Source of the DNA: Antedon mediterranea
Taxonomy: Eukaryota; Animalia; Echinodermata
DNA: 64,000 nt
Assembly: GCF_964355755.1 (NCBI RefSeq)
Contig: NC_092679.1
Location: forward strand, 22,799,432-22,863,431
Direction: 5' to 3'
The translations under genes were made by a program, and so were the position numbers. The notes under the pieces were generated by a model, which saw only the letters and a program-made list of their open reading frames with translations, was not told where the DNA came from and ran no database searches. This document shows, piece after piece, positions 1-64,000 of the stretch (positions within the stretch are counted from its first letter, which is position 1; every line of letters begins with the position of its first letter).

Positions 1-231
1 AGCTGGTAATAATATATCATGCAAGAACAAATGTTGCATTTAATTATGAGAGAAAAGGATGTGGAAGATTGTCTATGAAGACAAACGGCCATATTAACAA
101 GTGTCTTGGCAATTAATAATAGTGTTGATATATATGATCAATGCGTTGCAGCATCGTGAAAGGGTCGTAATATTGACATTTTTCTGTATGTAACATCTTT
201 GAAAACTCTAGAATTACATAAAAACCTGATT

Positions 232-345
232 TCTACACTATCAAACTTTATGTGACAAACATGTGATGTGCTCATATGTTTAAACGATGATGTCATATCA
301 CCAGCATATTTTGGCATATCACATACTTTAGTTTGATAGTCCAGA
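232..345. mobile_element. Degenerate copy of the small palindromic MITE family (TIR AGCTCTGTCTACACTATCAAA)
   Basis: CTACACTATCAAACTTTATGTGAC ... GTTTGATAGT matches the better-preserved copies at 44905, 55388, 58660 and 60777. Confidence 0.6.
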
Positions 346-391
346 TATGACGTATGCATTTCAATCGACGACCAAGTGCTCATATACTTAC

Positions 392-1083
392 ATCGTCACC
401 ATCGGAACACATTTTGCTGCTGGTATAACAAGCTTGGAAGACAAAACTGTAAAGAGATCCAGATGTAACCTGGAAAAATAATTGTTAAAATAATGATGAT
501 TTCCATATTGTATATCTATGTTTTACCACATAAACAAATTCGTCTGACAGAAAAACGAACTTCCGAGTGCTTTAACATAAATATATTCTTTTTAATAACA
601 AAAACTTCCAACAAAAATCCGTACACTTACTGACACTTTTTGATAGAGTTGTTGTAGATTTTGTATAAAGGTTTATATAAATTGTATATAGAGAATTTTT
701 ATAAATGCTTATAGATATTTTGTAGAATTTCTAAAGAGATTTTATAGATTTTAAAAATATATTTTCTTTTCTATTTATATACAGTTCTAAATGGTTTTCT
801 ATATACAATATATATAGATAAAATTGATAGACTCATTGTATAGACTTCTATAGAAACTGTATACAAGTGGACGTGGTCTAACGTGCCTCGTTACTAACTT
901 ACCTGTTCAGTGACCGAGGTAATCTTGGAAAGCATGTACTTCTCTGGCGATTCGTTTTGATTGATTGTTTCAATTGCAAATCTCATCTTGTTTACAATGT
1001 CACCGTTGATTTCATTCTTTGCTGTGACAGAAGCCACCAAAAAACGAATCTACCAAAAACAGTAACAGCAACAACTTGGCCAT
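392..1083 (-). pseudogene. Cystatin-like gene copy A (exon 1 903-1083, exon 2 392-469), with a 1-bp frameshift in the signal peptide; exon 3 not identified
   Basis: ATG at 1083 gives MAKLLLLLFLVDS. Removing one base from the A6 run (1039-1044) restores FLVASVTAKNEINGDIVNKMRFAIETINQNESPEKYMLSKITSVTEQ|GTAAGT. Exon 2 (tttttccag acceptor) reads VTSGSLYSFVFQACYTSSKMCSDGDD|GTAAGT, giving a Q|VTSG motif. Same phase-0 exon layout as copies B and C. Confidence 0.75.
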
Positions 1084-1140
1084 TTTCTCTCTCAATTGAA
1101 CGGAATGTCTACAGTCCGCTGGACATCACACGACACCAGG

Positions 1141-1149
1141 TTTTATATA
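1141..1149 (-). promoter_or_regulatory. Candidate TATA box of cystatin copy A
   Basis: TATATAAAA on the minus strand, about 60 bp upstream of the ATG at 1083. Confidence 0.45.
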
Positions 1150-1684
1150 CACGAGTAACAATATAATCCATTTATTTATTTTTGTTTCCTAAATAATTTT
1201 ATTATATTGCGGTGTCATCACAAATATTATTATAGATAATTAACAATATATATATATATAAATTCTATTTTTTTTTGTTAATTAAGTAAATTTGTACTAT
1301 TAGTATTGATTGTAAAAACAGTTTACCATGGTCACTCACTTTATATAAATTTTAATAAACTATTGTTAATAACTAAATTAACCGTATCTGGAATCAAGGA
1401 CAATAAACAATTAACAATAAATATTCAAATTACCTTCTCTTTTAATTAAATTTGTATTGTACGATAAACACACCTCGGTTTCATTATCATTAATTTATTG
1501 GCTGATTCAGTTTTACGTGCCGAAAATTATTTTGATCCACGATCGATGTTTTTACGTTTCCTTTGAATAATACGGGTCAAACATTGGATATATCTGTCTT
1601 TTTTTGCATAACTTATATCATCCATTGGCCTTGGTCGTCAAGCGGGTCGTGTTTAAATATGAACATCCTTGATTATGTATAACA

Positions 1685-2080
1685 TAATAATAATAACAGG
1701 ATTTTTATAGCGCACATACCACTCAAGAGTGCTCAAGGCGCATTCAAAAAAATGAAAACAAATCATACAAATGCCTGACAAAAAAATGCAATTTCTTTGG
1801 AGGGTCCCCATCCGTTCTCGTTCTGTCGCGGTCCCGGACCCCTACCTAGGTGACCAAACAAAGGAACAGGATACAAATTTGCCTTGCCACAGACGACCGG
1901 GTGCTCAGAGACAACAACCAAGACAGAGGCACCCCAAAGATAATGCTGGAAAAAGTATACTATACAATTCTAGAACTTTAAGAAACCTCATGATTTCCAT
2001 ATGCCTTAATGAATAAATGTTTTTTTAAATAATTTTTAAAAGTATCTGAAAGTAAGAGTATTTGTACACTCTCAGTAGGG
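1685..2080 (-). mobile_element. 3' end fragment of an L2-like LINE
   Basis: Minus strand encodes a C-terminal-like stretch FKNYLKKHLFIKAY (about 2000-2040). It ends in GCGCCTTGAGCACTC...GCGCTATAAAAATCCTG followed by a (TTA)n tail, resembling L2 3' ends. Confidence 0.5.
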
Positions 2081-2112
2081 TTTTATTTTTATCAGGAAAT
2101 ACTTTGTCAATC

Positions 2113-2178
2113 CTCCCCGACGGTGGAGGGGTGGCAGCTCTCCACGAGCCCTGCCCCCTCCCGTTGGCGCCACCAGTG
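2113..2178. mobile_element. Solo terminus of a hAT-like element related to 47451-51741
   Basis: TGGCGCCACCAGTG (2165-2178) is a 13/14 inverted match to TIR CAGTGGTGGCGCCA. The subterminal motif CCCCGACG (2115-2122) also recurs in the intact element. Confidence 0.5.
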
Positions 2179-2378
2179 TGAGAGTTCCGGTCAATTGGAC
2201 AAATCTTTTTAGCACGCCGCGCCTTTGACCAATATTTTGTTTCGTTCAGATTACCTTATAATTACACTTTGAAGAATTATAGGTGATCTTTTTGATAAAT
2301 GATACCTTTTCCAAAATTTAATGAAAACAAGTATTGTGTAATATTTCGCGCCCGAAGGCAATTATTAGCATCAGTAGG

Positions 2379-3744
2379 CTTAATATCACAGAGACCTGGC
2401 TAGAAGCCATTGACACTGGAAATTATATTGGGTTAGTAATGATAGACTTGAAAAAGGCTTTTGATACAGTAAATCACAGTATTCTTATCAACTAAGATCT
2501 TTCAATTTTCATTCAAATGTTATTCAGTGGTTTGAAAACTACCTGCATAATCGTGTACATATAACCAATGTAAATGGTGATTTTTCTGATGAAAGTCACA
2601 TACAGTGTATGTGGAATTCCTCAGGGGTCCATCCTAGGACCATTAATGTTTCTCCTTTATGTTAATGACTTGCCTAATGCTGTAAATAAATGCTCTCTTT
2701 CTATGTATGCTGATGACACTGCCATATACTACACTTCCAATAATATTAATAACCTTACTGAAACAATAAATTCTGACTTATTGTGTCTTAAAAGATGGCT
2801 CATATGCAACAAACTTAGCCTAAATGTTAAAAAAACTGAATTTATGTTAATTGGAACAAGACAGAGGTTAAGTAAACTATCTGACTTACAAGTCAACATT
2901 AACATAGATGGAGAACCAATCTCTCGTGTAAATAAATGTAAACACCTTGGTGTGATATTAGATAATAATCACAAATCGATAATGTAAAATCTAAGGCTTT
3001 GCAGAGCTTGTACTACTTAAAAAAGACTAATAATATATTTCCAATAGAAATTCAATGCAAACTATACAAATCACTTATGGCTCCTCATCTTGAGTATTGC
3101 CATGTTGTTTGGGGACGTTCAAATATAACTCAAAGTAAAACACTACAAGTTCTTCAAAATCGCGCAGCAAAAGTTATTACAAACAAATCTCAAACCGACT
3201 CTAGTACTCAAGCTCTACAAAGTCTAAATTGGATGAACTTAGATGAAAGATTATATATAAATGAAGCTATTGTTATGTTTAAGATTATGAACAACCTTGT
3301 ACCTCCATATTTATTAAGTAAGTTCAATATCAAAAACAATTACTATAATATTAGAACTAAGCCAAATTTAATAGTACCAAAACCAAAAACAAACTACAAA
3401 AAACGTAGCTTATCATAGAGGTGCCAAGGTTAAGAATGAGCTACATGAAGATATTAAAAATGTGAACCCTGTCTCTCTTTTTAAGAAACTGTTAACTGCT
3501 AATTTCATGTAGCTTTATTTAAATGTAGTGTATTATTTAATTTTATAGTTAGTAAGTGTATCCTTGTTTTTTTATCTGCTTTTGTTATTTTGCTTCTGTA
3601 ATTGTTTTATTATTTGATTTGATATCTACTTTTTACATTTATTATTGTTAGTGTTTTCCTTTGAGCACGGTCTTACTGAAAAACAACTTTTAGTTGAGTT
3701 AAGTATCCGTGATTAAATAAAGCTTATTATTATTATTATTATTA
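2379..3744 (+). mobile_element. Degenerate 5'-truncated CR1/L2-group LINE (RT C-terminal half plus 3' UTR)
   Basis: RT motifs IDLKKAFDTVNH, GIPQGSILGPLMFLLYVND, YADDT, NKLSLNVKKT and LQNRAAKVI, broken by stops and frameshifts. AATAAA then a (TTA)n tail at 3724-3744. Confidence 0.9.
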
Positions 3745-4033
3745 CTTATTACCAGTAGGAATTTAGCAGGATTGCAGTCGAAAGCTTGGATTGGACTATC
3801 CTGAATTGGTAGCGGGACCGAGTTCGGTATGCTAATGTAACAAGCTAAAGATGTTACAAATTAAAGTACGATTAAATTTAGCTGATTTAGAAGATTATTC
3901 ACCGTCATAGAATTATGAGTTGTCGAAAAATGAGTAAAATAATGAAATTATTATGTAAATGACGAAATAATAAATGTTGGACACACCCACTAAGGAAAAA
4001 CACGAACGTAGTAATTAAGGTATCATAATTTTA

Positions 4034-5255
4034 CTAAAGAGGGCTGCAGTTGTATTCTTTGAGCACATTATCATTCGGAGGTGAAAGCCACATTCTCTTC
4101 CAAACAGTCACATTGCAAGTTTCCATCTGTAATACAAAATAAATTTTGTAAAATTATTAAAAAAAAGAAAACACAAAAGGTCATGTGAATGTAACTAGTA
4201 GTAAATAACTAGTTAATTAACTAGTAAATAGTTAATTTATGGAACTAATGGAATCAATTCAGTATATACAATTTAGGATTAATTAATAATCTGACCTGTA
4301 TGCCGGATGCAAGTTGCCCTCTATAGGTTAGTGGAAATTTCATGAATATTGATCTTCCATACAGAAGCATAGTGGCCAAATCTAGCTATCTTACTATTAT
4401 GATAGGCTTAATTTTAGGAAATCTAGCATACAAAAATAATTCTGAGGAATATTTCCCATTATTATGTTTTTTTTTTCCTTTCCCTTTTTTTGTTCTGGCC
4501 ACAATGTACGGAAGTGGTGAACATTACAACAACGATTTCGACTTACAGGAACATTCCAATCACAGAGATTTTTAGTAATACACGCTTGAAACTCGATACA
4601 GTAAAGCATTCCTGTTACTACCTGGAAAACAATAATTTATTGGTTTTTGATAGCTGCGTGTTTTTTTAAAGTGTACGAACAAATACAAGTGTTGTCTATT
4701 ATTACGCTTATCAAATCGCTTGTAATGTTACTAATTAGTTTATTATGAATTCGGTTGTGAAGTTACACTCAACATAACCGAATATACTTAGGCATATAGC
4801 AGGGAGTTGAAATTACAACTTTCTGCTTATAGTTATCGACCGAATTATTCTATGTGAATAGTTTATGAAACAATCAAAGAATTAAGAATCAATGCAAACA
4901 GAATTTTAGATGTCTACAAAATAATAAGCAATTCGTTCAAACGATTATCATTGTGTTGTATGTTTCTTAGACTGAATGGCAGTTAATCGATCTGCATTGC
5001 GCCTACACTTACGTCGTTGTTATGTTGTACCTTTACCTGTTTAGTGGCTGCGAATATTTCAACAACTTTATATTTCGCTGTGTCCAAAGACGATGCTTCC
5101 TTTAAATTGATTTCTTCAATTGCAAAGGCCATGGCTTCTTTAACGTCATTGTTATCGGCCGGCTGTACTTCTCCAATGCCCATTACTTCACTAACAGTAA
5201 TAAACCCAAACGGAGTCACCAATAACAGAAGGAGCACCAAACGTGCCATATTCAT
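4034..5255 (-). CDS. Secreted type-2 cystatin-like protein, copy B (128 aa; exons 5037-5255, 4547-4621, 4034-4126)
   Basis: Signal peptide MARLVLLLLLVTPFGFITVS; helix DVKEAMAFAIEEIN; ATKQ|VVTG motif (QxVxG-like) split by a phase-0 intron. Exon 2 VVTGMLYCIEFQACITKNLCDWNVP; exon 3 METCNVTVWKRMWLSPPNDNVLKEYNCSPL*. All introns are GT-AG and exon lengths are 219/75/93 nt. Confidence 0.9.
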
Positions 5256-5819
5256 CTAGCAATACTAATGAGCTAAAATGCCAACACTGGCATACTAAAC
5301 AGACTGATTAATACAATAATTATTCTGATATTGTACCCTTTTGTTAACCAAATTATAGTTCTTGTTATTTGTGAATGTCAAACAGCTTACTAAGCCAAAA
5401 TGATGAAATTAAAATAGTAGACATGGTTGACTAAAGAAGATTAAGTTGTATAGAATTTTAAATATTTATGACAATGATTAGAAAAAGTACATAAAGACGA
5501 CCATGGATCTAGTGACAAAAAAGGACAAAAAGTGATTAATTTTAACAAACTTTTGAGAACAGAAAGAGTTTATGGCTCACGCAATGACAAATTAAGAGTC
5601 AAACTAAATATGCCATCACAGGTTTTCACTGCCGATATCAACGTATAACTTAGATATTCTAAATAACGGAATTCAAGCTAAAATACGTAATGTATGCAAA
5701 CCGGGTTATCTCACGTACGACAAGAAAATTCACTTCAAACTTAGACTTGCTGTATTTATTGTCTTTTTAGTTAGTTAGTCCAACAGTCGACGTTTCAATT
5801 TTTGTCTGTAAATACAGCG

Positions 5820-5890
5820 CAAGTAGTATACGTATGAAACGCCATATGTGTAAAAAATATTTATCTTTTTACTAATATTAAGTCAAAACT
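5820..5890. repeat. Dispersed unclassified repeat (also about 58200-58266 and 62805-62860)
   Basis: Shared (CAAGTAG)TATACGTATGAAACGCCATATGTG..AAAATATTTATCTT..TAAGTCAAAA in three places, all in the same orientation. Confidence 0.7.
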
Positions 5891-7137
5891 CCCTCCATGG
5901 ACTAACAAAACACATAATGAACAATAGGAACAAGTGTACACCGTATTTCCTTATAAGTATTCACACTTATAATACGAATAATTACACAGCGCCATCACAG
6001 AAATTGTATTTATTATAATAGACAAATGTTGTTTAAGTCAACGTCTGACTCCATTAAGCATTGCCGATATATTTTAAACCTAAGCTTGTGTGTTCCTTGT
6101 TTTGTATGCGTAGGTAAAGAACAAAATCAACGACTCATACATAAATGTAATGTAGCATTTTCTTTTCAATCTGATCACAGATCACAGGCTGAAAAATTAC
6201 GTTTTTTTATTTTTACAGAAAGTGATAGCTGAAACAATATTTATTTACATTACCTTGGTGTGTATCTATTTTGAGACAAAATAGATACATTTTAACATTT
6301 TGTGTAGTAAGTTGGTTAAAAAGATGGTATAAATTATGTATGGTTTTTATTAAAAAACCTATCATGTTCTATGCTTAAATTTAAAGTGTTCAATTGGGTT
6401 GATGTTAATGAAAATTGTGCATAGTAATGGAACAATAGTTAATTAAGGAAGCTTCGAAGTTTCATTGAAATAAAACAATTAGAATACCCTTTTGCTAAGG
6501 CGTAAACTGTGTTACTTAACTTTAAAATCATTTCTTTAAACACTAATTGTAACAACCAAAACTTTAGACTGAGATATCTCTGGAAGTAGATATGGTATCA
6601 ACATTTTTTTCAGCATTTTAAATCTTGGATTATGTAGTTTCAGTATTTGTGGAAATCTCAATTTTTGAAATTTCGACTTATGTCTGGTTTCCCTTGCATG
6701 TGCCACAAATGCGTCTTTTTACTACTTTACTGTAGAGCAGAGCGAAAAGTGCTATATAGTTCTAGCCAACTACCCCATCGCGCGGCTGGGGGCCACAATC
6801 TAATATCTCGCCGCACAGATTTTGAAAGTTTGAAATTATACTCTCCTGCGTCGTACGTATATAGGGCGCAAACATTTGTTTTTCAATTTTAATTCGTAAT
6901 GTAAAAATATTATGACCTTACAACAGTTGGCTTATTTACGGTGCTTATATACATTAGTGGGGTATTTGACAATAACATTTTAGGTACCTAACTGGTCATA
7001 GGTTTAGGATACCATATTTGTGCAATAGAAACATATAATATTGTCTACTAGATAGACAAGATGAAAAAACAATTTCTTTATAATTACTGTTCACTCTGCC
7101 CATAATAGTACCCGTATTAACATCAAACAAACAAAGT

Positions 7138-8164
7138 CTAAGCTTTCTGGAAACTAAGCAAATAATCCAACAGCCTTCGAGCCATGCTTGGAGCGGGGCA
7201 TTCACAGTCAATCAGTTGGCCTGTATGTCTGTCCCACACAGTCACATAGCAATCCGCTGTCTGTAATTGAAAATAATATATCAAAAGCGTACAGTAACAG
7301 GTATATGGGAATATGTTGGCATAAGAGTTCGACGTGAAACTTTTAGATCGCCCTGATAATTAAAAAATTAGAAAAGATTTGATGGTCGGACGTAATTTAA
7401 CAAGTAAACCCCATAAGCGTAACGAAAGCAAGTTGACCAATGACAAGCGACAGTTCGAATAATCCAACATTTGTGATTGGTCAAATCACTTAAGCTTGGT
7501 TCTCATTAGGACGTAACGCAAGGACGTGACGCAACGCAAGCGAGTTGACCATTGACAAGCGACAGTTCATTGGTCTCAACTTGCTTGCGTAGCGTTTACT
7601 CCTTTCGTTGCTTTCTAGTAGCATCAACCCAACAACTCTCTCCCAAGGCTCAATCATTTCAATATCGACTGCACTTACTATATGGCTGTGTGTGAACGGC
7701 CGTTAAATAAACTTACCCTTGTGCACCCGTAATCTTGGTTCAAATCGAGATACAATTCGTAACGAGTTCCGTCTACAATCTATAAGCACAATACGGTCAT
7801 TACTAAATTATATGAAAAAACTGTCATGGAAAAAACTTCGCAACAAAAGCTCCTTTAATCCATCCATATATAGATATCATTATTCTATCCAAACAAACCA
7901 GTACTCATTAAAAAATACTGTAATTAATATTATTTAACAACAAGGGATTCAACATAATCGACCTACCTGTTTAGTGGCCTTAGTGATGGCAGGTATGCAG
8001 GTCTCTCCTGCGTTTTCTGAATCAATCAAGCATTGGATTGCAGGTCCGTAGATTAAATAAATAGAGGGATCTTCTTGGGGATTAGACACGACTTCTTTTC
8101 CAGTTATTGGATTACAACTAGCCTGGAAAATAAACGACAACAGCAAACACCAAATAGTAGCCAT
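7138..8164 (-). CDS. Divergent secreted cystatin-like protein, copy C (127 aa; exons 7967-8164, 7717-7779, 7138-7260)
   Basis: Signal peptide MATIWCLLLSFIFQASC; ATKQ|IVDG motif (QxVxG). Exon 2 IVDGTRYELYLDLNQDYGCTR|GTAAGT; exon 3 TADCYVTVWDRHTGQLIDCECPAPSMARRLLDYLLSFQKA*. Exon lengths are 198/63/123 nt with GT-AG phase-0 introns. The exon-1 end ACCTGTTTAGTGGC is identical to copy B. Confidence 0.85.
7416..7618. mobile_element. Degenerate palindromic MITE-like sequence (about 1.5 copies) in intron 2 of cystatin C
   Basis: Direct duplication of AGTTGACCA(A/T)TGACAAGCGACAGTTC, and inverted ACGCAAGCGAGTTGACCA / TGGTCTCAACTTGCTTGCGT. Confidence 0.5.
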
Positions 8165-8165
8165 C

Positions 8166-8528
8166 TTTCTCTTCTGTCACTTAGTAGCGCTTGCTCTATG
8201 TCACTTGGTAGTGTCGCTTTGCTCTACTGTCACTTGGTAGTATCGCTTTGCTCTACTGTCACTCGGTAGTGTTGCTTTTCTCTACTGTCACTTGGTAGTA
8301 TCGCTTTTCTCTACTGTCACTTGGTAGTGTCGCTTTTCTCTACTGTCACTTGGTAGTATCGCTTTTCTCTACTGTCACTCGGTAGTGTCGCTTTTCTCTA
8401 CTGTCACTTGGTAGTGTCGCTTTTCTCTACTGTCACTTGGTAGTATCGCTTTTCTCTACTGTCACTCGATAGTGTCGCTTTTCTCTACTGTCACTTGGTA
8501 GTGTCGCTTTTCTCTACTGTCACTTGGT
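8166..8528. repeat. 29-bp minisatellite, about 13 copies, abutting the start codon of cystatin C
   Basis: Unit TTTTCTCTACTGTCACTTGGTAGTGTCGC. GTCACT recurs every 29 bp from 8229 to 8519, plus two degenerate proximal copies. Confidence 0.95.
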
Positions 8529-9135
8529 AATATAGTGAGCAAACACAAGGTGACTTTAGTCAGTGATTTGGTTATCAATGGTAGAAATTACCATAAAAAA
8601 AACGTTTTATAAACCTTACAATGTTCTATAGAATTCTATAGAGCTCTATGCTATTCTAAAGTATAGCACCATTTCTATATAAGCATATTATTTCAAATTT
8701 ATTTCAAATTTCAATTTCTATAGGATTTATTTTTGTCTGACTTGTTTCTTCTTTTCTATATAGAATCTATAAATTTATGAATTTAATTTGAATCTAATTA
8801 GTTAGGCCTATTATTTTTAAATAGATTTTCTTACCATTATGGGATGATCATGTAATGAATTGGATTGATAATTGTATTTTATTTTGCCATTAACAATAAT
8901 ACGTTTGCTTTTTAATCGTTTAAAACATTTTTGTGATAAGCAATTTTGAATTTAAAAGAATAGGATATTGCTATACCAGTTTATAGACTGCCAAATAAAA
9001 ATCTGAAAAATATAGACAAAACCGTAAAAACAACGCAACACTATTAACATGAAATAATTATTTATACTGTATACGGTATTTGAATTATATAGACTAATTT
9101 TTTACTCTATATCATCGATTATTATCATTAAATGC

Positions 9136-9342
9136 AGTCTTCTCGGATAAGGACTATAAACCGCAGGTCCAGTGTACACAACTAGCTCGTGTGCACTTTA
9201 AAGAACCTAGTACATCTTTCGAGACGAGTAGGGGGTTACCCCGGTGTATTAGTACATCACAGCCACTGATCACCAACTGGGCCCTCTGGGAGATCAGTCT
9301 TTGACTGAAGAGGTCACCCAGTATAAAAATGAACAAACAAAC
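9136..9342 (+). mobile_element. SINE body with Deu/Nin-like conserved core, 5' head missing
   Basis: TCTCGGATAAGGACTATAAACCGCAGGTCC...TTAAAGAACC...TTTCGAGACGAGTAGGGGGTTACCCCGGTGT resembles the Deu/Nin domain of AmnSINE1-type SINEs (recognised from memory). Short (AAAC)n tail. Confidence 0.65.
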
Positions 9343-10082
9343 AGGAAAAGCTGTTTTCATTTGTATGGTGGTTGATATCGCAATAATAGCTCAATTAAAC
9401 AACGGGGTTATCCTTGTTAATCTTTTCATATCATTGAAAACAAAATCCGTTTTGGGTTGCCGTAACCTATGTAACCTACTTAAAACCATTCATTTAGCGA
9501 CTATTTATTCTCACAACGGTTCTCACCTTTCCTTCTATTTATTTTTAAACTTGCAAAAATTTCTATGTGTATGTATACAGTATATTTATTTATATACTTT
9601 ATTTAAAAAAAATAAAATAAATGTTACAACTTGTGGTCAATGGCCAGATTGCGTGTAATCCATAATACAGACTCTTAAAAATATAAAGAAACACCAATAT
9701 ACAAAATAGGCCTACATAAAAAGATGAAAAAGGAAAAAATACAATGGGATCAGGCATTAAGCAGGTGGATGAAATAGAGGATTGTGTCGTTCAAGTGGGC
9801 AGTTCTGGATGGTAATTTGAATATTTGGTTCCTATTACTGAGCAATCTTCTGTAACTCTATAATTATATACACGACAATTGGCCTGCGTTATGGCAGTCA
9901 CGTGATTTCGATTGATATTTCGATTAGCAAATATCTGATAGATTCACAATGAAGATAGAAACTGGATACTCTTGTTTAGTTTTACTTCAATCAGTCGTGA
10001 ACGTAATACACATTATTACTTAGGGTAGGCTACTAAAAGCCCTCTTGCAATGTCACAATGGTGTAATTGGTGAGCCGTCGTG

Positions 10083-10172
10083 AACCATGGAGCGAGTGAG
10101 CCACATCGAACCCTTGCCGATGTTATGGCTACGAAATTACGGTTCCACTGCTTTAACTGTTCGGGCCACTCA
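10083..10172 (-). mobile_element. tRNA-derived SINE head
   Basis: Minus strand GTGGCCCGAACAGTTAAAG (A-box-like) ... GGGTTCGAT (B-box-like). No complete cloverleaf or CCA end. Confidence 0.5.
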
Positions 10173-11757
10173 ATCACTCACTCACTTATCAATTTCATGT
10201 ATTTAATCAATGTACTTTTATCTGAGAAGAATGTTGGGAGGTTGTAAGATCTACATATTTCTCAATCTATTTTACCTGTTTCTCTTCATATCACTTTGTA
10301 TTTTTGGTCGTACACAATAATATACAGTGCGCAACTGAAAGGGTCAGTTGGCATACAAAAAAAAACTACCTGAATAGGAAACATAAAAAAAGAACTAAAA
10401 AAGTACATCAATTAAAAATGACCGTCGGGCCACCGTAAGATTCATGGAAATGATTCTCGAACATAATTTCTACCAAAGACGAATAATGTACCAGATGATG
10501 TTGAAGATTAAGATGTTTTAGTGTTGGTATAAAATGCATTTTATTTCTAAAAAGCTGTTTATGTCATATTGCAACTACATTTTTTGGAAATTAGATAGTT
10601 ATTGGTCAGAGGGAATTACTAATCGAATATTAGGCCTTGTCGTAAAAGATTATTCAGCTGATTATGATTTCTGCCCTAGTATTTTACTCCCACGGAATTT
10701 CATCATTGTTGGAAAATGAATGTTATGTTGTTAGCTTAATTGTTGGTACACGATTTGAACGATTTTCAAAACAAAAATATTTCATTGTAAAAATTGTAAG
10801 TGGAACACTACAAAAACACTCCTCCGCTTCAGCATACCATAAATACCTAATATTCAGACTACAATGTATCTTTATTAAGTTTTTCTATCAATCCATTTTC
10901 ATATCACGCAATCCATTTTACAATTTAATAGTTGAATAGTGATGGATAAGTTACAGTGTTTAGAATTTCAATAAACAATCGTTAGGCCTAACTTTGCCGT
11001 CACACTTTTTCAATTTACTGAAAATCTAAACTGAACTTGCTGTCATAATAGTACAAAGACAGTTATTCAATCAAAGAAACGCTCTACTGCACATGAGAAA
11101 TAGACATATTGTGATGTCGGTCGATAAACTTCTGACGACAAGTACAAAATAATCGGCTAAATGCATTCGTACTTGTACAGTATTTACAAAATCTCTGGCT
11201 TGTTACATTAGCATCGAATAAGCAGACAGCAGATACATTATAGATTAATAAAAGTTTAATTATTCATAATTCATCCGTATCGTAACTCATTCCAAAACAC
11301 AGTTTTATTAGCCTAATTTCTCATTATAACTTAAACTAGCAGAAATATTGTTTGAGAAACATGTGCACATATATGTAATATGAAATTGTTAGTCATTAGC
11401 CTCGCAGTCCATATCGCCGATCTTTTCGACAATTGTTTCTCCCAAAGCGTCACCTCGCAAGTTTTCAACTGTATTACAAAAGAAAACACCAATATTTTAA
11501 CAGTTTTTTTAAAAAAGTTTATATAAAATAGGATTTATAGTCACGATTAGCATTGAATGGAACAGTAAAGCAATGGCGTGACATTTGTGAACTAATAGCT
11601 TAATTATTCATTATTCGGGCCTTTTAACACCTCTGTACCAACATTAACATTTATTACCTAAGATGGTTGTAATCAATTCGTGCCTTGTTTAATGACTGAA
11701 ATAATGAGTTGTCACCGACATACCGATGTTTACCATTATAGCTGCCAATGTGTATGT

Positions 11758-11829
11758 TTATTATAGCGCTCTCTATGGTCTGGTGTATTATTATAGCGCT
11801 CTCTATGGTCTGGTGTATTATTATAGCGC
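11758..11829. repeat. 30-bp tandem duplication (about 2.4 copies)
   Basis: TTATAGCGCTCTCTATGGTCTGGTGTATTA repeated exactly. Confidence 0.9.
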
Positions 11830-14800
11830 GCGCAAACGTTAACTTTACGCTATTTCCCAACATTCAACGCGCAAGCAGAATAATGTTAAGAAAGAAAAAT
11901 AGCAGAAATTTAATTATTCTTCTATGTTTCGATACTCGTTTTCTCGACGCACATATAACTCAGTTTTTTGTAACATACTTGCGCACGCGCAAATCAATTT
12001 GTTTACAAAGTTAGCGGAGCTTCCGAGTTTTATGTTAGGGCTCATGTGAAACCTCCCTACTGATAATTATATTAATGATAATCTTGTTATATTATTTAAA
12101 CCATCAGTCAAACACAGATAAACAAGATGATCTTAGTGGTAAGGATGGCGGTATATTGCTTATGATAGGCCTTAATAGCTCGATCGACACAAGTAATAGA
12201 AACGTATAATAAGCATATTGATGCAAAGATTCTTTAATCGATAAAACCCATTTTTGTTCATCCAAATAATGTTGGTTGATGGTATTTAGAGTAGCCATTA
12301 TTAGGAAATATTTCCTAAGAATGCTCAAATACCATGCCTATATTCCCACAATCACGGGCCCTGAAATGGCCTACTGTTACTAAAATATCTCAATAAATTG
12401 TAGGCTACTGTAAAACTTAATAAACTTCAGAGGGATAGTTTATTTCGCCTATTCTGAATAGAAGAAACAATTTGAAGATAATACAGTAACACCACGGATA
12501 TATAATTTCCTTTCCTATCACAATTGTCTAAAATGTCTAATATTCTCAACACCACCCCCACCCCCAACCCATTATTCGCATATATCAGTTCATAAATATG
12601 GTAGCTTCATATTTAACTAGGTATTTGCACCTCACTGAGGTGATGATGCAACCTTTCAGAAATGCATTCAATGCACCAAAGAACGGACTAGGCATATACG
12701 TATCCCACCATTCACGGGAAACCCCATTTATCTTGTGCCCGCACCTGGGCTCTTACGAAGTTTAACATTTTAAAACTTGCACTTACTGAGAAGGATTTGC
12801 TCGCTTTTTGTGCTAGGGTAAAAGTTACTTTCGATCGTCTGGGATGGAAGGACAGTGTCAATAAAAAAAGGCCAGTGCTTGGCTAGGCCTACCCTACATT
12901 AAGTGACAACAAACTGTGCGATTCAGTGATGACGGTACGGCCTACCATTTAAATGAATCTGCTACGGTTTTCTGATTAATAACTGTACCTATGTTTTCTT
13001 CTAAAGTGAGCGGGCCCACCTTGCGTTGAATAAGTAAATTTAACACTCAAGTGTATGTGTGCCATAATGGAGAGTTCAGTTTTCATTTTCACATGTTTTT
13101 ACCATGTGACATGAATATAATACAACCATCATAAAGGAAGCCCAACTAAAAAATCAAGTAGCACTTCTTATTTTATAATATTTGTCCTTACATTCAATTA
13201 AGGACCTGCCTTATGCATTTATTATAATTATATAATATATTTGTTTCAATAGTATTTAAACAACTTTATCAAAAAAATGTAAAAATAAGGAAATAGTTCC
13301 TTCCCATAAAACCCAAATACGATCACATGAATTGACTCACTGGAACATAATAATGTTAAATACTATATACATTTACATTTTAACTGAAACTTATTAAAAA
13401 CTGTAATTAAAGAATTTAAGGATGTTTATTAAAAGAAATCATATTGCACAGGAAGTAGTCTTAAACAATATTCAGTATAAATTATTTTTAAAAATACGTA
13501 AATTCCCAAACAAACTAAAAAATGTTGATTCTTTCATAGTTTTTTTATGTTAATACAAAAATGTGTTTATAGAATTCTATTAAAATTATTGATATTGCTA
13601 ATCAACAAAATATCAATCAATACCAATGGATATCCATTATTTTTATTGATTACGATTGATCATCATAATTACTGATTTTCTATTAGATTATTTGTGTACA
13701 CTGTCTAATCAAATTAAACTTTATTTCTACAATAATAACATAATGAAAGAGGTATCTGGAAATTCTCATCTCATTATTATATTAATATATTCGTTTGACA
13801 GTAACTATTTTTAAACTGCTGAACAATTGTTTTTGTAAGGTTTAATGCATAGTAATTAAGAAAAACAAACACATCAAACTATGGTAATGAATCAGGATGT
13901 ACAATATTGAATTATCAACCAATTATAATAACCAATTATCTGGAAAACAGTCATAATCAAAACCGGAAACACATTATCAAAAGTCTTTGTACTGTGTTTA
14001 CTTTTATACAATTGGCATATATTTATTTATTTTTCTTTCATTTTTTTAGTACGGTTCAAACATTTAAACTTTTATTAGTTTTACTGTGTCATTTATAAAT
14101 AATAGTACATTTAAGTTTGTTATAACTCTAGATAATTCCTTCATTTCACTCTTGTTGTTCATAATTGTCCTTTGCAGCTTGTTCTAGTCAAGGTATTCGA
14201 TCGACTTCAAGGTATAACGTATACTAAAACACCTTACAATTTCACTATAAGAATTCTTTACATCAATTGTAAATGTAAAATAATGCATACCGTTGTATTA
14301 TTGCATGATGATTACAATGTAAATTGTTTATATTATGGTATACATTTCATCATATTCAGTATCTACATATTATGACACAACTCTACTTAACTGTTCTGTC
14401 CTTTGAAAATGTCCTCATACATGCATTATGTGTATGTAAATGTTAAATTATATGGGTATTCTCATATTTTCTTCTATGAGTTTAGTTTGGCCATGGACAC
14501 AAGAGAGAAGGACTTACATTGGGCTTAGATGTTGCTATATTATTAACTAAAGCCTTCTTACCTGCTGCGCATGCGTCGTTGGATTGACGTAAATTTACTT
14601 TATGAATTTTGCGAAAAAATATGATTCAAATTTAAAAATTACATATTTTGATAATATTCTCAGTCGTCAGAAAATGAACTTTTCATTGTCCAATTTTGAC
14701 CAAATAAAAATTGACAATGTATTTTCAATTCACATGCATGTCAATAAAGCAACTATACTTCCCAAATAAAGAAGCGACATGGTGTTCAAAGAGACTTGTT

Positions 14801-15573
14801 TGATTGGCTGAGAACAGTGCATTAGCATAGGCTAGCGGATCGGAATGATCTTTGATCTTACCGACGATGCACGTCCTCTACAATTACAACTTTTCATGAC
14901 ATCTGATTTTATAAAGTATAAAGCTTACATTTCGTCCTCAACCCATCTTTCCTCTTTCCACAAAAATAGTAATAATAATTTAGTTCAAAAATTAAAACTC
15001 TTTTTCTAATTTGTTAAGATATATTTGGGTAATGATACCGGAACAAACAAGAGAATGTGAACATGACACTGTACTAGCGACAGTTGAATACAGTCCCAGC
15101 GGCAGAAAGTTCATATTTTAAGTAAGTATACGTACAATACATTATTGAATCTAAAAAAATCAATCTCAATTCGAAAACTGCGTGGTAATGTCTAATTTAC
15201 AGAGGATACAACAAGACACCATGCATAAATCAGCAATCGTGTCACTGAAAAGGACCACTAAGCTACATCATGGTTGACGCTAATGGAATACATGTTTTAT
15301 AGCATTATAAGAGAAGATAGCAAGTCAAATTCTGAAATTATCTAGGCCTGAAGCGAAGTAGTATTAATAAAATGAAAATTGCTTCAGCCCGGCAACGAAC
15401 TTCACGGCTTCACTACCTGTGCTTACGGGTAGGGAGACGTTGGCGATACCGTCTGAATTGGACTCATTTTTCATACAGATTTTAGTTTGGGTTTGAATGT
15501 AATTGCGCATGCTTGTGCTGGTAAGATCTGAAAGCTATCTAATATCTTTCCAAACATTTTCCAGCATGACTAA

Positions 15574-16142
15574 TACCCCTTTCACACCAAAACTCCGGAG
15601 TGTCTCCGGAGACACCCCGGGGTTTATGACCATTCAAAACGTCGAGAAACTCCGGAGATACCCCTTTCACACCAACCTAGCAACACCGGGGTTTATAAAA
15701 TAAAATTGTAAATGTCGCCCTCTATTTTGTTTGTTTACATCGTTGCAACGATCATTAGAATAATTTTAATTAACAATATTTTTAATTTAATAATTACTTT
15801 CAAAAGTCTCAGAAGTAATATAATATTTTATTGATACTACTTATTATTTTTTAAACCCGCTATATATTTTGTACAAATATTTAAAGTATTTAAATAAAAC
15901 TAAAGCAATGAGTGATCGTGTGAGGATGACCTTTTGACCCGAAACACTCCGGAGTTTGATGTTGGTACCTTTCACACCAAAACACCGGGGTGTCCCCGCA
16001 GTTCGCTCTCCGGAGAATGTTCAGCTGTTCAACCCCGCAGTTTTAAACTCCGGAGTTGCTTGATTTTACCTTTCACACCAAACAGCGGGACGTCAACTCC
16101 GGGGTGTCTCCGGAGTGTTTTGCTTTTGGTGTGAAAGGGGTA
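15574..16142. mobile_element. PIF/Harbinger (Tourist-like) MITE, 569 bp
   Basis: Perfect TIRs TACCCCTTTCACACCAAAA / TTTTGGTGTGAAAGGGGTA and TAA TSD (15571-15573, 16143-16145). Subterminal CCTTTCACACCA and CTCCGGAG motifs; AT-rich core; no coding capacity. Confidence 0.9.
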
Positions 16143-16171
16143 TAAGGAACAAACTACTGTGTTTACTGTTA

Positions 16172-17890
16172 TTATAAAGTTGTTTCAACGTTGTTAGTAC
16201 TATCCTTTGGATCATTATGTGAAAATGATGTAGAACCCGAAGCACCATCAGTAGAATCACTAGGAGACAATAACTCTCCAGTCGGCTGCAACATGTTCAT
16301 AGCTACGTCGTAGCAAGGGGGTGGAGAAGCATGGATGACTGTTGGGAATTCTTGACTATCAATTGGAAGCGTTGTAGGACGGGCAATTGTTATCGACGGC
16401 GCGTTTTCACTATCAGTATTTAAATCTGTCGACAGCAATGAAAGACTCTCGTGGTGCTGGTTACGCTTATTTCCACGCCTTTTGGTCCGTACTGAATTGC
16501 GCTGCAACCTACGATCATTGTCGTCAATTGGAGAAGTTAATTTACATAGCTGCGTGTCAGAAAATGTCTTTCGCTTCACTTTGGAAAGCTTTCGTTTCCC
16601 TTCGTCATCGGTTGATATAAAAGCCCCGAGTGTGTTGTAAATGAAGGATGAAATGTCTCTAGTGAGACGCCTATTTGCGCTAATATCCTGACTCCCACCG
16701 TCATGTAAACTTAGATGCCCCTGTGAGGAGCGGAAGATTTGTCCATTCAATGTTGTGCTTCCGTAAGAGTTATTATTGCCCATAGCATACGCAGACGTTG
16801 ATCGAACATTTCGTATAGACCGCGTTCGCCCATTGGCATTAGTGGCTCCACGGCCGCCGTTCACAGCTTCCATGAGCAAAGCCTCCGAGTAGCTAGGAAT
16901 CACGTGTTTATTGTTTCTTATCGTCTGCTCCATACTAGTTTCGCTACTTACAGTAATATCGCGTGGTATAGTTCGGTTTCTTCCTGGTCTTAACCGATCA
17001 TTTGGATAAGTAAAGGCAAAGTTAGTTCCAAAAATCTTCTCTACCTGGTAGTGCACATGCGCAATTTTGTATTCTATCCATACGCGATATGGCCAAGATA
17101 GTAATGTTAATGAAAGTACCCAATAAACGCAAAGGTTGAAATACCAAGGAAGCTTATCTGAATAAGCATACGAAACGGTTTCATCACTAAAATCAATATC
17201 TGTTAAACTTAATCCTTCTCTTGTTTCCATATATTCATCCCTTCCGTCATTATCATTAAAGAATCGGAATCTTTGAGAAAGGTACTCGTTTTCCGCCTGT
17301 ACATTCGCGAAGATAAACGTTTTTGAAAATACAACCTGTGTCATACAATGTTCTTCCAAGCCCGCCAAATTTTTGGAAACATCTTTTACTCCAATATCGC
17401 TAAAATCAAACGCACTGGCCGCAGAGTGGGTGTTTATCCGTTCAATGTATTCTTGTGTGCTAGTGTACGAATCGCCATAGCGATACCGTGTAACATGGCG
17501 CGTGTGGCGGGCGTAGTGATACGAAATCGCCCGCCACCACACGACGGGATACGCTTCACGCATTTGAGTAATTCGTTCGTATACAACGTCGATCTTTTCG
17601 CGGTATTGTAATGCCATGCGTACGTCGCAATACCAGCACTCCACAAAATACACAAGGTATAAAAGAACCAGGAAAGCTATTGGTATGTAAAGATATCCGT
17701 CTTCACACGGGCTACCCCATTCATCATGAGGCCTTCCAGTGATCTCGTCTGTCATGATGTAGTTGACGAGTTTGGTTTCGCACCAGCCTACGACAGCAAT
17801 GCTGCCGCCCATTAGAGCAGTCAGGATCAGACATTTCCAATGTGTCTCCCGTCTCAACGATGAACAACATCCGTTCTTAGAGGGAGATTG
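16172..17890 (-). CDS. TMEM151: TMEM151-family transmembrane protein, large final coding exon (572 aa); upstream exon(s) not located
   Basis: Family motifs SLRRETHWKCLILT, SPCEDGYLYIPIAFLVLLYLVYFVECW, VWWRAISYHYARHTRHVTRYRYGDSYTSTQ, DYME-like DEYMETREG, LPWY, LSWPYRV and IPSYSEALLM. Acceptor ttatgtctttcag at 17891 precedes QSPS, matching the intron position before QRP in vertebrate TMEM151A as I recall it. Confidence 0.93.
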   Translation of the reverse strand, partial: QSPSKNGCCSSLRRETHWKCLILTALMGGSIAVVGWCETKLVNYIMTDEITGRPHDEWGSPCEDGYLYIPIAFLVLLYLVYFVECWYCDVRMALQYREKIDVVYERITQMREAYPVVWWRAISYHYARHTRHVTRYRYGDSYTSTQEYIERINTHSAASAFDFSDIGVKDVSKNLAGLEEHCMTQVVFSKTFIFANVQAENEYLSQRFRFFNDNDGRDEYMETREGLSLTDIDFSDETVSYAYSDKLPWYFNLCVYWVLSLTLLSWPYRVWIEYKIAHVHYQVEKIFGTNFAFTYPNDRLRPGRNRTIPRDITVSSETSMEQTIRNNKHVIPSYSEALLMEAVNGGRGATNANGRTRSIRNVRSTSAYAMGNNNSYGSTTLNGQIFRSSQGHLSLHDGGSQDISANRRLTRDISSFIYNTLGAFISTDDEGKRKLSKVKRKTFSDTQLCKLTSPIDDNDRRLQRNSVRTKRRGNKRNQHHESLSLLSTDLNTDSENAPSITIARPTTLPIDSQEFPTVIHASPPPCYDVAMNMLQPTGELLSPSDSTDGASGSTSFSHNDPKDSTNNVETTL

Positions 17891-19172
17891 CTGAAAGACA
17901 TAAAGTGGTATACAAACGTAACTATTCAATAGCTTTAAAACAATTTTTACCAGACAATAAACCAATAGCGGCTTAACAAACACAAAAACAAGATATCGAC
18001 GATTATATAGAGCACTGCGCAAGATAGTTAACTGTTGCTAGGTCCGTCCCATTCTACAACACTATACGCTCCCTGCAACCATCTGGGTGTTTTGTCCACC
18101 CGAGTGGCGTCAAAGTTGTTTATCTTGGTTGTACCCAGTCATACTGATCGTTTGGCGGGAATACTAGTTGTCTGGTAGCATTTTATATAATGTTGTCAGG
18201 AAGAATAAAGGAAGGAACATCTACGGTATCATTTTTGTGAAAGAAACAAAATTGCATGCCTAAACTGAATACTGTATATTATACATTTTATGCCTACACT
18301 GAATATATTATACAGTTGCCTTAATAGGGCCTAATAGCTTTCTATGCAGCGATTAAATTTAATATTCAAATCTCACACAGTGAAAATGTAAATTACAACT
18401 ATGGGAAAGAAAGTCAGAAAAGGGCAAATTAAAGTCAAATTATCAGTTTTGACAGATGCTTTGTTATTTTCCAATCAAGAGTACGATCAAAGTCCATCTT
18501 CGTTGATAACATTAGGATTACCATCTAGTTAGTCATGATTTCTAACAGCACGGTTGCTATGGGTTACTATACGCCTCTATCAAGCTTTTTTTTATGGTTT
18601 AATGATCTATTTATTTATAAATGCACTACATCAAACAAAAATACGAAGTGTTTAAATGAGGTTAAATTCTTAAATCTGTTCCTCTTAGCAATGATATATT
18701 AATCAGTGGCCATGGAGAATCACTACTTAATTTATGCCATTTTCAATTCAACTATTTCGGTTTATTGCTTTCTCGTTCTATTTTTTAAAATGTCTAATTA
18801 ATTATAAGTGTCACGTGTTGTCATTTCTCCATAATGTATATACCGCAGATACATTTATTTTGCCGTGAATATATAATTAAAATTGACCCATAATGCATTG
18901 CTTAAATAAATTTATTTGGTAGAAACCACGCCGTTAGCAATCTTGTGACAAACGGAAGGGAGCCCTCTATAGGTAAAGAAAGAAATTGGGAAAGGGAATT
19001 GTTATTATTGCCTAACGAGTGAGGCTTGTGTCAAGCTAGCCAACAATAAGCCAGCCAACAATAAGCCAGCCCACTTTTATTTTTTCCAGCCAACAATAAC
19101 TATGAAACGCCGTTTGTGCATTCTTTACATTTTCATTGTTACTTATGGCTTTTATGGTATTAGGAATTAAAT

Positions 19173-22100
19173 ATTTGTGAGAAAAACGGCGGATTGTTCC
19201 TGGGATTCACTAGGTGGGATTATACTAGGGTACCCCCTTAGTCGTCCAGTATAAGTTAGAGTGGGACCAATGGTCCCGTTTACTCAGCCCTCATCTTTAA
19301 AATTTGAGTGTAACTCAATTACAATTTTTAAAATATAGTTAAATTTGAAACTGTATTTGTGAGAAAATGGCGGATTGTTCCTGGGAGTCACTTGGTGGGA
19401 TTATACTAGGGTACCCCCTTAGTCGTCCAGTATAAGTTAGAGTGCGACCACTGGTCCCGTTTACTCAGCCCTCATCTTTAAAATTTGAGTGTAACTCAAT
19501 TACAATTTTTAAAATATAGTTAAATTTGAAACTGTATTGGTGAGAAAATGGCGGATTGTTCCTGGGAGTCACTTGGTGGGATTATACTAGGATACCTCCT
19601 TAGTCGTACACTATAAGTTAGAGTGGGACCACTGGTACCATTTACTCAGCCCTCATCTTTTAAATTTGAGTGTAACTCATTTACGATTTAAAAAATATAG
19701 TGAAATTTGATACTGTATTTGTGAGAAAATGGCGGATTGTTCCTGGGAGTCACTTGGTGGGATTATACTAGGGTACCTCCTTAGTTGTCCAGTATAAGTT
19801 AGAGTGGGACCACTGGTCCCGTTTACTCAGCCCTCATCTTTAACATTTGAGTGTAACTCATTTACGATTTTTAAAATATAGTGAAATTTGATACTGTATT
19901 TGTGAGAAAACGGCGGATTGTTCCTGAGAGTCACTTGGTGGGATTATACTAGGGTGCCTCCTTAGTAGTCCAGTATAAGTTAGAGTGGGACCACTGGTCC
20001 CGTTTACTCAGCCCTCATCTTTTAAATTTGAGTGTAACTCATTTACGATTTAAAAAATATAGTGAAATTAGATACTGTATTTGTGAGAAAACGGCGGATT
20101 GTTCCTGGGAGTCACATGGTGGCATTATACTAAGGTACGCCCTTAGTCGTCCAGTATAAGTTAGAGTGCGACCACTGGTTCCGTTTACTCAGCCCTCATC
20201 TTTTAAATTTGAGTGTAACTCAATTACGGTAAACATTTTTAAAATATAGTGAAAATTGATACTGTATTTGTGAGAAAATGGCGGATTTTTCCTTGGAGTC
20301 ACTTGGTGGGATTATACTAGGGTACCTCCTTAGTTGTCCAGTAGAAGTTAGAGTGGGACCACTGGTCCCGTTTACTCAGCCCTCATCTTTAACGTTTGAG
20401 GGTAACTCAATTACGATTAATATTTTAAAATATAGTGAAATTTGATACTGTATTTGTGAGAAAATGGCGGATTGTTCCCGAGAGTCACTTGGTGGGATTA
20501 TACTAGGGTACCTCCTTAGTTGTCCAGTTTAAGTTAGAGTGGGACCACTGGTCCCGTTTACTCAGCCCTTATCTTTAAAATTTGAGTGTAACTCATTTAC
20601 GATTAATATTTTAAAATATAGTGAAATTTGATACTGTATTTGTGAGAAAATGGCGGATTGTTCCTGGGAGCCACTTGGTGGGATTATACTAGGGTACCTC
20701 CTTAGTTGTCCAGTATAAGTTAGAGTGGGACCACTGGTCCCGTTTACTCAGCCCTCATCTTTAAAATTTGAGTGTAACTCATTTACGATTTTAAAAATAT
20801 AGTGAAATTTGATACTGTATTTGTGAGAAAACGGCGGATTGTTCCTGGGAGTCACATGGTGGCATTATACTAAGGTACGTCCTTAGTCGTCCAGTAGAAG
20901 TTAGAGTGGGACCACTGGTCCCGTTTACTCAGCCCTCATCTTTAACATTTGAGTGTAACTCAATTACGATTAATATTTTAAAATATAGTGAAATTTGATA
21001 CTGTATTTGTGAGAAAATGGCGGATTGTTCCCGAGAGTCACTTGGTGGGATTATACTAGGGTACCTCCTTAGTTGTCCAGTTTAAGTTAGAGTGGGACCA
21101 CTGGTCCCGTTTACTCCGCCCTTATCTTTAAAATTTGAGTGTAACTCAATTACGGTAAAACATTTTAAAATATAGTGAAAATTGATACTGTATTTGTGAG
21201 AAAATGGCGGATTGTTCCTGGGAGCCACTTGGTGAGATTTTACTAGGGTACCCCCTTAGTTGTGCAGTATAAGTTAGAGTGGGACCACGGGTCCCGTTTA
21301 CTCAGCCCTCATCTTTAAAATTTGAGTGTAACTCATTTACGATTTTTAAAATATAGTAAAATTTGAAACTGTATTTGTGAGAAAACGGCGGATTGTTCCT
21401 GAGAGTCACTTGGTGGGATTATATTAGGGTACCTCCTTAGTTGTCCAGTATAAGTTAGAGTGGGACCACTGGTCCCGTTTGCTCAGCCCTCATATTTAAA
21501 ATTTGAGTGTAACTCATTTACGATTTTAAAAATATAGTGAAATTTGATACTGTATTTGTGAGAAAACGGCGGATTGTTCCTGGGAGTCACATGGTGGCAT
21601 TATACTAAGGTACGTCCTTAGTCGTCCAGTATAAGTTAGAGTGCGACCACTGGTTCCGTTTACTCAGCCCTCATGTTTTAAATTTGAGTGTAACTCAATT
21701 ACTGTAAAAAATTTTAAAATATAGTGAAAATTGATACTGTATTTGTGAGAAAATGGCGGATTGTTCCTTGGATTCACTTGGTGGGATTATACTAAGGTAC
21801 CTCCTTAGTTGTCCAGTAGAAGTTAGAGTGGGACCACTGGTCCCGTTTACTCAGCCCTCATCTTTAACGTTTGAGTGTAACTCAATTACGATTAATATTT
21901 TAAAATATAGTGAAATTTGATACTGTATTTGTGAGAAAATGGCGGATTGTTCCTGGGATTCACTTGGTGGGATTATACTAGGGTACCTCCTTAGTTGTCC
22001 AGTATAAGTTAGAGTGGGACCACTGGTCCCGTTTACTCAGCCCTCATCTTTAACATTTGAGTGTAACTCATTTACGATTTTTAAAATATAGTGAAATTTG

Positions 22101-25100
22101 ATACTGTATTTGTGAGAAAACGGCGGATTGTTCCTGAGAGTCACTTGGTGGGATTATACTAGGGTGACTCCTTAGTAGTCCAGTATAAGTTAGAGTGGGA
22201 CCACTGGTCCCGTTTACTCAGCCCTCATCTTTTAAATTTGAGTGTAACTCATTTACGATTTTAAAAATATAGTGAAATTAGATACTGTATTTGTGAGAAA
22301 ACGGCGGATTGTTCCTGGGAGTCACATGGTGGCATTATACTAAGGTACGCCCTTAGTCGTCCAGTATAAGTTAGAGTGCGACCACTGGTTCCGTTTACTC
22401 AGCCCTCATCTTTTAAATTTGAGTGTAACTCAATTACGGTAAAAATTTTTAAAATATAGTGAAAATTGATACTGTATTTGTGAGAAAATGGCGGATTGTT
22501 CCTTGGAGTCACTTGGTGGGATTATACTAGGGTACCTCCTTAGTTGTCCAGTAGAAGTTAGAGTGGGACCACTGGTCCCGTTTACTCAGCCCTCATCTTT
22601 AACGTTTGAGGGTAACTCAATTACGATTAATATTTTAAAATATAGTGAAATTTGATACTGTATTTGTGAGAAAATGGCGGATTGTTCCCGAGAGTCACTT
22701 GGTGGGATTATACTAGGGTACCTCTTTAGTTGTCCAGTTTAAGTTAGAGTGGGACCACTGGTCCCGTTTACTCAGCCCTAATCTTTAAAATTTGAGTGTA
22801 ACTCATTTACGATTAATATTTTAAAATATAGTGAAATTTGATACTGTATTTGTGAGAAAATGGCAGATTGTTCCTGGGAGCCAATTGGTGGGATTATACT
22901 AGGGTACCCCCTTAGTTGTGCAGTATAAGTTAGAGTGGGACCACTGGTTCCGTTTACTCAGGCCTCATCTTTAAAATTTGAGTGTAACTCATTTACGATT
23001 TTTAAAATATAGTAAAATTTGAAACTGTATTTGTGAGAAAACGGCGGATTGTTCCTGAGAGTCACTTGGTGGGATTATACTAAGGTACCTCCTTAGTTGT
23101 CCAGTATAAGTTAGAGTGGGACCACTGGTCCCGTTTACTCAGCCCTCATCCTTAAAATTTGAGTGTAACTCATTTACGATTTTAAAAATATAGTGAAATT
23201 TGATACTGTATTTGTGAGAAAACGGCGGATTGTTCCTGGGAGTCACATGGTGGAATTATACTAAGGTACGTCCTTAGTCGTCCAGTAGAAGTTAGAGTGG
23301 GACCACTGGTCCCGTTTACTCAGCCCTCATCTTTAACGTTTGAGTGTAACTCAATTACGATTAATATTTTAAAATATAGTGAAATTTGATACTGTATTTG
23401 TGAGAAAATGGCGGATTGTTCCCGAGAGTCACTTGGTGGGATTATACTAGGGTACCTCCTTAGTTGTCCAGTTTAAGTTAGAGTGGGACCACTGGTCCCG
23501 TTTACTCAGCCCTTATCTTTAAAATTTGAGTGTAACTCAATTACGGTAAAACATTTTAAAATATAGTGAAAAATGATACTGTATTTGTGAGAAAATGGCG
23601 GATTTTTCATTGGAGTCACTTGGTGGGATTATACTAGGGTACCTCCTTAGTTGTCCAGTAGAAGTTAGAGTAGGACCACTGGTCCCGTTTACTCAGCCCT
23701 CATCTTTAACGTTTGAGTGTAACTCAATTACGATTAATATTGTAAAATATAGTGAAATTTGATACTGTATTTGTGAGAAAATGGCGGATTGTTCCCGAGA
23801 GTCACTTGGTGGGATTATACTAAGGTACCTCCTTAGTTGTCCAGTAGAAGTTAGAGTGGGACCACTGGTCCCGTTTACTCAGCCCTCATCTTTAACGTTT
23901 GAGTGTAACTCAATTACGATTAATATTTTAAAATATAGTGAAATTTGATACTGTATTTGTGAGAAAATGGCGGATTGTTCCTGGGAGTCACTTGGTGGGA
24001 TTATACTAGGGTACCTCCTTAGTTGTCCAGTATAAGTTAGAGTGGGACCACTGGTCCCGTTTACTCAGCCCTCATCTTTAACATTTGAGTGTAACTCATT
24101 TACGATTTTTAAAATATAGTGAAATTTGATACTGTATTTGTGAGAAAACGGCGGATTGTTCCTGAGAGTCACTTGGTGGGATTATACTAGGGTGACTCCT
24201 TAGTAGTCCAGTATAAGTTAGAGTGGGACCACTGGTCCCGTTTACTCAGCCCTCATCTTTTAAATTTGAGTGTAACTCATTTACGATTTTAAAAATATAG
24301 TGAAATTAGATACTGTATTTGTGAGAAAACGGCGGATTGTTCCTGGGAGTCACATGGTGGCATTATACTAAGGTACGCCCTTAGTCGTCCAGTATAAGTT
24401 AGAGTGTGACCACTGGTTCCGTTTACTCAGCCCTCATCTTTTAAATTTGAGTGTAACTCAATTACGGTAAAAAATTTTTTAAAATATAGTGAAAATTGAT
24501 ACTGTATTTGTGAGAAAATGGCGGATTTTTCCTTGGAGTCACTTGGTGGGATTATACTAGGGTACCTCCTTAGTTGTCCAGTAGAAGTTAGAGTGGGACC
24601 ACTGGTCCCGTTTACTCAGCCCTCATCTTTAACGTTTGAGGGTAACTCAATTACGATTAATATTTTAAAATATAGTGAAATTTGATACTGTATTTGTGAG
24701 AAAATGGCGGATTGTTCCCGAGAGTCACTTGGTGGGATTATACTAGGGTACCTCTTTAGTTGTCCAGTTTAAGTTAGAGTGGGACCACTGGTCCCGTTTA
24801 CTCAGCCCTAATCTTTAAAATTTGAGTGTAACTCATTTACGATTAATATTTTAAAATATAGTGAAATTTGATACTGTATTTGTGAGAAAATGGCAGATTG
24901 TTCCTGGGAGCCAATTGGTGGGATTATACTAGGGTACCCCCTTAGTTGTGCAGTATAAGTTAGAGTGGGACCACTGGTTCCGTTTACTCAGGCCTCATCT
25001 TTAAAATTTGAGTGTAACTCATTTACGATTTTTAAAATATAGTAAAATTTGAAACTGTATTTGTGAGAAAACGGCGGATTGTTCCTGAGAGTCACTTGGT

Positions 25101-28100
25101 GGGATTATACTAAGGTACCTCCTTAGTTGTCCAGTATAAGTTAGAGTGGGACCACTGGTCCCGTTTACTCAGCCCTCATCCTTAAAATTTGAGTGTAACT
25201 CATTTACGATTTTAAAAATATAGTGAAATTTGACACTGTATTTGTGAGAAAACGGTGGATTGTTCCTGGGAGTCACATGGTGGAATTATACTAAGGTACG
25301 TCCTTAGTCGTCCAGTAGAAGTTAGAGTGGGACCACTGGTCCCGTTTACTCAGCCCTCATCTTTAACGTTTGAGTGTAACTCAATTACGATTAATATTTT
25401 AAAATATAGTGAAATTTGATACTGTATTTGTGAGAAAATGGCGGATTGTTCCCGAGAGTCACTTGGTGGGATTATACTAGGGTACCTCCTTAGTTGTCCA
25501 GTTTAAGTTAGAGTGGGACCACTGGTCCCGTTTACTCAGCCCTTATCTTTAAAATTTGAGTGTAACTCAATTACGGTAAAACATTTTAAAATATAGTGAA
25601 AATTGATACTGTATTTGTGAGAAAATGGCGGATTTTTCCTTGGAGTCACTTGGTGGGATTATACTAGGGTACCTCCTTAGTTGTCCAGTAGAAGTTAGAG
25701 TAGGACCACTGGTCCCGTTTACTCAGCCCTCATCTTTAACGTTTGAGTGTAACTCAATTACGATTAATATTGTAAAATATAGTGAAATTTGATACTGTAT
25801 TTGTGAGAAAATGGCGGATTGTTCCCGAGAGTCACTTGGTGGGATTATACTAAGGTACCTCCTTAGTTGTCCAGTTTAAGTTAGAGTGGGACCACTGGTT
25901 CCGTTTACTCAGCCCTTATCTTTAAAATTTGAGTGTAATTCATTTACGATTAATATTTTAAAATATAGTGAAATTTGATACTGTATTTGTGAGAAAATGG
26001 CGGATTGTTCCTGGGAGCCACTTGGTGAGATTATACTAGGGTACCCCCTTAGTTGTGCAGTATAAGTTAGAGTGGGACCACTGGTCCCGTTTACTCAGCC
26101 CTCATCTTTAAAATTTGAGTGTAACTCATTTACGATTTTTAAAATATAGTAAAATTTGAAACTGTATTTGTGAGAAAACGGCGGATTGTTCCTGAAAGTC
26201 ACTTGGTGGGATTATACTAGGGTACCTCCTTAGTTGTCCAGTATAAGTTAGAGTGGGACCACTGGTCCCGTTTACTCAGCCCTCATCTTTAAAATTTGAG
26301 TGTAACTCATTTACGATTTTAAAAATATAGTGAAATTTGATACTGTATTTGTGAGAAAACGGCGGATTGTTCCTGGGAGTCACATGGTGGCATTATACTA
26401 GGGTACGTCCTTAGTCGTCCAGTATAAGTTAGAATGCGACCACTGGTTCCGTTTACTCAGCCCTCATGTTTTAAATTTGAGTGTAACTCAATTACTGTAA
26501 AAAATTTTAAAATATAGTGAAAATTGATACTGTATTTGTGAGAAAATGGCGGATTGTTCCTTGGATTCACTTGGTGGGATTATACTAAGGTACCTCCTTA
26601 GTTGTCCAGTAGAAGTTAGAGTGGGACCACTGGTCCCGTTTACTCAGCCCTCATCTTTAACGTTTGAGTGTAACTCAATTACGATTAATATTTTAAAATA
26701 TAGTGAAATTTGATACTGTATTTGTGAGAAAATGGCGGATTGTTCCCGAGAGTCACTTGGTGGGATTATACTAGTGTACCTCCTTAGTTGTCCAGTTTAA
26801 GTTAGAGTGGGACCACTGGTCCTGTTTACGCAGCCCTTATCTTTAAAATTTGAGTGTAACTCATTTACGATTAATATTTTAAAATATAGTGAAATTTGAT
26901 ACTGTATTTGTGAGAAAATGGCGGATTGTTCCTGGGAGCCACTTGGTGGGATTATACTAGGGTACGCCCTTAGTTGTGCAGTATAAGTTAGAGTGGGACC
27001 ACTGGTCCCGTTTACTCAGCCCTCATCTTTAAAATTTGAGTGTAACTCATTTACGATTTTTAAAATATAGTAAAATTTGAAACTGTATTTGTGAGAAAAC
27101 GGCGGATTGTTCCTGAGAGTCACTTGGTGGGATTATAGTAGGGTACCTCCTTAGTTGTCCAGTATAAGTTAGAGTGGGACCACTGGTCCCGTTTACTCAG
27201 CCCTCATCTTTAAAATTTGAGTGTAACTCATTTACGATTTTTAAAATATAGTGAAATTTGATACTGTATTTGTGAGAAAACGGCGGATTGTTCCTGAAAG
27301 TCACTTGGTGGGATTATACTAGGGTACCCCCTTAGTCGTCCAGTATAAGTTAGAGTGGGACCACTGGTCCCGTTTACTCAGCCCTCATCTTTAAAATTTG
27401 AATGTAACTCATTTACGATTTTAAAATATAGTGAAAATTGATACTGTATTTGTGAGAAAATGGCGGATTGTTCCTTGGATTCACTTGGTGGGATTATACT
27501 AAGGTACCTCCTTAGTTGTCCAGTAGAAGTTAGAGTGGGACCACTGGTCCCGTTTACTCAGCCCTCATCTTTAACGTTTGAGTGTAACTCAATTACGATT
27601 AATATTTTAAAATATAGTGAAATTTGATACTGTATTTGTGAGAAAATGGCGGATTGTTCCCGAGAGTCACTTGGTGGGATTATACTAGTGTACCTCCTTA
27701 GTTGTCCAGTTTAAGTTAGAGTGGGACCACTGGTCCTGTTTACGCAGCCCTTATCTTTAAAATTTGAGTGTAACTCATTTACGATTAATATTTTAAAATA
27801 TAGTGAAATTTGATACTGTATTTATGAGAAAATGGCGGATTGTTCCTGGGAGCCACTTGGTGGGATTATACTAGGGTACGCCCTTAGTTGTGCAGTATAA
27901 GTTATAGTGGGACCACTGGTCCCGTTTACTCAGCCCTCATCTTTAAAATTTGAGTGTAACTCATTTACGATTTTTAAAATATAGTAAAATTTGAAACTGT
28001 ATTTGTGAGAAAACGGCGGATTGTTCCTGAGAGTCACTTGGTGGGATTATAGTAGGGTACCTCCTTAGTTGTCCAGTATAAGTTAGAGTGGGACCACTGG

Positions 28101-29999
28101 TCCCGTTTACTCAGCCCTCATCCTTAAAATTTGAGTGTAACTCATTTACGATTTTTAAAATATAGTGAAATTTGATACTGTATTTGTGAGAAAACGGCGG
28201 ATTGTTCCTGAAAGTCACTTGGTGGGATTATACTAGGGTACCCCCTTAGTCGTCCAGTATAAGTTAGAGTGGGACCACTGGTCCCGTTTACTCAGCCCTC
28301 ATCTTTAAAATTTGAGTGTAACTCATTTACGATTTTAAAAATATAGTGAAATTTGATACTGTATTTGTGAGAAAACGGCGGATTGTTCCTGGGAGTCACA
28401 TGGTGGCATTATACTAAGGTACGTCCTTAGTCGTCCAGTAGAAGTTAGAGTGGGACCACTGGTCCCGTTTACTCAGCCATCATCTTTAACGTTTGAGTGT
28501 AACTCAATTACGAATAATATTTTAAAATATAGTGAAATTTGATACTGTATTTGTGAGAAAATGGCGGATTGTTCCCGAGAGTCACTTGGTGGGATTATAC
28601 TAGGGTACCTCCTTAGTTGTCCAGTAGAAGTTAGAGGGGGACCACACTGGTCCCGTTTATTCAGCCCTCATCTTTAACGTTTGAGTGTAACTCAATTACG
28701 ATTAATATTGTAAAATATAGTGAAATTTGATACTGTATTTGTGAGAAAATGGCGGATTGTTCCCGAGAGTCACTTGGTGGGATTATACTAGGGTACCTCC
28801 TTAGTGGTCCAGTTTAAGTTAGAGTGGGACCACTGGTCCCGTTTACTCAGCCCTTATCTTTAAAATTTGAGTGTAACTCATTTACGATTAATATTTTAAA
28901 ATATAGTGAAATTTGATACTGTATTTGTGAGAAAATGGCGGATTGTTCCTGGGAGCCACTTGGTGGGATTATACTAGGGTACCCTCTTAGTTGTGCAGTA
29001 TAAGTTAGAGTGGGACCACTGGTCCCGTTTACTCAGCCCTCATCTTTAAAATTTGAGTGTAACTCATTTACGATTTTTAGAATATAGTAAAATTTGAAAC
29101 TGTATTTGTGAGAAAACGGCGGATTGTTCCTGAGAGTCACTTGGTGGGATTATACTAGGGTACCTCCTTAGTTGTCCAGTATAAGTTAGAGTGGGACCAC
29201 TGGTCCCGTTTACTCAGCCCTCATCTTTAAAATTTGAGTGTAACTCATTTACGATTTTAAAAATATAGTGAAATTTGATACTGTATTTGTGAGAAAACGG
29301 CGGATTGTTCCTGGGAGTCAAATGGTGGCATTATACTAAGGTACGTCCTTAGTCGTCCAGTATAAGTTGGAGTGCGACCACTGGTTCCGTTTACTCAGCC
29401 CTCATCTTTTAAATTTGAGTGTAACTCAATTACGGTAAAAAAATTTAAAATATAGTGAAAATTGATACTGTATTTGTGAGAAAATGGCGGATTGTTCCTT
29501 GGAGTCACTTGGTGGAATTATACTAGGGTACCTCCTTAGTTGTCCAGTAGAAGTTAGAGTGGGACCACTGGTCCCGTTTACTCAGCCCTCATCTTTAAAA
29601 TTTGAGTGTAACTCATTTACGATTTTTAAAATATAGTAAAATTTGAAACTGTATTTGTGAGAAAACGGCGGATTGTTCCTGAGAGTCACTTGGTGGGATT
29701 ATAGTAGGGTACCTCCTTAGTTGTCCAGTATAAGTTAGAGTGGGACCACTGGTCCCGTTTACTCAGCCCTCATCTTTAAAATTTGAGTGTAACTCATTTA
29801 CGATTTTTAAAATATAGTGAAATTTGATACTGTATTTGTGAGAAAACGGCGGATTGTTCCTGAAAGTCACTTGGTGGGATTATACTAGGGTACCCCCTTA
29901 GTCGTCCAGTATAAGTTAGAGTGGGACCACTGGTCCCGTTTACTCAGCCCTCATCTTTAAAATTTGAGTGTAACTCATTTACGATTTTTAAAATATAGT
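19173..29999 (+). repeat. Satellite array, left arm (about 59 units of 181-186 bp)
   Basis: GTGAGAAAA recurs at 19177, 19359, 19540, 19721 and onward. The unit includes GGCGGATTGTTCC, GGGACCACTGGTCCC and TTGAGTGTAACTCA. Confidence 0.98.
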
Positions 30000-30019
30000 T
30001 TAGAGTGGGACCACTGGTA

Positions 30020-33000
30020 CAAATTTCACTATATTTTATTTTTTTAATTTTTTTTATTTATTAATTTAAAAGATGAGGGCTGAGTAAACGGAACAAGTGG
30101 TACCACTCTAACTTTTACTGGACGACCAAGGAGGTACCCTAGTACAATCCCACCAAGTGACTCTCAGGAACAATCCGCCATTTTTTCACAAATACAGTTT
30201 CAAATTTCACTATATTTTAAAAATCGTAAATGAGTTACACTCAAATTTTAAAAATGAGGGCTGAGTAAACGGGACCAGTGGTCCCACTCTAACTTATACT
30301 GGACGACTAAGTGGGTACCCAAGTATAATCCCACCAAGTGACTCCCAGGAACAATCCGCCATTTTCTCACAAATACAGTATCAAATTTCACTATATTTTT
30401 AAAATCGTAAATGAGTTACACTCAAATTTTAAAGATGAGGGCTGAGTAAACCGGACCAGTGGTCCCACTCTAACTTATACTGGACGACTAAGGGGGTACC
30501 CTAGTATAATCCCACCAAGTGACTGCCAGGAACAATCCGCCATTTTCTCACAAATACAGTATCAAATTTCACTATATTTTAAAATATTAATCGTAATTGA
30601 GTTACACTCAAATTTTAAAGATAAGGGCTGAGTAAACGGGACCAGTGGTCCCACTCTAACTTAAACTGGACAACTAAGGAGGTACCCTAGTATAATCCCA
30701 CCAAGTGACTCCCAGGAACAATCCGCCATTTTCTCACAAATACAGTATCAATTTTCACTATATTTTAAATTTTTTTATCGTAATTGAGTTACACTCAAAT
30801 TTAAAAGATGAGGGCTTAGTAAACGGAACCAGTGGTCCCACTATAACTTATACTGGACGACTAATCCCACCAAGTGACTCTCAGGAACAATCCGCCGTTT
30901 TCTCACAAATACAGTTTCAAATTTCACTATAATTTAAAAATCGTAAATGAGTTACACTCAAATTTTAAAGATGAGGGCTGAGTAAACGGGACAAGTGGTC
31001 CCACTCTAACTTATACTGGACGACTAAGGGGGTACCCTAGTATAATCCCACCAAGTGACTCCAAGGAACAATCCGCCATTTTCTCACAAATACAGTATCA
31101 AATTTCACTATATTTTAAAAATCGTAAATGAGTTACACTCAAATTTTAAAGATGAGGGCTGAGTAAACCGGACCAGTGGTCCCACTCTAACTTATACTGG
31201 ACGACTAAGGAGGTACCCTAGTATAATCCCACCAAGTGACTCCCAGGAACAATCCGCCATTTTCTCACAAATACAGTATCAATTTTCACTATATTTTAAA
31301 TTTTTTTATCGTAATTGAGTTACACTCAAATTTAAAAGATGAGGGCTGAGTAAACGGAACCAGTGGTCGCACTCTAACTTATACTGGACGACTAAGGACG
31401 TACCTTAGTATAATCCCACCATGTGACTCCCAGGAAAAATCCGCCGTTTTCTCACAAATACAGTATCTAATTTCTCTATATTTTTAAAATCGTAAATGAG
31501 TTACACTCAAATTTAAAAGATGAGGGCTGAGTAAACGGGACCAGTGGTCCCACTCTAACTTCTACTGGACGACTAAGGAGGCACCCTAGTATAATCCCAC
31601 CAAGTGACTCTCAGGAACAATCCGCCGTTTTCTCACAAATACAGTATCAAATTTTACTATATTTTAAAAATCGTAAATGAGTTACACTCAAATTTAAAAG
31701 ATGAGGGCTGAGTAAACGGGACCAGTGGTCCCACTCTAACTTATACTGGACGACTAAGGGGGTACCCTAGTATAATCCCACCAAGTGACTCTAAGGAACA
31801 ATCCGCCGTTTTCTCACAAATACAGTATCAAATTTCACTATATTTTAAAAATCGTAAATGAGTTACACTCAAATTTTAAAGATGAGGGCTGAGTAAACGG
31901 GACCAGTGGTCCCACTCTAACTTATACTGGATAACTAAGAAGGTACCCTAGTATAATCCCACAAAGTGACTCCCAGGAACAATCCGCCATTTTCTCACAA
32001 ATACAGTATCAAATTTCACTATATTTTTTAAAATCGTAAATGAGTTACACTCAAATTTTAAAGATGAGGGCTTAGTAAACGGGACCAGTGGTCCCACTAT
32101 AACTTATACTGGACGACTAAGGGTACGGTGTACCCTAGTATAATCCCACCAAGTGACTCTCAGGAACAATCCGCCGTTTTCTCACAAATACAGTTTCAAA
32201 TTTCACTATATTTTAAAAATCGTAAATGAGTTACACTCAAATTTTAAAGATGAGGGCTTAGTAAACGGGACCAGTGGTCCCACTATAACTTATACTGGAC
32301 GACTAAAGGGGTACCCTAGTATAATCCCACCAAGTGACTCCAAGGAACAATCCGCCATTTTCTCACAAATACAGTATCAAATTTCACTATATTTTAAAAA
32401 TCGTAAATGAGTTACACTCAAATTTTAAAGATGAGGGCTGAGTAAACCGGACCAGTGGTCCCACTCTAACTAATACTGGACGACTAAGGAGGTACCCTAG
32501 TATAATCCCACCAAGTGACTCCCAGGAACAATCCGCCGTTTTCTCACAAATACAGTATCAAATTTCACTATATTTTAAAATATTAATCGTAATTGAGTTA
32601 CACTAAAAAACTTTAAAGATGAGGGCTGAGTAAACGGAACCAGTGGTCGCACTCTAACTTATACTGGACGACTAAGGACGTACCCTAGTATAATCCCACC
32701 AAGTGACTCCCAGGAACAATCCGCCATTTTCTCACAAATACAGTATCAATTTTCACTATATTTTAAAAATGTTATCGTAATTGAGTTACACTCAAATTTA
32801 AAAGATGAGGGCTGAGTAAACGGGACCAGTGGTCCCACTCTAACTTATAGTGGACGGATATGGAGGTTCCCTAGTATAATCCCACCAAGTGACTTCCAGG
32901 AACAATCCGCCATTTTCTTACAAATACAGTATCAAATTTCACTATATTTTAAAATATTAATCGTAAGTGAGTTAAACTCAAATTTAAAAGATGAGGGCTG

Positions 33001-34203
33001 AGTAAACGGGACCAGTGGTCCAACTCTAACTTTACTGGACCACTAAGGAGGTACCCTAGTATAATCCCACCAAGTGACTCCCAGGAACAATCGGCCATTT
33101 TCTCACAAATACAGTATCAAATTTCACTATATTTTAAAATATTAATCGTAATTGAGTTACACTCAAATTTAAGAGATGACGGTTTAGTAAACGGGGCCAG
33201 TGGTCCCACTCTAACTTATACTGGACGACTAATGACGTACCCTAGTATAATCCCACCATGTGACTCCCAGAAACAATCCGCCGTTTTCTCACAAATACAG
33301 TATCAAATTTCACTATTTTTTAAAAATCGTAAATGAGTTACACTCAAATTTAAAAGATGAGGGCTTAGAGTAAACGGGACCAGTGGTCCCACTTTAACTT
33401 ATACTGGACGACTAAGGGGGTACCCTAGTATAATCCCACCAAATGACTCTCAGGAACAATCCGCCGTTTTCTCACAAATACAGTATCAAATTTCACTATA
33501 TTTTTAAAATCGTAAATGAGTTACACTCAAATTTTAAAGATGAGGGCTGAGTAAACGGGACCAGTGGTCCCACTCTAACTTATACTGGACAACTAAGGAG
33601 GTACCCTAGTATAATCCCACCAAGTGACTCCCAGGAACAATCCGCCATTTTTTCACAAATACAGTATCAAATTTCACTATATTTTTTAAATCGTAAATGA
33701 GTTACACTCAAATTTAAAAGATAAGGGCTGAGTAAACTATACCAGTGGTCCCACTCTAACTTTTCCTGTACGACTTAGGAGGCACCCTAGTATAATCCCA
33801 CCAAGTGACTCTCAGGAACAATCCGCCATTTTCTCACCAATACAGTTTCAAATTTAACTATATTTTAGAAATTGTAATTGAGTTACACTCAAATTTTAAA
33901 GATGAGGGCTGAGTAAACGGGACCAGTGGTCGCACTCTAACTTATACTGGACGACTAAGGGGGTACCCTAGTATAATCCCACCAAGTGACTCCCAGGAAC
34001 AATCCGCCATTTTCTCACAAATACAGTTTCAAATTTAACTATATTTTAAAAATCATAATTGAGTTACACTCAAATTTTAAAGATGAGGGCTGAGTAAACG
34101 GGACCATTGGTCCCACTCTAACTTATACTGGACGACTAAGGGGGTACCCTAGTATAATCCCACCAAGTGAATCCCAGGAACAATCTGCCGTTTTTCTCAC
34201 AAA
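30020..34203 (-). repeat. Same satellite in inverted orientation, right arm (about 23 units)
   Basis: Reverse complement of the left-arm unit (GGAACAATCCGCC, GGGACCAGTGGTCCC, TGAGTTACACTCAA) repeated in tandem. Confidence 0.98.
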
Positions 34204-35727
34204 TATTTAATTCCTAATACCATAAAAGCCATAGTAACAATGAAAATGTAAAGAATGCACAAACGGCGTTTCATAGTTATTGTTGGCTGGAAAAAATAAA
34301 AGTGGGCTGGCTTATTGTTGGCTGGCTTATTGTTGGCTAGCTTGACACAAGCACGAGTGAGCCCGTCAGTACAGCACGTGACAAAAGAGGTACAGTATGT
34401 ATTTTATCATCGTATGCGACTAGTTAGGTCTATATTCATACAGAAAAACCATTTAGAAACTCGGCGTGCAATGTTACCACAAAGATGTAGAACCAGTGGA
34501 GACTTGGGAAATGCATTATGCCCTCTATAGTTTACTATTACCGATTCTGTATCTATAGGGGGCGCCAGATTCATCAATCTAAAACATAAGATTTTCTTGA
34601 TTCACGTATAACAAAAAGATTGAATAAATTAATAATATAAATAAAAAAAATTATCTAATTCATGAAATATTCTCTCAATATACAACTCATTAACCATCCT
34701 TTTTTGTACACTATTGTTGGCCAACACACGCTGGCAAAGCCGGAAATAGTGTATCACGTTAAGAGATATGACATTTTTTCTTTTTCTTTTCTCTTAGTAT
34801 TCTACAGTACACTCTAATCATCTAGCCTATCTAGAGAATTAAACTCAGCTATTACCGAATGATTTATTTTACCATTGTCAGTAAATAGTTAGCGCTGGCC
34901 TTCTGAAGTTATAACAGCTTAATTGTATATGACAGTTCGGTTCTCTGAATTTAAATTCATCATTATTTTCTGAATAATAAAACAATTAGGTGATGTCTTC
35001 ATTCTCACAAAGCAGCTTTATCGGTTATATCACTCAACTTATTTATATGACACAGTTGTGCTTCTTAAAATTAATGATAATAATTTAATGAATAATAACA
35101 CTGAAAACCATTACGATCGTGCAGTACATACAGAACTTGGAAGTTAATAGCAACTAGTATTATCAAAGGTGAATATTATGACTATGTATTACTCTAGAAA
35201 TGTGTTCGTTTGTTTCCAGGCAAGAAATGTTTGACATTTATTTATAGGCAGGCTACTACAACAATATATCGTCGTTCAAAGTTACAGGCGCTAAAATATG
35301 GAATAACCTACCAACTGAAATTAAATTTTAAAAATTCCTCCAACAATTGCTCCCGTTTAAAGCTAGATATCGATTTCATTTTTCCCCAATTTGTTTGTAT
35401 TTAAGACAGGACCACAATGCAAAACAGGTTTTCTTTTACTTTATTGTGTAATCATGTATAAAGATTTTGTTAAATAGATAAAAATATCGATAACGATGTT
35501 AAATTTAATTGTGATTGGTAATAATAATAATGATTTTGTGGGATATATTCCCGAATGATCATAACATCAAAACGGTACTGGGCATGACAAAACCGGTCAA
35601 CGATCTGTGCAGCCACTAAAATATGGTAGCATGTATCCGAGACATGACTTTTAGTTCATGGAAAGCGCACATCTTAATTGAACAAGGCCAACAGCCATAA
35701 GTCGCGTGCTAAAACGCATAGTGATAC

Positions 35728-35790
35728 CGGACCGACAGACAGACCGACCGACAAAGTGAACTATAGAGTCGCGTCCATGCGACTAAAAAT
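35728..35790 (-). mobile_element. Terminus of a DINE-1/HINE-like (Helentron-associated) element
   Basis: Minus strand: T-run, stem-loop AGTCGCAT-GG-ACGCGACT, then a (GTCG/GTCT)n microsatellite. This is the typical HINE 5' architecture; the other end was not defined. Confidence 0.45.
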
Positions 35791-38383
35791 GGCCTTTGAT
35801 AGTACAGTAAACTACCAGCCTGCCTAGTCTAGTACTGGTAGGCCTACTACGTAATAGTAAATAACTATACCTAGGCCAGGCTGGAAAATTGGTTATCAAC
35901 CTCTAATTAATCTACAGTAGCTTCACACCATTCACACGCAGGCAGGTTAGCTTGCTTGTTATCGTCATGAACATAGACGCTTTTTCCTGCTTTTACCAAC
36001 TTACACCAAATCAAAATAAGGCATGTTGTATTGATTCTAAATCTCTATATAAACAAATTAAATCTGTAGTCCTGGAAAGTTCAAAGTTTGTGATATTATT
36101 CTCAAATATTAATTCGCAAGACTAAATATGAAAAGTACTGAAATTGTCACGATTGATCAGTAGCGATATAAAGACACGACAAACATATTGTGGATTGTCG
36201 CATTATGTTGTGTTGAATTGACACCCTTTGAAAGAATGCTGAATTAATATTGACGGATTATTAGCACTGTTTCGGAACTTGCATTCACGCGAGCCAATGC
36301 TTAATTTGGTTAGAAAGTTAACACTAAGGTATGATATGGAATTCAGAAGCTGACAAAATCACACCTCGATACATTTAAACGCTAACATCTCCATCAGAGT
36401 AAATAAAATCACAGCTAGGATTTTGTGACATAGTATTGCAGGCTAAGTTAGTCTACTGGCATTTATTTACAAGTTAAAGACTGCATAATAAGGTTTATCG
36501 CAAATAGCTTGAGATCGCAAGAAATGTCATTGCACAATGCATGGTGGGAAAGAATAGAAGCGCGTCACCCCCATTTCCTTCCCATTATGCGTCGCGCACG
36601 CTATTTGCGATATTTTTGGTTCGCGAATGTATGTTAGGTTCAAAAGTTACCAAAATTATTGTATTTTACTATTATAATTTACAAAACATTTGACTTGACT
36701 TTGACTAACAGTTTGTTTCATTATTGGTGCTTACTGTATTTTGTTTTCTTCCAGTTATTCGTCAAAACAATTTTAAATACGTGCAATTTAGGAAAAATTG
36801 TTTACAACAATTTATCACGTTAGCTATTATTTGTATTTACCATGCTTTTCGGTTAATATTCAAAATAATCACAAAGTATGTGTTACCTGGAAAAATGTTT
36901 ACGACATAATAAGAACACCATAATTATCATCAAAAATGTTTTTATAGCAATTCGGATAAGATGTATAAGTCTGATATATTGAAATTGCTAATTTCTCCGT
37001 CATACTTAATTCAGGCCAATCTTATAATGATTGCAAACTAAGAATGCCGAAAGCACATTTGACACTGTTCTTCTCATACGCTACCAATTAATATGTATTC
37101 ATTTTGACTAATAATTATTCGCGTTGTTTTTGTCAGTAGAGAAAAATGATGTATTATTTCACATAACATACGATGTTGGTAATTAGTCTTTACTAACTGG
37201 CCGATGTTGGCGTCTATGACAGATTATGACGTATGAGGAATAACTTTCCTCCTGTCTTTAGGATATTGACCACACTACTTCAGTGTAATCAGTATAGTAA
37301 AAGTGATCTTTAAAAGAAAAATTCATTTGCCCGAACAAATTTACAGACATCACTAAATATTAAAAAAAACTGTTATCGTAATAATGATATGCACACGCAA
37401 AGAAAAGATAGGTTGATTAGTTGGAATTACCGATATGTATTTATTTCTAAACAATTAGGGAATTACATGACGTCATCAACGACATTTTAGAATAAACATG
37501 GCTTCTAAAAACAGTAGATAATACACAAACTATAAATACATAAGATATACAAGCGGGTATATGTTATATAATTTATCTTTTTATATTATTGTAAATATGA
37601 AATAATTGTAAATATTATTATAAAACATTCATAAATCAGCAATTTATTGGACATTATAATTTGTAATTTTGCTTGTTTGAATAAAATATTACATTTCTAC
37701 TTATTTATGCCTAAGTATTACATGGTTCATATATCATTTAAGAACTTAAATTCACTTAAGTAAAATTCTAAATTGAATTGAAAAGTTCCAATTTCAACAT
37801 CATACTTCTATTTCAATTTGGCTGTCAAATCAAATTGTTTCTCATATCGCACGCATCGAATACTGGAGGCACTTGTTCAACTTTGACATAGAAATACGGT
37901 ACATCTATACAGAATACAAATCAATGTCTCGACAGAAAAAAAAATGCTTACTCTATAAATAGGGCCTTAAGTGATTTACATCATTACTATAATCACAGCA
38001 AAGAAATCATAGTCATTCGTAAGTTCGTCGAGCCGATCAGAAGTACAAAAAGACATTATGAAATAGAAAAATGCTATCCGCTGCAACAACATCTATTCCG
38101 AAGGTGATTACTAATATCCGTATCACCTGGTGATGCAGTATGCAAATGCTATAGGCATATCCGTGTTGGATTATTATATCTTCGTTTCTGCTATTGATGG
38201 GGTGTGACGTGGGTCATGCTATGACATTTCAAAAGCCCATTTTCACCGCTCTGTGATTCTAAGATATAGGCTTAAATACAAAACGAAGTTAGTTTAGTAT
38301 GAGAAAATAGTAATAACTGCAATTTTAGCCTATAATGTTCCTGTAAACAAATTAATGCACACGGATTACTCCATGCCCCGCCC

Positions 38384-39337
38384 GCGATTTTTTTTTTCGT
38401 ACATAAGTTGGGGACCCCTTCATGAAACGTCACAAAATAAACATGAATAATTCATCAGTTAAATTTTCTTGTTCCATGTGCACCCAAGCGTATAGCAACA
38501 AGAAGTGATTACACAATACATTACAACTGCGACACGATTCTAGGCCTATCTCCGCTGTGGTTGCGGCGTGCGATTTCATAGAAGAATAGCGTCGTTTTGT
38601 GTGGATTGTCGAAATAATCAGCCTTTGGTTTATGGTGTTTTTAATATAATTTATTAATAAAAAAATTACGTTATAAAATTATAGTTTCTATTAATACTAT
38701 TAGGCCTAATTATTAAATATTAGTCTCTAAACCCATTTCTATTCTAGGCCTAGTAGTAGCTGTGTGGTGTGTGTGACGTGTGTGTGTTAGGTATGACACA
38801 GTCCCAGTAATAAGTCAGCAAAATTAAACAATAAACATTACACAAAAATACATTTTTTATTCTCGTGAGTCTAATCTTCCCATCTCATGTGTTCATATTA
38901 TACGCGCATTTTTAAAAGTTCCTTTGAGTACATGCATATTGTTTGATAATAAAATAGCAGAATTAAAAAATTACAGTACACAAATTATATACATTTTTTA
39001 TTCTTGTGGGTCTAAGCTTTCTTTGGGCTATGTCCAATTAACTACAGTACTTAGTTTAATATCTTGCCTAGCTGTCGATTAGCCTCGACACATTTTGCAT
39101 AGTGGTGTGTGTGTGAAGATTAAGAAGAGTGCGCGAAGGCAATCACGTGAATTGACCTAGAATCCTGGGCCTACTGTAGAAAGAATCGTATCGCAGTTTA
39201 GTTGTGCGTGTAATCACTTCTTGTTGCTATACGCTTGGGTGCACACGGAACAACAAATTTAACTGATGAATTATTCATGTTTATTTTGTGACGTTTCATG
39301 AGGGGGTCCCCAACTTATGTACGAAAAAAAAAATCGC
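38384..39337. mobile_element. Non-autonomous DNA transposon with ~160-bp TIRs (MULE-like)
   Basis: 38384-38540 (GCGATTTTTTTTTCGTACATAAGTTGGGGACCCC...) is inverted at about 39182-39337. Flanks GCCCCGCCC / GCCCGCCCC form an imperfect 9-bp (or exact 6-bp CCCGCC) duplication. Confidence 0.85.
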
Positions 39338-42300
39338 GCCCCGCCCCGTTTCAGTCCTGATTTTAGAAATTTCAATTTAGCAACGAAATAGTAAATAATG
39401 ATCACTGATCCTCAGTACAAGAAAATAAAAAACAATGTTTTAATTTCCATGATGCAAAGTAAATCATAGCGTCAAAACACATACAATTCCGTGACAAGTA
39501 AGTTTAAATTGTTTTAATGAAAGCACAGTGCTCACTTAATTGAAAATAAAGTGCTGCATAGAAAAACATCTGTAATTTGGCCATTTTCCGTAAAGTTGTG
39601 AATTTACGTCAAAAAATCTCTTTGTTTATATTATGTACACGCGAACTTGAATGTTATATCTATGTTGTCGGTAATGTTTGTAGTGTGAATTGTTGGAGAT
39701 TTTCACTTTTGTCATCCGATAAAACACGCAAAACAAACGCCTAATACGAGATGAACGTGAATGTGTACACCGTCGTGGATCATAAACTCCTTACTATGCT
39801 CTCCATCCTGGAAATTGTTCTAATCTATTCTCAATTACTATAATAATTGACACTAATTTTCCTGTTGGGACTAATTCGCTGTCGTCTGCTGCTTCACTTA
39901 TAACCGAACTTTAATGATCTGTACACTGATTCTGTTTAGACAGACTAAGAAATAAAATAATTTTAGAACAACATTTACTAATTAAAATAAGTTTATAAAA
40001 TATTTATATCTTTATGTTTCGGAAACATCATGGAGCATTTGAACAAATAAGTAAATTATACAAAGTAAACATCGAAACGTTGTTCTTGCTGTCGTTATAT
40101 TTTATATTAAACTTAGTATTTACTAAATATATTATCAAACAAACGCATATATAATGAATCATGAAATGGTTGTTGACGAAATAAGCACAATGTTGACGCA
40201 AAAAGCACGATGTTGACGCAATAAGCACGAACGCATGATACTCTTCTAATATTTATACTGAAAACGATTGATTCATAATTGATAAGACTTTGGCTCACAT
40301 TATACTAAGTCAATTGAATCATTGCTGGTTGATAGACGACAAGTAGTGCTATATCGTATATCAGAATCCATTAGTGCTACTTCCATATTAACTATAAATT
40401 AGTAAAAAATCCGTGCTTAGAGTGATATTATATACACTATTGTAAATGTCTTGTTTTATAACGATTCATCTTGCCAAATACTATCTTAAGTAAAAACAAT
40501 ATTCGGTCTGTCATCAGCATGTAATACATATCTGTCACGCGTCAACAAAATAATTACGTTTGTTTCTAGTTGTCAGTATGTCTAAAAGCAAGTGAATGTA
40601 TCCAATGATTGTATATTATAAGAATAACATTCGAAAACAATCGAATTCAAAGTCTAGTATTTCAGTCATGTTGTTGGTTTCAGATGATATCATTTCCAGA
40701 AATTAGGCTATTATTTCAAAAATCTACAAGAAGTATTAATGTAAGATATATTTTTTTAAAAAACAACTAAACATTATCTTCTAAAAATATAATTATGGGG
40801 AATTTGCAGAATATCTTTGATAGAGAGGAGTAAGGACGTGCTTACCTGTATATTCAATTTGTTACCATATTATTTAATTTAAATATAATTATAAACCTGT
40901 AATTTATTATGAATAGTGGTTAATAAGAATAACAAATTAAGCGCTTTGAGCTAAAAAAAAACAGAGGGCGTGTTATTTCATATTTCGGCCTATATTGATG
41001 ATAAAGATAACTCGAGATTTTAAAAAGCATTTTTGAAGTTACCAATATATCGATTTTTTCATAGGCCTGGTATGCAAGTATAATTATTTACACGAATAAA
41101 TTCAGGACAATTAAAAAAATTGTGGACGCTATTGCACAAACAAACATGTCAAGCAAGTACGTTGTGAAAAGTTATTTACGCATGCGTACACAATTATGAT
41201 ATCGGTGCGTGTGTGTACGCATGCTTCAACTTGTAAGCATAAATCTATGTCGTTATTTACATTCATAAACAATCTTGTTACTTCTAATCCCTCCGACAGA
41301 TCCAATCACATTTGCTTAAATTTGAATACGTCTTTTCAAACCGTTACAACCCATATAACGGCATAAATATTTCTTAGAGACTATCAATAATGTTTGTGAG
41401 AACTCCACGGTTCATTAACGTCAAATTGTCATTAAGATTGAGATATCAGAATTTACTGTTTCTGACAGACTGACAGATCTGAATAGATCATGTTGCACTG
41501 CCTGGGGCACACGTTATTTCCATAACTATACCTTTGTATAGTTCAAAGAATAGCCGGCATCAGGTGATTATCAATTTGGTTATTATTTTTTACATGTAAC
41601 TAGATATTTGCCAGTCTGTAATCGATTTGTAAATTAGTTGATATAGCGTTTACTAATTTTAAATCCCTAGAATAATGACTAAACACAAACCAATTTGTTT
41701 GATTATTATAAAGATAAAATTATTACCAACACATAATTATTAACAATTAAACATCCAACATATATAATATATTTTTTAATTGTCGATGTTAACATACAAA
41801 TACTGTAATTGTTTACAATTTTTACATTTTTGAATATTGTTTTATATATTTTCAAAAATAGCCTACAGCTTTTAAGACAAATAAAGTAAAAACATATATT
41901 TAAAGTAACCATAAATTATTTTTTGTTACACAATGAATGAATTATTCTTGGCATTTGATTGCTTGAATTTGCATCACATTTTACACTGTCGACTGGGAAG
42001 TAACATTTTTAGAGAATTGTGTGCATTGGAAGCTGTTTCTATACCTAAATGTTATCTAAATTATTACGAGGTTTTTTTAATTTGTTAAATTTTCAATTTT
42101 CTTGATATTTGTTCACACTATCAACATATGCTCGTCCAAAAGAATATGTCTATTGAGTTTATATCATTGATACGTGCGGTTGTCTCTGGTGGTTTTTGTA
42201 ATTATTTTGTTAACTTTGACAGCAAATCATTATAATTGAAAGCGACAAATTCAGTTAATTGACGAGATTATTTATATCAACCAAATTAATTCGAACCGTC

Positions 42301-43301
42301 ATTCCAATCACTAATTAGGTCATTAATTTTTTTATGAGATCCTAATGATTCGCCAACTAAAGATATGTTAGCTGTTGTTAATAATAAATTTACTATACGG
42401 ATATTTAATTCATTAAGTTGTTGAGTTTTCCAGATTTAACGTTTTCATCACTTTGGTACAAGAGAGAAATTAATGATATAGAAGTTAAATTGAGATATTA
42501 TTATTCTATACTGACACCTGTCGATAATAGATAAATACCGAATGCAGAACACATCTACTGTTCTAGAGTAAATTTGTTTTTCAATTAGTCAGCCGATTCC
42601 ATCTTGAATCGAATGTCGAAGGCTAGGCGTTTGGATTTTTGCCACGGGAGCAGATTTATTATAGACGGCGCACTCTACAGATGGGGTTTCCATCGCGCGC
42701 AATATTCAAGCCTATCGCACTGCATATAAATTGAAATGTTTTAAACTAGAAGTAGCGGTCTACAAAGTAGGTATACTAATCGTTAAAAATGGAAAGTACT
42801 GCACATCACGTGATTGAATCAACCAATCAGATGACAAAGTACAATGACGTGGTTTATAACAAATCATTACATTGATTGATTGATAACTGAAATAGACATG
42901 AGTCTAAATCTCTTTGGATAAAGATGATGTGAGGTGTACAGGGCAACAAGGAGTTGGCTAAATCTACTTAATTTAACGTAACAGACTGTTTTATAACAGG
43001 CTTACTATGTCTTCTTTAAATTGATTCAAAGAGAACTTTTTATTCACAATTTTCTACGAACTATGGTACATTTATACAAATAATAAACATATACATTAAT
43101 AGGGAGAATGATTAGAATATTCTATTAAATAATGTGGAGCTGAGTTGAATAACGCACCTAAACAGTTCTAAAGCAAACTTGCAGTCAACTGATTCATTGC
43201 TTCCATTTTAATCAATGTTGAAGGCACACAGTCAATTCAATACATTTTGTATATCATTTCTGATAAAATAATGACTAAATAACGCCGTAGTTGGCAGCAC
43301 C

Positions 43302-43750
43302 AATAATAATAATAATAATAATAATAAATAATATATTTATACAGGATAAAACAATCAGATAACAGTGTATCTGTTTTACATTGTGGTCCTGTCTTAATCA
43401 AAATATACAAAAGAGAAACTTAATTAAATATAATACATGTCAGTTTTTTATGAAAAGAAATGAGATTTGTATCTAGCCTTAAAGGACGTAATTGTTGGTG
43501 CCGATTTAATATTAATTGGTAAATTGTTCCATATTTTTGCGCCTGCAACTTTAAAGGACGAATTCATTTTACTAAGGGTGTATTTAGGTATTGTTACATT
43601 CAAATTTTCTACTCCACGTGTTAAGTGGGTGTGAATATCGCGAATCAATTCAATTTCATTTACTAATCTAATTGGTGCAAGGCCGTAAACACATTTATAC
43701 ATTAGACATGCTAGGGAGAAATCTCGTTTCTCTTCAATATGACGTGACAC
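43302..43750 (-). mobile_element. Short 3' fragment of a CR1/L2-group LINE
   Basis: ORF 43448-43750: LMYKCVYGLAP...SFKVAGAKIWNNLPINIKSAPTITSFKARYK (conserved ORF2 C-terminus), then 3' UTR and a (TTA)n tail at 43302-43326. Confidence 0.85.
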
Positions 43751-44904
43751 TTAGGGCAGAAACATATAGTTGAAAAGTGTAACATCGAAGTCCACAGCAA
43801 ATAGGGGCGACATTGTTTGTGTATGCGCTAAACAAATACATTAACATTATGTTGCACTTACAGAACTTTATTTTAAAAATCGGATGTATATGTTGGGTAG
43901 AGGATAGAGATTAAGGAAATTGATTCTTGTAGACTCAATAAGGAAAGTTAAGCAGATGTTCATCTCTCATAAACGAAGATATAGCGACAACATTTCAATG
44001 ATAATAGTTACCGCTTACCGTTGTTCATACAACTCAACAGCTACAATTCAATCCGAATTGAGAGAGTGAGATCAGCAAAACAATAAAATGTATTGTCCTC
44101 CACACCCCATTTTTAGTTATTCATTTCCATATTCACTTCCAAAGAAAAAAAAGATTTCACTTATTATGAAAAGACAAAATAATCCGGTAACTTTAACAAA
44201 AAACCTATTGTCTGGACAACTGGACTATTGTTTTTTTGAACAAGTTTCTTAATTTCTCAAATCGAATATACAGAATAAAACTTCTCCTCACCATTTTTTT
44301 AAAGAATATATGTATTTATTTTTTCAAAAAAAGATATACATAATAGAGAGGGCGTAGTTGATTCGTGAACAAATAAATCTCTGCTCTTTCGTCTCTTTAA
44401 AGAAAACCAAAGAAACTAAATCTATTTTCAATCGCAGAATTTATATTTGTTGTAAATTTTAGAAACAATGATACATTGAAATAAATAAGAATTGTTTTTA
44501 TTATCCAATTCCAAGCGAATTCCATTAGAAGTCCCGAAATAAAAAGTTTCTTTTTGTCACTTTAAGATATTGAAAATATATTACAATATCAGGTGAATGA
44601 TAAAAATGATGTATAGTACGAATAATTAGAATTACACTTAACTTGCAGAATTCGGCCCAAGGGGCTTAAAACAGATTGATCATACTCTTACCAATTACAT
44701 TCGGATCTTATTTCGTCAATTTAAATATACTTGTTTGCTCTGTATTGTATAGTGTTGAAGAGCTATTTTGCACATTGTTTGAAACTACCAATAATAAAGG
44801 AAGATTTAAATTTAGAAAAATGTATTTAAGAGCGTATAGATCTATTTTTAGATTATATAGAACATGCTATTATTATACAGTACTATAATATTAACTAAGA
44901 GTAA

Positions 44905-45038
44905 AGCTCTGTCTACACTATACAACTTTATGTGATAAAAAAATGTGGTGTGCCCATATATGGACATACCATTATATTTGGGCACATCACATTTTTTTGT
45001 CAAATTAATTTGATAGTGTAGACAGTGTAGACAGAGCT
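44905..45038. mobile_element. Small palindromic MITE (Harbinger-like); partial second copy at about 45068-45150
   Basis: TIRs AGCTCTGTCTACACT / AGTGTAGACAGAGCT flanked by TAA and TTA. Internal inverted TGTGCCCATATAT / ATATTTGGGCACA. Confidence 0.8.
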
Positions 45039-47562
45039 TTAGTTTACTATAGACATTTTATGAGCGGGTGTGTCTGTTATTCATACCACTACCATATTTG
45101 GGTACATCACACTTTTTTGTCACATACAGTTTGATAGAGCAGACTGAGCTTAATAGAATGAGGACAAATCTACTTGTAAGAAAATCCCGTTTGCATTTTC
45201 TTCTCAGTATTTACCCTAAAAGAATGTTCCTTATTTTGTTACATTTTCAGAAATGTACGTTTAAATATGAAATGTGCCAAAGGGGTGTTTTATCTACGAA
45301 TATAGGCCGATTTAACTTTTCACTACAAATAAGACTGAAATGTCCTGTTAATACTAGAAAGTTCTAAATATTACAGAACAGCGACTGGAGTATTACTAAA
45401 AACGTCACAAAACAATTAAAATGCCCTTTACTACAGGAAAATAGCAAAATCAGAATAGCTGCTAAATATCTACTACTGATGGAAAATGCGGCAAGAGCTA
45501 CATGTTACTAGGGCTACTAAGGTGGAAAGAGTGTAGCACAGCCAAGTATCATGTCACTCAATTATATAGAATGTCGCAAAACAGCTAGATAGGCTTAAAA
45601 CAAACAAGGCGGCAACTAATGGACAACGTGGTAATGGTTCAGAAGATCAAAATATTAGAAATGTCAAATAAACCAAGAAAGGGTAAAATTACTCTTATTT
45701 CACTCTTCCCTGAATAAACCAATTATCCCGCCACTGCCGCTACCGCTGCCACCACTACATGCCAAATGGGACTGCTGACTGTTGTAGTTACAGTAATCGT
45801 ATTACTTTAGCAGTCCCTGACTAATTTCATCTTTGTACATTGTATATTATTTTTTGTTGGTCAAATAAATAAATGAAATGAAATGTCACAGGAATGCAGA
45901 TCAGAGAAGATCCTGCTATTAGACTAGAAAATCAATCCAGATGAACTAACTTTACATTGCCACTAATACTACAACATGTCGCATAACTTCAGAACACATA
46001 ATCTTGCATCTACTTATCCTATAAACTGGAGCCAAACTTTTACATTGCCCTAAGATGAACATGTATAGTGGGTATCAATCGACTGCAAAATACTCTACAA
46101 TGGCTGATATTATACTTGGATTTTGACGTTTGATTTACGCATTTGTCTAACATACACGAATCTGAATCTAACCATGGTTTTATTTTCATCTTTATGGGCA
46201 CGTATTTATTATACCTCGAATATCAAATTCCATAGCGTTATTAGCAATGGCGGATATGAATCAATGTATTGTTATATTATCATTATTAAATCATCGTAAT
46301 GTTTTACAGTTTAACAACACATGGTGGTAATATATTTTCATAATTACAAATTAGGACGTTTTCTACATACCTTTTACATATTTTACGTTAAAAAAAATAC
46401 AGTTTGCTAATGAAAATTTCGACCTGGTATTTTGTATCAAAAAGCTAACGTTACGAGAATCTAGGGTTATTTTACCCATTAGAGACAGGCATATAGAATT
46501 AATGGCAAACGATATGAACGTTTTTCCAGCGATCAAGTTGCGAATATTCTAAAGTTAAATATGCATATAAAAAGCGACACATTTTTTCAAATAAAGCTGG
46601 TCAGTTGAAACATTGATGTTTGCTGCATGTCTCTGATAAGAGCTACTATTTTTAGCTATCGTCAATATACGCTTTGGAAATGTTTAACTGATAAAAGTTA
46701 TTACTAAAATTCTGCACGATAGTAATTCATCATGTGATATTTCAAGCTTTCGAGATGTGAGAGCAAAATACAAAGTAGTTCGTCTATGTGTGTGAGTTTG
46801 TTTTAATAAGCAATTGCAATTAACGAAGTAATACGTTACGTTTGACGGTATAATGAAGGAGAGTCTTAGCTAGGCTGTTCTCGTCGAATAAACATAGTTT
46901 TTAATTGGGAACACCGTATATTAAACACGATTTTGGTAATTGCGAACATATTGGCTTTTGTAACGTATTATTCTTGATACTGTACATGGTTACTTTTTCT
47001 GTACAAGATAGTTATCTTAGAGGGTTCAGTACACACATAGGCCAATTATTTACAAAACACGAGACAATCTCCTAATCATTTCGAATAGTATATACCAAGT
47101 TCGTTAGCTTGTGCCGTATATGATCAATGTATATACACGGGACATCCAGTCCCCGAAGTTTCCCGTTAGTATTAAATACATAAATGTGCCGCTTTCTCTT
47201 GATGGATTTGTGTATTTTTCCATTTTATTTCACCCACCGATTGTTCGTAGACCTACTGTTTTAAATTTGTTTCTTTAAAAGCAAGTTCCATGATATAGCT
47301 TCGCACACCATCTCAATGTATTAGAGATTTGCCTATCACAAGATAGACCGGGAGAATCGGACATTTTACGGCAACAGAAACGCCCAACTTTTTCTCCATG
47401 CAGAATTCACCGATTTAACGTGATAGATTAGAAATGTTACCCTTTAGCAACAGTGGTGGCGCCAGCGGGGGGGCTACGGGGGCTGTATCCCCCTCGTCGG
47501 GGAGCCTAGCCCCCACGTCGGGGAACGCGAGTACTTTTCGTCGGGGAATATAATATAAAGTA

Positions 47563-49887
47563 TTTTTTGCAAGAATTACAAAGTAATCAGTGGAATGATG
47601 TGCTATTCTCAAATAATGCGAATGTTGCTTATCAAAATTTTACAAACACTTTAAATAAAACAATTGATAATTGTTTCCCTTTAAAACGAATTAGAAATAA
47701 GGCGAACAAGTTAAAATCTCCTTGGATCACAGCTGAAATTGCCAGAGCTATCTCTCAAAAACATAAATTATATAAAAAGTACAAACAAAATAACACCACT
47801 ACTAATAAAAGTACGTACATACATTTTAGAAACAAGTTAACCACTACTATTAGAAATCGGAAAAAAGAATATTATATGGTCCAGTTTGAACGAAATAAAC
47901 AAGATATTAAAAAAACGTGGACAATCCTAAATGATATAATGGGTAGGAAAAAGACTACCAATTTGCCTACAAAAATAAAATTGGGTACTGAGACTTTCTC
48001 TGATAATGATGAGAAAGCTGATGCATTCAACTCTTTTTTTATTAATATTGGAGAAAAACTAAATAATAAATTTAGGCATGAATCTCAAAATGAAGAAATC
48101 ACCCACAGAACTTTCTTAAAGGGAAATTTTACCTCTTCAATGTTTTTTAAGCCTGTTACTGAACATGAACTTAACCACTATATTAAAAACACAAAGAATA
48201 CTTCTCCTGGCCATGATGGTATAAGTGCCCAACTCATAAAATCTGCTTCCCCGTTTATTTTAAAACCTTTATTGCATATTATTAATACGTCATTATCATC
48301 GGGCTGTGTCCCGGCTGATATAAAAATTGCTAAAGTTATCCCGGTATTTAAGAATGGTGACATCTCCGATATAAATAATTATCGGCCTATTTCCATTTTA
48401 CCCCTTTTTTCCAAAATATTTGAGAGGATTGTGTATGATCAAACGATTTGTTACCTCTCAAAATATAACGTACTGAGTAAAACACAGTATGGATTTAGAC
48501 AACACCATTCAACTAGTCATGCTTTAATACAATCGATTGAAAAAATCACAAACGCTATTGAGAATAAAGAGTTCACACTAGGAGTTTTCCTTGATTTATC
48601 AAAAGCGTTTGATACAATCGATCATGATATATTATTAGATAAGTTAAGATTTTATGGTATAAGAGGAGTTCCGCTAAACTGGTTCTCAAACTATCTTAAA
48701 AAAAGACTACAATACACATTTATTGTTAATACTGCATCTAGTAAAATGAGAGTAAACACTGGAGTTCCTCAGGGATCCATATTGGGTCCATTATTATTTC
48801 TTATATTCATTAATGATATTAGTCTAGCATGTAACCATGTAGACATGATTATGTATGCAGATGACACAAATGTGTTTTATAGTCACAATGATATTACTCA
48901 AGCTTTTGATACAATGAACCAGGAGTTATCTATACTTTCGGACTGGTTTATTGCTAACAAATTAACGCTAAATGTAAACAAATCAAAATATGTTATATTT
49001 AAGGCTAGAAATAAGTCAGCTGACACTACCTCACTAGAATTGAGGATGGGAAATGAATGTATAGTAAAAGCTACTGAAGTTAAATTTCTAGGCTTATTTC
49101 TGGATGAAACTTTATCGTTTAATTTTCATGTAAATGAGGTAGCAAACAGTATTTCTAGAATAATTGGTGTCTTAAACAAAGTGAAGTCTATGTTATCAAG
49201 TAAAATCTTGTTAACGGTATACAATGCACTTATATTACCTAGAATAACGTATGCTATCACAGTATGGGGTGCTACTTCTGCTACAAACTTAAACCGTATA
49301 CATATTCTCCAGAAAAAAGCACTTAGAAATATTTGTCATGTTCATTTTATGCATCCTTCTCATCCACTTTTTATTTCAACCCAAACATTAAATATTTTTG
49401 ACCTTTATACAAAACACACTGCTATATTTATGTATCAATATAAACATAATCTATTACCTGAATCATTTAATAACTTATTTAGTACATCTGCCTCATTCCA
49501 TAATTACTCAACTAGAAACAGGTCAAACTACTGTCCACAACTAAAACGCACCAAAGTCGGACAGCAATGTATTTCCTACCAAGGAACACATATTTGGAAC
49601 AATTTAACAGACTATATAAAACAATCCCCCACTTTAAGTTTGTTTAAACAGAGATTAAAGCAATATTATAACAATAGAAATATTTAAGTTAAGTAAATAA
49701 CATTATGTTATTTTGGTTTGTTCTTTTTGTTTGTACTAATTGTTTGATTTTTTTGTTAGGGTTACATGCTTAAAGCACTTGTGCTTATTTTGTATCCCAT
49801 TCCATTATCTTATTATTTGTATTGTATTTGTATATGTTTTTATTTTGATTATGGAATAAAAATGTCGATGAAATTGAAATTGAATTG
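47563..49887 (+). mobile_element. 5'-truncated CR1/L2-group (L2/Crack/Daphne-like) LINE
   Basis: RT ORF, T-rich 3' UTR, AATAAA and a (GAAATT)n-like tail. Candidate TSD AAAGTA at 47557-47562 and 49888-49893. Confidence 0.9.
47567..49687 (+). CDS. LINE ORF2 reverse transcriptase, N-terminally truncated (no endonuclease domain, no true start)
   Basis: 706 uninterrupted codons with SPWIT, SPGHDGI, NYRPISILPLFSKIFE, QYGFR, LDLSKAFDTIDH, GVPQGSILGPLLF, YADDT, KFLG and IWNNL. Confidence 0.93.
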   Translation: MQELQSNQWNDVLFSNNANVAYQNFTNTLNKTIDNCFPLKRIRNKANKLKSPWITAEIARAISQKHKLYKKYKQNNTTTNKSTYIHFRNKLTTTIRNRKKEYYMVQFERNKQDIKKTWTILNDIMGRKKTTNLPTKIKLGTETFSDNDEKADAFNSFFINIGEKLNNKFRHESQNEEITHRTFLKGNFTSSMFFKPVTEHELNHYIKNTKNTSPGHDGISAQLIKSASPFILKPLLHIINTSLSSGCVPADIKIAKVIPVFKNGDISDINNYRPISILPLFSKIFERIVYDQTICYLSKYNVLSKTQYGFRQHHSTSHALIQSIEKITNAIENKEFTLGVFLDLSKAFDTIDHDILLDKLRFYGIRGVPLNWFSNYLKKRLQYTFIVNTASSKMRVNTGVPQGSILGPLLFLIFINDISLACNHVDMIMYADDTNVFYSHNDITQAFDTMNQELSILSDWFIANKLTLNVNKSKYVIFKARNKSADTTSLELRMGNECIVKATEVKFLGLFLDETLSFNFHVNEVANSISRIIGVLNKVKSMLSSKILLTVYNALILPRITYAITVWGATSATNLNRIHILQKKALRNICHVHFMHPSHPLFISTQTLNIFDLYTKHTAIFMYQYKHNLLPESFNNLFSTSASFHNYSTRNRSNYCPQLKRTKVGQQCISYQGTHIWNNLTDYIKQSPTLSLFKQRLKQYYNNRNI

Positions 49888-50529
49888 AAAGTAAAAATAA
49901 TTCGCGTTCACTTCGTAGCTTCAGCACTAGAAAACTGCGAAGTTCCATATTTGTTAAGTACGTCGGAGGGCTATTACACTTTATTATGCATGCATTATTG
50001 CCAGCGATCTAATAAACAATAGGATGCACTTGTCTGGCGGTGTCCCTTTGTACGAATCGTTTAACATTAGGCCCGGCCCATTGCGGCTTACGCGTGATAT
50101 CACGTTCCACCCAGGGACCAGAATGTGTACTGTAGTTACTTTCCAGGCGAAGTTTACTGACGCGTTACGTCGTGTACTGTGTATCGACAGCAAAAGGGTA
50201 CGAATTATCTTCGCGATCTATTTTATTGTTCGTATTTTCAATTTTTTAATTTACGATTACCGTGGGGTACCTGAACCTGAAATAGACGTTTTTTACTGTA
50301 GGCTCGGCCTACATTACTAAACAAAAAACATGCCATTTTCGTTTTAGCCAACATCTTATTATAGCTAAGTTATTACATTTCTAATGTCCTGTATGTCATG
50401 AACTGCTCGTACATCGAAATTCCAGATTCACATCTGGGAAATAAACTGATTTCCCCGACGGAAAATGGTCTACGCTTGTGGACGCATTCCCCTCCAAATA
50501 AAAGGTAAAAAGGGTAACTTGTTTAGGCC

Positions 50530-51270
50530 TCTATGTGTATAGGTGTAATTTTTGAAGACCTGCATCTCTAGTTTTTTTTAAATTGTCTTAGCTCAACCGT
50601 CCCCAATTATAGAGCTGGTCATGTATACTTACCGTACATTTTGTTTAATATTTCGATGTACAATGTACAGTCAGTGCATTGAACCTACAGCTCTATTTTT
50701 TCAATTTTTTTTATATCCATGGTAGGGCTGGTTCTGGAGATGTACCGGTATATATCTTGTTTTATGCTTCGAAGTATAGATAAGTTAAATTTCCGGGATC
50801 TAGCAACTCTATTTTTCAGAATGTTCTTAGCTCCACCCCAACCATGGTGGGCTGGACCTATAATTTCGTTTCATATTTCAATGTTTTACAGGGACCTAGC
50901 AGCTCTATTTTTGACAATTTTCTTAGCTCTGGTTCTGTAGACTTATAATTTCGTTTCATTTATCAATATGATGGGCCTATATAAGTGCAATTTCCAGGTA
51001 CCCAGGTCTATTTTTCACAATTTTCTTAGCAGCTCAACCCTAATGGTAGGGCTGGTCCTGGAGCCTTATATATTTTGTTTCTTTTTTCGAAATACATTAC
51101 TATAATCCAATATCCGGGGACCTAACAACTCTAGTTGTTTAAATGTCCTTAGCTCCATCTCAACCACGATGGGCTTGTTCTCTGATAGACTTGTAATTTA
51201 GTTTTATATATCAATGTATAATTGCAATTTCCGGGGACCTAGCAGCTATATTTTCCAAAATTTTCTTACA
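50530..51270. repeat. Degenerate ~90-120-bp tandem repeats inside the hAT element
   Basis: Recurring GGGACCTAGCAGCTCTATTTTT..AATTTTCTTAGCTC..ATGGT(A/G)GGCTGGT, about 7 copies. Confidence 0.75.
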
Positions 51271-52624
51271 GATCAGACCCTGGATATCTCGCGCATTTAC
51301 AATTTTCGTACCCCCAGACAGCAACCTGCCTACGTCTCTGCGATTATAACGATATACCTCTTGGCCCGTGGGTAGGTTTTACGTTCACGTATATTTTCTA
51401 TGATAGGCATATTGAACTTAAAACTTCATTTTTAAATTTGAAAGAATGGATTTACACAGTCATCGTACCGGACCTCTTGCAATGTGTTTTTCACACAGTA
51501 TATTGTATTTATGTACCATACAAAATTGAAAAAATTGGCTACCCTAAATCTGATTAAAACGGCCTCAAATTACGCTATAACGCGTTGCTTCCGGGGGATT
51601 CCCCCACCTGGACCCCCACCAGGGGCCCTTGGCGGCCCCCTGGCCCCCAGCCAAGTGATGCTCGCTTCACTCGCATAGCACCCCCCCCCCCCCGTCGGGG
51701 AATTTAGCCCCCGCGTCGGAAAGATCCTGGCGCCACCCCTGTTTAGCAATCGTTTGCAAACATTCCCTATTGCCAATGCAAACAGTTGCCGTGGAGAAGC
51801 TATGAAAAACAGCGCCGATGGGTGTGTGTGGACATGCGCAGACGATCGTAATGATCTGTTGCTTCGTCATCGTATCTCTTTCTGATAACCCGCTGAATCA
51901 ACACGTTTTTCCGGTAATTGCTTTTGATAAAACGGTCAACAAATAAAATAAAAGAAATGAAATTATATTATAACATGCAAAATACTAAACTATGTTTTGG
52001 TGGTCCACTTTGTGTGTTTCTTATCAAATAGTACACACGCGTCATACGAAATGAAATAGCCATTGATTCACCATAATTCTGTGTAGGCCCTACTGTATCT
52101 TCCCATTATGGCATTATTGGGCCTACAGAGTACATTCTGTAATGACTGTATGTGTGGTGCCTGTATTATGTTAAGGTTAGGCTTATGGTCTATGATACAG
52201 GGGTCACATGTGATAAATACAGTATATGACACTGTGTTATAGAAGTTGCATGTGTTATAACTGGCGTTGTAAGAAATGATGTCGAAAAACGAAATTATGA
52301 TTGTAGACATTGCATAGTATTAATCTACCTAGACCGCCGATAATGCCATTCTCTCTTAATCAGTCCACGTACGCATTTTGTTCGTCGATATATGCACAGC
52401 GAATGAATAACATAATCACACTGTTTGAATTACATTATGCATATCTAATATTTCACACTTTCATTAATCAACGATCCATGTTTCTAAATGACATTACGGA
52501 TAGAGACAATACATTATGTAGGCTAATGTTATTACAAACTCATCGTTCGGCTGATGGTCACTTTGACATGCCATCCGCTTTGTATTTTGTCATTGATTGA
52601 GTGACACTTTCAAACACTGTCAAA

Positions 52625-52860
52625 ACGGCGCGAAACGACGAGCGCTTTATAATATTGTCAGTATAAACGACGCGCGCATTCAAAAACGACGTTGACGCAC
52701 GCGCACTAAAGTAATTTTTTTTTCAACGTTTGAAAGTGTTAATTGATGTATCATAATATCAATGTTTGATCGCGCGCGTCATATACCGACAGTATTTGAA
52801 CGCGCGCGTCGTTTATGCTGACAATATTTGAACGTGCGCGTCGTTCATACTGACATTATC
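52625..52860. repeat. Small inverted repeat built from ~31-bp CGCG-rich subunits
   Basis: AATATTGTCAGTATAAACGACGCGCGC (52651) is inverted against three tandem CGCGCGTCGTTTATGCTGACAATATT-like units (52770-52858). Confidence 0.65.
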
Positions 52861-54959
52861 TAAAGTACACGTTACAGTATACGATACAGTGTATCACAAA
52901 CTAGCAGTTCTTGACAATACGCGTCGGTGAGTTTGGTCTAGAGGGAAACATCTTAATGACAACTTTAATTTGAATATCATTTTGAATGTTCAATTATTAT
53001 CAATGTTTGAATAAATGCAGATATTAAATTAGAGTTTATTCCTAAATGTGTCTTAAAATCGAGCTATGCGATTCCCTTTTAAATTGATTTTTACGAGTAG
53101 AATTATAATTACTTTGTTTCGTGTTGTCTACAGAGCCGATTGTGTATCTAAACATTCTGTATTTATATAATTATATAAATATATTTAAATATTATGTAGT
53201 ACTATGTCCCATGTGACACTGTATTTACCATCAATGCCTGATAGGCTACCACTGGTTACATAAATGTTCGTATTATAGACAGATCCTCCTTGTTTGTGTG
53301 TGTGTATTTTGTGGGAGGTCGTCCATGCAATTCAGTACAGACCACGTCGTTATAATTATGTACTGTATATAAAGTTACGACTATTTAAACATGCATGATC
53401 TTTTTGTTTTCTATCATGTTAAAATAACACGTGGAAATTATGATGGTACAGAAATGTGTACATGTATGAACATAATAAGATCATTTATTTTGATAAATGG
53501 TGTCATATTCTTCCATTTAAAATTGTATAAATAAAATTTAAATCGAATAAACATGACAAGACTAAAACTATTATTGTTTTTTTTATAATGGGCTTCGGAA
53601 GTCGCGTGTATGGATGGGAGTTGCTACCTTATAATTACTAATTTTTTAACTCTTACTTGACTACAGTATTCTTGTTAAAACGTTCATATACGTTCTTACT
53701 GACGACGCAAATGATGATTTGATAAACATAAATAATGGAACATTACTTATATCAATTAATGGTAACATTCGTTGATATCTAATACGTGATACAATTAATG
53801 GTATATAGAAAATATATTAATACAATGCAATACAAGAATACATTAATGTTAAAGTACATGAGAATGTTATTTACACAGAAATCGAATTGAGAACTCTAAT
53901 GACAATTTTTTAAATTACACCGAGTGGACGTGTAATCAATTACGGGGCGCCTCATGTGCATAAATCAATTAATCAATCATTTATTCTTGCAATTGAAAAG
54001 ATAACACACAAAAATGAAGATTAATAATGAAAAATAAATAGGCTTACAATTAAAAAGTCAAAAGTCAAACAGTATGTCATTATTTTGATAAAATAAAAAT
54101 GTCTCAAACTGAGTTCCGTAATTAATAAAAACTCAATCTACATTTAATGGATGTTTAAAAAAATGTCATGTGTTTCATGATTCAGTTATTTTAAAAGGGT
54201 TAACCTTCAATGCAATAGCCTTGATATGATAAAAAGAATAAATGTTGGATGAAATTAATTTTTAGCTTTCAACATATCCGATCGAATTTTTGAAATGATG
54301 AAATAAAATTCGAGTATGAAGAAGAACTCTTCATGGAACCGTAATCAGCAATGTGTTTTTTTTGTTAACCAATGTTTTACAAAGTTTACCCAATATATAG
54401 AGACACCTTGACATGTGACCACTAAATTGTCCTGGTTTGTTCAGATCAAATCGAATATCAACTATTCAAAAAATATTTGCTATATTGTGTTGCTGTTTGA
54501 AACGAATTGCTTAAAACGTACAACAATAACATTCTTATATTATTCTCGAACTACACATTGATCTTCAAAAGCCATCTACATAATTAAACACAAGAACAAT
54601 AATGAAACGTGAGCAGGTTTATGAAGATTACCGTAAAAACGTCAGTAGCAATTCTTCGACAGTTTTACTTATGGTTTAATATCAGTGCATTGTACTATAC
54701 CATCGCATTACAAATAATGATTACACAGTGAGTAGGATTAATCTGTGAAATCCGAACGATTAATATTATTGATATGAAAAGATTTGTAGTGCAATCAATC
54801 AATACAACAATGAATAAATCAATCAATCAATAACAATCAATAACAATCAATCAGTCACAAACAGTCAATCAATCAAACAATTGACTGATAATACCAGTTT
54901 ATGATATCAGTTATGGTACCATTAAACAATTCATTCAAGAAATGTATAAACTGAGTAAA

Positions 54960-55063
54960 TGTTGGATAAGGGCCTCTACAAACCAACGTCAGCCACGGTG
55001 CAGAGCCTACCGGTACCCACACTCACACCAGGAGATGATCCCTCACTATTTTCGAAAATAGTT
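54960..55063 (-). mobile_element. Possible SINE 3' fragment with adjacent (ATTG)n tail at about 54790-54880
   Basis: Minus-strand CTATTTTCGAAAATAGTGAGGG...CCTGGTGT weakly resembles the end of a Deu/Nin core, followed by a microsatellite. Confidence 0.3.
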
Positions 55064-55387
55064 TCAATTCATTCAATACAAATCTTTAAGTGGTCAAAAA
55101 CAATCATGAAGAACCCGTTTATTCAACCAATGTTTACAATTTTTTTTTCAAGTCAATCAATCAAAAATCTAATAATCTAACACTTGGTATTTTTTATTTA
55201 AAATAGACACACTATCAATTATTTTGATTAGTAGGAATCTGATTTCACTATAGTGGGTTTCTATGGTAACACTAATTCAAGGAAGACATATCCGATTAAC
55301 CAATGAATAATGAAATTATTGAATGAAAGTAACTTCTTAAGAATAGAACAGACCGACTTGCTCATAAAAATTACTATAGCAAACTAA

Positions 55388-55833
55388 AGCTCTGTCTACA
55401 CTATCAAGTTTGAAAAAAAAAGGTGTTGATGTGCCAAAATATGTAGCAGTAGCATTGGAAAAGCGAGAGAGGGGGAGGTGGTTGGGGTGGATGGAGAAAC
55501 ATACGTTTGTCTACACTATCAAAAAACGTGTGATGTGTCCAAATATGTAGAAATAGCATTGGAAAAGCGAGAGAGGGGGAGGTGGTTGCGGTGGATGGAG
55601 AGACATACGTTTGTCTACACTATCAAAAAACGTGTGATGTGCCCAAATATGTAGCAGTAGCATTGGAAAAGCGAGAGAGGGGGAAGTGGTTGGGCTGGAT
55701 GGAGAGACATATTTTTTACATGTTTGTCTACACTATCAAAAAACGTGTGATGTGCTCAAATATGGTAGTGATATCATGTCATCATGTCCATATATGGGCA
55801 CATCACATTTTTTCACATAAATTTTGATAGTGT
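55388..55833. mobile_element. Palindromic MITE with an internal triplication of its left end plus a purine-rich foreign segment
   Basis: CTACACTATCAA recurs four times at ~104-114-bp spacing (about 55396, 55511, 55615, 55728). The first three are followed by GCATTGGAAAAGCGAGAGAGGGGGA..GGATGGAG; the fourth completes the MITE. Confidence 0.8.
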
Positions 55834-56629
55834 TAATAAATGTTTATCTTTTAATGTGAAGTTTGTTGTAACGTTTTTTAAATATATTTCTGTCTTGTTT
55901 CCTGGTTTTTGGTACTATTTATTTTTGTATTGAAATGAATTGTCAATACCCAATCTTATTTTTTTGTATATACTGATATTAGGCCCTGTGACCAACAGAC
56001 AGACAAAAGTCAACTACGCGATTTATGGTACGAAATGTCCAAACACCTTTCTGATTAAGACATCACCCCCTCAACACCTACAAAATGAAAACATTATTAA
56101 ACATTCATAAGGTTACCGATTACTATGTATTTCTTCATATGCAAACCGACACACGAATCATTATATTGGCATACGACATAATTGACATAAACATTGTAAT
56201 GATTGTCTAACTAACGAAAGCAACGGTCCGGTAAATAGGATAGCTTTGTGCGGAAGGAGCGGTATTTTTTTTAAATCGCTGCCGCCGCATTCTCTTCGTG
56301 TTTAGAATAGAAGGTAAGCATGATTGATGTCAACGTATATTTATGATGGCTGACTTCTCCAGAAATCTCCTCATAATCCTCGCGCTTTCAAATATGTAAA
56401 ATACAAGTAAAAGTAATCATTTATCGTTTCCTGCTTATGTCGGGTACATAATCATGACATTTTCCAGTGACGTAACGGCAATGAGCGGTCACTGGCTAAA
56501 CCCAGGGACCTTAAAAAGTGCCCAGAGGAAAATCAGACATTCATATATGTCAAAAAGGGCTAAAAACGGCCAAAGCCTCAAGCGTTGGAGGGTCACTTAT
56601 GGTTCCTAAAACATTTCAACATTACCTAA

Positions 56630-57103
56630 ATCATTATCATGATTAAGTCAGTACATAATCATTACGTGTATATATAATCATGATGTGTGCAAAATCACGA
56701 CGTATTCATGATTAAAAGGTACACATGCCTAATCATGATGTATTCATGGTTAATTCGGTATGTTTGAATCAGTACCGTAATAATGACGTATTTCATGATA
56801 AATTGATACCTAATAATGACGTATTCATGACTCGATACATAATCATGACGTAGGTCTAAATTGTTCATGATTAAATTGGTAATAATCATCATAATCATCC
56901 CGCATACACAATCATTACGTATTCATGATTAAGTCAGTACATAATCATGATTACGTCAATACATAATCTTGACGTATTTATGATTAAGTCGGTACATAAT
57001 AACGACGTATTCATGATTAGGTCGACACATAATAACAACGTATTCATGATTCGGTCGACACATAATAACGACGTATTCATGATTAGGTCGACACATAATC
57101 ATG
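56630..57103. repeat. ~33-bp minisatellite
   Basis: Unit CGTATTCATGATTAGGTCGACACATAATAACGA, near-perfect at 56980-57100 and degenerate leftward. Confidence 0.85.
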
Positions 57104-57257
57104 TAATGAACGATAGCAGTACAGCAAATTATAATTTATCCCACGTACGTCTACATGAATATAAAACCTCCAAGTGGTGTAAAAGTATCGATTAATCGTT
57201 TCCTACATGGTATGTTATCACATTGTGTATCTACTCCTCCTATGGCATCAATACTAA

Positions 57258-57610
57258 TCTAGCATAACAGTATTTTGTACGTTGGCCCAATAATTAAGCT
57301 ATTTTCACGAATGTACTCCAAACTGCTAACCTTACTCTTAATAGCCTACAACCAAGGTTTACCTACTTATTATCTAGCAGTAACTACTACAGTATTTGTA
57401 ATTACGTTTGCCAAATTAGGCTATTTTCACAAATGTACTCCAAACTATTAGACATTCTTCCTAATAGCATACATCCAAGCTGTACCTACTCAGTATCTAG
57501 CCTATAACGATTATATTTGTAATTACGTTGGCCTAAATAATACTATTTGTACGTGTGTATATTCCCAACCATTAGCCCTAGCCCTTCCTCCTTTTTAGCC
57601 TGCAACCATG
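57258..57610. repeat. Three degenerate ~115-125-bp tandem units
   Basis: TCTAGC...TACGTT(G/T)GCC...GCTATTTTCAC.AATGTACTCCAAACT...TAGC..CA.CCA recurs at about 57258, 57373 and 57496. Confidence 0.75.
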
Positions 57611-58659
57611 ATTTGCTCGTTCGCAGCCTGCGTTGGTATGAGCCAAATACCAGTGACAAAAAAGATAATTCTTTAGAAAAAAAACCCCTTATGTATGTTT
57701 AAATTTATATATTTAATGTTATATTAAAGTTGACTTTGGCAAAATGAATGAACGATACTAATAAACTTTACTTCAAAAAATGCCGACATTGAGGCAACAT
57801 TTAGTAAAATAATTCACTAAGCAATGAAGGAATGTAATAATATGTATATGGGTTAAAATTATTATTAATATGAGATGTAAAAGCCCAACGGAGCCTAAGC
57901 GAGATTACCAACACGTGTGTCGGGGTGTTAGTAATACACCTTTGCGACATGTAATAATTATAACAAAACGCATCGATGCTTTAAATTATATCGTGTGTAT
58001 CTTTGCCATACAAATTATGCTTAATTTTGAAATAGGTGGTGGACACAATGCAAAAAAAAACATTTGTAGAAATAACCGTATCGGCTAACTACTTAGTTGT
58101 CTCAAATATTCCACAAAACACAACTTTGATTTGAATCTAAACTTGCTTAAGTAGTTATTTCGAGGTTTTTCTTTTATTTTTTTTATCTGAGTTTACAAGC
58201 TCAAGTAGTATACGTATGAAACACCATATGTGCAAAAATATTTATCTTAAAATATTAAGTCAAAACAATATCCGGAACCCAGACTAATTTTAACCCATTT
58301 GTAGCTTGTAGCCATGTTTTATTTTAGTGCGAACAAATGAAGGGTTTTCGGTAGCAACATTTCGTTGTTAGCTTTTCACACAGAGAAACGCATTAAAATT
58401 CAATTTCGGACTATTACCACATTCACTTCACGCATCACATCCAAAAATGTTACAAGCAACAACTTCCGAGGTTCAAATTTACCCAAGGCATTATTACAGT
58501 TTTCGAAAACCATACGTGTACATTTTACTCGATGGACTCTCGAGGCACGCGATACTCTACATAAAATATCTTTCGGAATATTTTGTGACCATAAACTGAA
58601 CAGTATTCGGGGTAGAGATTGTGAAAAATGTATCTTATGTTTGTCGAATTATGTTTAAG

Positions 58660-58817
58660 TGTCTGTCGACACTATCAAACTTTAAGTGACAAAAACATGT
58701 GATGTGCCCATATATGGACATAATGATGTAATCATTACCATATTTGAGCATATAACTACCATATTTGGGCACATCACATTGTTTTTGTCAAACTAGTTTG
58801 ATAGTGTAAACAGAGCT
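58660..58817. mobile_element. Small palindromic MITE copy
   Basis: TCTGTCGACACTATCAAACT ... AGTTTGATAGTGTAAACAGAGCT; same family as 44905. Confidence 0.8.
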
Positions 58818-60776
58818 TTACATGTGATTTGAAGAGTTTGCTTAGTAAGGACTGGAAGGTAGATCTAAGAGGAATTCCTCTGATGTTCTATTTGTCGCGA
58901 ATTACGCCCGCCATAATGTTTCTACGTGATATGATATGGAAGAAGGAAATATTTTATCGTCTGCTCTCTTAGTACCGCGTCACAAGATCCTAGAAGGTAG
59001 CACGACATATCGGATCCAGAAAGAATTATTCTGATCCCATTAGTCAAAATGCATAACGTTTGAACGTGATATGAAAAATGAAGGATGGACAGTTTTAATA
59101 CTTGTACACAAATTAGAAAAATGGTAAAATTCATTAAAAAATAAAACTTTAAATTTCATATTAAAGGACTTTGGTACCAAATATTGCTTATATTATTTTC
59201 GGATCGCTTAGAGGAGGCAAAGAGGAAGGAGAACAGGAGAAATCATTCCGATATCCTATTTTATCACTCCTCCACGAGTTGAACAGTTTGTCAAACACAA
59301 AGGTTTAACTTCATATACTCAAAAATGTATTTTCATTATTGTATTAGACTATGATAATTGGATCAGGTTTTCAATAAATGATTATGATATTTAAAAGCTA
59401 AACACTCTATTTACCTAAACACTGGTTTATTAAATTCTATGAAAATAAACTGTACCTATATAATTACAATAAAAATCAAGGGGCGTATAACTCAGTTTGA
59501 TTATCATTAGTTTCTCGAAAGAAATCTGGAATTATCGCTTATTGAAATAAATGGATTGGTTTAATAAAATGCATTTCAATTTCAATTCAAAATAAATGTA
59601 TTTCTCAAAATAAAGACAGTGAAATCTTCTTCAATAATAATAACAATACTTAACACCTTGAAGAAAAGGTACCACACTGTAAGCAAAGATGTATTTGTGG
59701 AAACCACGATAAATTGTTAAAAAGTAGACAGTGCAGTATCAAATTCATTGAAAAAATTTACAAAAATAAAATATAAACTGTAGTTAAATTAACTTGTACA
59801 TTATTTCTTTTGACTTAACCAATAATTGTAGAAAGAAAGTATACATCTAATTTGAAATTGAAACTTCTAAAGCGATTCATAACATTTAGTTCGTCAGGAA
59901 AGGCATTTTATAATTTGAGATCCTGGAAACTTATTATGTTTGTCAACCGCTGTATTTAAACATAATCAGATTTGGTAGTATAGGCTAATTATGAAATGAA
60001 CTAACAGTTTGAAAATAATGATCAATAACCATGTTTGAAATTAACATAAACAAAGCAAAAATTTGTAGACTTTAATTAAAAAGTTTTTTTTAATTATAAA
60101 TAATGACCACAGCAAACAACGTGGACATAACAAATAGTATATATACCAGTTAAGTTTCACAGTTTTAAATGTATGCACACTATAACTCGTATAGTTTGGA
60201 CATAATCTATATTTATGATAAATAAATCTATATGTAGCCTGGCCCTTTACTGAATGCCTAATTTTGACTAAAATAAATGCATGACAGCGTGCGTCTGTCA
60301 TGCAACAGCTAACCAACGCTACTCAGCTACTCACACAACCAATTTATCAGGAATTTTCTGAACAAATAGGTCAACAAGCTGCGTTTTTCCATTAGAATTT
60401 GAATTAAAATCTCTAGAAAATGACAAACTTTTTCCCATTTATGTTATTAATCAGCTCTTTTTCTATATATTGGTATGCTGATGGCTTCGATCGTGCATTC
60501 CGTACGTCATCTGCTCCACTAGAAGCAAGCTAATGATCTGAGAATTCTGTTTCCTCTGAGTTCCCCCGAGGAAAAAAGAAAATGTGCGATGTATACTTTA
60601 CTTGTGTAGGTCTCAAGTATAGTGTGATTAAAGCAACCGCACGGCTAACGCGGTAATCATATGTTATATATTATTCTTCTTACAATTCTGTTCTGTTAAC
60701 ATGAAACATGAATGGTGTGTAATTTATATTCAAAATGTATGTATTTTGATAATAGATTGTAAACACTGTATTTTAA

Positions 60777-60891
60777 AGCTCTGTCTACACTACCATACAA
60801 AAACATGTGATGTGTCCAAATATGGTAGTGATATGACATCATCATGTCAATTTAATGGGCACATTACATAAAGTTTGATAGTGTAGACAGA
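60777..60891. mobile_element. Small palindromic MITE copy
   Basis: AGCTCTGTCTACACTA ... GTTTGATAGTGTAGACAGA; same family as 44905. Confidence 0.8.
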
Positions 60892-63800
60892 ATATACAAG
60901 TGATCAAATTTCAATTTATGTTCAATATCATCATTTACAGAATACCCTTTAATATATCAACCTCAAACTTACATCTGACTGCTACAAAACTGTTACCCAG
61001 AATTCCACTTTAAGAATCGAACTCGAACCATGTCCATTTGAACACATACTCTTCACCACATAATTATGACCGCTTCCAAACTTTTAAACCTTTTAATATC
61101 TAACTCAAACTCTTTAGGCCTTAATTCAAGGGGAATTCTGAGTAAAAGTTTTGTAGCATCAAATATGGGTTGAGTTAGATGCTTAAAATCCTGGTTAGGA
61201 ATTATGTAAAAGATTTGAGTTACAAAATGTTTACCCAGAATTCCTCTTTAAACATTCAACTCAAACCACATCAACTGATATCTGGTAGACTGGCAATTCA
61301 GTCTTCCACATCTTCTGACAGCCACAGAATCGGGTGGCTATATAAACGAAATACGTTTCCTGTCATTTACATTGAACAATGTACAATACTGAATACAACC
61401 ACTATTGATACTGTCTAGAGTTCAGCCCGCCAGACCCACATTCTATCATTGTATGTATTCATTGATTTTAGCATCTAGCGCTATTGTCATTCACCTGTCT
61501 GTTGGTGAGAAGTAGGCCTAGTGTAACTTACTTCTGCTTACTTAGTGATTTGCGTCTCCGTACGACGTGATTTCCGTTCCATTTAACTCATCATTGGGCT
61601 CGATATACGGTACCTGAGTAACATGACTTTACGCATGCGCAATTAATATAATACATTAGATTGTTATACTGCGAGATGGATCCGAGCTGAGTTGACTAAA
61701 TCGTACCAGTGCACGGGCAATGTGCATGAATTAGGCCTACTGTTTTATCCATCAATGATATTAAAAAACATAATTAGGATCTGCCGAACTGCAGAACGTT
61801 GTAGTTGTATCTTTTATCGTGATTTCTTTACATTCATAGTTTTAAATAAGAAAAATTTTAATTATAATTTTTGACAAAAGGCAGTTTGCTTCTTGGAAGA
61901 GTATTCGGTTTATGAAAAGAAATCATTATCGATTTTTTAAGCGCTCTTTACGAATTCGTCATATTTCCGCGAAAGGCCCAAGGCTTTTTTTCAACAGAGA
62001 AAAAACATTTATTTCTCAACTTATATTTACATACAGACAATTACATCATGAATATCTATCAGAATATAAATAATAGGATCGTGACTACAACATAATCAAC
62101 AACAATTTCTGATCACACATCACACTATTTCCTTTACCAGCAAAAAAGAGAAAAAAGAAAGAAAAAGGCTTAATTCTACATATATATTTTCCATTGCTTT
62201 TTTCTCATCTCTTTTTATTCTTTCAAAACGTTATTTGTTGTTATTTCAATACCCAACATTTTCACCAGACTATATAAAACAGGTAAGAAAGAAAATTTAC
62301 AGTGCTAATAATTACGTCGATTTTCATAAAAATATAATAATTATTATACTATAGATCATTGTAAACTGTACAAGATCATAATCAACGCATATTGTTGTTT
62401 ACATATTAAAGTCTTTCATCTAAAAAGAAGGTTTGAAAAGACGGTCTTTACAGTGTTTACATTTCTTCTCTTCGTTTTTAGGAAGCTAATAACACACGTA
62501 CTTAATGTATATTTTGTTTAGTTAGATCTGAAGTAACGTCATACTTCAGTTAGTTATTATTAGTTGTTTATTTAGATTTCTAATTATAGCAGACTTAATT
62601 TGTATTCAGACGAACACTCAGTACACATACTTGATATTTGAGTAGCTTCTAATGGCATTGTTTTAAATACAGTTCAAAATAGGAGTGTGAAGTAGCAATT
62701 TCTTATTTATGAGATATGCACCCGATTCTCATAGACTTGTCCCACAGTTACAGTTATTGCATTTTTTTCATGTTAGTCCACCAGTCGGCGTTTTGATTGA
62801 AAATATACGTATGAAACGCTATATGTGCCAAAATATTTATCTTTTTACTAATAAGTCAAAATTCCGTCTAGAACCAATTTTCTCGGTACTGTATATCGAA
62901 TTCTTTAGTTTCATAGGAATATTTGGTAATACAGCATCATATGCAATGAGTTCAGAATAAACGCATGTTACATATACGACATAAGTTGTATGTAAAAACG
63001 TGGACTTCTTTACTTCTATCGTGTGAACTAGCATCTAACACTCAGTGTGTAATATATATGCCTAATTTCATCTAAATGGTAATAAAATAAATCTTAAAGA
63101 ATGTAATAAAAAACAAAATGTTTAAGACAATGTAAAATAAATCTACAAACAAGCTGATACTACAAAATGTTTTTAAAACTAAAAAATACGTTCGCTGATG
63201 AATCTTCCGCTTATGACATTGGACTCTGTTGCTATTAAGGTCATCTTTACAATTCTACAAGAATGGCTAATGTCTTCTGAAGAGAACGCTTTGTAGATCG
63301 TTTAAATCCATTATTATAATCACACACACATTTCGTCTATTGGCATTTGTCTGTTTGGAATGATATCTGGCGACATGGGGAGAGAGTTAGATTAGACGAG
63401 AATTTGAACAGATCTATTATACGGTTCAATAAACAGACATCAATGGACAAAAGTTAATCATTTAGTTGATGGCGGAATCCATCAAAAAGAACTGACCATT
63501 ACTGCTCATTTGAACACGCATCTTCAGTATTATAGAGCAACTTTTGGAAAGTCCAGTTGTAGTAGTAAAACCAGTACTGGAATTTAAAGACGTATTTCCA
63601 ACGTGTACAAACAGATTATGATGAATAAATAATCTTTATCTCATCACAAAGGCATTATTCTTATAAAATATTTATTGATATTGAATTGATTCTTTTTGTC
63701 TCTTTTTATTTTTTGTTTCTGTTCGTATAAAATATAAAAAATATTATCAGAAAGGCTAATGTCTCTATAGTATTTTACAAGATATAAAGCAAAGATGCAA

Positions 63801-64000
63801 ATATATAGCCTATATGAAAAATATGAAAAAAGCACCTAAACAAGAAAACATACCTGGTGCCCATAATTAACTCGAGCGGAATATTATTGATAAGCGCCCT
63901 CTCTAATTTAATAATTCTCTGAATCGTAACAACATGCTAATTTCAGTGAAACAAGAAGGACTTTGGACATATTTATATATTTTGTGTATATTAACAAAAT

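What the first reader, a model, noticed from the sequence alone, without database searches (positions are those of the whole stretch)
19015..34361. A 15.3-kb foldback transposon whose inverted termini have grown into two opposed satellite arrays
Seen: a perfect 9-bp TSD (ACGAGTGAG), G...C termini, a ~150-bp unique outer inverted domain differing by about one indel, then about 59 forward and 23 reverse copies of a 181-186-bp unit. There is no coding region. Known: 9-bp TSDs and long modular TIRs typify Mutator-related foldback elements such as Drosophila FB; sea-urchin TU elements have similar modular TIRs, and Drosophila virilis Tetris TIR subunits seeded satellite arrays. Inference: this is a young non-autonomous element acting as a satellite-DNA vehicle, caught during array expansion. 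It may be an undescribed family mobilised by a MULE transposase encoded elsewhere.
Basis: partly seen in the sequence, partly recalled or inferred. Interest (0 to 1): 0.88.

Follow-up and report, generated by a model that had tools for sequence, protein, structure and literature searches.

The report
Satellite-laden foldback transposon in feather star
A gene-less 15-kb piece of jumping DNA, almost all of it two opposed runs of a 181-base repeat, lies beside the main exon of a feather star gene (likely in its intron) and is missing from another copy of the same site, so it likely jumped in recently already carrying kilobases of satellite-like DNA, a kind of element known from flies and beetles.

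Summary
Observation confirmed. The element spans 19024-34352 (15,329 bp) between two ACGAGTGAG copies, with 149-bp outer arms differing by one indel, 58.9 + 22.7 opposed 181-bp units, no middle domain and no ORF. The host is the crinoid Antedon mediterranea, and the site is likely intron 1 of TMEM151B-like. A public contig crosses the site with one ACGAGTGAG and no element (empty allele); a related organism lacks the right arm there too. Other flanks join at the same terminus in three runs, so this is a multicopy family. Rough depth ratios give about 50 units per end in this species against 3-5 in two relatives. The tips (13-bp palindrome, 15-bp repeats) resemble Muta1, so a Mutator-type transposase likely acts in trans; none was found. 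Right-arm units differ far more than the flanking alleles do, so the element probably arrived with kilobase arrays; only the left arm has recent block duplications. The architecture is known (Tetris; Tribolium Rehavkus with up to 50 repeats and >11-kb termini). My searches found no crinoid report. The scan's notes hold no look-alike, only one analogous case elsewhere. Verdict: new member of a known kind.

The parts
19015..19023 (+). left target-site duplication ACGAGTGAG (9 bp)
   Evidence: present once in the empty allele
19024..19036 (+). left terminal palindrome, 5-bp arms around a 3-bp centre (GCTTG-TGT-CAAGC); likely the transposase end signal (inferred by analogy to Muta1)
   Evidence: analogy from PMC5499845
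19033..19100 (+). left subterminal 15-bp repeats (2.6 copies) plus a third core copy at 19088; likely transposase-binding repeats (inferred)
19024..19172 (+). left outer TIR domain, 149 bp
19172..29999 (+). left array, 58.9 units of 181-189 bp, with higher-order blocks
21744..25801 (+). recent tandem duplication of an 11-unit block (21744-23771 against 23772-25801; 12 differences in 2030 bp)
30000..30062 (.). centre with no middle domain: a 19-21 bp filler matching unit positions ~79-98, then the start of a decayed innermost right unit with a 25-bp A/T-only patch
30063..34205 (-). right array, 22.7 units in the opposite orientation, no recent block duplication
34205..34352 (-). right outer TIR domain (148 bp) with 15-bp repeats (34305-34343) and terminal palindrome (34340-34352)
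34353..34361 (+). right target-site duplication ACGAGTGAG
16172..17890 (-). host gene context: large coding exon of TMEM151B-like (residues 10-581). The first 9 residues are not encoded in the window, so the element likely lies in intron 1, 1,125 bp from the splice acceptor

Best explanation
This is a gene-less foldback DNA transposon that sits at one allele of a site in the crinoid Antedon mediterranea and is absent from another; it was likely cut and pasted here by a Mutator-type (MULE/Rehavkus-like) transposase made by another copy, likely while already carrying several kilobases of tandem repeat. Shown: the 9-bp duplication, the empty allele, the multicopy ends, no coding capacity, and block duplications in the left arm. 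Inferred, step by step: (1) The transposase needs only the tips (terminal palindrome plus 15-bp repeats). The tips therefore stay near-identical and whatever lies inside rides along. (2) The middle domain, presumably with the transposase gene in an ancestor, was lost by a deletion that left a short templated filler, as interrupted gap repair or end joining does. (3) The 181-bp unit grows by unequal exchange or slippage between out-of-register units, each arm on its own. (4) By rough depth ratios the arms hold about ten times more units per end in this species than in two relatives, so transposition would scatter satellite-like arrays into gene-rich DNA.
For: Empty allele: one X1 contig (length 3788, depth 266.8) covers 17700-19023 at record 1529-2852 and 34353-35297 at record 2844-3788, a 9-base overlap equal to one TSD. 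In organism B, single contigs in X6 and X8 align from 34353 onward, preceded by 73 and 72 letters that do not fit the right arm. Other flanks join at the terminus: X5 2 contigs at 19023, X8 3 at 19022, X6 3 and X8 4 at 34352, with mixed consensus (agreement 0.64-0.68). Unit-to-outer-TIR depth ratios: X1 52 and X5 47 (organism A), X8 3.5 and X6 5.3 (B), X9 3.1 (C); this copy holds 41 units per arm on average. Right-arm units are old relative to the insertion: the median nearest neighbour differs at 6 places per unit (~3%) and only 2 of 21 units have a neighbour within 2 differences, whereas the X1 empty allele differs from the window's flanks at 3 of 2269 bases and X5 at 11 of 1290. Left arm: 44 of 57 units have a neighbour within 2 differences, and lag 11 stands out. 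The tip anatomy matches Muta1 (terminal palindrome, 12-15 bp subterminal repeats, 8-9 bp TSD, 145-151 bp TIR; passages of PMC5225508 and PMC5499845). A second G...C element with a 9-bp TSD lies 4 kb away.
Against: No transposase was linked to these ends: no genome is held and the element encodes nothing. A 9-bp TSD does not single out Mutator, since Merlin also makes 8-9 bp TSDs and foldback form has arisen in several superfamilies. The depth figures are sums over contigs and the tool says they are no copy number; TIR-to-flank ratios varied about five-fold between runs of one organism (278 vs 47; 281 vs 59), and units under 85% alike were not counted. The high ratio could come from a few giant free arrays rather than from long arms. 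The youngest left-arm duplications (8 in 1844; 3 in 734) are not significantly older than the allele split (p 0.06-0.07, or 0.4-0.5 if the X1 contig mixes two haplotypes), so the size at insertion may have been about 9-10 kb rather than 15. No listed contig showed the filled junction or the centre. X1 may be the window's own source and so not independent. The empty allele could be a precise excision (about 90% of Muta1 excisions with TSDs are precise). The unit shares no significant motif with the tips (220 of 1000 shuffles scored as high).
Confidence: 0.7

Rival explanations
1. A short-armed foldback inserted here and both arrays were filled in afterwards, by gene conversion or gap repair copying from longer arrays elsewhere plus local duplication. 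The long form would then be a dead end, not a vehicle.
For: Relatives have about 3-5 units per end. The arms are not mirror images beyond ~560 bp. The centre carries a templated filler, a mark of copying during repair. The left-arm duplications cannot be dated before the insertion. In-place growth is argued for Tetris and for Galileo CDSTR177 and for another finding of this scan (unchecked).
Against: The right arm alone holds 21 full units about 3% from their nearest neighbours with no duplicated block, while the flanking alleles differ by 0.1-0.9%; local duplication after insertion cannot give that. The species-wide ratio of about 50 units per end is close to this copy's 41.
Confidence: 0.2
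2. The element is a real foldback transposon but its partner transposase is not Mutator-type (Merlin, P/Galileo-like or another TIR superfamily).
For: Merlin has 8-9 bp TSDs and sometimes internal tandem repeats. Galileo is a P-superfamily foldback. No transposase is in hand.
Against: Merlin ends are conserved 5'-GG and these ends are 5'-GC. The palindrome-plus-repeat tip matches Aedes MULEs. Most foldbacks are placed in Mutator. Galileo's 7-bp TSD is recalled, from no call.
Confidence: 0.12
3. The ends are real but the interior is mis-assembled: arms of wrong length, or a true middle domain dropped at 30000-30062.
For: The centre was not tested with reads. The 25-bp A/T-only patch is odd. Near-identical blocks in the left arm could be assembly duplicates.
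Against: The arms are not mirror images, so this is not a read fold-back chimera. The duplicated blocks carry 0.4-0.8% real differences. Both TSDs and the empty allele fit to the base. There are no N bases.
Confidence: 0.06

Closest known systems
Rehavkus foldback transposons of Tribolium (Rehavkus-1_TC, -3_TC; TfSat06, TfSat23, TfSat25/TCsat12); PMC12581902, passages of main text and supplements seen; PMC6446971, passages seen
   Same: Inverted termini made of a TIR plus subterminal tandem repeats (TfSat15 164 bp, TfSat23 167 bp); 9-bp TSD; species-specific growth (6-8 against up to 50 repeats; termini sometimes over 11 kb).
   Different: Those elements keep a central part; this one has none. 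Rehavkus hosts are listed as arthropods and annelids in PMC6446971. In the passages seen, transposition of long-armed copies is suggested from distribution; here an empty allele is shown. No sequence comparison with Rehavkus was made.
Tetris of Drosophila virilis (PMC4079207, passages seen)
   Same: Non-autonomous foldback with a flanking domain plus ~220-bp tandem units, 8-10 bp TSDs, arrays up to 66 copies, partner transposase not found, placed in Mutator by TSD.
   Different: Complete Tetris copies have TIRs up to 1.7 kb and a middle domain; the authors suggest long arrays disrupt transposition and lie in heterochromatin. Here an intact TSD-bounded copy with 59+23 units is present or absent beside a gene exon.
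Muta1/Muta5 MULEs of Aedes aegypti (PMC5225508, PMC5499845, passages seen)
   Same: 145-151 bp TIR, terminal motif (palindromic in Muta1), 12-15 bp subterminal repeats, 8-9 bp TSD, many non-autonomous derivatives.
   Different: Nine short repeats against about three here; no inner 181-bp arrays are described; elements are about 3 kb and encode a transposase.
Drosophila FB and sea-urchin TU foldback elements (FB recalled; TU seen only as a mention and a reference title in PMC4079207)
   Same: Long modular inverted arms; TU shows that foldbacks occur in echinoderms.
   Different: Not compared by sequence. Their repeat units are recalled as much shorter and their arms as smaller; this rests on no call.

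Membership tests
Foldback elements (structural class) | long inverted arms with an outer domain and internal tandem repeats | tested here: met
Foldback elements (structural class) | inserted by a transposase: TSD and empty site | tested here: met
Foldback elements (structural class) | dispersed copies sharing the terminus | tested here: met
   different flanks join at the terminus in 3 of 5 runs laid (X5, X6, X8), among the loose ends shown
Mutator/MULE superfamily | 8-10 bp TSD | tested here: met
   9 bp at this one copy; TSDs of other copies could not be paired
Mutator/MULE superfamily | long TIR (>100 bp), in Aedes families with a terminal motif and 9-15 bp subterminal repeats | tested here: met
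   149 bp, 13-bp palindrome, 15-bp repeats (compare)
Mutator/MULE superfamily | MULE DDE transposase in an autonomous copy with the same ends | not testable with these tools
   no genome held; the element has no ORF over 113 codons
Rehavkus | transposase of the Rehavkus clade with PHD finger | not testable with these tools
   definition from PMC6446971; no transposase in hand
Rehavkus | TIR plus variable subterminal tandem repeats, 9-bp TSD | tested here: met
Rehavkus | sequence similarity to a Repbase/Dfam entry | not testable with these tools
   neither library is offered
Merlin | terminal 5'-GG | tested here: not met
   ends are 5'-GC; definition from PMC8101967
Satellite DNA (free long arrays) | long arrays independent of the element's ends | tested here: inconclusive
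   about 50 units per end by rough depth fits arms like these, but free arrays are not excluded

The most novel reading that the evidence does not exclude
In Antedon mediterranea an active foldback family has turned into pure satellite carriers. Typical copies are 10-20 kb, have about 50 units per arm and no middle domain, still jump into gene introns, and reached this state after the split from close relatives whose copies carry only 3-5 units per end. The species' dispersed satellite arrays would then be made by transposition of whole arrays, seen here as a present/absent insertion, against the suggestion that long arrays stop such elements from moving.
Probability: 0.4. Interest if true: 0.62.

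Novelty: new member of a known kind. Interest (0 to 1): 0.45.

Why it matters
That transposons carry satellite arrays around genomes is mostly argued from where the arrays lie. Here one copy gives the event itself: intact ends, a 9-bp duplication, an empty allele, and arrays too diverged to have grown by local copying since insertion. With relatives that seem to keep short arms, the family offers a comparative system to ask how long an array a transposase can move and why arms grew in one lineage. It would also extend the fly and beetle pattern to a crinoid. It is no new mechanism.

Tried and rejected
No whole genome is held, so there was no copy census and no transposase search. Exact-pattern scans gave 0 matches: the unit and the tip in metagenome contigs and the tip in viral contigs. 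Rfam found 0 matches at E<=1 in 18900-19900. Neither the unit nor the outer domain folds better than shuffles (z -0.39 and 0.09), so the short palindromes in the unit are given no role; the palindrome count counted one palindrome several times and was not used. No shared motif between tip and unit (220 of 1000 shuffles as high). No third terminal motif in the window beyond chance. The centre filler matches exactly only unit L02 (19618), but one base decides that, so no donor is claimed. The Fisher test used a guessed count and is discarded; redone it is not significant. No RNA holder was listed (X5 is RNA only by guess), which says nothing on expression. X5 has no cover at the insertion point and says nothing on that allele. 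Read fold-back artefact rejected (arms not mirror images, TSD, empty allele). Units L58 and R22 (partial or decayed) and the two outermost partial units were left out of the distance counts and the tree (78 of 80 split units used). Literature: 'crinoid' + 'satellite DNA' 0 papers; 'Antedon' + 'transposable' + 'genome' 8 listings, none on this by title or abstract start; the echinoderm search gave 2 unrelated listings; one search gave 2 listings, one on Helentron-carried repeats in oyster (PMC7492417, listing only). The Phantom paper was not held. Repbase, Dfam and subscription journals were not searched.
Full report
Observation. The sequence is as described. ACGAGTGAG flanks the element at 19015-19023 and 34353-34361 and occurs nowhere else in the window. 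The inverted match between the ends stops exactly at these copies, giving a 15,329-bp element with G...C termini. The outer 149 bp differ by one indel. Inside are 58.9 forward and 22.7 reverse copies of a 181-bp unit, 169-189 bp long. No frame is open for more than 113 codons and Rfam finds nothing in the tip or first units.

Host and place. The ORF at 16172-17890 (-) is TMEM151 and is 100% identical to residues 10-581 of the TMEM151B-like protein of the crinoid Antedon mediterranea. Its first nine residues are not in the window, so by that gene model the element lies in intron 1, 1,125 bp from the acceptor. This placement is inferred.

Anatomy. Each tip starts with a 13-bp palindrome (GCTTG-TGT-CAAGC) followed by 2.6 copies of a 15-bp repeat and a third core copy. 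The arms mirror each other over about 560 bp (7 differences) and then stop corresponding. Units differ on average at about 13 places within and between arms, and arm labels are mixed on the tree (11 changes against 18.7 for shuffles; bootstrap rough; 78 of 80 units). The left arm has grown recently: an 11-unit block is duplicated in tandem (12 differences in 2030 bp), 4-5 unit blocks recur at 0.4-0.8%, and 44 of 57 units have a neighbour within 2 differences. In the right arm only 2 of 21 do; windows of 21 left units give 4-18. There is no middle domain. The left array stops mid-unit, a 19-21 bp piece of the unit follows, and the right arm begins with a decayed unit holding a 25-bp A/T-only patch. 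I read this as a deletion with templated filler (inference).

Is it a real insertion? Ten coded runs hold the left flank; five were laid, in two calls of four. One X1 contig of 3788 bases covers 17700-19023 and 34353-35297 with a 9-base overlap: the empty allele with one TSD. It differs from the window at 3 of 2269 bases. In organism B, contigs of X6 and X8 align from 34353 with 73 and 72 preceding letters that do not fit the right arm, so the site is most likely empty there too; those letters were not displayed. X1 may be the window's own source. X5 does not cover the point. An empty allele can also arise by precise excision, but the state in B favours empty as ancestral. The filled junction and the centre were not seen in any listed contig, and the tables were cut.

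Is it a family? Contigs with other flanks join at the terminus in X5 (2), X8 (3 and 4) and X6 (3), with mixed consensus letters. A variant end with a one-base change in the palindrome and no 15-bp repeats joins the outer domain near 19139 in X1 and X5. Depth over the outer domain is 15 to 280 times that of the flank, by run. Depth over the unit is 52 and 47 times that of the outer domain in the two organism A runs, against 3.5 and 5.3 in B and 3.1 in C. The tool warns that these sums are no copy number, and the TIR-to-flank ratio varied five-fold within an organism. The within-run ratio was stable across two samples each of A and B, so I take a roughly tenfold lineage difference as likely, not shown. 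It cannot tell long arms from a few free arrays.

How it likely works. A transposase made elsewhere binds the tips, cuts and pastes, and leaves a 9-bp duplication. In Muta1 the terminal palindrome aids binding, one subterminal repeat per end suffices, and more repeats raise excision (PMC5499845, passages). Aedes MULEs have 8-9 bp TSDs and 9-15 bp subterminal repeats (PMC5225508, passages). The match is of anatomy, not sequence, and no partner was found. The unit shares no significant motif with the tips, so it is more likely cargo than binding site. Did it move long? The right arm's units lie about 3% from their nearest neighbours while the flanking alleles differ by 0.13% (X1) to 0.85% (X5), so local copying since insertion cannot have built it. 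At least the right arm and the non-duplicated part of the left, roughly 9-10 kb by my estimate, probably arrived together. Whether the youngest duplications came before or after is undecided (p 0.06-0.5). Import of units by repair from other copies remains the main rival.

What is known. Rehavkus elements of Tribolium carry 6-8 repeats per terminus in one species and up to 50 in its sibling, TfSat06 forms inverted termini sometimes over 11 kb, and a related repeat reached 80.5 kb (PMC12581902, passages and supplement passages). Tetris has the same plan, 8-10 bp TSDs, arrays up to 66 copies and no known partner (PMC4079207, passages). Rehavkus is defined by its transposase and listed for arthropods and annelids (PMC6446971, passages). 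Merlin fails on its GG ends (PMC8101967, passages). Foldback form is polyphyletic (PMC3169594, passages), and Galileo grew a satellite in place (PMC13553610, passages). So it works like Rehavkus or Tetris; membership of Mutator is likely but rests on TSD and tips only. Searches for a crinoid or echinoderm report found none, but Repbase, Dfam and subscription journals were out of reach. The scan's own notes hold no look-alike and nothing from this genome; one analogous array-in-transposon case from another genome is unchecked.

Verdict. A real, apparently young, non-autonomous foldback element: a new member of a known kind. Its value lies in the empty allele, the missing middle and the apparent lineage-specific arm growth. 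Interest 0.45.

Noticed in passing
window 38384-39337: A second, unrelated 954-bp element with G...C ends, TIRs of about 135 bp (84 bp at 99% plus 53 bp at 94%) and a 9-bp TSD GCCCCGCCC, 4 kb from the finding; likely another Mutator-type MITE.
   Followed up: partly
loose ends at window 19139 and 34233 in runs X1 and X5: A short-tipped variant of the same family: the terminus differs by one base in the palindrome, lacks the 15-bp repeats and joins the outer domain about 115 bp in.
   Followed up: partly
window ~44893-45120, 55367-55850, 58644-58832, 60771-60891: A small palindromic MITE-like family; the copy at 55.4-55.8 kb carries 3.3 tandem copies of a 104-bp unit that includes part of the arm, a small version of arm amplification.
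   Followed up: no
window 47510-49687 (+); fragments 2574-3418 (+), 35269-35476 and 43322-43750: A 725-aa non-LTR reverse transcriptase ORF (RVT_1, E 1.8e-35), an RT fragment, and related high-copy 3' pieces.
   Followed up: no
window 16172 to beyond 64000 (-): The first nine residues of TMEM151B-like (P0001) are not encoded in the window, so intron 1 would exceed 46 kb if the gene model is right.
   Followed up: partly
window 8166-8529, 50673-51270, 56637-57103: Minisatellite-like arrays: 29 bp x 12.7; a loose ~100-120 bp repeat; and an 11/22/33-bp repeat.
   Followed up: no
window 15578-16115: Short direct and inverted 28-36 bp repeats just past the TMEM151 stop codon.
   Followed up: no
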